Source of the DNA: Macrostomum lignano
Lineage: Eukaryota
Assembly: GCA_002269645.1 (NCBI GenBank)
Contig: NIVC01001695.1
Span: 31,246 to 95,245 of the forward strand
Direction of reading: 5' to 3'
Length of the DNA: 64,000 nucleotides
In this document: piece after piece, positions 1-64,000 of the stretch
Numbering within the stretch: the stretch's first letter is position 1
How the letters are laid out: each line of letters opens with the position of its first letter
Made by a program: the position numbers and the translations under genes
The notes under the pieces: model-generated
What the model was told of the DNA's origin: nothing
Databases searched by the model: none
Seen by the model: the letters and a program-made list of their open reading frames with translations, nothing else

Positions 1-1203
1 CGACCAGCCTAAATTAATATATGCTCGTGCGTGTTTAACCTGCTTGAGTGATAAATAGCTGCAGTACCTGTAACTTGGTTGCATTGGTTTATAAAAAAAT
101 ACATAAAACTCAATGCAAAAACTGAAACTTTTTCTAAGAAATCCAAGCCGCCACCATGTTGAGTTTGTGCACATATGACCGATATAATAAAATTTATTGC
201 TGCACGGAGAAATTCGTATCTTGTTGCTTTTTTGTTTTTGGTGAAAATGGGAAGGAATATTGAGGGTCCTTTCCCACCAGCAACACATTTTAAAAAATCA
301 GAATGCACCGAAGAGATCGAAGAATTCCGAGTTTATGACGATAGCTATTCTTCAACCTATATCAGGGATTGGCAAACTTTTGACCTCAAGGGCCAGATGA
401 GATAGAAAGAAGATACGATGGGAAGAGAATTGATAGATAACATGAGATGAAAGGAAGGAGAGAAGTGATGAGTGAGGAGAGGAGAGAAGATGGGAGAGAG
501 GAGGTGAGAGCTGAGAAGAGACAAACCTTGGAGCGGGCCAGATTGCCATTGTGAAGTTGCGCCAAGTAGCCGACATTACATAAATACATGGATGATCATG
601 TGGCTGACGCTAACCATGGATGGAACATCCATGGCGCCATCTATGGACATGGATGTGGCCATGCATGATCAGGAATGATTCATCCATGGGATCATAGATG
701 ACGTATCCATGATCGTGGCCTATGGTGATGCCTCTCGCCGGTTGTGGTGTGCTGCCAAGATTAAATTATTAATAAAAACTAAGCAAATAAAAGCAGGACC
801 CATGAAGTCAGCCAAACAAGGACTTGCAGCTAAAGCTTATATAAAGGTAATAAATAATTCCCTTACAATTTACGGTTTTGGATTTGCTCCAATTGCTGCA
901 GCCAGCCATGCATCTCGGGACAGAGCACTCCGCTACTACCGGAGTTTGTTTTAATCCGTAAATTTCACTGTGGTGCTCCGGCATCGCCTTGTGCATCTGC
1001 AGTTTCTAAGATGGTGTTTCTGAAAGGGGTCCTGTAGCCTATACTTGTGTACATGTATAGTAGTGTGTAGAGTTACAATTGCATGCAGTGTATCGTCTTC
1101 TGAGTATTTAATTATTGATCAGCCAGTGTTCGCAATTACCATGCATATAGAGAGTGATCTCACTTGAGTTTTATGTGCACAATAAAAATAGGTTGAGCAG
1201 ACT

Positions 1204-1475
1204 TTGGAGGATGCAAGTATATATACCGTCGGGGTAACTGACGAGTACTCAAGGAAAGCTCACTGCACAGAGACAATGAATGCCAGCAATGTTGACCCCG
1301 CGCAGGTGAGGAACCGCTTTGAGATGGGCTCGGAGCTCGAGGCTCCGTCCGGCGGTGAGCCCGACACTCTGGAGGAGGCATCCGAGGACGCCAAAGGGGA
1401 CAGCAGGACTCGCTTGGATGCTGCGCAAGCTGACTACAGTCAGTGAAGTACAGGAAAGAAATAAAGCAGAAGGAC

Positions 1476-1549
<74 letters not shown>

Positions 1550-1800
1550 TGGTACGAGAACAGGTACATACACGCACATTTGAGTGTTTCTTAAAATTGG
1601 TGACCGACTCTCCTGCAGCCGACAGGTGTCTATCATCCGCCATCGCCAACCTGCCGGGGGGCTCGGTACTGGCGCTGGGGCTGCTGTGCGGCGGCATCAT
1701 CCTGCTCGTCACCGGCTTCTTTCTCACCCGGCAAGAGCTGGGCACCTATGTCCGGCAGCACCAGCAGCCTAAAAGTGACGTCACATTCGACGAAATGTGA
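1204..1800 (+). CDS. Probable spliced host gene for a small single-pass membrane protein (exons ~1204-1438 and 1619-1800)
   Basis: A|GTCAGT donor at 1439 and CTGCAG| acceptor at 1618 join the two ORFs in frame. Exon 2 encodes a hydrophobic helix (VLALGLLCGGIILLVTGFFL). The intron holds a (GACA)n tract. Confidence 0.4.
1473..1549. repeat. (GACA)n microsatellite
   Basis: Directly visible tandem array. Confidence 0.95.
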
Positions 1801-1924
1801 GGCGGCGACTTTTGTAAAGATGTACCGAACTTGCTTTGTCCTGAGCTGACCGCTAATTTAGACCAATTTACTCAGCTTGCGCTTGCGAGTATTTTTGTAT
1901 TGAGACAGATGTACATCCATGCAC

Positions 1925-2425
1925 CACCCCACTCCACACCCACTTCACTTCATACTTACCTCATTTCACACCCACCTCACTCCATATTCACCTCACTCAA
2001 CACTTACCTCACTTCACACCCACCTCACTCCACACCCACCTCCCTCCATACCCACCTCACTCCACACCCACCTCACTCCACACCCACCTCACTCCACACC
2101 CACCTCACTCCACACCCACCTCACTCCACACCACGCCTCACTCCACATCCACCTTACACTGCACACCCACCTCACTCCACACCCACCTTACACTGCACAC
2201 CCACCTCACTCCACACCCACCTTACACTGCACACCCACCTCACTCCATACCCACCTCACTCCACACCCCGCCTCACTCCACACCCCGCCTCACTCCACAC
2301 TCCGCCTCACTCCACACTCCGCCTCACTCCACACCCACCTTACACTGCACACACCTCACTTCACTCCCACCTTACACTGCACACCCACCTCACTCCATAC
2401 CCACCTCACTCCACACCCGCCTCAC
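1925..2425. repeat. C/A-rich minisatellite (ccacctcactccacac-type units)
   Basis: Degenerate tandem array; source of the spurious His/Pro/Thr-rich ORFs. Confidence 0.9.
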
Positions 2426-2439
2426 TCCTCCCACAGGTT

Positions 2440-2925
2440 CCCTAGCCTCCTGTACTGGATCGCGGGCCTGGCGGCGGGATTGTTAGCCTACGGCCTGTTG
2501 CACTGCATTGTCAACGTGTTGGTCACCGTCCGAGTCAACCGTTGCAATCGGTCGAGCCGCAAATCGCCCTCAGTGGAAACCGGATGCAGCATTAGAACGG
2601 CAGTTTTTGTTGTACGACATTGCGTGAATTTAGAACTCTTTGCTTCCTTTGTCGAGCTATTTTACAACTACGCTCATATCGTCAATTGCAGATCACACTG
2701 ACAGACAGTCTGATTATAGCTGCCACCGGCTTGATGGCTTGTGCTGCCTTTCTGCCGCTTTATGCCCAGGCCATGTTCGCCGCTAAATTGGCCCACGGCG
2801 AGTCTGAGTTCGACCTGCGGCACTATCTGCCCACCCGGAAGAATTCCGGAGCGGGACGGGTTTTGGAAAGTCCTGAGTCAACTGGCAGCAGTGCGACAGC
2901 GTCGGTGGGTTTTTTATCTAACATA
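2440..2925 (+). CDS. Possible exons of a multi-pass membrane protein (transporter-like)
   Basis: GC-rich hydrophobic segments LLYWIAGLAAGLLAYGLLHCIVNVLV and LIIAATGLMACAAFLPLYAQAMFAA after AG acceptors; family not identifiable. Confidence 0.3.
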
Positions 2926-2927
2926 CA

Positions 2928-3440
2928 GCCACCTCACTTCGCAACACCCACCTCACTCCGCAACAACCACCTCACTCCGCAACACCTAACTCACTCTGCA
3001 ACACCCACCTCACTCCGCAACACCTAACTCACTCCGCAACACCCACCTCACTCCGCAACACCTAACTCACTCCGCAACACCCACCTCACTCCGCAACACC
3101 TAACTCACTCCGCAACACCCACCTCACTCCGCAACACCCACCTCACTCCGCAACACCCAACTCACTCCGCAACACCTAACTCACTCCGCAACACCCACCT
3201 CACTCCGCAACACCCACCTCACTCCGCAACACCTAACTCACTCCGCAACACCCACCTCACTCCGCAACACCCACCTCACTCCGCAACACCCAACTCACTC
3301 CGCAACACCTAACTCACTCCGCAACACCCACCTCACTCCGCAACACCCACCTCACTCCGCAACACCCACCTCACTCCGCAACACCCACCTCACTCCGCAA
3401 CACCCACCTCACTCTGCAACACCCACCTCACTCCACAACA
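2928..3440. repeat. 19-bp minisatellite (cacctcactccgcaacacc)
   Basis: Many near-perfect tandem copies. Confidence 0.95.
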
Positions 3441-4102
3441 ACCCATCTTTCGACACATTGTCAGCTCTCTACGGAATCCCAACATATTTAATTTATCAAA
3501 AATACGTTGATGAAAACTTCAACTTCAAAATTTCAGTCATTTCCAATGTTCTACCCATCGCTAGCCCTGTTCATCGGTGTCTGTCTAATTGAAATCAGCC
3601 TGGTGAGTTGCGAGAAAAATATGCCAAAGTTTCAATTTCTAAGTTCAAAGTGGTCATCTAAAGTGGCCGATTAAAAATTTGAAAACTGAGGTACTCGTAA
3701 ATATAGGCGTGTGTTTGCTCTTCGGCCATTTTTTATTGTCTTACAAAATATCAGAACCGATTATATATTTACAGTCTACTAAATCTAGCTACTATAAAAT
3801 CCGCAGATGATGTCGCTAATTTTCCTGGCCAGCAGCTTCGCCCAGCTGGCCAGCTCGATTCGGACTCGGCGAGTTCAAAGCTCCAGCAAGTTATCGAAGA
3901 ACGGCGGTCGGGGCACTCTGGACACGCAGCTGTGAAATTGTTCAGTGCTGGGAATTCAGTGCGAAATTTGATACAAGTGCCGGGTGTTTTTGATATTTAC
4001 TGTACACATGTAACAGCTAACAGCATCAAATAAATTTTTGTGTGCCCTCAAAAGTTCAATCAAAGTCCAGAAAAAGACTTCAAAGAGAAACGTTTTTTGC
4101 TT

Positions 4103-4777
4103 TCAGAAGAAAGTCTTTTTATTCCGCGAGGCATTGGTTGGCTGCATGTAGCCAGGCAGCTTAGCTGAGCAGGGCTGATGAAGCAGCTGCTGCTGGAGCT
4201 GCTGCTGCTGCTGCTGCTGCGGCTGCTGCTCGTTCGGCTTCTCATTGCCAGCGGCACCGATGTCGGACGAAGCCGAGGCGCAGCAGGCCTGGCAGCCGCT
4301 CAGCAGGGCTGCGATGGCGTCGGTGTCCTGGCGCTGCTGCAGGCTGAGCCGCTTCTCCGACCTTCGGCGCTGCAGCTCGTGGTACCAGCTGGCCACCTTC
4401 TCCTGCTCCTGAGCCGCCGCTGACCCCGCCGCCGCATCGGTGACGTCCGTCGACGATCCGTCGGCCTCCGAAGCCGCGTTCTGAAGCCGGCGATGCTGCA
4501 GCAACTGGTGGTGCTGACGCAGCCTTGTCGGGCCCTTCCAGGACGTGGCTCGGTTGAAAACTCGCGGCGGCTTGGTCGGCGACTGTGACGGCAGCTGCTG
4601 CTGCGACGAGGCCAGGGTTGGCAGGGAGCCGCTGCTGTTGTCATTAGCAACCGCATCCTGGCCCGTTGTTAAGGACTCTTGACGCCGCCGTCTGAGCTGC
4701 ACGGAGTCGATCTGGTGGTTCGCCCGTTCCAGGCGTCTACGAAGCTCGGTGCTCAGCGCTAGCGGAGAGTCGTCCAT
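4103..4777 (-). CDS. Host exon, low-complexity Q/S-rich protein of unknown function
   Basis: 224-aa GC-rich ORF with poly-Q and a C-terminal PGYMQPTNASRNK motif; host-like codon usage. Confidence 0.4.
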   Translation of the reverse strand: MDDSPLALSTELRRRLERANHQIDSVQLRRRRQESLTTGQDAVANDNSSGSLPTLASSQQQLPSQSPTKPPRVFNRATSWKGPTRLRQHHQLLQHRRLQNAASEADGSSTDVTDAAAGSAAAQEQEKVASWYHELQRRRSEKRLSLQQRQDTDAIAALLSGCQACCASASSDIGAAGNEKPNEQQPQQQQQQQLQQQLLHQPCSAKLPGYMQPTNASRNKKTFF

Positions 4778-5675
4778 TGTGCCACAGCCCTGCCGCAGGC
4801 GGAGCGCCGGCTGCTTCTATTTATAGCATGCGCAGATCTAATTAGCATAATGAGGCAAAGGCCCTCAGTTGCTCTTGGACTTGAAGTGCTGCTGCTCTGG
4901 CATATCGAGAGTGGACTTCCGTTTCCTCCATGCCCGAAGGTGGCCAGGCATGGGGTGGAGAATCGAGGCCTGTCTGGGGAGCCGGGCAGCCTCCGCTGAT
5001 GATGCAGCAGTTTAATGCCTTAATTTGCATCTAGAACCTGCCCGAGCGACTTAATTAGCTTGTTATTTGTTGCTCACATGCGACGGTGCGAGTACGGCTC
5101 CAGTGCGTTCTGGGGACTGAGCGACTTAATGAGCTGCCTGTGAGGCCGGGGTCGCTTGTCTGCGTTTTGACTCGCCTCTCGTATGCTGACTGACCATGGG
5201 CCCCGTGTCTGCGGATGAATTTCTGCTTGCAGCTGACAGCTGCTGACCCAGCAACAAATCAATTTGCCAGCGAGCTGTCAACAGTTCCAGGCTTGGATGC
5301 ACTGGATAGACAGTTAAATATTCATAGCTGGTGTTGATTTTTACCACAGAATGAAAATAGGAATGCTACTCTCGTACAGGCACTTTCAGTAAAAACATCT
5401 GATAGAATCAGCTCAGTTTGACCAAGAATCACGTGGTGGGCTGCAGGAGCATTCTTATCATTCTTGACGTCATTTTTGCTATCTGGGGGGAGGGTACTTG
5501 CTATTGGGAGGGGGGGGGTGGTGATTGCTATCGGTGAGATGCATGATATCGGGGGATGCTTGATATCAGGGGGTGGGGTTGCTATCTGGGGGTGCTTGCT
5601 TTTGGGGGGATGCTTGCTATCTGAAGGATGCTTTTTTAGGGGGAATGCCTGCTATCTTTGTGAAGGCTTTATTTT

Positions 5676-5681
5676 GTTGTG
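5676..5681. repeat. Left target-site duplication GTTGTG of the Polinton
   Basis: Identical hexamer immediately follows the right end (23772-23777). Confidence 0.95.
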
Positions 5682-6011
5682 AGTAGTAGGTATTTGTACG
5701 CTTCTAGCCGTAGACAAACTATTTAAAACAGCATTTTTTAGGCTTAGAGGGGGGACACGGGGAAAAAAAACACATTTAACACCCATCCAACACCCCCAAC
5801 ACTCCCAATAATCAAAAACACTATTAACACATCCAATCAAATCCCCGTGTCCCCCCTCTAAGCCTTAAAATGCTGTTTTAAATAGTTTGTCTACGGCTAG
5901 AAGCGTACAAATACCTACAAATACACACAAACACACACAAACACACACAAACACTCTATAACCCGTCGCACGCGCCGCAGGCGCGAAGGGTCTTTTTCTG
6001 TTACTAAAAAT
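5682..6011 (+). repeat. Left terminal inverted repeat with internal ~77-bp inverted repeat (5686-5763 / 5842-5918)
   Basis: Reverse complement of 23439-23771 with a few mismatches; the internal arms are visible by eye. Confidence 0.95.
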
Positions 6012-6324
6012 GAACCGAGTTTACAACTTTTCAGTAAGCGATACTTTTGAGACCGTTGCTAAAAATGCAGAGATAATAAAACAGCACATATTGAATGGAA
6101 TAATTGATGAAGTTTATTTAAAATACGACGACAAGCACGAACTAAAACTTTATTCTTTAGAGTTAGATGGTTTGTATGATTTAGAACAAGAGGGTGAGTT
6201 AATATTTCAACTTGGAGATTATTTAAATTCCGAGGATTGGGAGGTTAGGTCAACAGATTCCGAATCAACAAATAGTTCTTATGAAACTAGCGATTCAGAT
6301 AATCAAAGTGAAATTTTTATGTAA
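6010..6324 (+). CDS. Polinton acidic hypothetical protein, 104 aa
   Basis: ATG in AAAAATG context at the inner TIR edge; acidic Ser-rich C-terminus. Confidence 0.6.
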   Translation: MNRVYNFSVSDTFETVAKNAEIIKQHILNGIIDEVYLKYDDKHELKLYSLELDGLYDLEQEGELIFQLGDYLNSEDWEVRSTDSESTNSSYETSDSDNQSEIFM

Positions 6325-6467
6325 AAAATGGAACAATATTCAATGCGCTTGATTCAATAAAAAAATTAATAAAGGATAAAATAGGAGAATTAGATTATAT
6401 ATGGGATAATGGGGAGCAAACTCTTCTTCTAGCACAATGTTTAAATTGTGAAAAAATAAACTAGAAA

Positions 6468-6875
6468 ATGATCACCGATTATTCCAACGGGTTTGTAAAC
6501 GATTGCACCAACGGTTCAATACCAACGGGAGCATCTTTTTTATCTGATAAAGCCAAAGATAATAAAGTAAAATATGATAAGCATCCAAATGAAAAAAGCA
6601 TTGGTACAAATACTATAATTGCTATTATTATACTAATCTTACTTAGTTGGATTATTTTTCCCGCTTTATTTTTATCTAAAAAATTGAATATCACGGGAAT
6701 ACCATATAATGAAAAAAATATAACATCCGCAATATTATCCATAGTTATATCAAGCACATTATTATTATTAATTCCACTAATTTTATTTTTTAGTATAATA
6801 TCAGCCGTGCTTTATGCTAAATGTTGTGAACGAAAACAAGAACTCCCCGACTCATTAGAGGCATTTAAAGTATAA
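6468..6875 (+). CDS. Polinton two-TM membrane protein, 135 aa
   Basis: Two long hydrophobic helices (IIAIIILILLSWIIFPALFL; AILSIVISSTLLLLIPLILFFSIISAVLY); AAAATG start. Confidence 0.65.
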   Translation: MITDYSNGFVNDCTNGSIPTGASFLSDKAKDNKVKYDKHPNEKSIGTNTIIAIIILILLSWIIFPALFLSKKLNITGIPYNEKNITSAILSIVISSTLLLLIPLILFFSIISAVLYAKCCERKQELPDSLEAFKV

Positions 6876-6877
6876 AA

Positions 6878-8487
6878 TTAAACTAACATTAATTGGCTTT
6901 CATAAAACGAACCCAATATTTCTTCACCGTCTTTATCAGCAATGATATAGGTTGTAGGATTTGTATTTAAAACTTTACTGACAGTAAATTTTTCACTTAT
7001 TTTCCAATATCCTTTTCTTCCCTTTTCAAACTTATCTTTCCATTTATAGATATAAACAGAATCACCAACTTTAAAAGGTTTAGTTTTCTTTTTTTCGAAT
7101 TCTCCAAAAGTAACTTTAACTTTTTCAGGACTGTTATAAGCTTGTTGTGGAGTCATATTTATAGCCGAATGATATGAATTATCTATCACTACGTCTGGTA
7201 ATATTTTTACCCACTTTTGGTTACCATTAAGACTAAATTGAAACCACAATTTCTTACCTAAAGTTCGATTAAATCTTTCTATTAAAGCGTTTTTGCTTTC
7301 GCCATAAATAGAATAAATCTTATTAATATACTCCCCATTAGCGACTCCGTCCAGTCCTTTTTCCTTTCTTGTTCTTTTTCAAAATGATATAATTTATACA
7401 TATGTGGATTGTAAAATTCCTTTCCTTCATCAACACATAAACGTTCACTTTTTTCTCCAAGACTTCTAAAAGCAGAAGCAACCTCCTCTCCTTTTTTGGA
7501 TTTCAAAGGAACAGCCCACGCATATCGAGTAAAACCATCTAATATGGTTAAAATATATTTATATCCCTGATCGGACGGCATAGCCATTAAATCAGCATAC
7601 CAAATTTCATTCTTTTTAAAGTTCATGATCTTTCTGTAAAATTTCGGTTTTCGGTATTCTTTGTGAAGAATCTTTGCCTCATCAGAACTTAACCCACCAC
7701 CACTTAATAACAAACACTCAACACAATTATTTCCATGTTGGTTGTAATTAATTCCCAAACCAAATTTAACTTTAGACTGCAAAATCTTTTTAACCATCCA
7801 CCGAGTTAATCTTTGGCTTACCGACAATCCTTGCAGATTATCTAATCCTTCAATCATTTTTCTATCGGCTTCATGCTTTAATCTTAATGCTTCCTCAGGA
7901 GAGTTCTTATCAGCATCTCTGTATGCTAAGTCATGATAATATGCTAACCAATCAATACCGTTAATGGGAATTGAATCTGCTTTTGGAGTGTCATCAGGAT
8001 TTAATCTCAAATCCAAGCGAGTCCCGGGTAGTTTACCCTCAATCTTTCGATAGAGGCTGGAGCACACCTTAAGCGGCTAAATTACCGCCCATCTCCGTCT
8101 GCTCTCTGAACCTTCTCCATATCGGCCACCGGACGGACTTAGGAGCTTGGCTGCGCATTGCCACCTTGTCTTCAAGCTTATTACCTTTGGGAAGAGGAGT
8201 TACCTCTGTTCCTTCAAAAGATTTCTCAATTGAAGTGGTACTTGAAGCTGTATGACGGGTTTCACGCAATTTGAAGATGTCGCCACTAATAGTGACTAGC
8301 AAGGACATTGACTTCCTCACTCAGGCCACGGATAACCTGCAAAGTTCATTGATGGAAGGTGTAGTTCCCCAGTATATTTTCCAGTAGTAAATATTGGCGG
8401 TAAGCTTGTTAATCCTTTTTGAACATCCAACAATCCACCTTCAAACACAACATGTATGGAATTAATATCGTTTGTTTGAATCACCAT
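6878..8487 (-). CDS. int: PLA2-domain / retroviral-type (rve) integrase fusion. Exon 1 8487-8335, group I intron 8334-8029, exon 2 8028-6878 with one frameshift near 7350-7380
   Basis: Spliced product reads MVIQTND...GELHLPSMNFAG|PGTRLDLRL...PINGIDWLAYYHDLAY (PLA2 Ca-loop GPG and HD dyad). DDE motifs WYADL, LCVDEGKEF and, after the frameshift, GESKNALIERFNRTL. SH3-like C-terminus FKVGDSVYI. Confidence 0.9.
8029..8334 (-). ncRNA. ORF-less group I intron, IC1-like, 306 nt
   Basis: P1 CAGGU/GCCUG with U.G at the 5' splice site. P2 AGUGAGGA/UCCUUGCU. P3 CAUCUUC/GGAGAUG. P4 UGCGUG/UGCGCA. P5abc with A-rich bulge GGUAAUAAGCU and GAAA L5b. P6a receptor CCUAAG/UAUGG. P7 GAGCA/UGCUC. P8 GGCGGU/GCCGCU. 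P9 CCUC-UAUC-GAAA-GAUU-GAGG. P9.0 AG/CU. Removal restores NFAG-PGT in frame. Confidence 0.93.
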
Positions 8488-9037
8488 TTTTAATGGCCTT
8501 AAAAATACATGATATCACTAATTGTTTTGCAAATTCTTCAATAGTTGGTTGTTTAACCCTTTTTGAAATATTATCTGCAGCAGCTAAGTACCTTTTATTT
8601 CTCCACCACTCAGAACATCTAACTTGGTTTTCATCTATATAATCATATGAAGAAGCGGGAATAAAAGGATCAACATGTAACACACCAGTATAATCTTTTG
8701 TGATGTAATAATGTTTTGTGAAATTTAACCAATCAATAAAGAATTCTTTTGTGCAATCAAGATAGAAAATATAATCATAATCATTAAAAATAGTTAATTG
8801 ATTTTTTACTCTATTTCTAATTAATACAATAAGTTTGTAGTTTTCATCATTTTGGTATTTGTTTCTACGATATTTATTCCATTTATCTTTATTGTTTTTC
8901 ATCCAAAAACTACTACTATTATTATGACATAATCGACAATCATTTCTAAAATTTTTTGAATCATTTCTCCAAATAAAAAATTCTTTAGTCATTGGTTTTT
9001 CTTCATGGCACTTATTACAAATCTTTTTAGTTATCAT
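8462..9037 (-). CDS. Free-standing HNH-type (homing-endonuclease-like) protein with N-terminal CxxC...CxxC zinc finger, possibly inactivated
   Basis: KICNKCHEEK...NDCRLCH zinc finger, then LHVDPFIPASSYDY...C...WRN...LAAADNISK matching the HIDHIIP...N...DN..K pattern of large-DNA-virus HNH proteins; the expected His after Asp is Pro. Confidence 0.75.
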   Translation of the reverse strand: MITKKICNKCHEEKPMTKEFFIWRNDSKNFRNDCRLCHNNSSSFWMKNNKDKWNKYRRNKYQNDENYKLIVLIRNRVKNQLTIFNDYDYIFYLDCTKEFFIDWLNFTKHYYITKDYTGVLHVDPFIPASSYDYIDENQVRCSEWWRNKRYLAAADNISKRVKQPTIEEFAKQLVISCIFKAIKNGDSNKRY

Positions 9038-9060
9038 TTTATAAAAAATAAATTTAACAA

Positions 9061-9744
9061 TTAAAGTCCAGTATGTCCGGCAGCTTTGGCAGCGGCTAAA
9101 ACAAGTTTTCGAGGAGTTTTTAAACCATCCCCAACAGCCCTTTTGTTTCTTATAGATTGATCGATATGCTTATACAAACTGGTGTTTTTAATAGCTCTAT
9201 CACCCAAATCAATATTATAAAATTTTTTAGCACTTATTAATTCATTCCGAGTATATAAATCAGGATTAAACTTTACTTTAGGCCTTGTAACAATATTAAA
9301 TGCTCCACCCAACTCTTTATATAATTCATCCCGACTTTTTTCAACCCTAGTACCAATTCGAAAATTGTCATTACCTAAATCTATCGCAGCAATACTTTGT
9401 GGCGCAGCTCTTGGAAATTGCTCAATATCACCACGACGTTCCGCAGCTCTAATCTCTGCAACTCTAAATTGTGCTTGAGCCACATTATAAGTAGGCGGTT
9501 CATCCTCCACAATTTCATCCTCTTTTGGCTCCGTATTCTTTGCAATTTTTTCAAGAAGTTCTTTATCAGTTTTTGTTAATTAACTAATTTTCCCCGTAAT
9601 AGGATTAATAAAAGGAGCAGCAAATTTTTCACCGGCTAGCTGTACTCCCAGCTTTCTTTTTTGTAAATCTCTAACAAAATCAGAATATCTTTGCTTCTCT
9701 TTATAAATCGCCAACTCCCCATCAACGTCCATAAACTGACTCAT
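9061..9744 (-). pseudogene. Polinton conserved/core protein (~227 aa) with premature TAA at 9580-9582
   Basis: AAAAAATG start at 9744, in frame with ORF 9061-9510 across one stop; C-terminal GDG-L site and LVLAAAKAAGHTGL tail. Confidence 0.6.
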
Positions 9745-9778
9745 TTTTTAACATAAAAAACTTTTTTAACCTATAAAA

Positions 9779-11259
9779 ATGGCCGAGACAAAAACCATTT
9801 GGAGTGATAAATTTCATTTCAAAAAACAACGACAGTATATTAATGAGGTCAGATCAAGAGATTTAAATTATACCCAACCAACAAGCGATAATTCAAATAA
9901 CTTTACAACGGGAACAGTAACTTTTGACATTGGTGCAACCACCAGCATATTGGATATGAAACATGCGTTTTTCCGAGTTAGGTGGTTGTATACCAGAAAT
10001 GATGGAACAGCCCTTACAGCTCCTGATATAGATGACAGAGCCGGCATTATTATAGAAAATGATTGGTTTTATAAATGTTTTTCCCAAGCACAACTAACCA
10101 TTAACGGAGCCGAGGTTGAGACGGTTACAAACCCAGCAGAGATTAATGGAGTTTTGAAACATTTAAATTATACATATTTATCAAAACAGGTTGGTGATAA
10201 CGTTGGATGGATGCCCGATAAGGGAGATGGTGGAGCAATAAATTTTCCCAATGTAGCACCAGCAGCCGGCGCAGATACCGCAGCTCTTATTAATTATTTA
10301 AATAATAATATAGTTCCGGTTGTAACAACCCTAACCAACACCAAAAATATGAACACCGGTTTTATAGACCGTCAGAATAAATTCCCAGTCGCGGTTTTAA
10401 CCACCGCAACCGCTTATGAGCAAGACTTTCAATCTTTCCACTATTTGGGTTCTTCTCACCAAATCGGGTATGGAAGGGATTAAAATTTGGGGTACGGTTG
10501 CAAATATCTAGTGGATATCTGCCCCGGATACTTTTTGGAAATTCAACCTCAACCGATATTGCAGTTCGAATTGTTTCGATTCAATTAGTTGTGCCAACTA
10601 TCGAGTTAACTGCTCCGCTTTTAAAACATATTGATGATCAGATAATGTTAGACCAGGATATATTTTATTTGAATCGCCGCCACTTTATGCGAACCATTAA
10701 TAACAATCAGGATTCATTCCAGTGGCAAATCTTACAAACAAAACGTCGGGTGAGGTATATTTTTATTTGGTTTAAAATATCAAACAGAAATAGCAAAAGA
10801 GGAAACTGTGATTTATATTGGCTTCAATCTGATGCCGTAGCAGCACAGGCAGCCACCGCAAGTGATAACGCGCTTTCGGCGATTAACGCATTTAATCTCC
10901 AGAATATCCGACTGCAGGTTGATGATCAATATTATCCTGTTAAAAGCCCGCTTAATCTAAATGTTGGAAATAATGATGTTAATGATTTTATAAAATATTA
11001 TCAGGATTACGTCAAAAACGAAGCCTACGCCATTCCTCAATATACACCCACAGAGTTTCTAAACATTCACCCCGTGGTTGTTTTTGATCTAACAGCACAG
11101 AAAGAAAATGTAGCCAATGTTGGTTTGAATTATATGTTGGAGATTAATAAAACCGGAAATCAGGCAGTAGACGCTCACGCATTGTTTCTAGAGGAATATA
11201 TGGCAATTGCTAAACCCGACGGCACCGTTGTTCAGGACGTCCCCATAGGAAAAAATTAG
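9779..11259 (+). CDS. Major capsid protein (double jelly-roll, hexon-like), one frameshift near 10430
   Basis: Two abutting ORFs join via IFPLFGFFSPNRVWKGLKFGVRLQI. Size ~490 aa, beta-rich, FSQAQLTINGAEVE and IRLQVDDQYYP segments, located directly upstream of ATPase and penton. Confidence 0.85.
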
Positions 11260-11278
11260 TTAAATTATTTCCTTAAAA

Positions 11279-12046
11279 ATGGTAAAGCCAAAACATAATA
11301 AAATATTTCCCAACGACCCTTTTCTTTTTTTGGTTGTTGGAGGATCAGGTAAAGGAAAAACACACTTTGTTTATGACTTATTAACAACTTATAAAATGTT
11401 AGATTATAATAATTTAATAATATATACAAACAAACCTAGAATAAAATATTATGAATTTCTTAAACATGGATTAAAAAACAAATTAAAAAAAGATATCTTG
11501 TTTAGAATGTTAAGAGCATATGAGCAATATGAGGACGACGATGAACCAAAATTCAAACTTTGTGACATTGAGGGTTTATGTAGAGAAACTGCGCAGCATC
11601 CAGAAAACGTCGACAACAACTCCCCAACGATCCAAATATCAAACAGATTAACCTATGATCAAATCCCAAAAGATGATAAAACACTAATTGTATTTGATGA
11701 TTGTATTAATGATGGTGATCAAAAGTTGCAAAAAGAAATTTTTGTTAGCGGTAGAGGAGATGGAATTGGAGCTTTTTATCTCACTCAATCCTTTAGAGAA
11801 TTAGATTCAATTATAAAAAAGAATGCAAGTTGTTGTGTAATGTTTGATCTAGATAACTACGATTTACAAAGTATACATGCGAGATTTAACCCAGGTTTAG
11901 ATCCAAAACCATTCAAAAGCATGTGTAAAAAAATTTGGGATGACAACCAATACAAACACATATATATCAACCCTAGGTTAGAAAGGAGAAATAGAATCTT
12001 ACAAAATTTGATACACGAGGAGGAGGAAGAGGAGGAAAAGGAATAA
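11279..12046 (+). CDS. A32/FtsK-like DNA packaging ATPase
   Basis: Walker A GGSGKGKT, Walker B LIVFDD, GRG motif, FYLTQSF. Confidence 0.93.
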   Translation: MVKPKHNKIFPNDPFLFLVVGGSGKGKTHFVYDLLTTYKMLDYNNLIIYTNKPRIKYYEFLKHGLKNKLKKDILFRMLRAYEQYEDDDEPKFKLCDIEGLCRETAQHPENVDNNSPTIQISNRLTYDQIPKDDKTLIVFDDCINDGDQKLQKEIFVSGRGDGIGAFYLTQSFRELDSIIKKNASCCVMFDLDNYDLQSIHARFNPGLDPKPFKSMCKKIWDDNQYKHIYINPRLERRNRILQNLIHEEEEEEEKE

Positions 12047-12093
12047 TCGCCCCGAAGGGTCGCGTACCTTTGGTACGATTCCCACCTATAAAA

Positions 12094-12879
12094 ATGGCAG
12101 TGAACCTCGATACAATAAAACAAGTGGTTGATAGAACCAACTCAAAATTTAGTACAACCCTACAATTTGTAATGACTAGCAGCGAGCAAAGGATTCAATT
12201 ACGTAACCCACTAACTCTTGATCAGACATTAAGTTATGAAATTGGTTTAATAATGTATTCAGTTTTTAACATGCCTCAATTGATTAATGCAACAAACAAT
12301 CAATTTAGATATTCTAAAGATTCAGGAGCAAATTGGACAACTATTACTATAACACCCGGCGCATATAACTATACTGATTTGAATACCGTAATGCAAGCTG
12401 AGTTAACAGATAATGGTGATTGGGTAGCAGACGCAATTGTTATAGGAGTTGATTTACCATCAGGCAGATTCACACTTACATTAGCGGCCGGTTATCAGGT
12501 TGATTTTACAATTGCCAATTCACTTAGAACCATATTAGGATTTAATTCCCGAATCGTTACCGCATCAACCACGGGCGATACCGTGGGAAATATTGAAGGC
12601 GGAGTCAACACAATTAATATTGCAACCGATATTTCAAATGGTGGTTATATAACAGATGATAACGGATTTTTGGTTCAGCGCGGAATTATATATTCAATTC
12701 CATTTCTAGCGGTTCCAATTGGAGATAAAATGATAGTTGCACCTCAAACCCCAATATATTACCCATTAAATCAATATAATTTACAATCAATTTTTATAAG
12801 AGTTGTAGATGATTCGGATCGACTAATAAGTTTTGGTGGACAAGCAATAACAATAATTTTAAGAATAAAACAGGTTTAG
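12094..12879 (+). CDS. Minor capsid protein (penton-like single jelly-roll)
   Basis: TATAAAAATG start; ITITPGAYNYTDLN, INIATDIS and IFIRVVDDSDRLISFGGQAITIILRI resemble Polinton minor-capsid patterns. Confidence 0.85.
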   Translation: MAVNLDTIKQVVDRTNSKFSTTLQFVMTSSEQRIQLRNPLTLDQTLSYEIGLIMYSVFNMPQLINATNNQFRYSKDSGANWTTITITPGAYNYTDLNTVMQAELTDNGDWVADAIVIGVDLPSGRFTLTLAAGYQVDFTIANSLRTILGFNSRIVTASTTGDTVGNIEGGVNTINIATDISNGGYITDDNGFLVQRGIIYSIPFLAVPIGDKMIVAPQTPIYYPLNQYNLQSIFIRVVDDSDRLISFGGQAITIILRIKQV

Positions 12880-12889
12880 AATCTTAAAA

Positions 12890-13498
12890 ATGGGTAATAA
12901 TAACGCTTTAAAAAAACAAATGGTAAAAGTTCAAAAAGCAAAAGATAATTATGAAATCGAATTAACAAAATTGAAACATCTACAAGCGGAAAAAATCAGG
13001 CGGGAAATATTACAACCCACAGATAAGAAACTAACAAAAACAAAGAGTTTTCAGAAGCATAAAATGACTATGAGCTGGAATGAGTTCAAACAAAGATATG
13101 GAACGGATGCAACAAGTAATATTGAATTAACAAATTGGGCGAGACAATTAAAAATAAAACCGTTCAGATGTGTTATGCGCGATGAGATAAAAGACTTACA
13201 ACAATATGGATCTTTCATTGTCAATATTGAAACGACAAAATAAAATGGTGTACATTGGTCAGCAGTTTATTCAAAACCCAAACTCGTTTATTTTTTTGAT
13301 TCATATGCCCTTCCTCCATTGCAGGAAATAAAAGACAAATTTAACCACACTAAAAATCGATTATGTGGAGATTATCACGAACAATTTCAAACCTTTGATA
13401 AAAGTTATTGTGGGCAGGCGGCGTTGTATTTTTTATATAGAATCGAACAAAGTTCGCGTACCCCAGAGGATTTTAAAAACATATTGGATTCATTTTAA
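12890..13498 (+). pseudogene. Adenain-like cysteine protease, premature TAA at 13241-13243 (alternative start 13064)
   Basis: In-frame continuation past the stop gives NGVHWSAVY, YFFDSYALPP and QFQTFDKSYCGQAALYFL (His/Asp/Gln/Cys motifs). Confidence 0.88.
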
Positions 13499-13521
13499 TA
13501 TGGTAAAAATAGACTCTGAAA

Positions 13522-15511
13522 ATGTTATTTAGTGGAACACCCTCATGGAATGGAACTTCAAGTACTGGTGGTGGCGGATCAAGTGGAGGAATCAGTGTTA
13601 CATTTGGAGACAACCGATATATAAATGAAGATGAAGGATATAAAAAAACAGAAATAGATAATAAATTAAATTTAAAACGGAATGTTGCAGATTCCATACC
13701 AAAACTCAAGTCGATAATTCATTAAATTTAAAACGCAATACCGCCGATTCCTGTAGCAAGACGGATATTGATAATTCATTAAATTTAAAACGGAATATAT
13801 TAGATTCTTATAGTCAAGCCGAAGTTGATTCCGAACTTAATTTGAAACGGAATGTGGCAGATTCATATACAAAAACGGAGGTTGATAACTCATTAAACTT
13901 GAAAAGAGACATAACCGATTCTTATTCCCGAACAGATTCTGATTCGCGTTATGTTCAAACCACCGCAACCGGCACCTTAGATATGAGTAACAATCGAATT
14001 ATAAATGTTTCAATTACAACAAACAACTCGGTAGTCGATAAGAACTATGTTGATAATCAAATTGGTACTCGTACTGGTAATATAAATATGAATAATTTTA
14101 AATTAACAAATTTGTTATTTGGAACAGAGGACACGGATTCAGTCAATCTCGAGCAAGTAAATGCACGAGCAAATATAACCGATGATGATATTTTTAACAC
14201 GCCTCTTACATCAAATACTTCAAATCCCGATGTTATTCTTACAGCTTCTGAAAATAACAATGAAGCTTTTCGAGTTGGTGACGGAAGTCTTGCAACACAA
14301 TGGTCACCAAATACCGGTACCACAACCAATATGGAAATTAATTTGAGTTTTTAGGCTATAATCGAAGAATAAATGAATTAAGAGTTACGGGCAGCCCAAC
14401 AATTGATATCCCATCGGGATGGTCGGTGCGTGCAAAAAATGTTGCTACAGACGCGTGGACTGTATTACGAACATCATCCTCACCAATTCAAGCAACTTCA
14501 TTAGCATTAACTAATTTAACAGTTAATTTTTGGAAATATTATAGCGTTTTATTCCCAACCGGTGGGACAGTTACACAACCTATTGAAGTTCGTCTAATTC
14601 AATTATTTGAACACCGAGTTGAAGTTCAAGATCTCAATTGGCCAAATCAAGTACTTTCTGCCACTCCGCGTGCATATGTAGATCAATTAGCAACCCCAAC
14701 TTCAAATGGTAGAATGTCTGCTGGTGATAAAAATAAATTAGATGGAATTCCTGCAATTGATGCCGCATTATTCGAGCCAGTAATTTGCAATTGGACTGGA
14801 TATCAAAATCCAACAACCGCCGGAGATATATATCCAGTGGGAACTTTAATTGGTGACGCCACATATGTTGATTATCAAAACGGAGCTAGAATAACTCGCG
14901 AAACCGCTGGAGTAAGTGGCGCTTTACAATTTAATTTTACACATTTTCAAAACATTGCTGCGTCCTTCTTTTTCCGAGTTGCTAATAGTGGTGGGGATGG
15001 TGCGGATGCAGTTTGGTTTTATGCATATTGTCATGAACGACCTACTAGTGAATTTGGTAGTAGTTTAACAACCGACGCTGGTCTGATAGTGTTTGCTAGT
15101 GAATGGACAGATCGGTTTGGTGTGGTTTGGAGTAATAAAAAAGCAGATGGAACCACAGTTCGTAATGATGTTCAAAATGACGCCGACCAAACAGTAACCT
15201 ACGCTAATATTGATAATGACGATTGGCATCTTTTTGAAATTAATATTATTAATCAAAGAGTTTGGTATCAATTAAGGTCATACAATTTTTCAACTAAAGC
15301 ATATACACTAATTGGGAAAAATGTTTTTACATATGATAGTGGAACTTGGGGAACTTTAGATAAATCTGGAACTCTTATGGGTTTTGGTGCACGAACCTGA
15401 GGAGCGGATGCTGCACATTTTATTCGAGGCGCTGCTGTTTGTGGTAGCACATCTGCGGGATATAATTTTGCTGCCAGTGCATATCTGGAAGAGCCGCCGG
15501 TAGCAATATAA
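13522..15511 (+). pseudogene. Putative virion fibre / receptor-binding protein (~660 aa): 19-aa repeats, discoidin-like and L-lectin-like domains; two frameshifts and one TGA
   Basis: Five YxKTEVDNxLNLKRNxxDS repeats (~13640-13950), NINMNNFKLTNL stalk motif, F5/8C-like AFRVGDGSLATQWSP...RINELRV, GRMSAGDKNKLDGI, and lectin-like GGDGADAVWF and GFGART(G)GA..HFI. Confidence 0.65.
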
Positions 15512-15527
15512 AATATTGTTATATAAA

Positions 15528-15857
15528 ATGGCTTTTAGTAGAACTCCATCAATGCGACAATGCAATAATATTGTTATTCCGATTCCCAAACAAGAATCAA
15601 ATATAAAAACTTTTAAATCTCATACCAAAATTTTATTTAGCGGAGTGAATGTTCAAGACAATAAGAAACTTCAGGAATTAATTAAATTATTAAAAACCCA
15701 TATTATATTACAGGAGTTTTGGAAGGTTGGATTTAAATGGGAGAAAAAAGAAAGAATAACTCCAATCCAATACTTATTGAGCGCTGGACAGATTCCTAAG
15801 GAGCGTGGGGAATTCATTTTGGTGTTATTAAAAATAGACGAAAATTTCGGTGTCTGA
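15528..15857 (+). CDS. Polinton hypothetical protein
   Basis: TATAAAATG start, ~109 aa, overlaps the next gene. Confidence 0.55.
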   Translation: MAFSRTPSMRQCNNIVIPIPKQESNIKTFKSHTKILFSGVNVQDNKKLQELIKLLKTHIILQEFWKVGFKWEKKERITPIQYLLSAGQIPKERGEFILVLLKIDENFGV

Positions 15858-16494
15858 AGCAGACAGAAAAGAGCGCGACCTATTTAACCAACGTAAAGGG
15901 CGCATGTTAAGTAATGTCGATCGAATTAATTATGATTATGATTTATATACCAAAAAAGTAAGAAGGCTTTCAAACCATATCAGGAATATGGATTTTTTCA
16001 ATATTGGTTTTGGAAGTTTATCGATGTTGTGTGTGATCGTTTTAGGTATTTTACAATCCATTCCAACTCTTAATTTATCTCAATTATTTTTGGGTATTTC
16101 AATTGGTTCAATATCAGGTTTTGAATTAATAAGAAACTTATCAATACTTTTGGCAATTAAATTATATCTTAAAAAAAGAAAGGATAAATATAAATCACTA
16201 AGAGATGTTGCTAAACAATATAAAAATCAGTTATATTTATATGTGCAAAAAATATTAGATGATGGTGAGATTACAATACATGAGTTAACAACCGCGGTTG
16301 AGTTATATGATAAGTATTTAAAAGATAGAAATAGAATTTTAGATATTGAAGCTTTTACCGATATGGAATTGAAAGAATTGCGTTTGGACGCCCCCAAACC
16401 TCCGCCTATAGAAACTATAGAATACAAGTCCGAAGTTATGGCTGATGGGGTACAAAGCCCGCGATCAGGTAGCACTATAGAACTTCAGGTCTGA
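15850..16494 (+). CDS. Polinton two-TM protein with helical C-terminal domain
   Basis: Hydrophobic hairpin FFNIGFGSLSMLCVIVLGIL / LFLGISIGSISGFELIRNLSILLAI followed by ILDDGEITIHEL. Confidence 0.7.
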   Translation: MSEADRKERDLFNQRKGRMLSNVDRINYDYDLYTKKVRRLSNHIRNMDFFNIGFGSLSMLCVIVLGILQSIPTLNLSQLFLGISIGSISGFELIRNLSILLAIKLYLKKRKDKYKSLRDVAKQYKNQLYLYVQKILDDGEITIHELTTAVELYDKYLKDRNRILDIEAFTDMELKELRLDAPKPPPIETIEYKSEVMADGVQSPRSGSTIELQV

Positions 16495-16550
16495 CTTAGT
16501 CAGCGAACCTTGGTTCGGTGGTGTAATTTATTAAAAATATATTCTAAAAA

Positions 16551-16835
16551 ATGGATCAAGGAATAATACATAAAGTTAAAGTTAAAGATAAAATCCTTTT
16601 TAAAATGTATTCTGTCCAAGATATAAATATATATACTAAAACTTCTAAAAAATATGGGTGGCCGTGTTATATTTTTGGAACTTATTTAATTATTAATTAT
16701 ATAAAAAACCTACTTGCTCTTCCAAAAAGAAGAATGCCGGAGTATATCCAAGACGAATTCGATGCGCGTAAAGCTACATCTGATATTAAAAGTGTGGAAA
16801 TAATTAATTTAGAGAGTTTAAGAAATTCTATGTAG
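16551..16835 (+). CDS. Polinton hypothetical protein, 94 aa
   Basis: AAAAAATG start, ORF track. Confidence 0.5.
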   Translation: MDQGIIHKVKVKDKILFKMYSVQDINIYTKTSKKYGWPCYIFGTYLIINYIKNLLALPKRRMPEYIQDEFDARKATSDIKSVEIINLESLRNSM

Positions 16836-17080
16836 ACCCATCTGTAGCTTTTTTAATGCATAAGTTATATATTCTTCCCACAATGGTAATTGCCTTTTGA
16901 TTCGTGGTTCGAATTTTTTATCAATACATAAAAATTCCAATGACTTTTTCAATAACATTTCGCTTGGGATGTTGCCCAGTCTTATATGTTTTGTGTTCTC
17001 TCTCATAAGAAAATTGAAATAATATTCAACCAGAGTTAAAATCCTCTCGGCGTCTTTCGAACTTAATCCTTTTCCTTTAT

Positions 17081-17356
17081 TTAAATGAAAAAAGTTATTA
17101 TATAAATAAACAGTATTTCCGGGGATGGTATTAATTTGTGTGCCGTCTGGCTTTGAAGGGATGGATGTGAAATGTCACATGATAAATTTCTTATAATTGT
17201 GTTTTTGAAATAGTAATATGAGTTTTCAATCTTTTTTGTTTTTTCAAATTGATATATCTTAGCGCATGAATAACACATGTGGTATATTTCTCCATTTGCT
17301 GTTTGACCTCTCTGCATAGTAACATTACATTTTTTACATTCATATCTGTCTTTCAT
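17081..17356 (-). CDS. Small zinc-ribbon protein
   Basis: YECKKC...MCYSC CxxC pairs; AAAAAATG start. Confidence 0.55.
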   Translation of the reverse strand: MKDRYECKKCNVTMQRGQTANGEIYHMCYSCAKIYQFEKTKKIENSYYYFKNTIIRNLSCDISHPSLQSQTAHKLIPSPEILFIYIITFFI

Positions 17357-17382
17357 TTTTTTGTTATTTTTTTAGACTAAAA

Positions 17383-17712
17383 ATGGAAAAAGAAAATCGG
17401 TTCAAAACTGATTCTAATGCAATTAATTTTCTAACCACCAATTCTCTGGAACCAAAGGAGTATGATATAATATGTTTGCGACAGGTTAAATTTATTGGAA
17501 TTCAATCGATATTTTTACAATTAAACGGGGGAGTCGTTCTGTGCTTAAGTGGTGATGATGCTAAAAATTTTCCAACAATTGTTATAAATAAACCTAAAAC
17601 TTTTATTATGAAATACTCACGAATGGATGGTTTGCAATTTAAAGAAAGACAAGCAAAAAACAAAAAGGTTGATAGGACTGTAAAATTAGCCGCTGTTTGG
17701 GAGGAAGACTAA
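17383..17712 (+). CDS. Polinton hypothetical protein, 109 aa
   Basis: CTAAAAATG start, ORF track. Confidence 0.5.
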   Translation: MEKENRFKTDSNAINFLTTNSLEPKEYDIICLRQVKFIGIQSIFLQLNGGVVLCLSGDDAKNFPTIVINKPKTFIMKYSRMDGLQFKERQAKNKKVDRTVKLAAVWEED

Positions 17713-17727
17713 ATTTTTTATAAGAAA

Positions 17728-18084
17728 ATGGCGAGCGTAAAAAACCTTCTGTGCACTCACAATAAAGAAATGAATGATATTAATAAAAAATTAAATATAA
17801 TTAACGAACAGAAATATAGTGATTATGGCGACGATATGTTTCCGATTCGATATGAATTAGAAAAAAGAAAGCGTTTTATTATAAAAGCAATTGCTTATGC
17901 TGAAACTATTATTGAACAAGAGATCGACCGTCTTGTTAGACGAATAAAAATACTTCGAAAAAAAGTAAAAGAGTGTTTAAGTTACCCTGCCGATTGTGAA
18001 GATAATTGGTGTTCAATAAAATATGAAATGGAAATGGATATTCTACTTAAGGAATTACATGCTTTAGTTTTTTGCCGTTATTAG
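17728..18084 (+). CDS. Polinton helical hypothetical protein, 118 aa
   Basis: AAAATG start; converges on the pPolB 3' end. Confidence 0.5.
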   Translation: MASVKNLLCTHNKEMNDINKKLNIINEQKYSDYGDDMFPIRYELEKRKRFIIKAIAYAETIIEQEIDRLVRRIKILRKKVKECLSYPADCEDNWCSIKYEMEMDILLKELHALVFCRY

Positions 18085-21000
18085 TTTTTCCGTTAATCTC
18101 TTCCAGTTATCCAAGACTTGTTCCTTTTTTAATTTTTTAAATTCTTTTGGAAATGTTGCATAATAATTTTCTATGTCTTTTTCATATTCTAGATATGTAT
18201 TATATTCATATTCACATTCGATCGGAAACCGCGTTCCGATGGAAAGATCGTCCTCGCAATCACAATCGTAATGGTGATTATTTATTGACTCTTTGTATTC
18301 TTTATATCTGCTTATTAAATACTCATCTTGTTTTTTATCTTTTATCATGTTTTTAATTTCTTCTTTTAAACCATATGGATATGTTTTAATTTTATTATCT
18401 AAATACCTTTTATCATCAAATGGGCTTAATGTTTTTTTTATCAGTCTCAATAACAAACATCTGATGATTATCTGAATTTAATCGATATTGTGGAGCATGA
18501 TATTTTTCAATTGTACGAGTATTAAGGGATTATTAATCATTAATCTAATAATGCGTTTTTATAATCAACAAAAGTTATCTTTTTAACTGCTGCCCTTGAT
18601 ACTCCTTTTTTTTACCTCTCCCTCCTGTCCTAAAACCTTAAATGCATAACATTTTGATCTTATTGCTATAAACTCGGTTATGATTTTGCTATTTAATTCA
18701 TCTTTCATTTTAAGTACAACTTTCTTATTTTTATCAGATTTTAGAGGATGTTTATCCGGATAATCAGAGGTGTCCAATGTATCCTTAATTGTTTCCATAT
18801 CTTTATAGACGTCCTCAGTTTCAACCTTAAATACCAAACTGTCGGTGTCTGCATATATTGGATAGTTATCTGGCCAAGTTTTATTTATAACATCATAATA
18901 GTATTCATACATTACTAGCTTTGCATAATCTAAAACAACCATTCCAATAAAGATTGGTTTAAGAAATTTTGTTTTTTATTGCGCATATGTATTCCCATAA
19001 ATTCATCATCAAATTTTATAAAGTCTTTAAAGTTAGGTTTGGTCAAATATTTCTTTGCTTTTTCAATATCCTTTTCTAAATGGAATTGGGTTCTATCTCT
19101 AATATTTTCAACCGTTTTTCCATAAAATGCATTATTCATTAATTTCCAATAATCTTTCTCAAAAGTTGTTTTTGCCATCTGTCTCTGATTTGAATTAAAA
19201 TCAATATATTTAGCTAACCAATCTTCTTCTATAAATGATATTGTTCGATGTACTTTGGTTACTTTTAGTCCTTGCTTTTCATAAAATTGTAGAAGCTTAT
19301 AATGCACTACATAGTTTTTCTTATCAAATAAATTTAGAATTAGCTTCTTTGTTGCTAGATGTTTTGAATTATCTGCTTTAAGATAATCTTTTTGTGTTTG
19401 TGATAAATCATCTTCATTAACTGAACAATGCTCTGGAGCTAGAGGATATTTATATGTTGCTGCTTTTGCTTGCCGAGTATATTTTAAATCTACTTTCACT
19501 ATGCATCCCCTTCCTTTGGGAATGTTTTTATAATAATTGGGATTGTATTCCCACCGGAAATCGGTAATTGGTAATTTTTGTTTCATACAGCCTCCATATA
19601 AATTGTTTGCATCTAGATATAATACATATGATGATTTTTCTTTTTTATTATAATTAGGTAGATACTTATTATTTACTTTAGTATATCTATCTCCTAGTAC
19701 CCCTGAGAATCCCCCGCGAATTCCACGCTCAATCATTAACAACATATCATGATCAGTTAGTAAATCAATTTTTACATCTGTATGTTTTAACCCGCATGCC
19801 CATGTTAATCCGGGTGCACTGAAACAATAGGCTGGATCAATTTTAAACTTCTCGTATGTATGATTCCTAAAGTTTTCAAACGCATCAGCTAACAGGAGAA
19901 CATCTGCTTTAAGATATAGGTTATGATAATCTTTAAAAGTTTTACAATCAAAGTATTTCCATACTTTTTGTGCATGTTCATAATCCGATTCGGATATGTT
20001 AGATTGTGATAATATTGAATAAAACTTTTCGATTGGGGGTAGTTGAGTATCATTAAATACCTTTTCAGATGTTTCATATTCATATGGATAAACGCCCTTG
20101 CGAGTTAATAGTATTAGTTCTTCCTCGGATAGTTTTTCCTTTTTAAATTTATTTAATAGTATTGGAAAGTTTTTCTTTATTGTTTCTAAGTCCCATGGTT
20201 TTGGAACTAATGATGAAACAACATTCGCTAGGGAGGTTGATAAGAATCTCAAGGAGTCTAGAAAAACCAGATGGGAATATTTTTTACCATATGTTATTGA
20301 TATGTAATTTTCTGATGTTTTTGGTAAAATATTTACTTCATATTCATCCTTACCTAAGTGTAGTAATTCTCGAACAAGGAAATGACAATCATAGCCAGAA
20401 CCATTATGAAAAAATACTGGTATTTCCTTATATCCTTTTCCTTCTTTTGTGTGACATGATCTACATGCTGCCCCGCGATAAATTCCTGTTAGATAACAAT
20501 GCTCTTTTATCTTATTCTTATCACTTAATTCCATTTGACATAGAAAACAATTTGTTGCATTCTTATGGTTATATTTTTCTTTTTCTGTCATAATAATATA
20601 TTTTGATAATTTACAATATTGATTTTGAATATATTTTAAATACATTAACCAATGATTCTACCATATGTTTCGCCGAGTCCATACCATGATAAGTAATTAT
20701 CTTTGATTTAAAAATATGATCTGCTGCAGAATGTACATATATAGAATAACTATTTGGATACTGTTGTGCCAATTTTTTTGTGCAGTCGCCCTGAAGGGTC
20801 GCGGACTCCGTCCGGTCACCCAATGGAACATTGGTTGCTTCAAAATCAGCATATATTACAATTGATTTTTTAATTGACATATAATGTTGTTGGAACTTTA
20901 AGATTTTATCTTCACCATATGGCATTAAAACCTTAGTAAATTTATGATCTAAACAAAATATTTGATGCTTTTTAAGAGCTGTTTCATCCCTTTTAAATGT

Positions 21001-22034
21001 GAAACAGTTTCTACATAATTGCATTCTATTTCCATTTTCTCTTAAAAAAGAGCTAATATCTTTTATGTATATATAATGTGTTTCATTTCCGCGCTGCATA
21101 TACAAAAGGTCGATTTGATCTGGTGCTGTTATATCAGTTGCTGGCTTTACTAAATAACATCTTTTTTTATACCAATCTTTATCGCCAATTGGAATTTCTT
21201 CTGGCTCTTCAATTGTAAATACATTAATATTTAATCCATTCATTTTTTTCAATCTTATATATATCATCAATGGCTACTGGGTATGATATGTTTTTCATTA
21301 TTATTTCATCCTCATATTTTCTATAATTATATATTTCATTAACATGGGATTTTACTTGTTCATGATATTTATGAATTAATAAACACCATAATAAACACTT
21401 ATTATCTTTATTGTCTGGATTTATAATCATTGGTGATTTAAAGCCGAGGTTCATATAAGATCGTTCTCTAAGAATTTCTATGGGTACAATCTTTACTGTG
21501 GCTGAATTACAGGATACAAATATAAACCCTGATCCATTTTCTGTCATCTTATCTATCCATTCATCAAACTCTGCTTCTATTTGATCAAATTGATTGTCGT
21601 AATTTCTCATTGATAGGAGTCTTATATGATTCTTGTGAAAAGTTATTTATTACTTCAATTTCTGAATTTGCATTAATCATATTTGGTTTTTTAAATTCTG
21701 TTTCAATTTCTATTTTATACTTAATTGGCTGTCGTTTGTTATTTGATCTTTTAGTATATCTATCTAGGATGGTCTTTAATTTTGGTTTCATTTGTTTAAA
21801 ATATTCTTTATAATCAGTATTTATTTCAATATCTATATTTATTACTTCAGCTCCATTTTGTCTTTGTGGTTGAGGTTTATCAATATCATTTAATTGTCTT
21901 TCTAAACGCATCTCATTTTCTGCTCTGACTCTAGCTTCTATTTCCGCCCTATTGGCCATTCGTTGTGCTTCTATTTGAGCTATTAATTGTGCTCTAAGTT
22001 CTGGGTTGTCGATTTGGGCTAAAATAGCTTCCAT
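18064..22034 (-). pseudogene. polB: Protein-primed family B DNA polymerase (pPolB), ~1300 aa, split by about six frameshifts
   Basis: Exo I VIYADFE, Exo II VFFHNGSGYDCHF, Exo III YLKADVLLLAD, Pol A YLDANNLYG, Pol B KLMNNAFYGK, Pol C YADTDSL, C-terminal LSPFDDKRY, internal C/H zinc motif CFLC...HC...ACRSCH. Confidence 0.95.
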
Positions 22035-22064
22035 TTTATAGAATAAAATTTATACAATGTTTAC

Positions 22065-23018
22065 CTACTCGAGTTCCGCTTTTGGTAAAATTAATTCACT
22101 GCCTGAGACATTTGCATTTAAGATGATGCCTGATCCAGCTTTTGGTCTCATTTCAAGATATAAACCGCTTCCGTCGTGCTTTTCAATTATGTTAAAATCT
22201 TTTCCTAATTTGTTAAAAATCTTCTGAACAGCTGGCCTAAAATTGGCTCCGATATTGTCAAAAAATCCTTTAGCTTTTTCACCCGTTTTTTTTAAGGTTT
22301 GACCAAACTCATGTAATTTATCTGCTACAACTCCGCTTCCGTGGGTTTTTCCTTGTAAGATTAAACCCTTTCCAGCTGCTAACCTAGCTTCTGCATTTCT
22401 TTTTTGTTCTGCTGTTGCCGAGCTACTATTAATGGTATCGATCAGTTTTTGTTTAAATTGAGCATCCTGTGTTATTTGCTGTCTTTGGAATTCAGCCTCT
22501 CGTTTGGCTTTTTCATCCGCAGCTTTTTTGTCATTTACTGCTTTTGCAATTCCAGCCGCTCCACCTGCTACTCCACCAGCTGCTCCGATTCCCGCAAAAA
22601 TTATTGGGAGCAAAGTTGCAAGTGGAAGTATACCCCCCTGTTTTAATTTTAATTCTCCTAGCTGTTTTCGATTATCGTGAATTCTTTTGGCTGCTAAACC
22701 GGTTGCTCCAGCTGCTCCGAGTCCTAAAAGAATTGGTAGAATGGGCAATAATCCACCATCCTTTTTAGTGTGAGTCTCCAATAAAAATTTCACATCAGAT
22801 TCTGTTAACCTATAATTTTTATCATTATTCTTAAATGAAACTGGCCTTCCTTCTTGTGCATATTTTGCAGCAAGTTTAAAAGTATCAAAATTATAATCCA
22901 ATTTTTTACCTAATCGATCTAATCTTTTTAACATTGTGTGACTGTGTTTACTATCATCCAAGTTTAAGGTGTCTACTATTTCTCCTATAAAATATAACCG
23001 ATCGTTGTCCGAGTCCAT
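22065..23018 (-). CDS. Virion core/maturation protein with two adenovirus pX-like GG-(L/I)LP hydrophobic repeats
   Basis: KDGG-LLPILPILLGLGAAG and KQGG-ILPLATLLPIIFAGIGAAGG resemble adenovirus pX GG-FLPALIPIIAAAIG; several GSG-hydrophobic sites. Confidence 0.7.
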   Translation of the reverse strand: MDSDNDRLYFIGEIVDTLNLDDSKHSHTMLKRLDRLGKKLDYNFDTFKLAAKYAQEGRPVSFKNNDKNYRLTESDVKFLLETHTKKDGGLLPILPILLGLGAAGATGLAAKRIHDNRKQLGELKLKQGGILPLATLLPIIFAGIGAAGGVAGGAAGIAKAVNDKKAADEKAKREAEFQRQQITQDAQFKQKLIDTINSSSATAEQKRNAEARLAAGKGLILQGKTHGSGVVADKLHEFGQTLKKTGEKAKGFFDNIGANFRPAVQKIFNKLGKDFNIIEKHDGSGLYLEMRPKAGSGIILNANVSGSELILPKAELE

Positions 23019-23028
23019 TTTTATATTA

Positions 23029-23430
23029 CTAAAACTTCTTTAATCCTTTTCCGCCTTTAATGCTAGTTAATACTTTATTAAAATCTTGGATATCTTTATT
23101 ACTTATTGGGTTGCTTTTAGTGGCTGTTTCAGTAGGTTGTGCGGCTTCTTGTGCTAATTTTAAATCTTTTATTGCTTTTATTTGTGAGAGGGTGTCGTTA
23201 AATTCTCTCAATTTTTTAAGTTCCTCAGCTGCCCTAGCCGCTTCTATTCCACCCTTTACCGCATTGGTTATAGAGCCTGCTGTCGAGCCTGCTTGTCCTA
23301 TCAAGCCCATATTATCTTTAACCAAATTTGCTGCTGATCCTATCATATCAAAAAGACCCTCACCTCGGTATTCAACTGGGTCTCCTACTTGCAATTCATT
23401 CAGATTGGATAGTTGGGTAACATGTGTCAT
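23029..23430 (-). CDS. Small virion protein with amphipathic helix after GEG-LF
   Basis: YRGEG-LFDMIGSAANLVKDNMGLIGQAGS; C-terminal GGKG-LKKF; starts next to the right TIR. Confidence 0.6.
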   Translation of the reverse strand: MTHVTQLSNLNELQVGDPVEYRGEGLFDMIGSAANLVKDNMGLIGQAGSTAGSITNAVKGGIEAARAAEELKKLREFNDTLSQIKAIKDLKLAQEAAQPTETATKSNPISNKDIQDFNKVLTSIKGGKGLKKF

Positions 23431-23438
23431 TTTTGTCT

Positions 23439-23771
23439 ATTTTTAGTAACAGAAAAAGACCTTCGCGCCTGCGGCGCGTGCGACGGGTTATAGAGTGTTT
23501 GTGTGTGTTTGTGCGTGTTTGTGTTTTTGTAGGTATTTGTACGCTTCTAGCCGTAGACAAACTATTTAAAACAGCATTTTAAGGCTTAGAGGGGGGACAC
23601 GGGGATTTGATTGGATGTGTTAATAATGTTTTTGATTATTGGGAGTGTTGGGGGTGTTGGATGGGTGCTAAATGTGTTTTTTTGATTTCCCCCCCGTGTC
23701 CCCCCTCTAAGCCTTAAAATGCTGTTTTAAATAGTTTGTCTACGGCTAGAAGCGTACAAATACCTACTACT
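23439..23771 (-). repeat. Right terminal inverted repeat with internal inverted repeat (23529-23604 / 23692-23767)
   Basis: Reverse complement of 5682-6011. Confidence 0.95.
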
Positions 23772-23777
23772 GTTGTG
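23772..23777. repeat. Right target-site duplication GTTGTG
   Basis: Matches 5676-5681. Confidence 0.95.
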
Positions 23778-24391
23778 TCATTTTGTTAATTTTAGAAAAA
23801 ATAGTTTCATAGCAAACATCTTTGTCCGTGACCATTTTACGTGACAATAAGAAATTTGTTTTTAATGAAATATGCTTTTTTAATGGATTTGCATAAATAA
23901 TTTTTTCTCCTTGCTTATTGACCGCCCCCGAAGGGGGGGCACAATATGGCTAGTCCTATATACTAAAAGCCCACAAATGCAAGCTGCTTTGATAAGACAA
24001 AGTCTCAAACACATTTGATAACAGGTATAAGAATTCAATATCCCGAAGGGTTCAAGTGTATATTATGCTGGCTGCTCGAAACTCGTGTTTAAACTGATAG
24101 TTTGATTGACAAAAAAGAGATAAATAAGTTCAAAGACAAAAGCCAGTTTCTATAGTGTTAAAATAACAGAATTGAAATAACGCATAAACATGTAAATATT
24201 ATGCTATTGGATAAGTTGTGCTGATAAGAACATGGGAATCACCTAATTTTTTAAACATATCAATGCCATGTACTTGTAACAACGCAAAAATGTTTAATAA
24301 CTTTCAAATAAATTTGCTATGTGGTAAACTGTGTACTTACATTTACGAAGTGAAATATATCGTAAAACGTGAAGCTCTATGAATGTAGAAA

Positions 24392-24682
24392 TAGATTGCT
24401 AATCTAGCCCACAAGGATGCAGGAATAGAATGGATTGCTAATCTAGCCCACAAGGATGCAGGAATAGAATGGATTGCTAATCTAGCCCACAAGGATACAG
24501 GAATAGAATGGATTGCTAATCTAGCCCACAAGGATGCAGGAATAGAATGGATTGCTAATCTAGCCCACAAGGATGCAGGAATAGAATTGATTGCTAATCT
24601 AGCCCACAAGGATACAGGAATAGAATGGATTGCTAATCTAGCCCACAAGGATGCAGGAACAGAATGGATTGCTAATCTAGCT
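24392..24682. repeat. 39-bp minisatellite (gattgctaatctagcccacaaggatgcaggaatagaatg), about 7 copies
   Basis: Direct tandem copies. Confidence 0.93.
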
Positions 24683-25126
24683 CATGCGGATCATGCAGGC
24701 ATAGAGTCAATTGCTTACTAAGCAAGGGCCCAAGGACCTTGAACCTTAGGATTTTTTACGCTTGGAGAGTAACAACACTTTTTAGAGCCGGAATAATTCA
24801 AAAGGGTTAGAAATGACTAAGTGTGCAGGGTTAGAAATTAGTATGTCGTTACTGTGAGTAGATATCAGTGAATATTCGCATATAACTCGGACAGCGATAT
24901 GTTTTCAGTTTTGCTCATTCTCAAATTCACGGCTTTAGTAGAATGACGGGAGACTTCATTTCTTAGAAAATTTTAAGGCTTGCTGTTCGCAACAAACAAT
25001 GAATAAGTGAAAATATGGAAACGTTGCATGGAATGAAGTCTTTAAAAAGAATTTGGTTGCATTAAGCCAGACTTTAAAGATTCTAAGAAGCAAGGCTTTC
25101 CCGTCCTACTCGAATCCCCATTTAGT

Positions 25127-31543
<6,417 letters not shown>

Positions 31544-31694
31544 CTGTCAGAGTTTAATGACAAGTGTCAAATCTTGTAAATCTTGGTTGTCAGGGCCCTG
31601 ACCCAAGGACCACAAAATGAAGTTTCCTTTGTTGGATTAATCGTTGTTATTAAATTTTTTTGACAAGCCCACAGGAATTGCTGCGAAAGCACCT

Positions 31695-32080
31695 CCATGA
31701 GCCTTGAGAGTTGGCCCTAGAATGTCTCAATGCAAGGCATGTACATCCATGAGCCTTGGAGTTGGCCCTAGAATGTCTCAATGCAAGGCATGTACACTCC
31801 ATGTGCCTTGGGAGTTGGCCCACGGACTGTCTCAATGCAAGGCATGTACATCCATGAGCCTTGGAGTTGGCCCTAGAATGTCTCAATGCAAGGCATGTAC
31901 ACTCCATGTGCCTTGGGAGTTGGCCCTAGAATGTCTCAATGCAAGGCATGTACACTCCATGTGCCTTGGGAGTTGGCCCACGGACTGTCTCAATGCAAGG
32001 CATGTACATCCATGAGCCTTGGGAGTTGGCCCACGGACTGTCTCAATGCAAGGCATGTACACTCCATGAGCCTTGGGACT
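31695..32080. repeat. ~50-bp minisatellite (gagttggccctagaatgtctcaatgcaaggcatgtac...)
   Basis: About seven copies. Confidence 0.9.
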
Positions 32081-32414
32081 TGGGAGTCACACTTTTAATA
32101 TTATAAGCCTTTAATATTTAAAGGCTTATAATATCTTTTAATATTTTAATATTATATAATATTAAAAGTTCATCTCGGATCAACTGCAGAAGTATGAAAA
32201 TTTATTATTCCCGATACTTAATTTGCTTCCATCATCTTTGTTAATCTCTCTAATGCTCCTCATAAACTTGATGTTCTGACAGTTTACACTTGTTCTGAGC
32301 CCTAACTTTAACGGTGACTGTCTTGAGAACTCCAGAGAATCGGTGCCATGTTTTTAAAAACCGCTTGGCGCCACATTTTTTAAGAGATTAGAAACGGCGC
32401 TCTAAACCACGCTC

Positions 32415-32755
32415 ATAGAATCGGCGCCACAATCCCTAATCGGCGCCACAATCTAGAATCGGCATCACAATCTAGAATCGGCATCACAATCTAGAATCGG
32501 CATCACAATCTAGAGATAACGCCACAATCTCTAATCGGCGCCACAATCTAAGATCGGCGCCTTAAACTAGAATCGGCGCTAAAATCTAGAATCGGCGCCA
32601 CAATCTAGAGTTGGAGCTACACAATCAGAATAAGCGCCACAATCAGAATCGGCGCCACAATCTAGGATCGGTGCCTTAAACTAGAATCGGCGCTAAAATC
32701 TAGAATCGGCGCCACAATCTAGAGTTGGCGCTACAATCTAGACTCGGAGCCACAA
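32415..32755. repeat. ~20-bp minisatellite (aatcggcgccacaatctag)
   Basis: Degenerate tandem copies. Confidence 0.85.
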
Positions 32756-33259
32756 AATCGCCGATATTTGTTTCTAGAATTCAAATAAGACAGTATGAAA
32801 TTTTGCAAAAAAATGTATGCATGAAATCTTAAACTGACGGCTTGCAGTAGTCTGTGTGAAATATTTATTTAAAAGAGAGACAAGTTAGAATAAAGTAGGT
32901 CAATAAGTTGCTAAACTTTATTTCAAAACAGTTAATATAGACCAGAAAATCTGCAATATGCTACTTAAAACATGTGGCGCGAAAATTGACAGCTTTTTTT
33001 TCTTACATCAGGTTACAACAGCAATAATTAATAATGCCTTAACCACTGCATCGGTATAAAAGTATTAAAAGTCAATTGTAGTATGAGCAGACTGTGTTCT
33101 CTTGCCAATAAAATAGTCCGAAAAATAATTACAGGTGCGGATAGAGAATTTGATTAGCTGCAGTTTAAAAGTTGATTCACTTCAAGTAGTGCAGCAAAAC
33201 AGACTGACCGGGTGTACAGAGAAAACTATTGCGAGTTGCGAGTCCAATTCGAACTTGAC

Positions 33260-33560
33260 ATGTAGCCTCAGTCCTGACTCACATGTAGCCTCAATCCTGA
33301 CTCACATGTAGCCTCAGTCCTGACTCACATGTAGCCTCAATCCTGACTCACATTTAGCCTCAATCCTGACTCACATGTAGCCTCATTCCTGACTCACACG
33401 TAGCCTCAATCCAGACTCACGTGTAGCCTAAATTCTGACTCACATTTAGCCTCAATTCTGACTCACATGTAGCCTCAATCCTGACTCACATGTAGCCTCA
33501 ATCCTGACTCACACGTAGCCTCAATCCTGACTCACATGTAGCCTCAATCCTGACTCACTG
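33260..33560. repeat. ~23-bp minisatellite (tgtagcctcaatcctgactcaca)
   Basis: About 13 copies. Confidence 0.9.
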
Positions 33561-34039
33561 ACTCCTGACTCAGACTCAAAAAATGAACTAGAAACGACAA
33601 AAAACGACTAGAAGACAACGAAAAAATCGTGACGAGAAAAAGTACAAAATACTGCGTCTTCGCCAGAGGTGGGAAAATACGAGCGTACATTAAAAAAATC
33701 TTGTTGCAACACAAGGGATAATTTGACATGCTAAAAATGACTAGCTTGAGACAAGATAATGTAATAGGACTGGAATACTGCAATCGTCTCAGTGATCTTT
33801 TGACATAAATAAACGCACGCATCACAGTCCCAGTCATAAACAATGCGTGCAGGTGCTGTCGAAAAAAGGTAAAAAGCCGATAAAATTCTCCCGAAGAAAT
33901 ATATAAACAAGAGAAATGACGAATCAGCTGCTAGAGTCCAGAAAAGTACATCGGAAATACGCAAATCAGTGCTGAGAGAGGTAAGTTAGGGTTACTGAAT
34001 TAGGATTTTAAGAGGAATTTATCCGTGAGACTGGCAATC

Positions 34040-34252
34040 TCTGGGGGAATTAGCTCTGAGAGATTGGAATTCTTCGGGGGAATTAGCTCTGAGAGACTGG
34101 GATTCTCTGGAGGGAATTAGCTCTGAGAGACTGGGATTCTCTGGAGGGAATTAGCTCTGAGAGACTGGGATTCTCTGAGGGGATTAGCTCTGAGAGATTG
34201 GGAATCTCTGGGGGAATTAGCTCTGAGAGTCTGGGATTCTCTGGGGGGAATT
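34040..34252. repeat. ~33-bp minisatellite, left part (split by the LINE)
   Basis: ctctgagagactgggattctctggggggaattag units; the array continues at 40061-40295. Confidence 0.9.
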
Positions 34253-34532
34253 GCCGGGGCTGTTGCCCCCAGGACCCCGGGTCCTGCACGTAATGGCGTG
34301 GTGAACTATCTGTGCAGTATGAGACTGGTATGGCCTTTATCCCAGCCAGCGATGCTCACACCTGCCTCCCCTGGCGGGCTGATAGCTCAAGAGACTCTGT
34401 CTCCTGATTTTCACCTTGCAAGGCGCACTTCGAAGGGTACTCGTCCCGTGGGTGTTAAGGCAGGCCCCCTTGGGCCCTGCCGAGCTGATTCGTTGGCGCC
34501 GGGTCCTGGTGTGACCATAAACGCACCCTCTA

Positions 34533-36248
34533 ATGTCCCAGTGTAACTCCGTGCTGATGGACGCTTGGCCAGGGAGTAGTCTGGTCGCTAACGGTTCCCC
34601 TTGCGCTTTTGGGTCCCCCCGCAGGGTGGTATTTTGCTTTTTGGGGCCTGCCGCTTGGTTTGGGGTTGCGGCCTTGCGGCTCTTTGCCTGTGTTCTGCAG
34701 GAAGTCCCACCTTTTTACTTCCAGCCAATGGCTTCTAACCGAAGTAACAAACCGGCTGTGGATGACACAGTGCCTCCGGCCTCGGCTGGGGCCGTGGACT
34801 CCTCGGCCATACCACCTGCTACCATCGGGGACGCCTCGGCGAGACCCGTGGAGCCAACTCTGAGCGGTGCCTCCGAGAAGACACCTGCTACTCCAGCTGC
34901 TAAGAAACGCAGCACCACCTCTGGAGCTGCCCGCCGTCGACTTAACAAGGCGAGGCGGGCCAAGGAGGGCGGAAGCCAAACCGGTGCCAGGGGCCAACGG
35001 CCCGCGGCAGCGGAAGCTTCCCAGTCTGGGGCGGTGGCGGAAGAGGGCCTCGAGCCCACGGAAGCCCCTGCCCAGGATAGGGAGGCCGATGCAGCCGGGA
35101 GGGTGGACAGCCCACCTGAAGAAAGCTCCACTGACCCCCGGGCCTCCTACGCTGATGCGGCAAAGAGGCAACCGGCGGTTGTCATCCTGGGAAAGGACGC
35201 GCGCCTGTCTCCCGATCAGCTGAAGCAGGTGAGAAGTGCCGTTGATGGCCTCCTGTGGAAGCAAACTCTGAAGGGCACGCCTCTGAACATTCATTCGAAT
35301 GCGACGAGGGACTCGTGCCTTCTCATTTGGCCCAGTGATGCTGACTCGGGTCGGCGGCTCCTTGAGCTGCTGCCCGAGCAGAGCTGGGACCTCAACCTAG
35401 CCTTCTGCAGAGAGGACGAGCGCCCCCGGACCAAGAGGCATCGAATCTGGGTCCCGGCCAGGAGCGTTGTTACCTCTGCTGACGAGCTCCGGAAAGGACT
35501 GCTAGCAGTCAACCGGGAGCTTCCCGCCGCGGGCCTAGTGGTGCATGACACCCTTAAGCGCACCGACGGCACTGGCTTCACAGCCATCCTGGGGCTGTCG
35601 GACGCCTGGATGAGGCGTTATCCACACGGCAGCTTCATCAACGTCGGCCTTTGGAAGCTGCGCATCCGCTCCTACGAGGCCGACCCTCCCCGTGGCAGTG
35701 AGCAGGGCGGGCGGGATGCGGAGGCGGCCGGGGCCGAGGCGCAAGCCTCTGCTCAGACTGCCAAAGCAAACCGCCCTGCCCGGCAGCACGGCCGCGCGGG
35801 CAAAGCTGAGCGCGCTGCTGAGGGCGGAGGCGACCGACGCCCGGCGCGTAGCACCAAGCGGCGCGGCCTGTACCAGCGTGCAGCTGAGGCAGTCCGTACC
35901 GCCAAAATCTCCCAGCTGAGGCGAGAGGTCGCCGGGACGCCTAGGCGCACCAGTTCGTCCAGGGAGGGTGGGGACGTCCCAGCTGGGCCCAACCCCTCGG
36001 GGCAGGGCCGACTGGAGACGGACCCGCCTGCCCAGGCGGCTGGCTGCTCCAGGGCATTGGGCCAATCTGAGGCGGAGGACCCCATGGATGGTGGGCAAAG
36101 GGCGGCGAACGCTGCCTACTGCCTTCCGGCCAATCGGGGGCCTTTTGCTGAAGAAGAGCCCATGGACACCGGCGACCCCGACCCGAAGCCGGTGAGCGCC
36201 GAGGAGGAGGAGGAACTCCTGGCGGCTGCAACATCCGATCTGCAATGA
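34533..36248 (+). CDS. LINE ORF1 (gag-like nucleic-acid-binding protein); probable start ATG 34728
   Basis: 571-aa ORF, SYADAAKR motif, central folded region, disordered ends; its stop overlaps the ORF2 start (ATGA). Confidence 0.8.
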   Translation: MSQCNSVLMDAWPGSSLVANGSPCAFGSPRRVVFCFLGPAAWFGVAALRLFACVLQEVPPFYFQPMASNRSNKPAVDDTVPPASAGAVDSSAIPPATIGDASARPVEPTLSGASEKTPATPAAKKRSTTSGAARRRLNKARRAKEGGSQTGARGQRPAAAEASQSGAVAEEGLEPTEAPAQDREADAAGRVDSPPEESSTDPRASYADAAKRQPAVVILGKDARLSPDQLKQVRSAVDGLLWKQTLKGTPLNIHSNATRDSCLLIWPSDADSGRRLLELLPEQSWDLNLAFCREDERPRTKRHRIWVPARSVVTSADELRKGLLAVNRELPAAGLVVHDTLKRTDGTGFTAILGLSDAWMRRYPHGSFINVGLWKLRIRSYEADPPRGSEQGGRDAEAAGAEAQASAQTAKANRPARQHGRAGKAERAAEGGGDRRPARSTKRRGLYQRAAEAVRTAKISQLRREVAGTPRRTSSSREGGDVPAGPNPSGQGRLETDPPAQAAGCSRALGQSEAEDPMDGGQRAANAAYCLPANRGPFAEEEPMDTGDPDPKPVSAEEEEELLAAATSDLQ

Positions 36249-39200
36249 TGCCAACGACTACCTGGTGTCTGCAGATCAACACCCAGCACTGCGTGGCGGC
36301 GTCGGTCAACCTGATGCGCACGGCAGAGCAACAGCTTCCGGGCCTGGTCTTCGTACAGGAGCCCTGGATGACTAAAGGTAAGCCAAATAATGTGCCATCT
36401 GGCTACCACTGTTTTTGCATGGCGGGCTCTCAGCCTCGCCCAAGATCTCTGGTCTTTGCTGCAAAAGCTTTTGAGGCATGGATGAGACCTGATCTCTCGA
36501 CTGGGGACATCTGTGTTGTTCAAATCAATAACCTCATTCCCAATAAACCTGTGCTGGTAGCTTCTGCCTATTTCCCGGGCGATGCCCCAGTTGTCTGCGA
36601 CGCGTTAGTCAACCTTACTGACTATGCTGCGTCCCATCGGTTCGAGCTGCTCATTGCAGGGGATGTGAACGCACACCACCTGCATTGGGGCAGCAAGAAC
36701 ATCAATAGCAGAGGCGAGGAGCTGCTGGCCTATGTCAGCAGCACTAACCTCAACTTCTGTAACGTGGGCAATGCACCAACGTTCAATAATGGGCGGTGGG
36801 CCGAAGTCATCGACACCACCATCGCCTCACCCGGACTGCTTTCCGCAGTTACGGGCTGGCGAGTGTGGGACGAGGACTCGCTCTCGGACCACCGCTTTAT
36901 CCGCTTTTGCATTGGGCCGACCAAGCAAAAGCCTAAGGTCACTTGGAGTCGGAACGTCAGAAACACCGATTGGGCCGCCTTTGGCTCGAAGCTGAGCCAC
37001 GGCCTTCGGGATCTTGACCCCCCAGTGACCTCTCTGACTGCCAGGTGGTGGACGATCTCGCCTCCTCCCTGGGCGGGGCGATCACCACTGCCTTTGAAGC
37101 AGCCTGCCCCCTAAAGGCCTATAAAGGCAAGAAATCTGCTCCCTGGTGGAACCCAGAGCTCGGGGCCCTTCGGCGCCGAGCCAGGACCCTCCAAAGGCGA
37201 GCGCTCAAAACCAAAGACCCATCTGACAGAGAGGCCTATACCCGTGCGATCCACGAGTTTAAGGGCCAAGTCAGAAGGGCCAAGACGGCCAAGTGGCGCC
37301 AATATTGCGAAGGGCTTGAGGGCTCTCGCCCCGTAGCCCGCGTGGTTAAGGCACTCACTAATGACCGTTTTTCTAAACTCTCTGTTGTGAAGAGACCTGA
37401 CGGCTCGGTCACAGAGAGTTCGGAAGAGACTCTAGAGCTCATGCTCAACAGTTTTTTCCCTAAATCTCCGACTCAGCAGGGCCCGCCCGACCACACAGTG
37501 GGAGGGCAAGGCCTAGCAAAGTCTATGATCACCAAAGACCGCATTATTAGAGCGGCAAGGTCCTTTAACCCGTTCAAGGCGCCTGGGCCCGACGGCATCT
37601 ACCCAGCGTTCTTGCACGAGGCGGTGAAAAACCACCGCTTCCTGGACCTGCTCTGTCGTCTCCTTCGAGCTTGTATGGAGCTGGGCTATGTACCAGTTGC
37701 ATGGAGAGAGGCCCGGGTGGTCTTTATCCCCAAGCCTGGAAAGAGCGACTACCAATCGGTGAAGGCCTTCAGGCCTATCAGCCTCACTTCTTTCTGCCTC
37801 AAGCTCCTCGAGAGACTGGTGCTTTGGCGCCTACTTTCGGTCGAGCTGAAGCGCTTCCCACTCTCGCAGAACCAGCACGCCTTCCGCGCGGGCAGGTCAA
37901 CCGAGAGTGCTCTCCATGTCATTGTTGACTTCCTGGAGAGGGCCGTTCTTGGCAGCGGCTTTGCCCTCTCGCTTTTCCTGGACATTGAGGGGGCCTTCGA
38001 CAACGTCATCTTCGAGGCCTTTTGCAGAGCCCTGGAATCCAGGGCCACGCACCCTCACCTTGTCCGGTGGATCATGTTCATGATCCGAAACCGCACTGTT
38101 GTGGCCCACCTGAGCGGCAGCTCTCTTTCGGTGCCTGTCCTGAAAGGGGGCCCCCAGGGCGGCGTTCTCACCCCCGTTCTCTGGAACATGGTCATGGATG
38201 AGTTGCTTTGCAGTGATCTCCACGACCCCATTCTCAAGGTGGGCTATGCCGATGATGTGACCGCGATATGCGCGGGCCCCTCGGTTGATACCATCAGAGA
38301 CCTTCTGCAGGGCTTTCTGGGACGAGCGGAGCGTTGGGCAGACCAATGTGGCCTTAGACTCTCAGAGTCGAAAACCACAGCAGTCATGTTTACCAACAAA
38401 CTGCTCTGGACCATTAAGCCCCTCACCCTCTATGGAAAGAATATTTCCATGGAGAAGCAGGTCCGCTGCCTGGGCCTCACTCTGGACCACAGGCTTAACT
38501 GGACTCCGCACATTCAAACTAAAGCCAAAAAAGCCCTGGCTGTACTGGCTCAGATCAGGCGCGCCGTGGGCACCACCTGGGGGCTCACCCCCAGGAAGCT
38601 GTGGTGGATTTACACTGCCATCATCCGCCCCTCGATCAGTTACGCCAGCCTCGTGTGGGCTAGCGGCCTGAGCGTCAAGAGCAACCTCGACGCTCTCTAC
38701 AAAATCCAGGGCAGAGCCTGCCGCATGACTATGGGCGCTCCACCCTCTACTCCTTTTGAAGGCATGAATGCCTTCCTCTGCGCCCCTCCTTTGGATATTT
38801 ATATCAAAGGAGAGGCGGCGAAGAGCACCCGGCGTCTTCTGGATGCTGGGGTGGCCTTCAAGAAAGTGCGGGCCTTTAAGAAGCGGTCGCTTATCCCGCA
38901 CTCTGACCTCTGCCTCAAGGCTCTCGAGGAGTGTGGCGGGCTCAACATCCTCACGGACTCGATCCCAGCCACCCTTCTCCTGAGCCAAAGGTATAAGGTC
39001 ACCATTCAGCCTCGACACGAGGCGAGTGACAGCTGGAGCGACTCTGAAGTCCACTGTTACACTGACGGCTCTATGAGGCATGGTCTTTCAGGCTTCGGAG
39101 CTTGCGTCTTCTTCAAGGGAGAAGTGGTGTGGAGCTACTCCCAGCACACTGGGCTCAACTCCAGTGTTTTTCAGAGCGAGGTGCTTGCCATCAGCTCCTG

Positions 39201-39948
39201 CGCGGCAGAGCTGCGCCGAAGGCAGCTTAGCGGCCGGAAATTTATTTTTCACTCTGACAGCCAAGCAGCCCTTCGGGCCCTCTGCCGCAGCACCGCCAGC
39301 TCCAGGTCCGTCCTGGACTGCAACACCCAGCTCAACGGGCTTGCGCTAGGCAACCAGGTGGAGCTCAGATGGATCCCGGGCCACGCCGGCTTCCTCGGCA
39401 ACGAGCGCGCTGACCTGCTGGCCAAGGCTGGCTCCGCCGGCGCGCTATTGGGGCCGGGCCCGGGTGCCCCCATCCCCGCCTCGGTGATCAATTCCCGCGT
39501 TAAGCGCTGGGCTGACTCCGAGCATCTCCGCAGGTGGCACGACACCCGGAATTGTAGGCAATCCCGTGCTGCCGTCCCCTGTCCCTCTCCTCTCCTGCGT
39601 AGAGCCCTCCTCAGGCTCAACCGCAGAGACCTCAGAGCAGTTAGCATGGCCCTCTCCGGGCATGGCTGCTTCTCTCGCCACCGCTTCCTTCAGGGCCAAG
39701 TACCCGAGGAGCGGTGCCCCTTCTGCCGCTCAGGCAGTGAAAACGCCGAGCATTTTATCTGCCACTGCCCGGTTTTCACCAGGGCCAGGCTTACTCACCT
39801 CGGGCCAAACCCGGTTCTCTCCGACGTTTGCAGGCCCGAGAGCATCCCACTGCTCGCCCGGTACCTCAGGGACACCGGACGAGCTGATTTCTTCCCCACC
39901 GTCGGTGAGGAGGACCGCGCTGCAGGCGAGACCGACGGGTCCCCCTGA
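36245..39948 (+). CDS. LINE ORF2: APE endonuclease - RT - RNase H - CCHC finger, one frameshift at ~37030-37110
   Basis: QINTQH, VQEPW, AGDVNAHH, SDHRFI; KAPGPDGI, FLDIEGAFDN, GGPQGGVLTP, GYADD; YTDGS, FQSEVLAI, SDSQAAL, WIPGH, GNERAD; CPFC...EHFICHC. Confidence 0.95.
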
Positions 39949-40060
39949 GCGACACCACTTCAACGGAAGTCGTTGGTCGCCAGGGGCTAGCGGAATGGGC
40001 GGTCTCCTCCGCCTCCTCGCTGCATCCGCCGGACGCCCCCTGCAGCTAAGTCAAGTCAAG

Positions 40061-40295
40061 TCTGGGGGGAATTAGCTCTGAGAGTCTGGGATTCTCTGGG
40101 GGGAATTAGCTCTGAGAGTCTGGGATTCCCTGGGGGGAATTAGCTCTGAGAGGCTGGGATTCTCTAAGGGGAATTAGCTCTGAGAGACTGGGATTCTCTG
40201 AGCGGATTAGCTCTGAGAGACTGGGATTCTCTGAGGGGATTAGCTCTGAGAGATTGGGAATCTCTGGGGGAATTAGCTCCGAGAGATTGGGATTA
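40061..40295. repeat. ~33-bp minisatellite, right part
   Basis: Same unit as 34040-34252. Confidence 0.9.
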
Positions 40296-40443
40296 TCAGT
40301 CAGGGAATTGGTTAGGGTTTGAAATCAGGATAATTTGACATCCTACAGAATCCAGCACACGATACTGATATCAGGTAGAGCTACTTAGATAGGCATAGAT
40401 ATTATATCATCAATTATAACCTTGGACTCGGAACTCGGCTGCT

Positions 40444-43400
40444 TCACTCGAACTCGCTGCGATCCCCAAAGATTTCGGTGCCCTGAAACGATGCCGACTG
40501 GCGAATGGGGGGCGGCGGCTGCGACTGCGGCTGCGCTGGCTGCGTCTCATCAGGCCGGTCGCCTTCGCTCCCGTTTGCGGCTTCGAAGGCCAGCGGCGAG
40601 GCCCGCCGATGGACCGCCGGCGCCCGCAGCGAACCGGGCCGGCGGGCTCGCGCCGACGTCAGCGGCGACTGCGAGGAGGCCGGCGGCGGCGGGTTGTTAA
40701 ACCTTACCGAGCCGTTTCGACGCAGGCTCTGCTGCTGCTGCTGGAAGGAGCCGGAGGTCGAGGCGACTGCGGCGTTGACGCTCCGGCTGGCCAAGGACAT
40801 GTCGTCGTCCTCCATGAAGCCGAGCTCCGACAGGTCGCCCTCGTCACCCAGGTCGGCCAGCTCGCGGGCGGAGCAGCGAGGAAACCTTCAAATTAATGGC
40901 GGGGAAACCAGTTGAAGATGACGGGAGGATGGGAGGATGGAAGAGTTGAACTGGCGTGCAGGGGAAGACTGACAATCCGGGGCTTATGGGGCAGAGCAAG
41001 GGAGAGGGGCACAGGGAGAGGGGGCACAGTGAGAGGCACAGTGAGAGGGGGGTACAGGGAAAGGGGCACAGTGAGAGGGGGGTACAGGGAAAGGGGCACA
41101 GTGAGAGGCACAGGGAGAGGGGCACAGTGAGAGGCACAGGGAGAGGGGCACAGTGAGAGGCACAGGGAGAGGGGGGTACAGGGAAAGGGGCACAGTGAGA
41201 GGGGGGTACAGGGAAAGGGGCACAGTGAGAGGCACAGGGAGAGGGGCACAGTGAGAGGCACAGGGAGAGGGGCACAGTGAGAGGCACAGGGAGAGGGGCA
41301 CAGTGAGAGAGGGGTACAGGAAAAGGGGCACAGTGAGAGGCACAGTGAGAGGCACAAGGAGAGGGGCACAGTGAGAGAGGGGTACAGGGAGAGGCACAGG
41401 GAGAGGGGCACAGTGAGAGGCACAGTGAGAGGCACAGGGAGAGGGGCACAGTGAGAGGCACAGTGAGGGGCACAGTGAGAGGGGTTTTTGAGAGGGGATA
41501 AGGACGGACAAGGCACACGGATAAAGTACAATTAGAAAACATTTTTGTAATTTGTAGCAGCAAAGCTGTTCTGCAGCACTCACTTAGGGATCTCTCTGGT
41601 AGCGTGGAATTTCTCATAGTTGATCTGGTACTCTCCATTATCTTTCTGGTAGGTGATCAGCCGCTCGAACCGGTGGCCCCAGCGGATCTCGGAGGGCAGG
41701 TAGCTGGACCGGGCCTGCGTTGTCATGCCCGTGGACTCGATGATGCCTTCCAGAATGACAATCAGCTCAAACTGCTCAGTCTGCAGATCTTCGGCCGAAA
41801 TCTCCCAGAATGGCGAGTTGCTGTTGATCTTGTGCTCCACAATGATTGGCCAGACCAGGAACAGCCTATCATAGCCGTCGTTGAATCCCAGGTCGATGTC
41901 GAACTGCTCAAGCGGCAGGACTTCGTTCTCCCTGGTGATTCGCTTTTTGATCAGGATGCCCCGGATATGGGCCTCAATGAGCTGGGATTTGCGCATGTCC
42001 CCCACCCGGAACAGCAGCACCATGGCGCCGTCACGCTTGCAGATCACGGCGCTCTTGCTGAACATCAGCGTCTCGGCGCGCTTCTTGGGTCGCGACAGCT
42101 TGGCGAACACCAGGCCGGTCATGAGGGCCTGGAGGGTTGGGGCGTTGGGATTCGATGGGAATGGAATGGGATTCGATGGGAATACAATGGCATTCAATGG
42201 GAATAGAGTGGGATTTGATGGGAATAGAATGGGATTCTATGGGAATACAATGGGATTCGATGGGAATAGAATGGAATTCGATGGGAATAGAATGGGATTC
42301 GATGGGAATAGAATGGGATTTGATGGGAATAGAATGGAATTCTATGGGAATACAATGGGATTTGATGGGAATAGAATGGAATTCGATGGGAATAGAATGG
42401 GATTAGATGGGAATAGAGTGGGATTCGATGGGAATAGAATGGGATTCGATGCGAATAGAATGGGATTCGATGGGAATAGTGGGATTTGATGGGAATAGAA
42501 TGGGATTCGATGGGAATAGAATGGGATTCGATAGGAATAGAATGGGATTCTATGGGAATAGAATGGGATTCGATGGGAATAGAATGGGATTCGATAGGAA
42601 TAGAATGGGATTCGATGGGAATAGAATGGGATTCGATGGGAATAGAATGGGATTCGATGGGAATAGAATGGGATTCGATGGGAATAGAATGGGGTTTGAT
42701 GATAAGAATCGAATGGGATTTGATGGGAAGAGAAACCAAAACGAACGCTTACTCACCTGAATAATGACGCCGAAGCAGCTCTGCACCATGACCATGAGCA
42801 CAGCCTCGGGACACCTGTCTGTAGGGTACCTGGTGCCATAGCCAATAGTGTGCTGAGTTTCAATGGAGAACAGCAGGGCCCCAGTGAAGTCGAATAGATT
42901 GACAACGCACGGCTTAAAGCCTTTTGGCTTGGGATGGTCGAAGTCGCCGTGGGAGAAGCAAACCAGCCACCAGATCAAAGAGAAGAATAACCAGCTAGAG
43001 ATGAAGGCTACGATGAAGAAGAGCAGGGCGTACCGCCATTTGATGTCAACCAATGTGGTGAAAATGTCCGCTAAAAAGCGGCGCTTCCGCTTTTTGATGT
43101 TGTACTGCGAGATGTTGCACTCGCCGTTCTTAAATACAAGGCGCTTGTACCTGCGGTCAGGGGCGATGGGTGCAGATGTGGCAGTGGCGGAATTCAAACG
43201 TGGGTGGGTGTCGTGAGACTGACTTTTGGGGTGGCGGGTGGCAAGGGACAGATTTTGGGGTGGGTTGTGGCGTAGGACGCGATTGGGGTGGTGGGTGGCG
43301 AGAGACGGAATTGGGGTGGTGGGTAGCGAGGGACGAAATTGGGGTGGGTGGGTGGCGTGGGACGGAATTTGGGGTTGGGTGACGAAGGATATATTGGGGT

Positions 43401-44310
43401 GGTGGGTGGCAAAGGACGGAATTTGGGGTTGGGCAGTAGCCAGTGAAGAAATCTGGGGTGGTGTGTGGCGAGGGAAGGAATTTGGCGGTGGTGGGTGGCG
43501 AGAGGCGAAATTTGGGGTAGGTGGCGGCGAGAGGGACAGAATTGGAGGGTGGTGGGTGGCGAGAGACGAAATTTGGGGCTGGGTGGCAGTGAGGGACGGA
43601 ATTGGGGGTGGGTGGCGAGGGACAGGTGGATGGCGAGAGGTATGAAATTAGTGGGTGAGTGGATCTATAACTTCTCGCTAAACTAATCTATAGAGAATCT
43701 TTAACTTTGCACATGGGGTGTTAGTTTTATTAACTTCAGTCAGATCCAGAAGATTTACTGTGGAGTTTATAAATAAGTTCACACTAGACACCGTCTGAAA
43801 CTTGATTTGCATTAACGCTGCAGACTAGAGTACGCGTACACAATTTGGTTGACAAAAGTGCTTGACTTTATTAGCATTCATTAGTAAAGGCAACTAGATA
43901 GAATCAAATGGATATTATACACCACTGCTAATATGGGCCGGCTCTACACTGATAATCACTTAGGTAAATAGCTCCGAATGAATCAATGAATGAATGGTTA
44001 ATTAGCTTGACACACAACAAGCGGCATTTTCTTCTTACCGCCGGCTACTTTTGGCTTTGCTTTCTCGCCAGGATTTGACAGTTTGCTGCGGCGGCGGCTG
44101 CTGAGCTGCTGCGGCGGTGCTGGCAGACCGCTGCTGCCGCATACCAGAGCTGAAGCTGGGCATCTGGATGGCGACAGCTTCCGCGTCTGCCGCCAGGCCG
44201 GTCACTGCAGAGGCGGCCGAACTTGTTGGTCGCAGGTTGCCGAAGAATCGGCCACTGCCGGACAGCAGACGCCTCGGCCAGGCGGCCGACTCGCTGCCTT
44301 GGGTTGTCAT
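40444..44310 (-). CDS. kcnj: Inward-rectifier potassium channel (Kir/KCNJ family). Exons 44310-44039, 43150-42757, 42128-41584, 40885-40444
   Basis: RLVFKNGECNI, DIFTTLVDIKWR, LFSIETQHTIGYG filter, GLVFAKLSRPKKRAETLMFS, FELIVILEG, TTQARSSY; in-frame GT-AG junctions. Confidence 0.95.
41000..41480. repeat. G/A-rich minisatellite (ggggcacagtgagaggcacagggaga)
   Basis: Intronic tandem array. Confidence 0.9.
42150..42730. repeat. 21-bp minisatellite (gggattcgatgggaatagaat)
   Basis: About 27 copies, intronic. Confidence 0.95.
43200..43630. repeat. Degenerate G-rich minisatellite
   Basis: ttggggtggtgggtggcgag-like units, intronic. Confidence 0.75.
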
Positions 44311-45179
44311 GGCTTTGATGAATTGAGCTCGACTGGATCAAATCCAATAATTTTACGACTCTGAAATTTAAATTAAGAATCAGCTTATGTACCTATGCAA
44401 TTAGGAAGAAGATAAGAAATTTAGTGACGCATTGTTGCTCAGAAAATGAGTACATGTATATATAATATAATTTATTATTTATTATAATTTATTATTTATA
44501 TAACATAAAATAATTATCATTTATTTATATAAAAATAATTGATAACAACAGGTAATATTTTTCTTTAATTTAAATAAAAAAACAAATAGAATTCATTCTA
44601 GGTGGACATTATCAGGGGAACTGCTAGTGAGCTAAGTATTTATTAGTTTATAGTGCAAATATATATACAATGTTCTTAAAGCTTGCACAATACAGTCCAA
44701 GGACAAGTCCAATTGGTCTGATAAATTTAATGAATTGATATGAGGTAATATTTGCAATTGAAGAAAAAATCATATGATATACTACAAAGTAAATAATATA
44801 CAATATAAATTAAAGTTATAAAAATTATAAATAGCAAAACAAAACATAAACATACACAATATGCAGCTACAATGGCTATTCATTAGGATAGTGATTTTTT
44901 ATTAGAAGCAGGGGGGTTGTGTGCACCCTGGCGCACTTTAAGCGACATAGGCACACAACCAGCGAGAGGCATTACTGTCCATTCTGCCGACTCCCCTGAG
45001 CAGGCACACAAGTGTGCGGATACGTACGCAGGCACACACTCACACAGGAGTGTACAGTGGCCCTAACTTTATATTATCATTAGGCATGTACACTTCACTG
45101 TGCCTTGGGGGGTTGGCTCTCAAGGTTGTTAATTGCACGAGCAGAGCCAAGCCGAGATTCCAATTCAGCCCCAAATTAA

Positions 45180-45250
45180 TGTGACTGCACTTGGAATTGA
45201 GCCTGGGTTGCTGGCACACCAGAGCAGCTGCACTACCGCTGGGCTATGGC
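45180..45250 (-). pseudogene. tRNA-derived (His-like) pseudogene or SINE head
   Basis: Minus strand TAGCCCAGCGGTAG (A-box-like) ... CAGCAACCCAGGCTCAATTCCAAGT (B-box/T-arm-like); stems imperfect. Confidence 0.4.
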
Positions 45251-46724
45251 CCCCCCTTTAAGATAGTGATCATTTGCATAAAACTTTTTACTACTACATT
45301 AAAATTGCTCAAATTAAAATACAGATTAAAGGGAAACATGAGAGATGAGAAATGCTTCAGTTGAGTGTTAAATAGCTTTAAATAAATTTGTTACTGATTT
45401 ATGGCTCAATAAGTGACAAGGTCCAAAAAAGGGATATAGAATTTGGTATATTCTATATATTATCATATAATTTAGTTTTAAATAACTGAGAAAATTTTAG
45501 CATAAATAGGACTAGGATTTAGGAGCAAGTTGCTAGCAAAATTAAATATAAAGTTTGTTTCTTTTCTTCTCTCTCAAAAAGCTTAAAAGCTTTGAAGACT
45601 GCTTATTCCACTTTAGAGAAACTCTCTCATGGAGACAAAATTGATAATCAGCCCCAGGGATAGTGCTTACTTCCATAATAGAAGTTCTATTATATATTCA
45701 TACTAAAATTGTTCATAAAAAATTTATTAATAGTTTAGTTTAAGGCTAGTACTAAATTATATAAGACAAGGCCTAGCCTAATGTCATTATAATTAATAAA
45801 AGTAACTTTAATTCATCGACAATTTATTCCTAAATTAACTTAAACATGTTGTACCAAAGGATTAAATAGTCATATATTAATATATTTTTTCATAGCAATA
45901 ACATTGCAGACAGGTACACATAAAAATTTTAAAATATAGTTGAAAACAAGTCGCTGAGGCCCTTCTAGTTAAACTACAGAAAATAGAAAATAGAATAACG
46001 TATAGTATAATAATGTAAGTATATTTAGATTATAGAATAAAGGCAAATCACGATTGTTGGCTAGTAGGCCTAAGCAGCAGTGAAATTTCACATCGAAAAG
46101 AATGATGTTTGGCCTTCGTAGCAAAGTTGACTGGATTATTGGTGTCAGTATCAGTACCTGCCTGTGATATCATTATCACGTTGGCATAATGACAATGCAG
46201 TGCAGTGCAGGTAGTTTAATAGTCGATCGAAAATTATGTTTTGCCTTCTGTGAAAATAGAAAGTTAAAGAATGGGAATGGATTTTCGCGCTGGTGTCGTT
46301 AAATATACGCTTTTTATGCAATTTAAATAAAATACAGGATTTTTTATATTACCGTAGAAAATGTTTCTGTCTGTACTACTACAAAAGTCTTGTACTATTC
46401 TAGTACAGTTTTTGGTATGCTATGTTAGAAATCGAACATCTAAAGTTTTTTAGAATAGATAAAGAATTTTATTAAATTCAAGGGAAACAAGGCCACTGAC
46501 AACTCGCAAATGTCTGATTAAGAAGCTTGACTGAGAGATGTTCAACCTAGAATTGAAATAAAATGCGCAGTAATAGAGTTTTTTTAACAGCAACAACAAA
46601 ATACATTGCAGCTAGTCAAGTGAGACAATGTCAGGGCGCGTTTCAAGGCCTGGGCTGCTGACATCACATCACTGACAGGCGCGAACGTAGGCCGCACCGC
46701 CGGCAGTGTCCCGGGGCGCCGGCA

Positions 46725-47480
46725 TCAGCCAGCAGACAGTCGACGAAACGCCGACTGCGCGCCTGCCCCCGCCCGGTAGGGTGCATGCAGCATCAGCAGC
46801 AGCACCTCCAGCACCGGCTGTGGGCATGCAGTACGACACGGCTCGGATGAAATAGCCTGAAATGGCTGGAGTCGTCGACGGCGCAACTGTTCAGTGCCGC
46901 ATTGGTGACTCGCTCGTAGCCGATCTTGAATTGGCGGCGCGCAGCAGGCCAGCGTGCGCCGCATCGACCTGTTCAAGCGATATTCCGTCGGCGTCCAGGT
47001 CTCGGCGTTGTACAACAGCTGGACGGTCTCGATCACCGCCTGGAAGAACGCCGCCCTCTGGGCAAGTCCACGGCGACGTTGCAGGTTCTCGCGAACCTCT
47101 AGCCCGCCGAGGTAGACAAACTGCTGACAGCGCGGAAGCCTCGTCCCCTGTCCGCCAGCGCCTCGGCAGAAAATTGCAGCCTCGATGTCGTCCGGCACGC
47201 AAAGCACGACGTTTATCTGCGTGTAAACCACCACGCCGACACTCGCCCGCCACGCTTACCAGCCGGTCCAGCTGGCGCTGGGCGCCCTCGATGGTTCAGG
47301 ACAGCAGGGCGATATCGTCGGCGTAGCCAAGCACGCTGAGCCGCCTCTCCGGTTGGCGTCGACCCACTCGTCGCTGCAGCAGGAAGCCGTCGTCGTTAGG
47401 AGGGAGAGCAGTCCACAGCACCCAATCAAGCACCAGGACGAACAGAAACGGCGCAAGCGTATCTCCCTTGAAGCACCCCG
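46725..47480 (-). pseudogene. Degraded non-LTR (RTE-like) reverse transcriptase fragment
   Basis: LAPFLFVLVLDWV, GYADDIALL, FVYLGG and LLYNAETWT remnants in different frames. Confidence 0.7.
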
Positions 47481-48718
47481 GGGTGGAAGCGAGTTTTGTT
47501 AAAGACAGCTATATAAGCGAATTGCAATAGATAAAGTAAACATGAACACTCAGTTGACTACGACAAACCTCTGAATAAAAAAACCGGTTCAGTCAGAACT
47601 GTAGCACAGATGTTAAGTAGCAATCAAGGAATTGACAATTAATTAGTTAATCAATTCTTAACAAATATACTTTTATTGTAATACATGTATGTAAATTTTT
47701 CCAACCAGAATACAGCTTAATCAATAATTTTTCCTTAGGGCGCAAAAATATAGCGCCTGCGGCGCTAAAATGAGTGCCTGTGGTGCTGAAATGAGTGCCT
47801 GCGGCGCCAAAATGAGCGCTGACAGCGGTACATGCTGAATTCTTGGTTTTGTCCCCCCGCCACTAAAAAGTCCATGGCGACGCCCCTGTGTCCTTGTCTC
47901 AACTGTGGGAGATGCAGATATAGCGTCACAAGGCCCCAGCTTAGCTGAGAGTTATGGCCAGAGTTGGATTAAAGCTACCATGTACATGTAATGTACTCTC
48001 TGCAGTTCTCATCGATCATAAAGTGGTTGCAGGGTTTTAAAATTTCTCATACTGCTGATTGCAAATTGCAAGTTCGGATGTCCAATTCTACGAGAGTATA
48101 GGTTTGCTTGTCTCAGTCGAGTTTCTCAGTCAGAAATTTGATTGCTATCTATGGTCCAAATCTACTTCATTCTATTGGCTTTTAACTTTGTATGTCAGTT
48201 TCTAACTTAGCATATGACAAAAGCAATACTCGGGCAAGTGTGTTTGCAGAAGTGACGCTTTCATCCATGAATTGCACCATAGAGATAATACATGTAACGA
48301 AGAGCTTATGCAATTCAAAGGCACTTCATCATCCATGTTTAGATTCTGGTTGAAATCAAGAAATGAACCGTGAATAATTATAGTGCTTGAGGTGCACCAG
48401 TATATAGTATATATTATTTTCAAGAGCTAATCTACCAATTGATAACAATTTTAATGGATCCTGTTTGCAACAAGGAAATTGTTAATGCAGAAAATCACGT
48501 AAGTACATGTAATTATAACCGACTGAATGTTTTAAAACAGCTTAAAGTTGAATGCGCTTTTATACACCGAAACGCCTCTCTCTGTACATCTCGGATCTTC
48601 GTAAATTCGGAGCACGATTTCTTAAAGTGAGCAACGCTAAGTTAGTCGGTGCATTATAGTCTCAATTGCGAGTAACTGTTGTTCAATAACTATCGGAATT
48701 AAATCCTGTAAATTGCAG

Positions 48719-50198
48719 GCTGCGAAACAGCAGAGGCCTGCCAGTCCGCTGGTGCTACGTACCGACATTGCCGACTTACCACGGCGGCGCGGGCACGTGC
48801 TTAGCCATGGACTTTGGCTGCTCCGATCACTACATTAAACTGTCATTGTGCTGCGTCGCTCAACGCGGAAGTCCGCTAAATCTGGTTGACGAGCGCGCCT
48901 TCGTCCTGACTCCGTCGCTTCGTCGAGCTCAGATGAGCAAGTTCTCCGACTTTGTCGCTCTGTGCATCAAGCAGATGCTCGTTGACAACCGGGTGGCCTG
49001 CACGAGCGGCTCCGCCACCGTCTACATGGGCGTTGCAGCCGGCTTTGACGTCTGGGTGGAGGCCCAGCGGCAGCCGGCCAGCGCAACGGTGCAGACCGCT
49101 TCCAAGGGCTATCAAATGCCCGGCTTTGTGGGGAGCGACTTCGTACTGAAGTTTCATGCAAGTGCATGCTTTCATTCTAGAAATTGTGATCGAGTTTCAT
49201 TTCCTATGCTTTCCTCTTCCCTTCTCGAGGCTTAAGTTCACATAAAAATCTCCGTTCGCCTGAATTTTCCTGAAAACTAATTGCAGAAGTCAAGAGATGG
49301 TGCAGTAAAATCTCCCAAAAATTATTTGTAGGAAGCGTTCAAGAGAATCGACCTGACCGTAGAAATCGTTACGGTGATAAATGACGCAGTGGGCACCCTG
49401 CTGTCAGGCGTTTATCAGGCATTTCTTGGCGGAAACAGTGCGGACTGTTCCATCGGTGTACTGTGCCACCGGATTGGCGCCAACCTGGCCTACCTGGAAA
49501 CTGACCAAGACTTCCTCGAAGTGTGTAGCTTGGACAACCGTCTGCTGCTCCGAAGACCAACGGGTAACGGTCACTGCGTTGTTGTCAACTCGGAGGCTGG
49601 CTTCTTCATCGGGCAGAATAACGAACTCAATGATCTGGCGAATGTTTTCGATAAAAGTGTAATGAATGAGCTGAAAGCGGTGCTCCGACTGGAGTGCATT
49701 ATCTCTGGCGCGTGGTTTGCCCACCTGTTGGAAAGGTGCATTCGCATTCTGATCAAAACGAATGCGATCGATGCTTGGTCACCAGCTGGAGAGAACTGGA
49801 CGCTAAACCAAGCAAAAGGCTTCGAAGTATTCACTTTGTTCGACGCCCTGCATGTCGAAAAGAGTCCGCCTAACGAGGAGCTGGCAGCGAACCTTGGTCG
49901 ACTCCTTGATCTCCAGAACCTGTCTCGTGCCGATGTGTCCCGCATCGCTGTAATCTGTAAGGCCATTGTGGGCCGCAATGCGAGAGCTATTGCAAACAGC
50001 ATCATAGCCATTGCCCAGTGCTCCTACGGTGTCACTTTTCCCAAATCAATGGCGATTTCTTACGGTGGCAACTTGTTTGCCTCTCTGTTGCAGCTGCAAG
50101 ATTTGCTGCAATCCGAGCTGAACGAACTTAAGCCAGACGGAACTGAGGTGAGAATTGCCATCCGCGCTTCGTTCTTATATAAAGGCAAACTTTATTAA
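48719..50198 (+). CDS. Highly divergent hexokinase-like protein (exons 48719-49157 and 49332-50198; 5' part not located)
   Basis: LAMDFGCS (phosphate-1 loop), KFSDFVALCI, SKGYQMPGFVGSDFV, VINDAVGT, IGANLAYLE, VNSEAG, ECIISGAWF and YGGNLF align in order with hexokinase motifs. Confidence 0.7.
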
Positions 50199-50219
50199 CT
50201 TCAAGGGCCACATAGAGAA

Positions 50220-50760
50220 TCTATGAGAGAGGAGAGAAGAAAGATAGGAGAAAGTAGATGCGAGGGAATAAAGAAGAGAAGAAAAACAAGAGACGAGAGA
50301 GGAGAGAGGAGAGAGGGAGAGGAGAGACGAGAGAGGAGAGTGGAGAGAAGAGAGGAGATAGAAGAGATGAGAGGAAAGACGATAGAGGAGAGAGGAGAGA
50401 AGAGAGATGAAAGAGGAGAGAGAAGAGACGAGAGAGGAGAGAAGAGATAGGAGAGAGAAGAGACGAGGGAGAATAGCAGAGAGGAGAGGCGGGAGACGAG
50501 AGGAGAGAGGAGAGAAGAGAGATGAAAGAGGAGATAGAAGAGACGAGAGAGGAGAGAGAAGAGAGGAGAGAGGAGAGAGGAGAGAGAAGAGAGAAGAGAC
50601 GAGAGAGGAGAGAGGAGAGACGAGAGAGGAGAGAGAAGAGACAAGAGAGGAGAGAGGAGAGAGGAGAGGCGAGAGACAAGGGAGGAGAGAGGATAGAAGA
50701 GAGAGGAGAGACGAGAGAGGAGAGACGAGAAGAGAATAGGAAAGAAAATAGAAGATATTA
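50220..50760. repeat. Purine-rich (GA)n-type low-complexity tract
   Basis: Direct. Confidence 0.95.
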
Positions 50761-51293
50761 TTAGAGAGAAGAGAGCTAAAAAGCAGACGCAGGCCTTGAT
50801 CGGACCGGATTTCTATCGTGAATTTTCGCAGGACCCGAGGCTCAGATAAGAGAGGCTTCGCGGGCCGAAGTTTGCCAACCCCTCTCTTAAAAGTTTAACA
50901 GAATTCACCAAGCATTCGATTTGAAAGCGCACTATTGATTTTTCAGATTTACCTGCTGCATTCGAATGCATCGCTGGGCTGCGCAGTGACCGCCCTGAGT
51001 GCCGGCCTGGCTGCCAGAAAAAAAATTGAGTTTTTGTTCCAGCCAAAGCTTTGATGAATTAAAAATACGATCTGTTCTGTCTTGCTTATCAAAGTATTTT
51101 ATTGCACATAATATAATGTATAGATGAGTTTTGCATTTATATTTTGTCGTTTTGCAAGATGCACTATACAGATGCATTGTACTTTAAGTGAACAAAACAT
51201 TGCAAGAATTAGTACAGACTAGTATCAAATGAAAACAAGCTAAAACCCACCATTTAGTAAGAGGCATGAGGATCTCGTCGAAGCTAATGTACA

Positions 51294-51955
51294 TGTAGTG
51301 AAGTGATACATTTTGACTCAAGAAAGTTCCCATCCAGATTCAATGTATTTTAACCAATGAATGCGCTCCAAATAACAAAAGCCGAGGACACGACCCCAAT
51401 CTCAACCAATGAAAAACAGTTATGTACCATCCAATGCGATCAAGACTGAAAAGTACTATAAAAGCTCATGTTAACCAAGCAAGAAGCCCCCCCTTTCTCG
51501 CTCCGCCTCTCCTCGCCTTTTCTCTCCTTCGCCCTTCTCCCAGCCGACCTCCTTTTGACTAATTTTGATTAACACAGTTAGGGTCTCAACCCAAACGCTA
51601 AAACTGATAAATTGACTCACTAAAGCTAAACCAACACCCAATCCACGTTCTACAATAGACTGAACCTTCGGTTCACCCGAACAATTAGAAACACCTTGTG
51701 ACTTAAATCGAACGAGCTTCTTATTTGGAATTCCACCTTAGACATTATATTTTGTGAGAAAACATCTCGAGATCGTGACCATCAAATACAACGGTCTGTA
51801 AGTTAACATCAAGTGTTTGCATCATCAGGAAAAGTCAGTTGAATCCGCCGCCTCAGTTATTCGGCTCTCACATTGATATTTGAAGTAGAACAAGAGCCAT
51901 AGAAGTGAGAGACCAGAAGAAGAACAATAACGCACATATATTTTAAAATATTTCA
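51294..51955 (+). repeat. Probable 5' LTR (~660 bp; start uncertain by a few nt)
   Basis: TG start, two AACCAATGA boxes, TATAAAA at ~51457, ends in CA just before the PBS; the second LTR is not in the window. Confidence 0.65.
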
Positions 51956-51956
51956 C

Positions 51957-51970
51957 TGGTTCCCTGACCG
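51957..51970 (+). promoter_or_regulatory. Primer-binding site complementary to the tRNA-Glu 3' end
   Basis: TGGTTCCCTGACCG is complementary to ...CGGTCAGGGAACCA of eukaryotic tRNA-Glu. Confidence 0.8.
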
Positions 51971-54288
51971 TACTTTTCCTCCGATGCTTTTCACCACAAT
52001 AGCCGCTATGCCCTGCATGGGGTAGACAGCTATAGGCGTGGCTGATGGGTGTGAACGGTTGGACTGGCTTCCCCCCCCCCTCCCCTTTGAGCATTCGAGA
52101 CTGTCAATAATACATATTCGAAGAATGAATCGTAAATCACGAGCTCTCAAATTCAAATTCAGAATTCAAATCGGTTCTAAGTTTTGTCCAGTGCACTGAG
52201 ACCTGATTCAAGTTATTTCAAATTCAAAGGATCCATGAAAGTCAATAAATTATCGTTCCGGAACAATTACAATTTCAATTTCACTTCAATTCAAGAAACG
52301 TCGTCGAACGTCTGATATCGAGTTCTTATTCTCAAGCCTCAGAGCTTCAATGCAGAAATTCAATTCAGTTATTCGGATCCTCAATTGTTAAAGCTTCAAA
52401 GCTTCGATTTTTCAAAAGACCGCGGCATCATCAATTGTTCAAGTTTATTTAATGTTGGACGCCTCTTCCTTCACTGCTTTTCCACAGAATAGCAAAGTCT
52501 GCTCTGGATTTCTTCATATATATTTGAAACTCTCCAAAGCGACTGAGCCATTCGATTTCCTCCTCGGTTTTTCCCAGTGTGTGGCCACATCTAGAAAACT
52601 GGCTTATCTTAGATTCTCTGCGCCGTTAAGCGCCCGAAAGAAAGAACGAAAACGCAAAAAAACCTGACGAGCTATTCCAACCAAGTCACTACAGTAAACA
52701 TCAATCAAAATCTGGAGCCACCACTTTCTTGCTGTCAGAAAACTTTTTCGCTTATCAGACAGGTTGCTTGTCTAACCATTCATTATCTTCCTTGATTAAA
52801 GCCCAAGATTCGCTGTTTGCCAAGCCTGCGTGCTTCATCTGGAAAACCTTGCTTATTTTCGTAGACCGCTTGCCTAGCCTTCCATCACTTTTTCTTGATT
52901 AAACAATCCAAACTCACTGTTTGCAAAGCCCACGAGCCCCATCCATCAAATCCTCATCGACCCAAGTTTGTTTTTTCGGATTGCTGATTCTGGCGGTTGC
53001 CCTTTATAGATCATTTTGATGTAGAGATTAGGATGCTAGGGAATTTTCTTGTGTGTTTATTCAGCTTCAGTGCCCTCCAACAAATCCTTATCTTAAACAA
53101 GCTGCCCAAGTCAGACTTCGCGCGCATACTTAATCTCCTAGAGAGACCTCCTTTCTTAATTAAAGCCATCAATCAACTTCATTTCCCACGAGAAAATCTT
53201 TTCCTTAATCAAACTGTCCAGGCCAGCTCCATCCTGCCACTCACTCTCCGGTTCAGCGACCTTTTCACGATCTCTGATAAACAATTTCCCCAGGAATTTT
53301 TTTCCTTTCCTAGCCATTTCCCGTTTTTGTATGATGGATTAAGATCCAAACAACTTCTACTTTTCTCTCATCTCCCTATTGCCAAAGGCAATACATGTTT
53401 AGTGTTCCTCAGCACCGACTCCCCGAGCTCCATACATGTACCATAATCTTTCCTTGTCTCTTGTTCATGGTTTTCTTTCTATCATTGTCCTCGTTACGTC
53501 TATAATTGCATTGCAAAAATACTACTTCAAAATAACCATTAGATCGCAAAAATAATAAAATTTGAAAACACAAAAAAAACAATACCATTGCTTATAGTTC
53601 ATCTCGTATAATCCGTACTGCTCTTATCATGTTAAAGTTACAAAATGATCAGTCCGATCAATAAAAAATTATAAAATTTTCAAAAAAATTAAAAAATAGC
53701 AAATTTATAAAACTACAAAAACATTACTCTACGTTTGCTTAAAATTATGAAATCAACCCCCTAGCTGAAACTCGTCAGATAGTTCAAAATTCAAATTCGA
53801 AATTCAAAAAGCCAGAACAAATTCTCAGAAGAAAACTGCCGACTTCAAGAAAAAGAAACTGCCGACTTCAATGATACAAATTCGATTTTATTGGCCACCA
53901 CTGATGTCCGTCTAGTCCAACATTCAGGAGCTCCTTTATCAAATTCAGTTTCAATAAAAGTTTCAGAACCGATCAAAACGGCAGTTCAATTCAAAATTTC
54001 AAAATTCAAAGTTTCAGAACCGATCAAAACGGCAGTTCAATTCAAAATTTCAAAATTCAAAGTTTCAGAACCGATTTCAATTCAAAATTACTTCGATTTC
54101 CAAAGCTCGTTGCAGATCACAGTTAAAAAATCACACAGTCTCTCTTTCTCTCCCTTCCCCAGCCAGTCCGCCAACCGCAACCCTGAAAGCCACTGCCGTT
54201 TGCTCACTTTGAATTTGACACTCTACTTTGCTATTAGTTACATTTTTGTGCTATTGTTGCCTTGAAATTATTGATTGAATTCTTGTTA

Positions 54289-57200
54289 ATGACCACACCT
54301 GTCCGAGATTTACGTTCCGGACCAGTTTTTCAAAGCTCAAATATTAACAGACCCCCTGAACAAAATTTAGAAACTTCTGACCGCCAAATAGGTGAACAGC
54401 TCCCACGAAATAGTTCACCAGTACCTAACCTGTTTATACCAGATAACGTTGAGTTTAATAACCCTCTCGCGGATCATTTTGAATACAACCGTGCACACTC
54501 ACCAGCACCCAGTTCCATCCTAACAGACGCGGACGAAACAGTTCAACCGGCCCCAAACGATATTGCTGAAGAACCTACTCTAGATATGGCTGATCAGGAC
54601 GGCGCTCCCCATGTTGATGCTGCAGCGACAAATGCTGTCCGTGAACTTACTGATGTTATGAACCGCAGTCTGCAATTGCAATCAAACCATCCCGTCTCAG
54701 CTACTGCTCTTGCTGAAATTCGTCAATCCCTGAAAGGAATCGACCAAATGCATGACTTCCGCTCCTTCACTGAAGAGTTCGACTTGATCACACGCTCCTT
54801 TGGACTATCGGAGAACGCAAAGATTCGGCTCTTCCCGCGACTACTGAATGACCTTCTTAAACTCGAATACAGTCGCCTCTCTGCCGTAGTCCAAGCCTCT
54901 TATCCAGCCACCATTAAGGCACTATCTCAACGCCTTCGGGAAGTAACCATTGGCTCGGCTCTAACGCTGCATAATGCAACAACCCGGAAACAACAGTACG
55001 GCGAACCGTTCCTGTCTTATTTCACCGACATTCGTCGAAAGCTCAGGTCAGCTATGCCGGAAATACCGGAAGAATTTCCGGAAGGTGCCGGTCCGGAAAC
55101 ACCACCCGCGAACCAAGCTGTCATCGACCAGCGCAACCGAGACTTCCTTGCTACCCTGATGGCTACGACTATCAACAATGCACTGCCCTACATCAAACGA
55201 GAACTCTTGAAGCAAAATATCACCACGGAAAGTACGCTAATCAACAAGGCCATCCGCGCCGAACAAATCCGCGACTCCACCATGGACTCTGATGGCACTG
55301 ACTTGAAAGCTCTCACAGAGCGTCTAACTACCTTAGAAAAAACGACGAAGGAAGCCAATCAGCAGGTGGTTGCCTCCCTGCAAACACAAACCAAGCCACC
55401 TATCGCTAATATGCAACAGAAGCCCACTTGTTATCATTGCGGTCGACCTGGACACTATGCCGCCGACTGTCGTCGAAGGAATGACCAACAACCTCGTCCC
55501 TTCCGACCTAACTCAAGCGATCGAAGGAACACAGCTCAATACGGCTCTGATGCCCCGCGGGATCGTTACCAGCAGGAACCGCCACGATTGACCTGTAACT
55601 ATTGCCGAAAACCAGGACACTCTATTAACCAGTGCCGACTACGAGCCCAACGTACACAAGGCTACGGTCCACCGGCGACACAACAATCACGATTTCCACC
55701 CCGTCAAGACTATGGAAACCGGCCTCAGCAACGCTATCCGCCTCGATACAACGGCGCCAACAATCAACGACAACCTCCGAGATTTGCGCAACAACAATAT
55801 CCACCGATACGCGCCATCACTGCTCAGGACCCTGAAACGTCCCACCTAGGATGGAATCAACAGCCGCAGATTGGATGGACGACTCACGACGCTCCCGAGT
55901 CTGCCCAACTGATGCACATTGCTACAGTTGATGAACGCCCACCGACTTTTGGAAACGAAATTCGCTACTCTGGAGACGCTAAGCAGCTGAAATCCTTACT
56001 CAAAAAACCGACTACTGCTTCTGCGACTATCAACTCTATCCGCCTTTGTACGGTTGAAAGAATGACTGACACCTACACTCCACCGACCAGCAACAACAAC
56101 CGCGAGAAAACCGTGAAAGCTTCCGTCGGAATTCGCCGATCACTACTGACACTTTTTCTCCTGTGCCTAGCAACTTCACTCTTCGCACTAGCCAACGCTA
56201 CGCCGGTAACGACGTCAACTCCACCATCGATTGAGAGACAATCTCACGAGGGCTTCATTGACACACCAATGGTCTGTCCGTACAACCAGATCCCACGAAT
56301 TTTCACGATACCACATGAGATCCGTTGTGAACAGCTCAAACACCAAACAACGCCGACACTCCCGTTGAAACTGGAACTTTACACAACAAACGTGGAAACC
56401 AGTTCCCTGGTTATGACTGTCTGTTTCCGCGAGAAAATCACTATTAGATGTGATAAGGCGGTGATAAGAACCTGGACATCCGCCCTGGTAGAGTTGGAAC
56501 CGCAACCAGTCACTCAAGCTGATTGTGAAAACTGGGCACGAACAAAGCTATCTCCTGATGGATCATTAGTGTTAAAGACTGCGTCAACTCAGTCTATCCA
56601 ACGCCTGCAATCGACATTCAACACGCAAAATGCTGTGCGTTGCACTCCCGGTTCCCATTCAGAACAAATAGTAACAACAGTGATCACCGGAATCCCAGCC
56701 TACTCAACAGCAGATCAAAAAATGGAATCTTTGTCCTTCCCAATGGACAACTGCAAACTCACCGACAAATTTTGTACAATTAAAACAACTGCACAAGAAA
56801 TGCGAGCTTTCAACCTACCTTTGCCAATACTAACATCCCCCTGGGATCCTTTGGAAACTGAAGCAATCTACCAAATTGACGTGAAAGGACCAAGACATCT
56901 AAATCTTATTTGGACACCTCCACCACTCGCTGATTGTCCTTTAAAACCATTTCGTACTCTTGAAGGCAACTTAAACTCAGGCTTGTTCTTAACTAATGAT
57001 CAAACATTGGGACTAACCTTCAACCCAGTGCCGTCGACTCACACTCTCACCTGCACTGGCGTCCGTAAGACGTTGTACCTTTCAACGCAAGGTCTATACG
57101 TAGACATCCTCGACAACAAAGAAGCAGAATTTCTCGCCACCTTACGAAGCCCATTAGAAGAAGCTACTCCAAAACCTCAAACTAGCGAAGAAACCACTTC

Positions 57201-60200
57201 TTCGAGACAAAAACGTCGTTCACCACCAGCGATACTACCAACGCCACCAACAATATTACCCGTTCAGCAATCGACGACTCAACATCCTTTCACTACGACA
57301 ACTCAGTCACGACAATTCCTACCGCCGCAACCTTTACGACAAGAGCGACCTGATCATCCACCGACGTCAAGCACTTCTACAACAATGGCGCCAACAACTA
57401 CGATACTAACTACTACAAAATCAACACCAACAACTACAATTTTGACAACGACAACACCACCGACTACAACGACAACACCACCGACTACAACGACAACACC
57501 ACCGACTACAACGACAACACCACCGACTACAACGACAACACCACCGACTACAACGACAACACCACCGACTACAATGACAACACCACCAGCTACGACGACA
57601 ATGCCACCGACTACAACGACAACAATACCTACCACAACCGTAACACCGACAACTTCAACAACCACCACTGCTACAACCTCAGCAGCAACAACGACAGCAG
57701 ATTCAACTACGATGACTACAAAAGTGACGACACAACCTCGTACCACCACCACTTTACCGCCAACAACCTCAACCTCTAGCAGCACAACCAGTGCACCAGC
57801 AAAGTCTGCAACCTCAACCTTCACGACAAACTCACCAGCGACAACAACAGATCCACAACTGGCTTCTATTCATACGAATCTAGCAGTTCCATATCACGAA
57901 CCACAAGGTGGTCAACCGGATCTCCTACTACTACCACGCAACAAGCGAAGCACAGATGACAAAACCATCGCAGCCCCTTCAGGCAACTCTACTGCGCAAC
58001 TTTCATCAACGTTCGCATCCGCTGAACTTCTTGCTGGACAACTACAAGGAGCTGCTAGTAAAGCTCGAAAAGATCTTCTCCAAGTACAGAGGCAGCTGGC
58101 AACTACTCAATGCCTGATGTACGCAACTAATCTCAAGTACAATCGACAGTTATACTACACACAACCAACGCTCGCTGCTCGACTCTTATTAAATGATCCT
58201 TTCTTGCGAGCTAGATCCATTGCTGGATACCTCTTCGTCTACCAGTGCAAACCCCTACATCAGTTTCGCTTTGTCCAACCAAAGTACAAGACGAACCAAT
58301 GCTTCACGCGCCCCCCACTGGAATTCCGCCTACAAAATTATACCGTTCTTGGATTTTTGGATACAACGACTCGTATTGTCTCCACAGCTACTCCAGCTCT
58401 AATCTCATGCGACGCCTTCCCACACTACTACCTGCCTAAACAATCGATGCTATTCAAGACCACACTAAATTTTTCGAGGTTTGAACCTACAACCGCTAAT
58501 GTCAGATCCGATGAAAACTATCGATTGTCCGATTTGCAAACTTCCGTCTCCGAGAGCATCTTCAAACCTATGGGAGATATCAATTATACTTCACTTCGTA
58601 GCCCAATAACGGTGACCGACCTAATGCACCAGTTCATGCAAACTCGCGATTTTCTGATTACAGTTTTCAAACTTCCGAATCGAACACGACACAGGACAGC
58701 CCATGCTGACAGTGCATTCCTGGACTCAAAACTAGCTCTCTTCAATCTATGGTCTTCGTCGATATTTAACTGGGATCGACTAGTCGCAAACTATCAAGAA
58801 AAGTTCGTCTTAACAGCAGCTGTAATCGTCTACATTGCCGTTATTATCTTCGTGTGCAATCTTGGCCGACTCTGCGTCGCCAGCACCATCCGTTACGGCA
58901 GAACGCACACTATACAAGTGCTGCGGCAACAACGAACTCCAACTCAAGTGGAATCACGAAACGACTACTCCCAACAACAGCAACTGATACCACCAAGACG
59001 AGCGCCAACACCTTCGGCACCCATCGAAACGATTGAACTTCGTGCCACCCTTCCGCCACCACGGAGACCACCACCAGAACCGAAAGTTCCAAAATGGCCA
59101 GCAAACTACTCATACGCCTTTGTTTTGAAGCACCTAACAACAGCAACAATGATCAACCTGTGGTGCCGCAACGCACCGCATACTCGACACAGATGCACCG
59201 CCCTCATTGACAGCGGCGCCTCGATCTCCTGCATCTCACCGGCATTCGCCAAAAAGCTTCGAGTACCATTACAAGACACCAACATGAACGCCATTTGTGC
59301 AGGAGGACAACAACTAAACCTCAACAAAAAGGCTACTTTTGATCTCGAAATCGATGGACGCAACCACAAGATATCGGCCTTTGTGCTCGACACCCCCGAC
59401 GCTGACTATGATTTGCTCTTAGGAGTAGAAACCTTTAAGTCACTGGGAATACCACTACAATTCGACTACTCGAAAGCGACAGCTAAGCTTGGCAATGAGC
59501 AATTTGCGATGCTCAACTCCATCCAACAGTTGCAAGAAACCTCTGCGGTGATGCAAAACAAGCTAGAGTTACCACCACAGACAACGCACCAAGTCACGCT
59601 GAAACTCTCTTCTCGACATGAGCCAACGATTCCTGTCCTGTTCGTCCCTAAGGACCACACGATCCAGAAACACCAGTTGATGATACCAACTTGCCTTGTT
59701 TCTGTCAACCCGGACGGACAAACTATCACTGTGGAAATTGCCAACCCGTCGCTGACAACGCAAACCTTGCATCCTCAACAAGTCATTGGAAATCTGGCTA
59801 ACATGTCTGACTACAACATCGTGCGCCCAGCAGCTCAAATCAACAGTCTCCGCACGCTGCAACAAGAAGCACCTACGACTGACATGATCCGTACTCAACT
59901 CAAACAAGCCAACCAGCACCTCTCAACCGAGCAGAGTGAACAATTAGTTACTCTAATGAACAAGTACCGTGACGTCTTGGCACTACTGCCAACCGACATG
60001 GGTTGCTCTACCCAATACACGGCTCACCTGCATCTACACCCACACTCTGAGCCAGTCACGTCCAGACCCTATCCAATCGCTCATGGACTACAAGAACGGT
60101 TTGATGAGCTCATCGAAAACTTCCGTCAAAAAGGAATCATCAGTCCGAGTGAATCGGAATACTCAAGTCCATGTCTTCTCGTGGAAAAGAAGACGCTCGA

Positions 60201-60498
60201 CGCTCAAGGTCGCCGACAACTAAGACTCGTGACGGATTACCGAAAACTGAACAAGCTAATTCGTGCTCCTAGCATCCGACCTCCGAAGATTCCGGATTTG
60301 CTACATCGATTGAAGAACGCTAAACTGTACACACTCTGTGACCTAGCAGATGCTTTCTACCAAGTTCGGATTGATCCAGAAAGCACAAAATACACTGCGT
60401 TCATTGCACCCAACGGCCTACTTTGGAATTCAATCGACTACCTCAAGGACTCAAGTCAAGTCCAGTCCAGTCCAGTCCAGTCCAGTGCCGTCTTGTAG
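54289..60498 (+). CDS. Gag-Env-PR-RT(N-part) polyprotein, >2000 aa uninterrupted
   Basis: CYHCGRPGHYAADC and CNYCRKPGHSINQC knuckles; internal signal peptide; Cys-rich ectodomain with RQKRR and RNKR sites; TM helix; ALIDSGAS protease; LRLVTDYRKLN and DLADAFYQV. Confidence 0.92.
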   Translation: MTTPVRDLRSGPVFQSSNINRPPEQNLETSDRQIGEQLPRNSSPVPNLFIPDNVEFNNPLADHFEYNRAHSPAPSSILTDADETVQPAPNDIAEEPTLDMADQDGAPHVDAAATNAVRELTDVMNRSLQLQSNHPVSATALAEIRQSLKGIDQMHDFRSFTEEFDLITRSFGLSENAKIRLFPRLLNDLLKLEYSRLSAVVQASYPATIKALSQRLREVTIGSALTLHNATTRKQQYGEPFLSYFTDIRRKLRSAMPEIPEEFPEGAGPETPPANQAVIDQRNRDFLATLMATTINNALPYIKRELLKQNITTESTLINKAIRAEQIRDSTMDSDGTDLKALTERLTTLEKTTKEANQQVVASLQTQTKPPIANMQQKPTCYHCGRPGHYAADCRRRNDQQPRPFRPNSSDRRNTAQYGSDAPRDRYQQEPPRLTCNYCRKPGHSINQCRLRAQRTQGYGPPATQQSRFPPRQDYGNRPQQRYPPRYNGANNQRQPPRFAQQQYPPIRAITAQDPETSHLGWNQQPQIGWTTHDAPESAQLMHIATVDERPPTFGNEIRYSGDAKQLKSLLKKPTTASATINSIRLCTVERMTDTYTPPTSNNNREKTVKASVGIRRSLLTLFLLCLATSLFALANATPVTTSTPPSIERQSHEGFIDTPMVCPYNQIPRIFTIPHEIRCEQLKHQTTPTLPLKLELYTTNVETSSLVMTVCFREKITIRCDKAVIRTWTSALVELEPQPVTQADCENWARTKLSPDGSLVLKTASTQSIQRLQSTFNTQNAVRCTPGSHSEQIVTTVITGIPAYSTADQKMESLSFPMDNCKLTDKFCTIKTTAQEMRAFNLPLPILTSPWDPLETEAIYQIDVKGPRHLNLIWTPPPLADCPLKPFRTLEGNLNSGLFLTNDQTLGLTFNPVPSTHTLTCTGVRKTLYLSTQGLYVDILDNKEAEFLATLRSPLEEATPKPQTSEETTSSRQKRRSPPAILPTPPTILPVQQSTTQHPFTTTTQSRQFLPPQPLRQERPDHPPTSSTSTTMAPTTTILTTTKSTPTTTILTTTTPPTTTTTPPTTTTTPPTTTTTPPTTTTTPPTTTTTPPTTMTTPPATTTMPPTTTTTIPTTTVTPTTSTTTTATTSAATTTADSTTMTTKVTTQPRTTTTLPPTTSTSSSTTSAPAKSATSTFTTNSPATTTDPQLASIHTNLAVPYHEPQGGQPDLLLLPRNKRSTDDKTIAAPSGNSTAQLSSTFASAELLAGQLQGAASKARKDLLQVQRQLATTQCLMYATNLKYNRQLYYTQPTLAARLLLNDPFLRARSIAGYLFVYQCKPLHQFRFVQPKYKTNQCFTRPPLEFRLQNYTVLGFLDTTTRIVSTATPALISCDAFPHYYLPKQSMLFKTTLNFSRFEPTTANVRSDENYRLSDLQTSVSESIFKPMGDINYTSLRSPITVTDLMHQFMQTRDFLITVFKLPNRTRHRTAHADSAFLDSKLALFNLWSSSIFNWDRLVANYQEKFVLTAAVIVYIAVIIFVCNLGRLCVASTIRYGRTHTIQVLRQQRTPTQVESRNDYSQQQQLIPPRRAPTPSAPIETIELRATLPPPRRPPPEPKVPKWPANYSYAFVLKHLTTATMINLWCRNAPHTRHRCTALIDSGASISCISPAFAKKLRVPLQDTNMNAICAGGQQLNLNKKATFDLEIDGRNHKISAFVLDTPDADYDLLLGVETFKSLGIPLQFDYSKATAKLGNEQFAMLNSIQQLQETSAVMQNKLELPPQTTHQVTLKLSSRHEPTIPVLFVPKDHTIQKHQLMIPTCLVSVNPDGQTITVEIANPSLTTQTLHPQQVIGNLANMSDYNIVRPAAQINSLRTLQQEAPTTDMIRTQLKQANQHLSTEQSEQLVTLMNKYRDVLALLPTDMGCSTQYTAHLHLHPHSEPVTSRPYPIAHGLQERFDELIENFRQKGIISPSESEYSSPCLLVEKKTLDAQGRRQLRLVTDYRKLNKLIRAPSIRPPKIPDLLHRLKNAKLYTLCDLADAFYQVRIDPESTKYTAFIAPNGLLWNSIDYLKDSSQVQSSPVQSSAVL
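57370..57850 (+). repeat. Coding Thr/Pro tandem repeat (TTTTPP)n, mucin-like
   Basis: accaccgactacaacgacaac 21-nt units in frame within Env. Confidence 0.9.
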
Positions 60499-62830
60499 CA
60501 TTGTTAACAGCTGACTCTCCAAATCAGATTGCCTACTTGGACGACGTCATGCTTATCGCCGAAGACTTCACCGGCATGCTCAAAGAAGTTGAACGCTTCT
60601 TCCAAAAGTTACGACATCATGGATTGCGAATTTCACTACGAAAATGCATCTTTGCTAAAACAGAGGTACAATATCTTGGATTTGTTGTTTTCTGCTCAAG
60701 GCATTAGACCAGCCCCCAGCCTTATCGAGAAATCAAAACCTTTCCTGTGCCTCACACGGTTAAACAACTACAATCTTTTCTTGGACTTGCAAATTTCTAC
60801 GAACGCACATTGCTGGCTACTCACGAGTAGTAAAGCCACTTCTGAGTATTATCAAAAATACTTCAAAACCCAACAAATTCGTCTGGACGAACGCTGGCAA
60901 ACAGCCTTTGAAAAGCTGAAACAACTTCTCTCTACGGATATACTACTGGTTCATCCAAATCCGCGAAAACCGTACTTCCTGCACACTGATGCCTCGGATA
61001 CCGCATTGGAGCAGTACTATCACAGCTAGACGACAGCAACCACCAACGCCCGGTTGCCTACATTTCTAAGACGTTAAGCCAAACTGAACAACGCTTACCA
61101 CCGATTGAACGCCGAAGCATACGCCATCTATTGGGCAATAAAGAAGCTACACGTGTTCCTCTACGCTTCTTTACCAACAGTTCCACGTCTTCACTGATCA
61201 CCAGCCACTCAAGAGTCTATTCAGTGACAAGCAGCAATTTCAAAACGACTTCAGAAGTGGATTCTAGCGCTACAAGATTACAACTTCACTCTCAACTATG
61301 TGAAAGGCAAATCAAACGTAGTAGCGGACTGCCTTTCGCGCATCCCCAAAGTCTGTCAGATACAATCGCTGTCAACATTCAACGGACTGCAGGATGCCAT
61401 TGATCAAGACCCATTACTGTCAACAATCAAAGCACTTCTATCGAAAAAATCACCCACTCACGAGCTGTCCAAGAAAGACCAACAATATGTTCGCCGACAC
61501 CTGGCACGTTATTTCCTGGACGGAAACACTCTATACTTTGAAGATGACGAAGGACGAAGCCGCCTCGTGATACCAACACGCTATCGTGAAGCTCTTTGAC
61601 AAGTAACCACTCGACAAGTAACCACTCGACAGCCCTTGGTGGTCATCTAGGTCACCAAAAGACAGCAGACAAAATCAGTCATTTCTACTACTGGCCTACA
61701 CTACGGCAAGACGTCTTCAATTTCATTAACAACTGCGAAATCTGCCACAAAGCGAAAACAGCACCTCGACTGCGACCGCTGCACAAAGCCGTCAAATTCA
61801 ACGAGGTTTTCTCTCATTTGGCTATCGACCTTGTAGGTCCACTGCCACCAGCTTCACACGGCCGCGACGTCTACAAGTACATACTCACAGCCCAATGCGG
61901 CGTTAGCAAATTCCTGTTCACAATCCCGCTAACTGAGACAACTTCTGCAACTATCTGCAACAACCTCTTCAACCGTGTGTTCGCTTTCGCAGGACTACCA
62001 GCACACATCATCTCAGATAACGGACCCCAATTCATCTCGCAAGAATTTCGAGAGTTTATGGGTGCCCTTGGAATCCATCTAATCTACACCTCGGTGTACC
62101 AACCATCCAGCAACTTCGTCGAACGCGCACACAAGACACTGAAGCAAACCTTACGGCCTTTGTCCATGACAAACCAGATCTCTGGATTGACTTCCTACCT
62201 GCGGTGACACTAGCAATCAATACCGCCGCACACTCAACGATGAATGAATCACCATTCTACTTGTTCTTCGCTCGAGACTTCCTGCCACCCAACGCACGGA
62301 TCATGGAACACCAGACAACTGCATACATGGACGTTATTAAACCAGTCAATTTGACCTGTTCAGCTATTTTGCTTGCCAGAGAAGTCGCCAAGGAACTTCT
62401 GCACAACTCAGCTGAACAGCGCGCTGAAAACTCTGACAAGAAGATCAACCGCCGCTACATACGCCCAGGTGCACGATGCTACTTGGATGTCTCAGCAACA
62501 AAGGAGACAAAATTCTCCAATCCTTATCGTGGCCCAATGCGTCTATTAGCATGGCTCTCCGATCAGAACGCACTGATTTCTGATGTCAACCGACCAAGCG
62601 AACGACCAATCGTGGTACATGCCTCCAAGCTGAAACCATGGCCTGGAGATGGACTCAGCGCTGGACCTAGTCACCTACCTGAGTTCACAACTGATGACAT
62701 TCAGGTCCACCACAACCATCGGCCGCCATTGAGCAAGTCCATCGCGCTGCAAACCACGTCTACTGATGAGCCACCAGTTCAGCCACAGACGCATGGCTAC
62801 AACCTAAGATCAAAGAACAAGAAGTCGTGA
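60423..62830 (+). pseudogene. pol: Remainder of pol (RT C-part, RNase H, integrase), multiply frameshifted
   Basis: FNRLPQGL, YLDDVML, QYLG, LHTDASD, YVKGKSNVVADCLSR, GGHLG, C..C, AIDLVGP, ISDNGPQF, NFVERAH. Confidence 0.93.
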
Positions 62831-64000
62831 ATGATCAAAAAACCTTCTAAACTTCTTTTCTCCTTTCTTTTCCTTGACTGACAATATTGCTTTCTCTTCC
62901 TTTCTTTCTCTTCTTTTTCTTTCCTTCTTTTCTAGCTTTTGCTCTCTCTCTGCATTGCGACACTTTACGTGACTATAATGAACTTTTATTTTCCGTTTTA
63001 TCAACAAAAGCTACAAAAATTTCTCTCTTTTCCCTCTTTACATTGCAGAGCTCACACGCTAAAACAATATTTTGTGTATCTATTGCTTTTCTCCTTTTTC
63101 CTTTCTCTTATGGATCCATTTCCGCAACCAGTGGATATCCGACCACAGTTAAATCATGATCTTATTTGCCTCGCAACCGTTGTTGCTTGGTTCACTGAAG
63201 CAATATTTTATTCTGAAACTATTGGTGAACCCAACGGCTACGCATGGCCTCCGCTTTCTTCTCTCGTTTTTATGTTATCCGCTGCCATCGCTTTTATCCT
63301 AAGATGCTCCGCGTTTACGAATTAGTCTATTTGGTATGCTGCGTCGTACTCACTCACGACCACGTATACAGAACTTTTCTCCCACTATGAATGATGTTCT
63401 CAGCCGCAGCTTCGTACCAATCTACATTTTCTTTTTCTCCTAATATGTCTATCGACGATTTCTTTCAACTCTCTGCTTCTACTCTCCCTCAATCATGCCT
63501 GCGCTTTAACCAAGACACTTGGCCTTTGTTGCTTTCCTCTCTGCGCTACCCATGGCAACAATTCCGCCATGATGCTGCTAATCTTTCGGCGCAACAGTTA
63601 ACTTCTACGCTCCAAAACTATTTAACCTCCTTCGATTCTCTCGCCCCTTATGTTTATCAAATTTTTCCTCCATTTTCTCCTCGTGCTACTAAGAGCTATG
63701 ATACGCACGCTCAATCGTTTGTATCCGCACAATTTTTTCTTTACCCACGCTGTTTTCATTCTCTCAACGCGTTCAAGAAACTTTGCTTTTATAATTATCG
63801 ATTTTTATTCTCGCTCGGTAGTTGCCCATACTATCTTCCCTTTCTCTTGTCCTCCGCTTCGTCGATATTTATACGATATTCACCGTATACGAAATGCTCT
63901 TGTTGGCTACCCTAACACCTTGCCAGAGTATGCCGCTCTTCATACCTTCTCCATCAAGCGTATTCAGCATTCTCCTCCTTCTGATCTTAATATTAATTTT

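Follow-up and report, generated by a model that had tools for sequence, protein, structure and literature searches.

Flatworm Polintons with a group I intron in their PLA2-integrase gene, and the predicted link of this intron to a restriction-type nuclease

Several described systems share traits with the locus analyzed here. Three protists have endogenous Polinton-like viruses whose protein genes contain introns of about 300-380 nt matching the Rfam model RF00028, for which the available parts of the report give 51 Intron_gpI rows in Table S11 and per-species numbers in the text that do not sum to 51 (PMC12220804). The hexacoral ND5-717, which interrupts a protein gene of an animal, is a group I intron with a terminal A; the sections available describe a terminal G as near-universal and catalytic in group I introns, and the A-ending ND5-717 of sea anemone mitochondria as accurately spliced (PMC8146996). 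I-Ssp6803I, in the portions of the two reports at hand, combines a PD-(D/E)xK restriction-enzyme fold with a coding position inside a group I intron (PMC3384342, PMC3943268). Collaborative homing is known from phages (PMC11296320, 10.64898/2026.10.13.758929); a free-standing nuclease beside an ORF-less intron targets the intron-less allele, an arrangement proposed as the precursor of intron-encoded nucleases (PMC11296320). Adintoviruses and animal Polintons carry an integrase, an ATPase, a capsid-like gene, a parvovirus-type PLA2 and pX-like domains, and the accessible text of that study uses the word intron only once, in an unrelated sense (PMC8502044).

We analyzed a stretch of 64,000 nt from Macrostomum lignano (assembly GCA_002269645.1, contig NIVC01001695.1, positions 31,246 to 95,245), hereafter the window. 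A first-pass annotation had proposed that a Polinton integrated into the nuclear genome of a bilaterian carries a group I intron inside one of its protein-coding genes, and our results support this. Its description of the intron as a complete self-splicing type is too strong, because the terminal base is A here and in most of the family. The accompanying statement that no such intron had been reported from a Polinton does not hold for the Polinton-like viruses of protists (PMC12220804); for an animal Polinton or an animal nuclear gene, we found no report of a group I intron in the literature searched, which included few subscription papers and did not extend to Repbase or Dfam annotations. Term searches of the main texts of PMC8502044, PMC11131425, PMC11957031 and 10.1101/2023.08.22.554363, as far as these were available, gave no such intron in animal elements. 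No report of an Eco47II-type nuclease in an intron was found in the literature searched, within the same bounds. The first-pass annotation overlooked the terminal A, the multi-copy state, the presence of three intron types at one site, the nuclease link and the site avoidance, all of which are described below.

The host element and its interrupted gene

The Polinton and the flanking host gene lie as follows.

5676..5681, plus strand: 6-bp target-site duplication GTTGTG, left copy (the right one is at 23772-23777)
5682..23771, no strand assigned: Polinton of 18,090 bp with AGTAGTAG...CTACTACT ends and terminal inverted repeats; A32 ATPase, capsid-like and pX-like genes and polymerase-like pieces; without GGNCC
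41580..43647, minus strand: exons of a host inward-rectifier potassium channel (Pfam IRK and IRK_C; 100% identity to an M. lignano protein)

Terminal inverted repeats, AG..CT ends and a 6-bp target duplication, which are hallmarks of Polintons, are all present. Pfam matches on the element include an rve integrase (E 1.3e-7) and Pox_A32 (E 4.6e-7), and a pX-like protein is also encoded. The capsid-like protein is close in Atlas features to double-jelly-roll clusters (0.96), a lead only, and polymerase-like motifs were seen by eye in pieces at 18064-21646, in which Pfam gave no polymerase match. The integrase, capsid and polymerase frames are broken in the window copy. Within the terminal repeats (5673-5996 and 23453-23771) there is an internal inverted segment with 76-nt perfect arms, resembling flip-flop ends.

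Contig identity, which the first-pass annotation had suggested confirming through flanking host genes, was confirmed by a potassium-channel exon that is 100% identical over the whole exon to an NCBI Macrostomum lignano protein; its next-best relatives are from molluscs, nemerteans and annelids. A flatworm host exon and a target duplication on one contig thus indicate bilaterian nuclear sequence with a properly integrated Polinton. The window also holds a LINE at 34521-39948 (plus strand) with endonuclease, reverse transcriptase and RNase H, a hexokinase-like host exon or retrocopy at 49332-50198 (plus strand), and an LTR retroelement at 54238-62830 (plus strand) with a frame of 2086 codons. 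This retroelement has an unusual gene order, with a long, Thr-rich, envelope-like stretch placed after the gag zinc knuckle and before the protease.

The interrupted gene encodes a parvovirus-type PLA2 fused to an rve integrase. Its exons and the parts of the intron are listed in the direction of the gene.

8335..8487, minus strand: exon 1 of the PLA2-integrase gene, ending in a Gly codon; pN/pS 0.30 over the last 108 nt (18 in-frame omega-A haplotypes)
8029..8334, minus strand: group I intron, IC1-like, ORF-less, 306 nt; RF00028 at 61.4 bits, empty-allele junctions, covariation
8322..8331, minus strand: internal guide sequence, forming P1 (U.G pair at the 5' splice site) and P10; U.G in 53/53
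8282..8296, minus strand: P2.1 hairpin; in the sister family its loop is the Eco47II-like nuclease gene, L032:1799-2293 (minus strand)
8167..8251, minus strand: P5abc domain with A-rich bulge and GAAA loop; two-sided P5a, P5b and P5c changes between families
8059..8106, minus strand: P7 (8106-8100 with 8064-8059), which contains the G-C guanosine-binding pair and encloses P8; G-C in 51/53, three two-sided changes versus the sister family
8029..8029, minus strand: terminal intron base, A replacing the usual omega-G; by direct reading, with 85 A-ending versus 18 G-ending places
6878..8028, minus strand: exon 2, beginning with a Pro codon, PLA2 and then rve integrase; frame broken near 7282-7378 in the window copy

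The insert runs from 8334 to 8029 on the minus strand and is 306 nt long, as first described, and is richer in G+C (~48% vs 33% for the element) with an in-frame TGA at intron nt 16-18 (ORF 8317-8514). Both junctions left by its exact removal are fixed by natural intron-less alleles (L061, L072 and L085), which make up three of the 30 loci fetched with the downstream exon and in which the Gly codon is directly followed by the Pro codon. The insertion point is the conserved Gly-Pro of the PLA2 calcium-loop motif. The PLA2 domain PF08398 is matched at E 0.0018 in the window copy and at 8.8e-9 on the intron-less L061.

A permissive Rfam scan of window positions 7900-8460, a comparison that had also been proposed at first pass, matched RF00028 over the full model at 61.4 bits (cut-off 50, E 3.4e-15). 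The standard scan of the whole window in gathering mode returned no matches and missed the intron, and counts of introns of this kind in animal genomes may therefore be too low. Among nine loci scanned permissively, two of the seven with an intron were detected, which indicates that scan filters lose such introns.

The helices that had been paired by eye (P1 with U.G, P2, P2.1, P3, P4, P5abc, P6, P7, P8, P9.0 and P9) all pair, including P7 as GAGCA/UGCUC in the window copy, and P10 forms five of its six pairs with one fixed mismatch that is present in 53/53 distinct copies. IC1-type features are seen in the intron by inspection and covariation; P2 with P2.1, and P5abc with its A-rich bulge and GAAA loop, are what we take to be features of subgroup IC1. 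Our alignment contains 53 distinct sequences from 74 loci with both ends (26 A-ending, five G-ending and 22 of the sister family). Pairing is kept in 97.9% of 2390 cells among the 26 distinct omega-A copies with P10 excluded, compared with 39.5-46.6% in a control with partners slid by 1-2 columns, a lenient control since the structure was drawn from the window copy. Two-sided changes between families affect eight pairs, one each in P3, P4, P5a, P5b and P5c and three in P7, and among omega-A copies they occur in P2, P3, P6b and P9. The U.G pair at the 5' splice site is present in all 53 distinct copies and the G-C guanosine-binding pair of P7 in 51 of them. Among omega-A copies, variability is not lower in paired columns (38/184) than in unpaired columns (31/122; P 0.33). 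The minimum-free-energy fold is by itself not significant (z -1.12).

Since the empty alleles fix both splice sites, the last intron base at 8029 is an A instead of the catalytic G. Exact patterns over the genome give 85 places that end in A (control 0) and 18 that end in G (control 1). A-ending and G-ending copies are interspersed on the intron tree, in which few nodes are well supported. As an omega-A variant, the window copy has a known precedent in ND5-717.

Sequence signs of use come from the flanking exons. The end of exon 1 has a pN/pS of 0.30 among omega-A copies (18 of 21 haplotypes in frame), and the PLA2 stretch that precedes the first internal Met, in the first 159 nt of exon 2, has a pN/pS of 0.07 (omega-A; 18/23 haplotypes). 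Joint translation of this stretch with exon 1 requires removal of the intron. Exons with synonymous divergence of up to 0.40 carry introns 98-99% identical to each other. The low pN/pS and the mosaic exons fit splicing and lateral spread; if the intron is a recent arrival, however, the low pN/pS may be older than the intron, and the mosaic exons could stem from ordinary recombination. No intron-skipping joint was found in contigs of X1, X6, X9 (guessed RNA) and X16 against L022:1000-2400 at 88% likeness, which is uninformative as contigs drop rare forms; diverged empty alleles known from the genome likewise gave no joint in the X16 contigs. Loose ends at L022:1539 show three continuations after P2. 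One matches the nuclease-bearing sister family, and the two others (108 and 138 nt) suggest more intron variants with other P2.1 inserts.

Intron copies and the nuclease gene

Introns of the window type have 217 candidate places in the genome, of which 40 were scored, and 26 empty Gly-Pro alleles were found by exact pattern, three of them in the window's Polinton family. All counts refer to places within a single assembly, among which there may be duplicated haplotypes, and these places need not be independent insertions. A genome-wide search with RF00028 gave 28 scored matches (72.7-91 bits), all in a sister Polinton family. Its introns share the same junction, are 836-895 nt long and end in G at 28/28 loci, and the shared 5' end of the nuclease-bearing intron is found at 27 of the 28.

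Three intron types occur at one site: the window type, the sister-family type and a third with a core whose motifs we take to be IE-like. The third type uses the same 5' site (L083, L087 with the 3' end only, and L089-L094; RF00028 30-32 bits, E ~5e-6) and occupies about 23 places, an inferred count. IE-like and IC1-like introns have P2, P2.1 and P5abc in common, 78-97% identical over 63-158 nt, so the ribozymes look mosaic. The last 12 nt of the IE-like intron in L089-L094 contain Pro-Gly codons inside the intron 3' end, two bases before the last G (7/7 full copies). Of two candidate 3' splice sites, one yields an in-frame product without Pro-Gly and the other leads to a stop; both CGGGU stretches can be matched by the guide sequence, making a two-step reaction conceivable.

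In the sister family the P2.1 loop carries an ORF with a match to Pfam RE_Eco47II (PF09553, E 1.4e-5) over its first 165 residues; the score of 25.2 bits lies just under the cut-off of 25.9, while relatives score 34-50 bits. An AlphaFold model of the nuclease (pLDDT 88) has EcoO109I as its best structural match (Z 9.8, rmsd 4.0, 162 aligned), followed by a next-best match at Z 7.2. A search of solved-structure sequences with an alignment of the nuclease gave nothing useful, and a viral fold library gave no match at E 0.001 or better. The PD-(D/E)xK residues E49, D65, E76 and K78 are kept in 15/15 in-frame copies and dN/dS is 0.10-0.28. EcoO109I recognizes RGGNCCY (PMC12944874, in the part available), and GGNCC has been assigned "without certainty" to an Eco47II homolog (PMC10305163, likewise). 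We rejected a strict RGGNCCY specificity, as every GGNCC form is absent from the element. Homology and site avoidance together predict that the nuclease cuts GGNCC, and we regard this as likely.

The genome contains 112 matches to the nuclease. A second class, ~65% identical, is free-standing directly upstream of the PLA2-integrase gene in part of the window's family (29/103 intron places), where it replaces a putative HNH-type gene; the window's own copy is without the nuclease.

8462..9040, minus strand: upstream gene slot with a putative HNH-type gene; no Pfam HNH match, Eco47II-like gene here in other copies

The motif of the gene at 8462..9040 is presumably of HNH type. Across 60 family loci, this slot holds an HNH-type or an Eco47II-like gene and never both in the loci read, as in an exchangeable nuclease cassette.

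The nearest nuclease relatives with DNA context are at 20 viral and two metagenome loci, including seven that are named as giant-virus assemblies. The neighbors of the viral relatives are C5 methylases in four of four cases tested, and a cluster of group I motifs was found at 0 of the 22 loci. On the nuclease-bearing contigs of the worm no match to a partner methylase was found, and one viral C5 methylase used as a query gave only three exon-split loci in the worm genome, on other contigs, which are host genes. In other data sets, seven protein clusters have the nuclease reading into the same intron core, so that the pairing is not confined to the M. lignano genome. These read-through proteins (P0001, the P0002 cluster, P0003, P0007, P0032, P0033 and P0037, from ENA, JGI and Logan) account for 19 of 181, and three further pattern matches were judged spurious. 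The P0002 cluster has 30 members, contigs of up to 65 kb and truncated copies, like another endogenous family. In viral contigs, no locus was found when the nuclease, P0014 or P0032 served as query, and the PLA2 exon found two weak loci, both without intron motifs. Three phage matches from an intron-pattern search were judged to be due to chance.

GGNCC avoidance, proposed mechanism and alternatives

Avoidance of GGNCC was predicted in writing ahead of counting. The 18.1-kb element contains no GGNCC, with 10.1 expected under a Markov model (Poisson 4e-5), making it the lowest of all 256 XY-N-ZW patterns. Synonymous shuffling gives an expectation of 6.8 and codon-order shuffling 16.1, with zero reached in 0/1000 each. 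Controls from the same window have observed/expected counts of 71/64.7 (LINE), 12/15.4 (LTR element), and 27/21.4 and 13/16.3 (host DNA), none of them depleted. CCNGG is also low in 5682-23771 (8 vs 17.9), perhaps as a trace of a second nuclease.

Gly-Pro is absent from the 5363 codons of the element, with 8.6 expected. As this codon pair always spells GGNCC, the junction of an empty allele is itself a GGNCC. The three intron-less loci each contain exactly one GGNCC in 3.3 kb, at the junction (3/3), and the predicted site that the intron splits is present in 26/26 empty alleles, by construction of the pattern. A nuclease gene lies within 25 kb of none of the 26 empty alleles and within 1.5 kb of 36 of 126 intron alleles (Fisher P 0.0006), based on 80 nuclease places typed from the 112 rows with extra pieces of broken copies excluded. 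The same test restricted to the three empty alleles of the window's family is without power (P 0.56).

The explanation that we favor, somewhat more readily than its denial, is a mobile group I intron at the PLA2 Gly|Pro junction, with a short-site nuclease driving homing or competition and a ribozyme that keeps Gly-Pro without the site. An outside guanosine bound in P7 would cut at the P1 U.G and two transesterifications would splice the transcript, with exon ligation tolerating the terminal A as in sea-anemone ND5-717; that guanosine-initiated splicing has this tolerance seems to us rather likely. The nuclease would derive from a restriction-modification pair of a giant virus, as a type II restriction enzyme that came without its methylase and cuts GGNCC. 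Elements would be self-protected by a purge of GGNCC, with one essential Gly-Pro as the last site, which the intron would split in DNA and splicing would restore as Gly-Pro in RNA. During joint replication, nuclease carriers would cut intron-less elements at this single site, and the cut elements would be converted by repair (homing) or lost; we consider homing moderately probable in such conversion or elimination of empty elements. The ORF-less intron of the window would be an immunity allele, movable by the nuclease in trans.

This explanation is consistent with the GGNCC at the junction, its avoidance, the conservation of the nuclease, the low pN/pS and the near-identical introns in diverged exons. 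Against it stand the scarcity of CCNGG alongside that of GGNCC, and the persistence of empty alleles (23 of 26), in most of which Pro is preceded by GGC, a misfit with the U.G pair of the intron. The normal GGNCC frequency of the host genome also counts against it, since the nuclease should then be toxic in a healthy nucleus and would have to act only in productive replication or away from host chromatin. More tentatively, and as something possible rather than probable, a methylase-less restriction enzyme may have become the homing endonuclease of an A-ending ribozyme intron in an animal DNA virus, with the GGNCC purge making it a rare cutter and the intron splicing mRNA in a bilaterian nucleus. 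If true, intron-encoded, free-standing and ORF-less stages would stand side by side in one genome, together with an IE-like core with the same peripheral domains.

The terminal A could instead mean that the omega-A lineage has lost splicing, its members being non-autonomous passengers amplified by helpers and their intron only a shield of the DNA from the nuclease. A near-universal and catalytic terminal G (PMC8146996, available sections) would agree with this, as would the broken integrase, capsid and polymerase frames of the window copy and unspliced sequence across both splice sites in guessed-RNA contigs (X1 records 3 and 4, which may be DNA). We nevertheless think such a loss unlikely, because omega-A copies are the majority (85 vs 18) and mix with G-ending ones on the tree, show two-sided changes in P2, P3, P6b and P9 and in many cases keep an open exon 2 of ~400 codons, and because the omega-A ND5-717 is reported to be accurately spliced (PMC8146996, same sections). 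It also seems rather improbable that the nuclease is not a homing enzyme and serves as a weapon against host DNA, a helper giant virus or rival elements, with GGNCC loss as self-protection and the intron spreading by hitch-hiking and recombination and retained as cover for the last site. The frequent free-standing position of the nuclease (29/103 places of the window's family), its giant-virus restriction-enzyme relatives and the long sites read by known homing endonucleases (PMC3943268, in part) would suit a weapon. The gene inside the sister-family intron (shared 5' end at 27/28 loci), the seven outside protein clusters that run from the nuclease into the same intron core and an insertion point that coincides with the predicted nuclease site would not.

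Group I introns in protist Polinton-like viruses (PMC12220804, as available) and nuclease relatives in aquatic giant viruses raise another possibility, that the introns were functional only in a protist or alga that once hosted the elements, which then brought them into the worm lineage, the ribozyme never being needed in animal cells. This would be distinctly unlikely, given that over 100 places carry integrated copies, with a clean target duplication, clusters of near-identical sequence and haplotypes that have diverged, all of which point to repeated recent insertion in the worm genome. Removal of the insert by the spliceosome, a chance structure or a chimeric or non-animal contig is largely refuted. 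A GT does lie two bases ahead of the junction, yet by direct reading no AG after the last in-frame stop yields an in-frame GT-AG intron, the eight pairs with two-sided change between families argue against chance, and the contig itself, which has both a target duplication and a flatworm host gene, argues against a chimera.

Comparison with known systems

Homing endonuclease recognition sites are long, often over 20 bp, and site avoidance instead of a long target would offer a simple route from restriction enzyme to homing endonuclease. A hidden last site would likewise provide a selective reason for keeping a self-splicing intron. The locus would extend group I introns to protein-coding genes of a bilaterian nuclear genome, and in a laboratory flatworm splicing is directly testable. 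Naturally occurring, near-identical ribozymes with A and G ends may also prove useful for asking how essential the terminal G is. What looks new is the host niche, an A-ending nuclear ribozyme family and what is probably a short-site restriction enzyme directed at the intron insertion site.

The protist elements differ in their hosts (Rhodomonas, Paulinella and Desmodesmus) and in the intron-bearing gene, a short ORF upstream of the capsid gene, and the available parts of that report describe no nuclease, empty allele or omega-A (PMC12220804). ND5-717 is mitochondrial, obligatory and vertically inherited according to the sections at hand, whereas the flatworm intron is nuclear/viral and optional, with A and G ends mixed (PMC8146996). 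In adintoviruses the PLA2 is fused to pX, as far as the accessible text goes, and in the flatworm element to the integrase (PMC8502044). I-Ssp6803I, in the portions available, reads a 23-bp site in cyanobacteria, while the flatworm enzyme has a predicted 5-bp site that would be made unique by avoidance (PMC3384342, PMC3943268). The Eco47II-like restriction-modification pairs of giant viruses have a nuclease 28-37% identical to that of the flatworm; they differ in their C5 methylase partner and in their position outside introns (no group I motif cluster at 22/22 loci). Compared with collaborative homing in phages, the virus here is eukaryotic, its sister families between them show both arrangements of the nuclease, and the enzyme is of restriction type.

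Follow-up and report, generated by a model that had tools for sequence, protein, structure and literature searches.

A restriction-like nuclease as the probable partner of a group I intron in a Macrostomum lignano Polinton, with an HNH-family gene as a possible competitor for the same slot

Does the free-standing HNH-family nuclease gene that lies beside a group I intron in a Polinton of Macrostomum lignano spread together with that intron, or does the intron have another partner? An earlier note on the window (the whole 64,000-nt stretch of DNA analysed here) proposed that two elements at this locus, an intron lacking an ORF and a free-standing nuclease, spread as a pair, with the HNH-like gene as the nuclease. 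The coordinates behind that proposal all hold: the HNH-like ORF runs from 9037 to 8462, overlaps the ATG (8487) of the intron-containing gene and ends 127 nt from the last exon-1 base. The general idea is also probably right, in that collaborative homing probably operates here, but the evidence favours as partner an unrelated nuclease, R, that fills the same slot in other copies of the element. The features discussed below are as follows, in window coordinates.

5682..23771, no strand assigned: host Polinton, 18,090 nt, delimited by terminal inverted repeats (TIRs) and gene content
9061..9744, minus strand: upstream gene, boundary of the nuclease slot, with an internal stop in the window copy
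8462..9037, minus strand: free-standing HNH-family gene in the variable slot, with a CxxC/CxxC N-terminal domain, long helices and a beta-beta-alpha-Me core
8335..8487, minus strand: exon 1 of the PLA2(-integrase) gene, its ATG lying within the 3' end of the HNH ORF
8344..8355, minus strand: exon-1 segment -21 to -10 from the splice site, candidate HNH target region judging by its association with the slot gene
8029..8334, minus strand: group I intron (RF00028) without a nuclease ORF, ending in A and splitting Gly-Pro codons
8069..8308, minus strand: 79-codon sense frame across the ribozyme core, resembling the C-terminal tails that intron-encoded Eco47II-like R proteins gain by read-through
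7282..8028, minus strand: exon 2, PLA2-like domain in frame into an rve integrase, 248 codons and then broken in the window copy

The window Polinton has TIRs of 337 nt (95% identity) and encodes an integrase, a double-jelly-roll capsid protein, an A32 ATPase, a pX-like protein and a presumed pPolB with an Endo VII domain; the pPolB was assigned by layout, and a Pfam PolB match is absent. PLA2 and pX-like genes are described as typical of adintoviruses in the available text of PMC8502044. The Endonuclease VII domain of the presumed pPolB (18930-20645) scores above its Pfam cut-off and resembles HNH insertions known in nematode and oomycete Polintons, and HNH domains are on record for nematode Polinton polymerases in the parts of that literature that were accessible. 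This copy is decayed throughout: integrase, capsid, polymerase and the upstream gene all have broken frames. In lineage A, to which the window copy belongs, and likewise in a sister lineage, B, PLA2 and the rve integrase form a single in-frame fusion (window 7282-8028); the intron would therefore gate integrase expression unless an internal start is used. Frame-preserving, CG-rich hairpin inserts of ~30 nt recur in the PLA2 N-terminus, an intron loop and the upstream gene (L009, L016, L027, L042, L057, and at about 8455-8480 in the window), and look like miniature palindromic mobile elements.

The intron (8334-8029, 306 nt) scored 61.4 bits with Rfam RF00028 (gathering score 50, E 2.5e-15), and was not picked up by a wider Rfam scan of 19.5 kb. 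Its limits are fixed because three natural intronless copies exist, and spliceosomal, AT-AC and group II readings were dropped on the strength of these copies and the Rfam match. P7 is paired in 112 of 115 lineage-A introns and is compensated between lineages A and B, and a U precedes the 5' splice site, as expected of group I. Group I introns usually end in G, with a terminal-A precedent in Coxiella. Among the matches listed, the terminal base of the lineage-A introns is A in 83 of 115, including the window copy, and G in 27 (5 unscored), and the lineage-B intron ends in G; a terminal A goes with CCC as the first exon codon (75/83) and a terminal G with CCG (25/27). The description of the intron as having no ORF of its own holds for a nuclease ORF, but not for the 79-codon sense frame (8308-8069). 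Exon 2 has a dN/dS of 0.05, which suggests that the intron is spliced. No exon-exon joint across it was present in four contig sequencing runs, which is uninformative either way, a pattern taken from loose read ends gave no matches, and single-strand folding of the intron was likewise uninformative (z -1.0).

At the PLA2 site of this intron, at least 14 lineage-A copies (L193-L198, L203-L209, L211; e.g., L203:1140-1470) instead carry a second, distinct type of group I intron. It scores 34.2 bits against RF00028 and has peripheral stems in common with the first type; by their motifs the introns look IC1-like and IE-like, the core of the second presumably being IE-like. Matches to the intron core were also found at two giant-virus loci (L113, L114), at the 3' end of a capsid gene and within RPB1, and nuclease-like ORFs adjoin both.

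The 191-aa product of the HNH ORF belongs to a family resembling giant-virus and phage HNH proteins. The family is large (3745 matches at E<=0.001), and across 109 aligned members N147 is invariant and D123, H124, P127, N156 and K159 are at least 90% conserved, giving a conserved D-H...N...N motif. This motif and the viral matches point to an HNH-family protein: Foldseek returned mimivirus L246 (E 5e-10) and an 'intron encoded endonuclease' of Bodo saltans virus (E 8e-9), and many of the other viral matches bear the HNH name. Solved HNH domains match weakly (Z 4.1-5.7), namely the N-terminal part of Hpy99I (Z 5.7, rmsd 2.2, 42 aligned), the Cas9 HNH domain (Z 4.1, rmsd 4.3, 76 aligned) and, with Cas9 HNH in the range Z 4.1-4.3, BrxU; strong structural matches were confined to predicted viral proteins, and none in the PDB reached E<=0.001 in Foldseek. 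Pfam HNH was detected in 4 of the 109 family members and not in the window protein. A word-indexed homolog search with the window HNH sequence gave no matches, a viral-contig scan with the HNH alignment no useful relatives, and a metagenome scan a single 1.2-kb contig, on which the HNH relative adjoins the end of a gene that looks polymerase-like from its motifs.

The expected catalytic His of the window copy does read Pro, at codon 124 (8668-8666) directly after Asp 123; this is the catalytic column of the family. The suggestion that the substitution reflects decay of the nuclease after fixation did not fare as well. Among the matches listed, the HNH frame is open in 55 of 77 scoreable lineage-A copies (7 more were unscoreable), and 54 of these 55 keep D-H, Pro being found in the window copy alone; two other HNH copies have different substitutions at the His column (L067, L211). 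Neighbouring frames are open at matching rates (R, 20/26; a shorter exon-2 stretch, 93/118; again among the matches listed), and the pooled dN/dS of HNH is 0.47. Because the Pro is private to one decayed copy, and given this dN/dS and these open-frame rates, family-wide decay is not supported; the Pro is decay of one inserted copy or an assembly error.

To ask whether HNH and the intron travel together, presence and absence were scored in at least 118 lineage-A loci, which are not independent (107 complete loci represent 75 haplotypes). Among the matches listed, these 118 loci comprise 81 with HNH and the intron, 30 with R and the intron, 4 other or truncated, and 3 with HNH and no intron. Protein searches added 20 further places among the matches listed: 6 with R and 8 with HNH, each beside the second intron type, 1 in which HNH adjoins a type-1 intron that is truncated, 2 fragments of lineage B and 3 that could not be scored; no intronless copy was among the 20. 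The comparison that the earlier note had advised thus cut both ways, as intronless alleles are rare but all three in lineage A (2 haplotypes, among the matches listed) carry HNH, two of them (L031, L091) with an open frame that retains D-H and both Asn. The share of intronless copies did not differ significantly between slot genes (HNH 3/93, R 0/36; p 0.56). In one copy (L037:2372-2836), the slot holds a partial paralog of the upstream gene and an HNH remnant.

These counts bear directly on the possibility that HNH recognises a site across the exon-exon junction, so that the intron protects its carrier and both home together, the few intronless HNH copies surviving through resistant alleles. 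In keeping with it, 90 of 93 scoreable HNH copies among the matches listed have the intron, and the structural relative in Bodo saltans virus is annotated as intron encoded. Against this, every intronless lineage-A copy has HNH, 36 intron-bearing copies have an unrelated nuclease in the slot, HNH was never found inside the intron, where R was, and the metagenomic relative adjoins the polymerase-like gene end instead. The window copy is itself a mosaic, its intron 98.7% identical to those of R-slot copies and its HNH slot nearest to that of the intronless copies (89.6%). In addition, 32 haplotype pairs have introns within 1% of each other and different slot genes, and HNH adjoins either of the two intron types. 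Because of this mosaic copy, the mismatched pairs and the two intron types, HNH and the intron are not supported as one co-inherited unit. Dependence of an intact HNH gene on the intron for self-protection was also not borne out, subject to the possible effect of resistant alleles. We therefore regard a pairing of HNH with the intron as quite improbable, and favour R as the partner.

R, an unrelated Eco47II/EcoO109I-like nuclease, fills the slot in 36 other lineage-A copies, and in all 36 that could be scored among the matches listed it stands free beside an intron. It reaches 21.2 bits (E 2.4e-4) against Pfam Eco47II (PF09553), under the cut-off of 25.9, and its top structural match is EcoO109I (Z 8.0, rmsd 4.2, 168 aligned), so that profile and fold, both at threshold, are consistent with an Eco47II-like PD-(D/E)XK nuclease. 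A genome-wide Rfam search for the intron exposed lineage B, a sister Polinton lineage whose PLA2 is about 57% identical to that of lineage A. There a homologous intron interrupts the same G|PG site and holds R inside a loop, which in the window intron is only 5 nt long. In 56 of 57 lineage-B matches examined, we found 28 with the intron and internal R, 25 intronless and without R (checked over about 1.6 kb upstream), and 3 truncated or ORF-less; HNH was absent from all 56 of the fetched lineage-B stretches. One ORF-less lineage-B intron (L179) carries a long 21-nt tandem array in its P6 region and a truncated core.

Taking lineages A and B together, among the matches listed, R occurs only with an interrupted site (36/36 free-standing, 28/28 intronic) and in 0 of 28 intronless alleles. 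Six of nine metagenomic R homologs extend into a ribozyme-core peptide, and these are probably intron-encoded too. In the R tree the free-standing and intronic forms fall into separate clades; the tree is unrooted and gives no direction. Viral-contig scans with PLA2, R, the R motif and pPolB returned no useful relatives. From this distribution, we consider a partnership between R and the intron likely.

The site itself offers a reason why such a partnership might arise. Eco47II homologs cut GGNCC and EcoO109I cuts RGGNCCY, according to the accessible parts of PMC10305163 and PMC3089450, respectively. A Gly-Pro codon pair always contains GGNCC, so the G-P-G motif of PLA2 forces this word into the DNA, and the intron inserts within the Gly-Pro codons and splits it. 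Elsewhere in the window Polinton (18,090 nt) GGNCC does not occur, against 22.0 expected (0/200 local shuffles), the lowest of 256 spaced words; a codon-order shuffle gave 11.5 expected (0/1000). The flanking host DNA shows no depletion (109 observed, 89 expected). Lineage B also has none (13.4 expected). The 118 lineage-A loci (206.5 kb) contain eight GGNCC, three at the intronless junctions and five in two truncated or rearranged loci. Two counts sit less well with a GGNCC target: 22 of the 25 intronless lineage-B copies keep an intact GGNCC, and CCNGG is depleted as well in the window Polinton (8 vs 22). From the family specificity and the avoidance of GGNCC, the target of R is predicted to coincide with the intron insertion site.

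Avoidance of GGNCC could nevertheless have other origins. Lineage C, a third, large Polinton lineage (150 scored of 426 candidates) in which PLA2 is intronless (L115-L128), has 11 GGNCC against 27 expected, again the most depleted word, and no intron, R or other nuclease near PLA2 in any of 14 loci; for this reason, the depletion could be a general trait or the effect of another nuclease. Viral-contig scans yielded no outside Polinton control. The avoidance might thus stem from a host, symbiont or giant-virus nuclease or from mutational bias, R being a conventional long-site homing endonuclease of the intron. The depletion in lineage C agrees with such an outside cause, as does the richness of host DNA in GGNCC, which would make a short-site cutter costly; indeed, cutting at a 5-bp site ought to harm host DNA, and a Pfam scan of 26 ORFs of the window Polinton gave no methyltransferase match, which is a counterpoint to the prediction for R. 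On the other side, the depleted word is the specificity of the closest characterised relatives of R, it ranks first of 256 for depletion in three lineages, and the intron splits that very word. An outside cause combined with a long-site R therefore appears highly unlikely to us, and a GGNCC target remains our prediction for R.

If R is the partner of the intron, what does HNH do in the same slot? Association between sequence and the identity of the slot gene is strongest (r2 0.45) in exon 1, between positions -21 and -10 relative to the splice site, a stretch that is also the most diverse; r2 stays at or below 0.16 in the upstream gene and over the first 84 of the exon-1 nt examined, and at or below 0.27 in the intron and exon 2. 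The changes at the peak are non-synonymous, lie about 100 nt from the slot and fall in a conserved motif, P-G-Y, which lineages B and C share. Of 93 HNH copies, 7 have the ancestral-type PGYS allele, against 14 of the 36 R copies (Fisher p 5.5e-5, although the copies are not independent). Such a pattern matches intronless homing as described in the available text of PMC2988022, in which a free-standing homing gene is protected by target substitution, and HNH is read here as a gene of this kind on that account. Whether HNH targets exon 1 in its ancestral form, some 10-21 nt upstream of the intron, is, on this correlational basis, an evenly balanced matter in our judgement. The same data touch on the pairing of HNH with the intron considered above: association within 21 nt of the insertion site and the distinctive exon alleles of both intronless haplotypes agree with that pairing, but intron-bearing HNH copies still have altered exon alleles, which would be needless under intron protection.

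The pattern is not uniform. At least two copies (L031, L202) have an open HNH frame beside a PGYS-type allele, and alleles other than PGYS are present in 22 of 36 R copies as well as in lineage B, which lacks HNH. Divergence of HNH is more closely correlated with that of the upstream gene (Mantel r 0.52) than with that of exon 1 (0.30). HNH might have no target in this gene, being an accessory or formerly mobile nuclease swapped in by ordinary recombination beside a genuine R-intron partnership, with the allele association reflecting linkage and recent bursts of copies. All segments are intercorrelated (Mantel r 0.26-0.52), a single exon allele accounts for 65 copies, and a dN/dS of 0.47 is loose, as would be expected of such a bystander; linkage alone fits poorly with an association that skips the slot-adjacent bases and has its maximum some 100 nt from the slot, where non-synonymous changes alter a conserved motif. 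We think this account unlikely, and retain the reading of HNH as a homing gene with a target in exon 1.

Drawing on the observed distributions, folds, site depletion and allele association, we lean, with somewhat better than even confidence, towards a combined model in which R and the intron form a homing pair and HNH is a competing free-standing homing gene at exon 1, both targets, the nuclease activities and splicing being inferred. In this model, R would cut GGNCC, which the Polinton would have purged genome-wide, the intron splitting one site that lies beyond purging; R would cut intronless rivals, and repair would copy in the intron together with R, which sits inside the intron in lineage B and just upstream of it, free-standing, in lineage A. 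HNH would be a second free-standing homing gene competing for the same slot, probably cutting or nicking the ancestral form of exon 1 at a point about 10-21 nt upstream of the intron, protecting itself through exon substitutions rather than through the intron, and carrying the neighbouring intron, whichever its type, as a passenger in the manner of T4 MobE. Homing would take place between co-infecting or co-resident elements. The co-conversion that the earlier note had advised looking for between HNH and the intron is thus conceivable, as HNH-linked change peaks 10-21 nt from the insertion site and HNH homing could co-convert the intron. A broader reading is more tentative, and we hold it at rather less than even confidence: that an animal-type Polinton has captured a restriction-like enzyme of type II, with a target of 5 bp, and deploys it without a methylase both as a weapon and to drive homing, that immunity comes from genome-wide site loss and from a ribozyme intron hiding the essential copy, and that intronic and free-standing R, a rival HNH gene and a second intron segregate in one genome.

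If true, these Polintons co-infect, recombine and fight with nucleases, and collaborative or trans homing, experimentally shown only in phages according to the accessible literature, would extend to an integrating eukaryotic virus. An intron that gives immunity against a restriction-like enzyme with a short site would stand in for methylation in an unusual way, and because R occurs in both states at one site, the debated question of how homing genes pass between free-standing and intron-encoded forms becomes open to test. Collaborative homing in Polinton-like viruses has been raised as a hypothesis only, in the available text of PMC11296320 and 10.64898/2026.10.13.758929. A literature search, from which most subscription papers and supplements (e.g., the PLV intron tables of PMC12220804) were out of coverage, turned up no description, for Polintons, of an intron at the PLA2 site or of an Eco47II-like ORF within an intron.

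Several known systems resemble parts of this locus, as far as the accessible portions of the respective reports describe them. Group I introns and free-standing HNH genes are on record for Bodo saltans virus (PMC5871332) and protist Polinton-like viruses (PMC12220804), which likewise combine ORF-bearing and ORF-less group I introns in eukaryotic DNA viruses and for which nuclease-mediated competition was proposed; unlike the present case, these are protist viruses with HNH, GIY-YIG or unannotated intron ORFs, and the matched text of the two papers contained no PLA2 site, Eco47II-like ORF or partner analysis. R is comparable to the type II enzymes Eco47II and EcoO109I in its best structural match and predicted GGNCC core and differs from them in having no cognate methyltransferase among the 26 window ORFs, its protection appearing to come from site loss and the intron. 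The PD-(D/E)XK homing enzyme I-Ssp6803I has a 17-bp site in the available text of PMC3424549, against the predicted 5 bp for R. In ICP1-like phages (PMC10448857, as far as accessible), a PD-(D/E)XK gene takes the place of HNH at one locus, as here, and turnover of homing endonuclease genes (HEGs) was proposed as an origin of ORF-less introns beside free-standing HEGs; that is a phage system, and the accessible text contains no analysis of site avoidance.

For HNH, the closest parallel in the available descriptions is T4 MobE, a free-standing HNH gene upstream of an intron-bearing gene that acts in the 5' part of that gene rather than at the insertion site, and for which nuclease-plus, intron-minus recombinants occur. 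A cut at -21 to -10 would mean that the intron is often co-converted, as with MobE; in contrast to MobE, the candidate HNH site lies 10-21 nt from the intron, and the slot is common to HNH and an unrelated nuclease. The layout as a whole, in which a group I intron lacking a nuclease interrupts a conserved gene and a free-standing nuclease lies next to it, is that of F-CphI and the ORF-less psbA intron of cyanophage S-PM2 and of the T7-like phage case of Bonocora and Shub 2009, going by what was accessible of those reports. As in phage collaborative homing, the predicted target of R is the insertion site. Unlike those phage systems as described there, the virus here is eukaryotic and integrates, R as the likely partner has a type II restriction-like fold and a predicted target of 5 bp that is avoided genome-wide, and intron-encoded and free-standing forms of R coexist in one host genome.

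Follow-up and report, generated by a model that had tools for sequence, protein, structure and literature searches.

A group I intron of 306 nt, with an IC1-type fold and without an open reading frame (ORF), interrupts a phospholipase-A2 (PLA2)-like/integrase gene carried by a Polinton/Maverick element in the nuclear genome of an animal, Macrostomum lignano. It lies at 8029..8334, minus strand, of the window, i.e. the whole stretch of 64,000 nucleotides analysed (GCA_002269645.1 NIVC01001695.1:31246-95245), and its last base is an A. The reading preferred here, which we regard as rather probable, is that of a virus-derived intron, spread by homing, that splices despite this terminal A.

With the Rfam model RF00028 the intron reaches 61.4 bits against a cut-off of 50, at E 4.8e-15, but only in a scan by E-value: an Rfam scan of the whole window with the fast filters gave 0 matches, to the intron or to any rRNA, so that standard filtering overlooks such introns. 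Both splice sites are fixed by intronless alleles, because these are contiguous exactly at the point of insertion, between a Gly and a Pro codon; with the same alleles as reference, removal of the intron restores the host reading frame. The target CAGGU|CCCGG, the halves of which lie at 8339-8335 and 8028-8024 (minus strand), had been read from the guide sequence in the original prediction and is borne out by the intronless alleles. That prediction placed a Tetrahymena-like P4-P6 domain, captured from a protist or fungal rDNA intron, at 8090-8290; the strings it named were all located at or beside the positions given for them, on the minus strand, and the motifs stand, but the feature is larger, running from 8334 to 8029. 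It was also right in seeing an IC1-type group I intron in a virus-derived gene; the A at the intron's end, the number of copies, the nuclease and the animal nature of the host had escaped it.

With Tetrahymena numbering and helix names, as we take them to apply here, helices P1, P2, P2.1, P3, P4, P5, P5abc, P6, P6a, P7, P8, P9.0 and P9 can be drawn, all on the minus strand. In P1 (8322..8339), the exon end CAGGU (8339-8335) pairs with the guide GCCUG (8326-8322), and a U-G pair is found at the 5' splice site in 53/53 distinct copies. The P2 and P2.1 hairpins (8282..8320) follow, the P2.1 region being the one in which a sister intron carries its nuclease ORF. The P4-P6 domain (8110..8272) comprises J3/4 AAU, P4, P5, P5abc and P6/P6a, with the A-rich bulge GGUAAUAAGCU at 8185-8175, the GAAA loop of P5b at 8225-8222, P5c at 8207-8193 and the tetraloop receptor made up of CCUAAG (8143-8138) and UAUGG (8121-8117). 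The P element occupies 8272-8260 and the Q element 8159-8138; each of the bulge, P, Q and R strings occurs a single time in 128 kb of both strands. The catalytic core (8059..8106) contains P7 (8104-8100 / 8064-8060), the 3' strand of P3 and P8, and P7 has a bulged A, and its guanosine site is a canonical G-C in all 53 distinct copies. The last part of the intron (8029..8058) is formed by P9.0 (8058-8057 with 8031-8030), a GAAA-capped P9 and the terminal A. P9.1/P9.2 are absent and, therefore, so is P13; the P13/P14 peripheral contacts are a Tetrahymena-type feature. The criteria for subgroup IC1 include an extended P5 (P5a-P5c) with an A-rich bulge, J3/4 AAU, GC/GU pairing in P6 and a bulged A in P7 (PMC3699495); the intron shows every feature given in that source, terminal G excepted.

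The fold is conserved across the family. Pairing was scored in 53 distinct sequences out of the 67 copies and holds in 97% of helix cells (4433 of 4558), a figure that is favoured by the definition of the helices on the window copy, and changes on both strands of a helix are seen in P2, P3 and P9, those in P2 representing one haplotype swap. Free-energy folding alone does not set the intron apart from shuffled sequence (z -1.0; 13 of 100 shuffles fold equally well). The intron (mean p-distance 0.06) varies less than the synonymous sites of the exons (0.14-0.36). The bulge and receptor that had been called Tetrahymena-like are present in the window copy, but they are not family traits: among the 67 copies (three unscored for each feature), the bulge reads AUAAG in 1, ACAAG in 36 and AAAAG in 27, and the receptor strand reads UAUGG in 12 and UAAGG in 52. 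Thus, the most Tetrahymena-looking details, i.e. the exact bulge and the exact receptor strand, are copy-specific. An extra hairpin of ~30 nt lies between P5c and the A-rich bulge in 12 of the 67 loci (L040, L047 and L084 among them), and the same hairpin is found in the sister intron described below.

The host element, ~18.1 kb in length and AT-rich (5682..23771), is a Polinton/Maverick, as follows from its terminal inverted repeats (AGTAG...CTACT), the perfect target-site duplication of 6 bp, an rve integrase, an A32-type packaging ATPase (11279-12046), a capsid-like ORF (10498-11259, an Atlas lead, domain searches having given no capsid match) and ORFs with polymerase motifs. The latter (18583-21270) are taken to be the polymerase on the basis of family-B motifs; no Pfam polymerase domain was matched by the ORFs of the window. 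The putative polymerase of this copy carries an endonuclease-VII-like domain. The polymerase (18930-21270), capsid-like (9779-11259) and integrase (6878-7340) genes are each split over several frames, and the terminal repeats (23529-23767 and 5673-5931) hold internal inverted repeats of 65-76 nt. Outside the Polinton, host glutaminase and ankyrin exons are found among long simple repeats at 25127-29480, minus strand. Together with 86 Wnt matches genome-wide, they identify the host as an animal.

In the interrupted gene, a PLA2-like domain (PF08398) is fused to an rve integrase. Exon 1 (8335..8487, minus strand) has 51 codons, PF08398 being matched on an intronless allele with E 2e-07; exon 2 (6878..8028, minus strand) encodes the remainder of the PLA2-like domain (PF08398, E 0.002) and the integrase (rve, E 1.3e-07). 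In the window copy, the frame of exon 2 is open for 248 codons and is broken in the integrase part. None of the eight PLA2 homologues that were read gave any indication of an intron at this position.

The genome (764 Mb) contains 141 matches to the core (Q) motif of the intron and 24 to a second core (type B) at the same insertion site, as well as 23 intronless junctions (one degenerate; three from the subfamily of the window and the rest from a second subfamily), with the proviso that assembly haplotypes may be counted twice in this census. Integration of the Polinton would have put the intron at more than 160 chromosomal places. Around the site, 90 loci were examined (30 retrieved by similarity to the intron and 60 of 150 scored exon-1 matches), of which 86 were classified as type A (67), A2 (3), type B (13) or intronless (3), the remaining ones being L038, L059, L077 and L083. 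Type A2 is an 880-nt sister intron of a second Polinton subfamily (L088-L090, L465-L470), with 13 full-length matches at 95% identity or more; core identity is 82%, with one clade at 100% support, and it has a more usual P7 and a terminal G in 3/3 loci. Type B (L036, L060, L074, L080 and nine more) has P2, P2.1 and P5abc in common with type A and a different core, with GCA in J6/7 and a bulged C in P7; RF00028 found no match in 5/5 type-B loci scanned, and type B does not fit the IE criteria as given in PMC3699495. It looks like the product of a core swap. Its 3' site is ambiguous, as there are two in-frame options, one of which removes two codons of the PLA2 loop. From one intron type to the other, the exon end and the guide change together.

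In L002 and L003 the intron is 98% identical to that of the window and exon 1 only 63% (protein), a sign of mosaic exchange between copies. At L038/L456, an intronless copy of the gene is preceded, 744 nt upstream, by an intron-bearing exon 1 that is truncated and has another P1 loop; this P1 loop also turns up in the loose ends of two runs. In L037, P8 of a type-B intron is interrupted by ~830 nt of foreign sequence, probably a host transposon, with short repeats on either side.

Nuclease genes accompany the intron in two arrangements. In the A2 intron, the P2.1 region holds a nuclease ORF that matches RE_Eco47II, of the PD-(D/E)XK family, above cut-off, and the frame of which runs on through P3-P6; the frames of three environmental homologues of the nuclease (P0001, P0002 and P0006) likewise continue into sequence resembling a ribozyme. 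The window intron itself lacks a nuclease ORF, and in other copies the Eco47II-like family is encoded free-standing just upstream of exon 1 (~64-68% identity). In the window, this position is taken by a free-standing HNH/endonuclease-VII-like ORF (8462..9037, minus strand; PHROGs endonuclease VII, E 3.8e-05; Atlas HNH cluster, 0.90), to which Pfam HNH gave no match. Across 86 loci, with flanks of 1.2-1.5 kb, the slot upstream of exon 1 is filled by the HNH-like gene in 60, by the Eco47II-like gene in 22 and by neither in four (three of them A2), and never by both. The case for the HNH-like neighbour as mobiliser of the intron is weakened by its presence beside 3/3 intronless alleles of the window's subfamily as well. 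No match to the PLA2 gene or the nuclease was obtained in annotated phages.

As to the origin of the intron, the original prediction took the P5abc domain, with its bulge and receptor, as a pointer to an rDNA donor, an argument that loses its force when viral introns are considered. The Q motif was found in at least 122 stretches of viral contigs and a P7 pattern in 114, the carriers being RPB1, capsid and VLTF3 genes of giant viruses. The A-rich bulge is present in 136 of 175 distinct viral introns. The exact receptor was counted in 79 of them, and together with the bulge in 60, receptor counts that run too high since half of the receptor was part of one of the search patterns; P5abc, bulge and receptor are common in giant-virus introns and, therefore, not specific to rDNA. 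The nearest sequences are giant-virus RPB1/VLTF3 introns (68-73% over 206 columns, 69% for the window copy), and the only rDNA intron retrieved (L222) ranks 122nd of 134 with 57% identity. These comparisons are biased towards viruses, consisting of two viral motif scans seeded with the intron's own motifs, one metagenome scan and one rDNA comparator. The metagenome scan, with the bulge and Q motifs, returned 117 stretches, of which 28 are introns; two of the latter loci (one distinct intron) are in SSU rRNA. Ribosomal DNA assembles poorly in metagenomes. A P7 variant, GAGCA, shared with 4 of the 175 viral introns, was set aside as proof of a viral donor, the P7 of the sister being different.

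Core phylogeny, which had been proposed as a check, answers in part. In a tree of 60 sequences, reduced from 135 distinct cores of 177 extracted and leaving aside the type-B introns and the cores with long insertions (L338, L355, L393), the Polinton introns are sister to three or four viral-contig introns with bootstrap 84-93, the sister branch having a support of 93/78 and no star. The viral neighbours are thus recovered, but a constraint to an rDNA sister is equally likely (lnL -8411.6, versus -8410.9 with viral neighbours; two constraints, two seeds each), and its p-AU is 0.8, in a test based on an unconstrained search by which better trees were overlooked. L222 groups strongly (100/87), on a long branch, with a metagenome intron (L231) located among protein-coding frames, which hints at exchange between rDNA- and virus-type introns.

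Direct capture, by reverse splicing into a viral mRNA, of an IC1 intron from the rDNA of a protist or fungus would account for the IC1 features and for the equal likelihood of the constrained trees. It can also draw on the P5/P5a hinge, which presumably resembles that of Tetrahymena and the pattern of which was found in 0 viral contigs, and on an SSU rRNA site, ACAGGU|CUGUG, in L222. This site, ending in CAGGU, is assumed here to be S1199. S1199 is an established intron site, although its introns are IE and not IC1 (PMC3699495). The search for a matching rRNA site, suggested in the original prediction, thus found the CAGGU half, but the 3' exon differs, and the 5-nt match is at chance level because CAGGU occurs five times in that 2.3-kb locus. 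The low rank of the rDNA intron and the scarcity of rRNA locations in the metagenome scan also count against such a capture; in addition, the reverse-splicing route lacks direct experimental evidence (PMC3984707), and the nuclease-bearing sister offers a route by DNA homing instead. Acquisition straight from rDNA is, on balance, improbable, and a viral intermediate together with DNA homing is the better reading of these sequences, although the viral intron family as a whole may, at greater depth, descend from rDNA introns. Further facts that count against the preferred explanation are that neither the nuclease nor the PLA2 gene has a close relative in viral contigs (one weak locus, 34%), and that the integrase frame of the window copy is broken.

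The second peculiarity of the intron is its 3' end. Group I introns normally need a terminal G. Here the last base (8029), placed by P9.0 and by the intronless alleles, is A, as are 84 of 113 type-A intron ends genome-wide, the other 29 being G; the A ends are surprising because the G-binding site in P7 is canonical. P9.0 is intact in 84/84 A-ended copies and altered in 12/29 G-ended ones (about three events). A stronger P10 as compensation for the terminal A was rejected, since P10 is weaker in A-ended copies (-4.2 versus -6.8 kcal/mol in G-ended ones). On the intron tree the end state is scattered, with nine changes (12.5 on average after shuffling), and it is linked to the first codon of exon 2 (34/40 versus 2/17 distinct).

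That the intron is nonetheless removed in vivo is inferred from selection on the exons. Read-through from unspliced RNA stops within 0-8 codons in 83/83 scored intron-bearing loci, and codons 1-57 of exon 2 contain no Met in 57/57 A-type loci tested; the PLA2 part of exon 2 is, nevertheless, under purifying selection, with pN/pS 0.07 behind A ends (24 distinct) and 0.07 behind G ends (9 distinct). Base -1 is U in 83/83 scored intron-bearing loci and C in 21/23 intronless junctions, a difference that co-conversion could also explain.

Alternatively, the intron may be viral and only the G-ended copies splice, the A-ended majority, that of the window included, being defective in the second step, copied in trans and refreshed by recombination. 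This possibility carries some weight, although we consider it unlikely. Terminal G is described as essential for the second step (PMC3679873, PMC6545197), and the nine changes of end state, as well as the linkage of the end to the first codon of exon 2, are what recombination predicts. Moreover, pN beside the junction is slightly higher in A-ended (0.040) than in G-ended copies (0.008), and no spliced junction was seen in the contigs of 4/4 runs (4 of 24 runs, their RNA status being guessed) for one A-ended copy (L010), both unspliced junctions of which are spanned by those contigs. The latter test is insensitive, in that known intronless DNA alleles did not appear as joints either. On the other side, A is the prevailing end and P9.0 is kept in every A-ended copy; the full-length frame of exon 2 is as frequent in A-ended (29/47) as in G-ended loci (10/18); and the ten codons directly behind the terminal A are rich in synonymous variants (pS 0.50, pN 0.04). 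Furthermore, ND5-717 of hexacorals, the sole precedent found for A-ended splicing in the sources available, ends in A and has its exons correctly ligated, over 70% remaining unspliced (PMC6545197). Splicing of A-ended copies only with help, either from a host or viral protein stabilizing the second step or from A-to-I editing that would turn the terminal base into a G mimic, would reconcile the canonical G site with the terminal A, and some nuclear IC1 introns do require host factors (PMC8395846); however, no A-to-G difference appears at the terminal base among the run-contig rows listed, and such assistance is quite improbable in our estimate. Removal by the spliceosome, or the persistence of a decayed and functionless relic, is highly improbable: there is a GU two bases upstream of the group I site, and CAG is the end of some copies, but, by hand count, no AG in the vicinity is in frame with this GU, and core helices that are 97% paired with two-sided changes, in an intron less variable than synonymous exon sites, speak against a relic.

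According to the preferred explanation, that of a virus-derived and homing-spread intron still able to splice, an IC1-type intron of the sort that eukaryotic DNA viruses commonly have in their protein genes would have entered the PLA2/integrase gene of the Polinton, most likely from another virus. It would then have spread by DNA homing through the Eco47II-like PD-(D/E)XK nuclease, presumably specific for this site, up to near-saturation of the U-type sites and subsequent loss of the ORF. The nuclease would thus still be inside P2.1 in the sister, the window's subfamily having no intron ORF and a nuclease gene beside exon 1, and Polinton integration would have carried the intron into the many chromosomal places where it is found. 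From established group I chemistry (PMC3679873), P1 is expected to set the 5' splice site at the U-G pair, which would be attacked by the guanosine bound in P7, and P9.0 and P10 to position the 3' splice site for ligation even with a terminal A, the second step being probably slower. Splicing would be needed for translation of the PLA2 part and probably of the integrase too. A bolder version, put forward tentatively as possible, has the introns catalytically active in mRNA transcribed from animal chromosomes to which Polintons delivered them, with the terminal A as a selected brake on the second step that limits integrase and phospholipase. The genome would, in this version, have kept successive stages at one site, i.e. 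the nuclease in the intron, the free-standing nuclease, the ORF-less intron, a second core sharing the peripheral domains, and resistant intronless alleles.

These findings bear on the known distribution of group I introns. Reviews confine the nuclear ones to rDNA of microbial eukaryotes (PMC3679873, PMC8395846), and a database of 2025 limits animals to placozoans, corals and sponges, mostly in mitochondria (PMC11835236); more than 160 core matches are now seen in an animal nuclear assembly, within a protein gene. No report of group I introns in animal Polintons or animal nuclear protein genes was found in a search that covered few subscription journals. If spliced, the intron would be a ribozyme at work in animal nuclear mRNA, of relevance to the absence of such introns from animal nuclear genes. 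Because A- and G-ended alleles occur naturally on a near-identical ribozyme, the part played by the terminal G can be tested directly, and an Eco47II-like nuclease present both in the intron and free-standing nearby would be a eukaryotic-virus case of a proposed route of mobile-intron formation.

In viruses, group I introns were already known from giant viruses (PMC5871332) and protist polinton-like viruses (PMC12220804). The latter likewise have RF00028 introns, of ~300-380 nt, in endogenous Polinton-like elements, as far as described only in Rhodomonas, Paulinella and Desmodesmus and in a short gene that precedes the one for the capsid; the intron reported here differs in lying in a PLA2/integrase gene in an animal, in ending with A and in having a nuclease-bearing sister. 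Giant-virus introns, such as those in polr2a/polr2b of Bodo saltans virus, have the same P2.1, P5abc, Q-P6a and R motifs and, as here, occur in nuclease-bearing and ORF-less forms that interrupt an essential viral gene (PMC5871332); they are, however, found in RNA polymerase, capsid and VLTF3 genes, with HNH or GIY-YIG nucleases, whereas the present element integrates into the chromosomes of an animal and the nuclease is Eco47II-like. The rDNA IC1 introns of the Tetrahymena Tth.L1925 type (PMC3679873, PMC3699495) share P5abc with the A-rich bulge, the GAAA loop and the receptor, J3/4 AAU, and the bulged A and G-C of P7, whereas the window intron is outside rDNA, lacks P9.1/P9.2 and a His-Cys nuclease, ends in A and differs in the sequences of P5b, P5c and P7. 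In a comparison by eye with Tetrahymena P5abc (PMC13420581), agreement is confined to AGUACCA, the bulge and the GAAA loop, the P5b/P5c stems and the three-way junction being different. Phage collaborative homing, in which an ORF-less intron is mobilized by a free-standing nuclease, and nuclease invasion, here mirrored by a family that is in-intron in the sister, were shown in phages (PMC3984707), the present case being known from the gene arrangement alone. Hexacoral ND5-717 is likewise a group I intron with terminal A in an animal mRNA, with ligated exons shown; it is mitochondrial, giant and back-spliced, with a fixed A (PMC6545197), whereas the present intron is nuclear, 306 nt long and found with coexisting A and G alleles. 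The weight of the finding lies with the nuclear position in an animal, the A at the end of the intron and the way in which its nuclease genes are arranged, and not with a capture from rDNA.

Follow-up and report, generated by a model that had tools for sequence, protein, structure and literature searches.

Among the closest described systems, the nematode endogenous retroviruses (NERVs) reportedly carry a continuous gag-env-pro-pol ORF and an env resembling Nyamiviridae glycoproteins; they are also said to bear extra small ORFs or an Upf1-like helicase and to be restricted to chromadorean nematodes. GAG-ENV-POL 'errantiviruses' with a gB-type envelope are known from Nematoda, Bryozoa and Platyhelminthes (Chary & Hayashi, eLife 2026, PMC13524379), in a survey that describes ENV and POL as flipped in NERVs and in which uninterrupted ORFs were an inclusion criterion and not a biological trait. 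The main text of that survey speaks of ORFs, contains no occurrence of 'polyprotein', 'fused', 'mucin' or 'single ORF', and does not discuss in-frame fusion, topology or a mucin with two furin sites. A literature search on the fused polyprotein, or on its description in Macrostomum, led to this paper only. In Atlas virus (Belpaoviridae), Env lies within a single stop-free polyprotein of 2,828 aa (Merchant et al. 2022, PMC9094657).

The window, a stretch of 64,000 nucleotides from Macrostomum lignano, contains on its forward strand a single stop-free frame of 2,069 codons that runs from an ATG to a stop (54289-60498). An earlier sequence-only reading had proposed that this frame encodes Gag, Env, protease (PR) and reverse transcriptase (RT) in one piece, and Pfam and hydropathy landmarks bore this out. 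Their order is Gag knuckles, signal peptide, ectodomain, transmembrane (TM) helix, protease and RT, with CCHC knuckles at aa 381 and 436 (nt ~55430-55635; Pfam zf-CCHC, E 2.5e-7), a protease D(S)G at aa 1641 (nt ~59209; Pfam E 1e-6) and the N-terminal part of RT at aa 1968-2045 (Pfam). The host of the frame is a Ty3/gypsy LTR element of ~14.9 kb. The stop at 60498 is not the end of the gene, as RT, RNase H (RH) and integrase (IN) go on in shifted frames up to 62830, six breaks from ~60430 onward distributing them over several frames; the open frame stops within RT because the window copy is broken. Its 3' LTR lies past the contig end. The features are as follows.

51299-51955 (+): 5' LTR, TGAA...TTCA, 657 bp, found at either end of sister copies (40 genome matches scored)
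51957-51969 (+): primer-binding site (PBS) TGGTTCCCTGACC, complementary to the 3' end of tRNA-Glu
51970-54288 (+): leader, 2.3 kb, with 20 upstream ATGs
54289-56133 (+): Gag, with a putative capsid-like region, two CCHC knuckles (Pfam) and a Q/R/P-rich tail
56134-56202 (+): internal signal sequence with basic n-region, h-region and small-residue c-region (hydropathy, charge asymmetry); cleavage predicted
56203-57216 (+): Env N-half, gB-like domains I-II, 10 Cys, ending in an RQKR furin site at aa 973-976 (AF2, Foldseek)
57217-57948 (+): mucin-like Thr/Ser/Pro insert of ~245 aa, ending in an RNKR furin site at aa 1217-1220 (composition)
57949-58803 (+): Env C-half, with long domain-III helix, domain IV and membrane-proximal region (phmmer, family profile)
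58804-58863 (+): transmembrane (stop-transfer) helix (hydropathy, flanking charges)
58864-59160 (+): cytosolic linker from TM to protease, basic then Pro-rich
59161-59478 (+): aspartic protease, LIDSGA (Pfam PF13975/PF13650)
59989-62830 (+): RT (YLDD), RNase H and integrase (H2C2, core, C-terminal part)
63109-64000 (+): accessory ORF 3' of pol, broken in the window copy

The earlier reading did not cover the fusogen class, the mucin and the pair of furin sites around it, the remainder of the element or the accessory ORF.

Several features identified the element as a member of the Ty3/gypsy group (Metaviridae). Its LTRs have TG...CA ends and short target-site duplications (an exact 4-bp duplication in three of four same-contig LTR pairs and five of eight solo LTRs), and a purine-rich tract precedes the 3' LTR in the two copies read. 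The tRNA-end pattern matching the PBS gave 32 genome matches, and ARAGORN called tRNA-Glu in all three loci scanned. The pol order, PR-RT-RH-IN, is that of Ty3/gypsy, and the RT-RH of a sister family had Ty3 as its closest PDB match (E 2e-60), followed by 8r0s, presumably a caulimovirus-type enzymatic polyprotein (9e-43), and by retroviruses (1e-33 or weaker). Peptidase_A17, the Bel/Pao protease family, gave no Pfam match in the window or in the family proteins scanned. In Bel/Pao elements env lies downstream of integrase, whereas here it is upstream of PR. One sibling Gag gave a weak DUF1759 match below the cut-off. The Gag capsid region had no Pfam or PDB match; it is 51% identical to the Gag of the sister family. 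In sister copies, the accessory ORF has 309-318 aa, is open in six of the seven examined and has a pN/pS of 0.24-0.57; it matched nothing in Pfam or the Atlas, and no helicase was found in the 3' ORFs scanned.

We considered whether env had been fused to gag and pol in this copy by foreign DNA inserted in frame on a single occasion, or by an error of assembly. The assembly is indeed rich in indels and holds probable chimeric copies. Yet all 20 sister copies were collinear with the window, aligning over 6,110-6,111 of the 6,112 bases from 54289 to 60400, and 11 distinct 3' flanks were found among 12 3' LTRs. Compared with four copies, env had a pN/pS of 0.04-0.11 in its N-half and 0.05-0.12 in its C-half, against 0.22-0.38 for Gag, the protease being at 0-0.03 where measurable. 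Env is thus under purifying selection, both of its folded halves being more constrained than Gag. Collinearity and selection together indicate that env is not a one-off insertion, and the position of env, in frame between nucleocapsid (NC) and protease, is a family trait as had been proposed. The junctions, the collinearity and the sister families described below refute the insertion, and we give this explanation practically no probability.

The copies were then informative on the integrity of the frame. The 22 landmark junctions were each covered by 17-21 copies and open in 7-19 of these, for instance in 17 of 21 for NC-signal and 12 of 21 for TM-PR, though in just 7 of 21 for domain III-TM. 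None of the 17 fully covered copies of the window family is open from Gag through integrase in the assembly; its complete Gag-to-IN frame is a reconstruction, derived junction by junction and from the sister families. A family-wide programmed frameshift or stop within 54289-60400 was rejected, no site being common to more than 7 of 20 copies. Frameshifts were mostly single-base (177 of 221 events) and enriched at runs of at least three identical bases (92 events; background 20%), and therefore look like assembly noise plus decay, while 1,548 of 2,361 substitutions fell at third codon positions. These counts exclude partial copies on C2531, C2530, C87 and C1861; since C172 and C2365 represent the same locus or probable assembly chimeras, 21 copies do not amount to 21 independent insertions. 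The family has spread recently. The stretch was contained in 20 of 24 sequencing-run rows, none of them recorded as RNA.

Sister elements with the same order, which the sequence-only reading had proposed to look for, were found in the same genome. Four other families encode the whole series Gag-Env-PR-RT-RH-IN without interruption, in single frames of 2,458-2,859 codons, and of 131 genome env matches 16 lay in frames open for 2,400 codons or more. The linkers between NC and signal and between TM and PR are in frame across families whose RTs share 34-43% identity. Fused knuckle-env-PR or env-PR-RT proteins were also present in unrelated public samples (P0028, P0030, P0023, P0041, P0042 and P0067). 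P0002, a protein named by its source as Macrostomum lignano, is identical to the frame at locus L099 over all compared domains, and it was the only match of a profile search among longer proteins. A word-seeded search with the Env N-half gave no match among 1,629 candidates (proteins of 1,137-3,621 aa). The Anisakis homologue P0015 comprises env, protease-like and AAA_11 helicase parts. P0004 and P0005 were rejected as evidence of splicing, being chimeric gene models. An RT tree was built by a quick method from 52 rows, namely 8 own-genome frames and 44 homologues (44 of the first 45 of 84), the other 39 and any named NERV RT lying outside it. In this tree the own-genome families appeared to group with P0041 and P0042 (SH-aLRT 99) and the env-bearing P0067 fell elsewhere on a long branch, placements that are suggestive.

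The window family shares with the elements of Chary & Hayashi a Ty3/gypsy pol, multiple copies, a flatworm host, the position of env between gag and pol, and a gB-type ectodomain between signal and TM (PMC13524379). Whether this order had been described was left open by the earlier reading; it is already published (PMC13524379), and the gag-env-pol order itself is not a discovery. A sibling family at locus L103 (864-bp LTR, PBS TGGTGATCTCGC) agrees in LTR length and PBS with Platyhelminthes_Rhabditophora_Mlig_errantivirus_2 (863 bp LTR, same 12-mer; PMC13524379 supplementary file 1). That entry is the sole Macrostomum row among nine flatworm rows, and the window family differs from it (657-bp LTR, tRNA-Glu PBS, ~14.9 kb). 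Compared by reading and unaligned, domains I-II of the window Env resemble the C2 cysteine-bridge group of the survey (PMC13524379). Atlas virus likewise holds Env in a single stop-free polyprotein of similar size, but is organised as Gag-Pol-Env with a class II phlebovirus-like Gc and a YVDN motif, unlike the window family with env before PR, a class III Env and YLDD (PMC9094657).

With NERVs, the window family has in common the reported continuous gag-env-pro-pol order and the nyamivirus-like Env. Its extra ORF belongs to no known family, and the 3' ORFs scanned held no helicase. It differs in its flatworm host, NERVs being reportedly confined to chromadorean nematodes; owing to this host we did not file it as a NERV.

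The signal and TM topology proposed earlier fitted the predictions. A hydropathy scan of the whole protein gave just two strong hydrophobic segments, at aa 619-637 (nt 56143) and aa 1506-1525 (nt 58804), with peaks of 2.4 and 3.0, the next best being 1.3. In all nine family representatives the signal is basic on its N-side (+2 to +5) and neutral or acidic on its C-side (at most +1), and in eight of them a basic stretch follows the TM helix. The distance from TM to the catalytic Asp is 115-153 aa in all nine. M592 was dismissed as the start of a separate env ORF, this residue being unconserved among copies (of the 19 read, 9 have Met, 9 have Val and one is broken), and two families lack a Met within 90 aa. 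The lack of a conserved upstream Met indicates that the signal is internal. The predicted topology is consistent with a lumenal Env and a cytosolic Gag and Pol.

The ectodomain had been described as Cys-rich and ~870 aa long. Its length, 867 aa, agrees with this; the 14 Cys are unevenly distributed over two folded halves, around a Cys-free stretch (aa 961-1220) that is 66% Ser/Thr/Pro. The only R-x-K/R-R sites of the protein, at aa 973 and 1217, flank this stretch, which contains 21-nt tandem units (repeat D16). Both sites are kept, at a spacing of 214-260 aa, in all nine sister copies that have the mucin stretch in one frame. The insert is present in 3 of 10 aligned families and is disordered in the structure model; the two-furin mucin was gained in one sub-lineage.

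Pfam matched no fusogen family in the window protein, and PF24664 was matched by 7 of 10 aligned family members. Herpesvirus gB accounted for six of seven phmmer matches of the Env C-half, which has 4 Cys and 5 N-glycan sequons (best E 0.095), and the Env family profile matched EBV gB with E 5e-15. Single-sequence AlphaFold gave an unusable model (pLDDT 33). The AF2 model of the N-half had a pLDDT mostly of 70-93 across residues ~20-320. The pTM of the Env model was 0.33, and its Foldseek TM-scores against gB ranged from ~0.3 (query-normalised) to ~0.45; the best viral fold match (rank 1) was Nyavirus midwayense G (E 5e-21). Profiles and modelled fold together identify Env as a class III fusogen of the herpes-gB/nyamivirus-like kind. 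It shares with gB and with the nyami-, chu- and borna-like fusogens the fold, a long domain-III helix after the furin loop and a C-terminal TM, at 8-12% identity. Unlike them, it has an internal signal and a cytosolic tail of Pol length, and its furin loop is expanded to a mucin of 214-260 aa with a site at each end.

Capsids require far more Gag than Env or Pol. This demand led us to consider that splicing or early polyadenylation sets the ratios in the same element, so that env-skipping Gag-only and Gag-Pol mRNAs dominate and the full polyprotein is a minor source of Env. The 20 upstream ATGs of the leader, together with a GTAAGT donor-like site in the LTR (51798, present in 30 of 30 LTRs) and a pyrimidine tract plus AG at ~54162, a possible acceptor (20 of 20 copies), suggest that the element may be spliced. 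Against this, a crude consensus scan with no shuffle control detected neither a donor-like site in the NC-signal interval nor an acceptor-like one in the TM-PR interval, the leader pattern was unmatched in the four other families scanned, and the linkers stay in frame among the divergent families. We regard this explanation as unlikely.

Even less probable, in our judgement, is that Env makes no infectious particles now and instead helps intracellular assembly, as an anchor in the membrane or a scaffold for trafficking, or that the family is decaying around a remnant open frame. None of 17 copies is open end to end; moreover, herpes gB depends on partner glycoproteins, and entry by gB-type elements is stated to be unknown (PMC13524379). 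The low pN/pS of the env halves relative to Gag speaks against it, as do the retained furin sites and cysteines, LTR pairs that are 100% identical in two copies (C695 and C2295), and the fact that the nearest viral folds are those of nyamivirus glycoproteins, which stand alone.

We therefore favor, as the probable explanation, a Ty3/gypsy (Metaviridae) element of the known GAG-ENV-POL gB-type kind, from a family absent from the published table, that would be expressed as follows. Translation would start in the cytosol and make Gag first, until the internal signal, its N-side staying cytosolic, directs the ribosome to the ER. Signal peptidase would free the N-terminus of Env, and Gag, which has no N-terminal Gly for myristoylation, would stay hung on the membrane by the signal helix. 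The ectodomain would enter the lumen and be glycosylated, the TM helix would stop transfer and Pol would be made as a cytosolic tail of Env. Env trimers and Gag assembly may then crowd the tethered proteases, which upon dimerisation would excise PR, RT and IN and trim Gag. Furin in the Golgi would cleave before and after the O-glycosylated mucin, so that a fusogen of two chains held together by disulfides remains. Packed in enveloped particles, the element would pass between cells and probably reach the germ line. Gag, Env and Pol would be synthesised 1:1:1, and particle stoichiometry may differ.

Parallels exist for several of these steps. In the polyproteins of flaviviruses and hepaciviruses, and in alphavirus structural polyproteins, an internal signal comes after the capsid and leads into a lumenal glycoprotein; p27 of RSV F is an internal glycopeptide freed by two furin cuts; and the non-myristoylated Gag of foamy virus gets to membranes via Env (Env leader). 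These are functional analogies only and do not imply homology. More tentatively, and with doubt outweighing belief, these may be obligate single-polyprotein enveloped retroelements of flavivirus-like build, in which the signal helix anchors Gag, Env trimerisation activates the protease hanging from its tail and the length-variable mucin serves, in this lineage, as an excisable fusion-timing shield. This processing logic and the two-furin mucin are not described in the texts searched, which do not include the NERV paper of Sacco et al. (2022, J Gen Virol, doi 10.1099/jgv.0.001739).

What is new is a set of related families in the genome of one laboratory-tractable flatworm, for which the published survey has one Macrostomum family (PMC13524379). 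Their RT identities go down to ~34%, and all of them have Gag, a class III fusogen and Pol joined in a single frame in which the topology signals are conserved. Two questions thereby become testable on endogenous products: how a retroelement makes capsid, envelope and enzymes out of a single chain threaded through the membrane, and whether gB-type envelopes act without helper glycoproteins. The two-furin mucin lineage and its mucin-less siblings would provide a natural comparison.

A single frame opens with the ATG at 54289, closes with a stop at 60498 and encodes 2,069 amino acids (six-frame listing and translation). Its annotated domains are:

aa 380-395, zf-CCHC (Pfam)
aa 436, second CCHC knuckle
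aa 1634-1717, aspartic protease (Pfam)
aa 1968-2045, N-terminal part of reverse transcriptase (RT; Pfam)

Only two segments are strongly hydrophobic (aa 619-637 and 1506-1525). The coordinates that a sequence-only reading had assigned to a Gag-Env-Pol frame are correct. The frame is indeed stop-free throughout, but 60498 is not the end of pol: the frame stops in the middle of the RT because the window copy is broken, and the remainder (RT, RNase H, integrase) runs on to 62830 in other frames. The ectodomain of about 870 aa, which had been described as Cys-rich, is present but consists of two folded halves, the first with 10 Cys and the second with 4; between them lies a stretch without Cys in which Ser, Thr and Pro make up 66% of residues (the mucin). 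The only two R-x-K/R-R sites of the protein, at aa 973 and aa 1217, bracket this stretch.

The LTR, defined from sister copies, spans 657 bp (51299-51955, TGAA...TTCA), and the whole unit measures about 14.9 kb, its 3' LTR lying beyond the contig end. The primer site of the family matches host tRNA-Glu. Target duplications are of 4 bp and match exactly at 3 of 4 LTR pairs that lie on one contig and at 5 of 8 solo LTRs. In two copies the paired LTRs are 100% identical to each other, so insertion was recent. Twelve 3' LTRs were seen with 11 different flanks, some contigs repeating one locus or looking chimeric. Among solved structures, Ty3 is the closest to the RT-RNase H of a sister family. At C172:389070-418129, two tandem copies have a common middle LTR, and their outer flanks (TTAA/GTAG) are exchanged compared with contig C2365 and the window, probably because the assembly is chimeric or two insertion sites have recombined. 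At C2295:70926-79543, an interruption of about 9 kb splits the leader of a copy that has retained 100% identity between its LTRs. The window leader holds a tandem duplication of about 63 bp (53957-54075), just upstream of an acceptor-like site.

Elsewhere in the window, a low-GC Polinton/Maverick-like element (5673-23771) has terminal inverted repeats starting AGTAGTAG and genes that appear fragmented, with these Pfam matches:

7282-8076, integrase core
11264-12046, Pox_A32 packaging ATPase
18930-20657, endonuclease VII domain
22065-23039, adenovirus mu-like (weak match)

A non-LTR retrotransposon (34521-39948) encodes an APE endonuclease, RT and RNase H, its ORF2 being split across two frames; its 575-aa ORF1 matched no Pfam family. 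An intron-free hexokinase-like ORF (49332-50198; PF03727, E 4e-15), with bacterial and eukaryotic look-alikes in Atlas, lies about 1.1 kb upstream of the LTR. Numerous mini- and microsatellite arrays with repeat units of 8-53 bp (1900-3550, 24350-33630, 40000-43700, 50200-50780) yield long spurious open frames.

We considered the possibility that env was a one-off in-frame insertion. This was ruled out, as the segment is present in all 20 sister copies fetched (four partial places were excluded). All are collinear from Gag to RT, covering 6,110-6,111 of 6,112 bases, which upheld the claim that sister elements share env between nucleocapsid (NC) and protease; on these alignments, the Gag-Env-Pol order is a family trait. 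Counting the window, 17 of 21 copies keep NC and signal in one frame and 12 of 21 do so for TM and protease; each junction is open in at least seven. None of the 17 fully covered copies is open from end to end. The 20 copies hold 221 frameshift events, of which 177 are single-base and 92 fall at base runs (background 20%); no frameshift was common to more than 7 copies. Two copies separated from the window by no more than 3-5 substitutions carry 2-3 indels. Such scattered breaks are more consistent with assembly error and decay than with a programmed stop or shift. Third codon positions hold 1,548 of 2,361 substitutions. In four comparisons, non-independent since all include the window copy, pN/pS was 0.04-0.11 for the N-terminal and 0.05-0.12 for the C-terminal half of Env, 0.44-0.55 for the mucin and 0.22-0.38 for Gag. 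The third-position bias and the low env ratios indicate that Env is translated and constrained.

A genome protein search with the Env C-terminal half gave 131 matches (128 of 166 candidates scored), 16 of them inside frames that stay open for 2,400 codons or more. Among 13 representatives of env-bearing families, four loci (L099, L100, L102 and L103) encode Gag-EnvN-EnvC-PR-RT-RH-IN in a single frame of 2,859, 2,458, 2,503 and 2,538 codons; their RTs are 100%, 34%, 41% and 42% identical, respectively, to that of P0002. The latter, a public M. lignano protein, is identical to the L099 frame across every domain compared. The other nine are broken and keep the same order wherever domains were found. 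In proteins from other public samples, knuckle, env and protease are joined in P0028 and in P0030, env and protease in P0023, and env is N-terminal to RT in P0041, P0042 and P0067. In an RT tree made by a quick method, the own-genome families cluster with P0041 and P0042 (SH-aLRT 99), and P0067 falls outside on a long branch. P0041, an env-PR-RT-RH-IN protein (RT identity 60%) filed under a bacterial MAG name, probably represents animal DNA that ended up in a metagenome bin.

The order had already been described. As presented in Chary & Hayashi (PMC13524379), ENV of nematode, bryozoan and platyhelminth elements is of gB type only, in the order GAG-ENV-POL and in several clades, the nematode case being credited to Sacco et al. 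2022. Their table has one Macrostomum element (LTR 863 bp), whose LTR and PBS match sibling family L103, not the window family. The words 'polyprotein', 'fused' and 'mucin' do not occur in the main text, and the figure supplements or sequence files may already show the fusion. In Atlas virus, Env is described within a single 2,828-aa polyprotein (PMC9094657), where it is last and of class II, whereas Env of the window family precedes the protease and is, as modelled, of class III.

The window ectodomain alone matched no Pfam family and had weak PDB matches, six of seven to herpes gB (best E 0.095). A ten-family Env profile reached EBV gB (E 5e-15), and 7 of the 10 aligned members matched PF24664 (Monjiviricetes fusion protein). 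AlphaFold on this alignment gave confident halves and a disordered mucin (mean pLDDT 58.7, pTM 0.33). With Foldseek, all PDB matches listed were gB-type herpesvirus glycoproteins (best E 1.7e-13, low TM-scores), and the best viral match was Nyavirus midwayense G (E 5e-21). Sacco 2022 reportedly describes a continuous gag-env-pro-pol ORF with a nyamivirus-like env. The predicted fold indicates that the envelope is a class III fusogen. At the mucin position, a short loop carrying a single furin-type site is found in seven of the ten families; in the other three (the window family, L099 and L105) a mucin takes its place, bounded at both ends by a basic site, the first of which is no more than R-x-x-R in L099 and L105. 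Both strict sites are kept in all nine window-family copies readable there (spacing 214-260 aa), and at the start of the repeat, copies vary in length without loss of frame (11 of 11).

The signal is basic on its N-terminal side and neutral or acidic on its C-terminal side in all nine families compared, and basic residues follow the TM in eight. Such flanking charges set cytosolic and lumenal sides under membrane-insertion rules, which here predict cytosolic Gag, lumenal Env and cytosolic Pol, in agreement with the topology first proposed, in which Pol is the Env tail. From TM start to the catalytic Asp of the protease there are 115-153 aa (nine families). No conserved Met was found upstream of the signal among the families compared, and Gly is absent from position 2 of all five Gag starts. 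Signal peptidase would cut, leaving Gag membrane-anchored via the signal helix; trimer formation by Env and assembly of Gag would bring the tethered protease into dimers, which would free the enzymes, and furin would cut out the mucin. Gag, Env and Pol would be made 1:1:1, and particle ratios could then shift via selective turnover of Pol, as occurs in fission-yeast Tf1. Alternatively, env-skipping splicing may set up forms without Env. In a crude scan, neither a donor after NC nor an acceptor before the protease turned up, but every copy retains an LTR donor-like site and the acceptor-like site, which lies 126 nt ahead of the Gag ATG. The boldest reading, in which a flavivirus-like polyprotein strategy is obligate and furin removes the mucin as a shield, is possible, if rather doubtful.

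Downstream of pol, 6 of 7 copies have an open 309-318-aa ORF, which is mildly constrained and matched no known family. A second small ORF (73-147 aa; L043:8050-8472, minus strand, and counterparts), past the window end, is far more variable between copies (pS 0.33-0.42 vs one copy) than the remainder of the element, which suggests exchange of that segment. Accessory ORFs after pol differ in sibling families (L113:173-838, L113:977-1540, L119:777-1520, L121:5799-6578): in two they are RING-finger proteins (best E 4e-7 and 2e-4), and in a third a 260-aa protein of no clear family. They may act as host-defence antagonists.

NERV identity was rejected on host range, the host being a flatworm, and Bel/Pao identity was rejected as well. 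The window element belongs among Ty3/gypsy elements with GAG-ENV-POL order and gB-type Env, a kind already known; it is real, selected and recently mobile.
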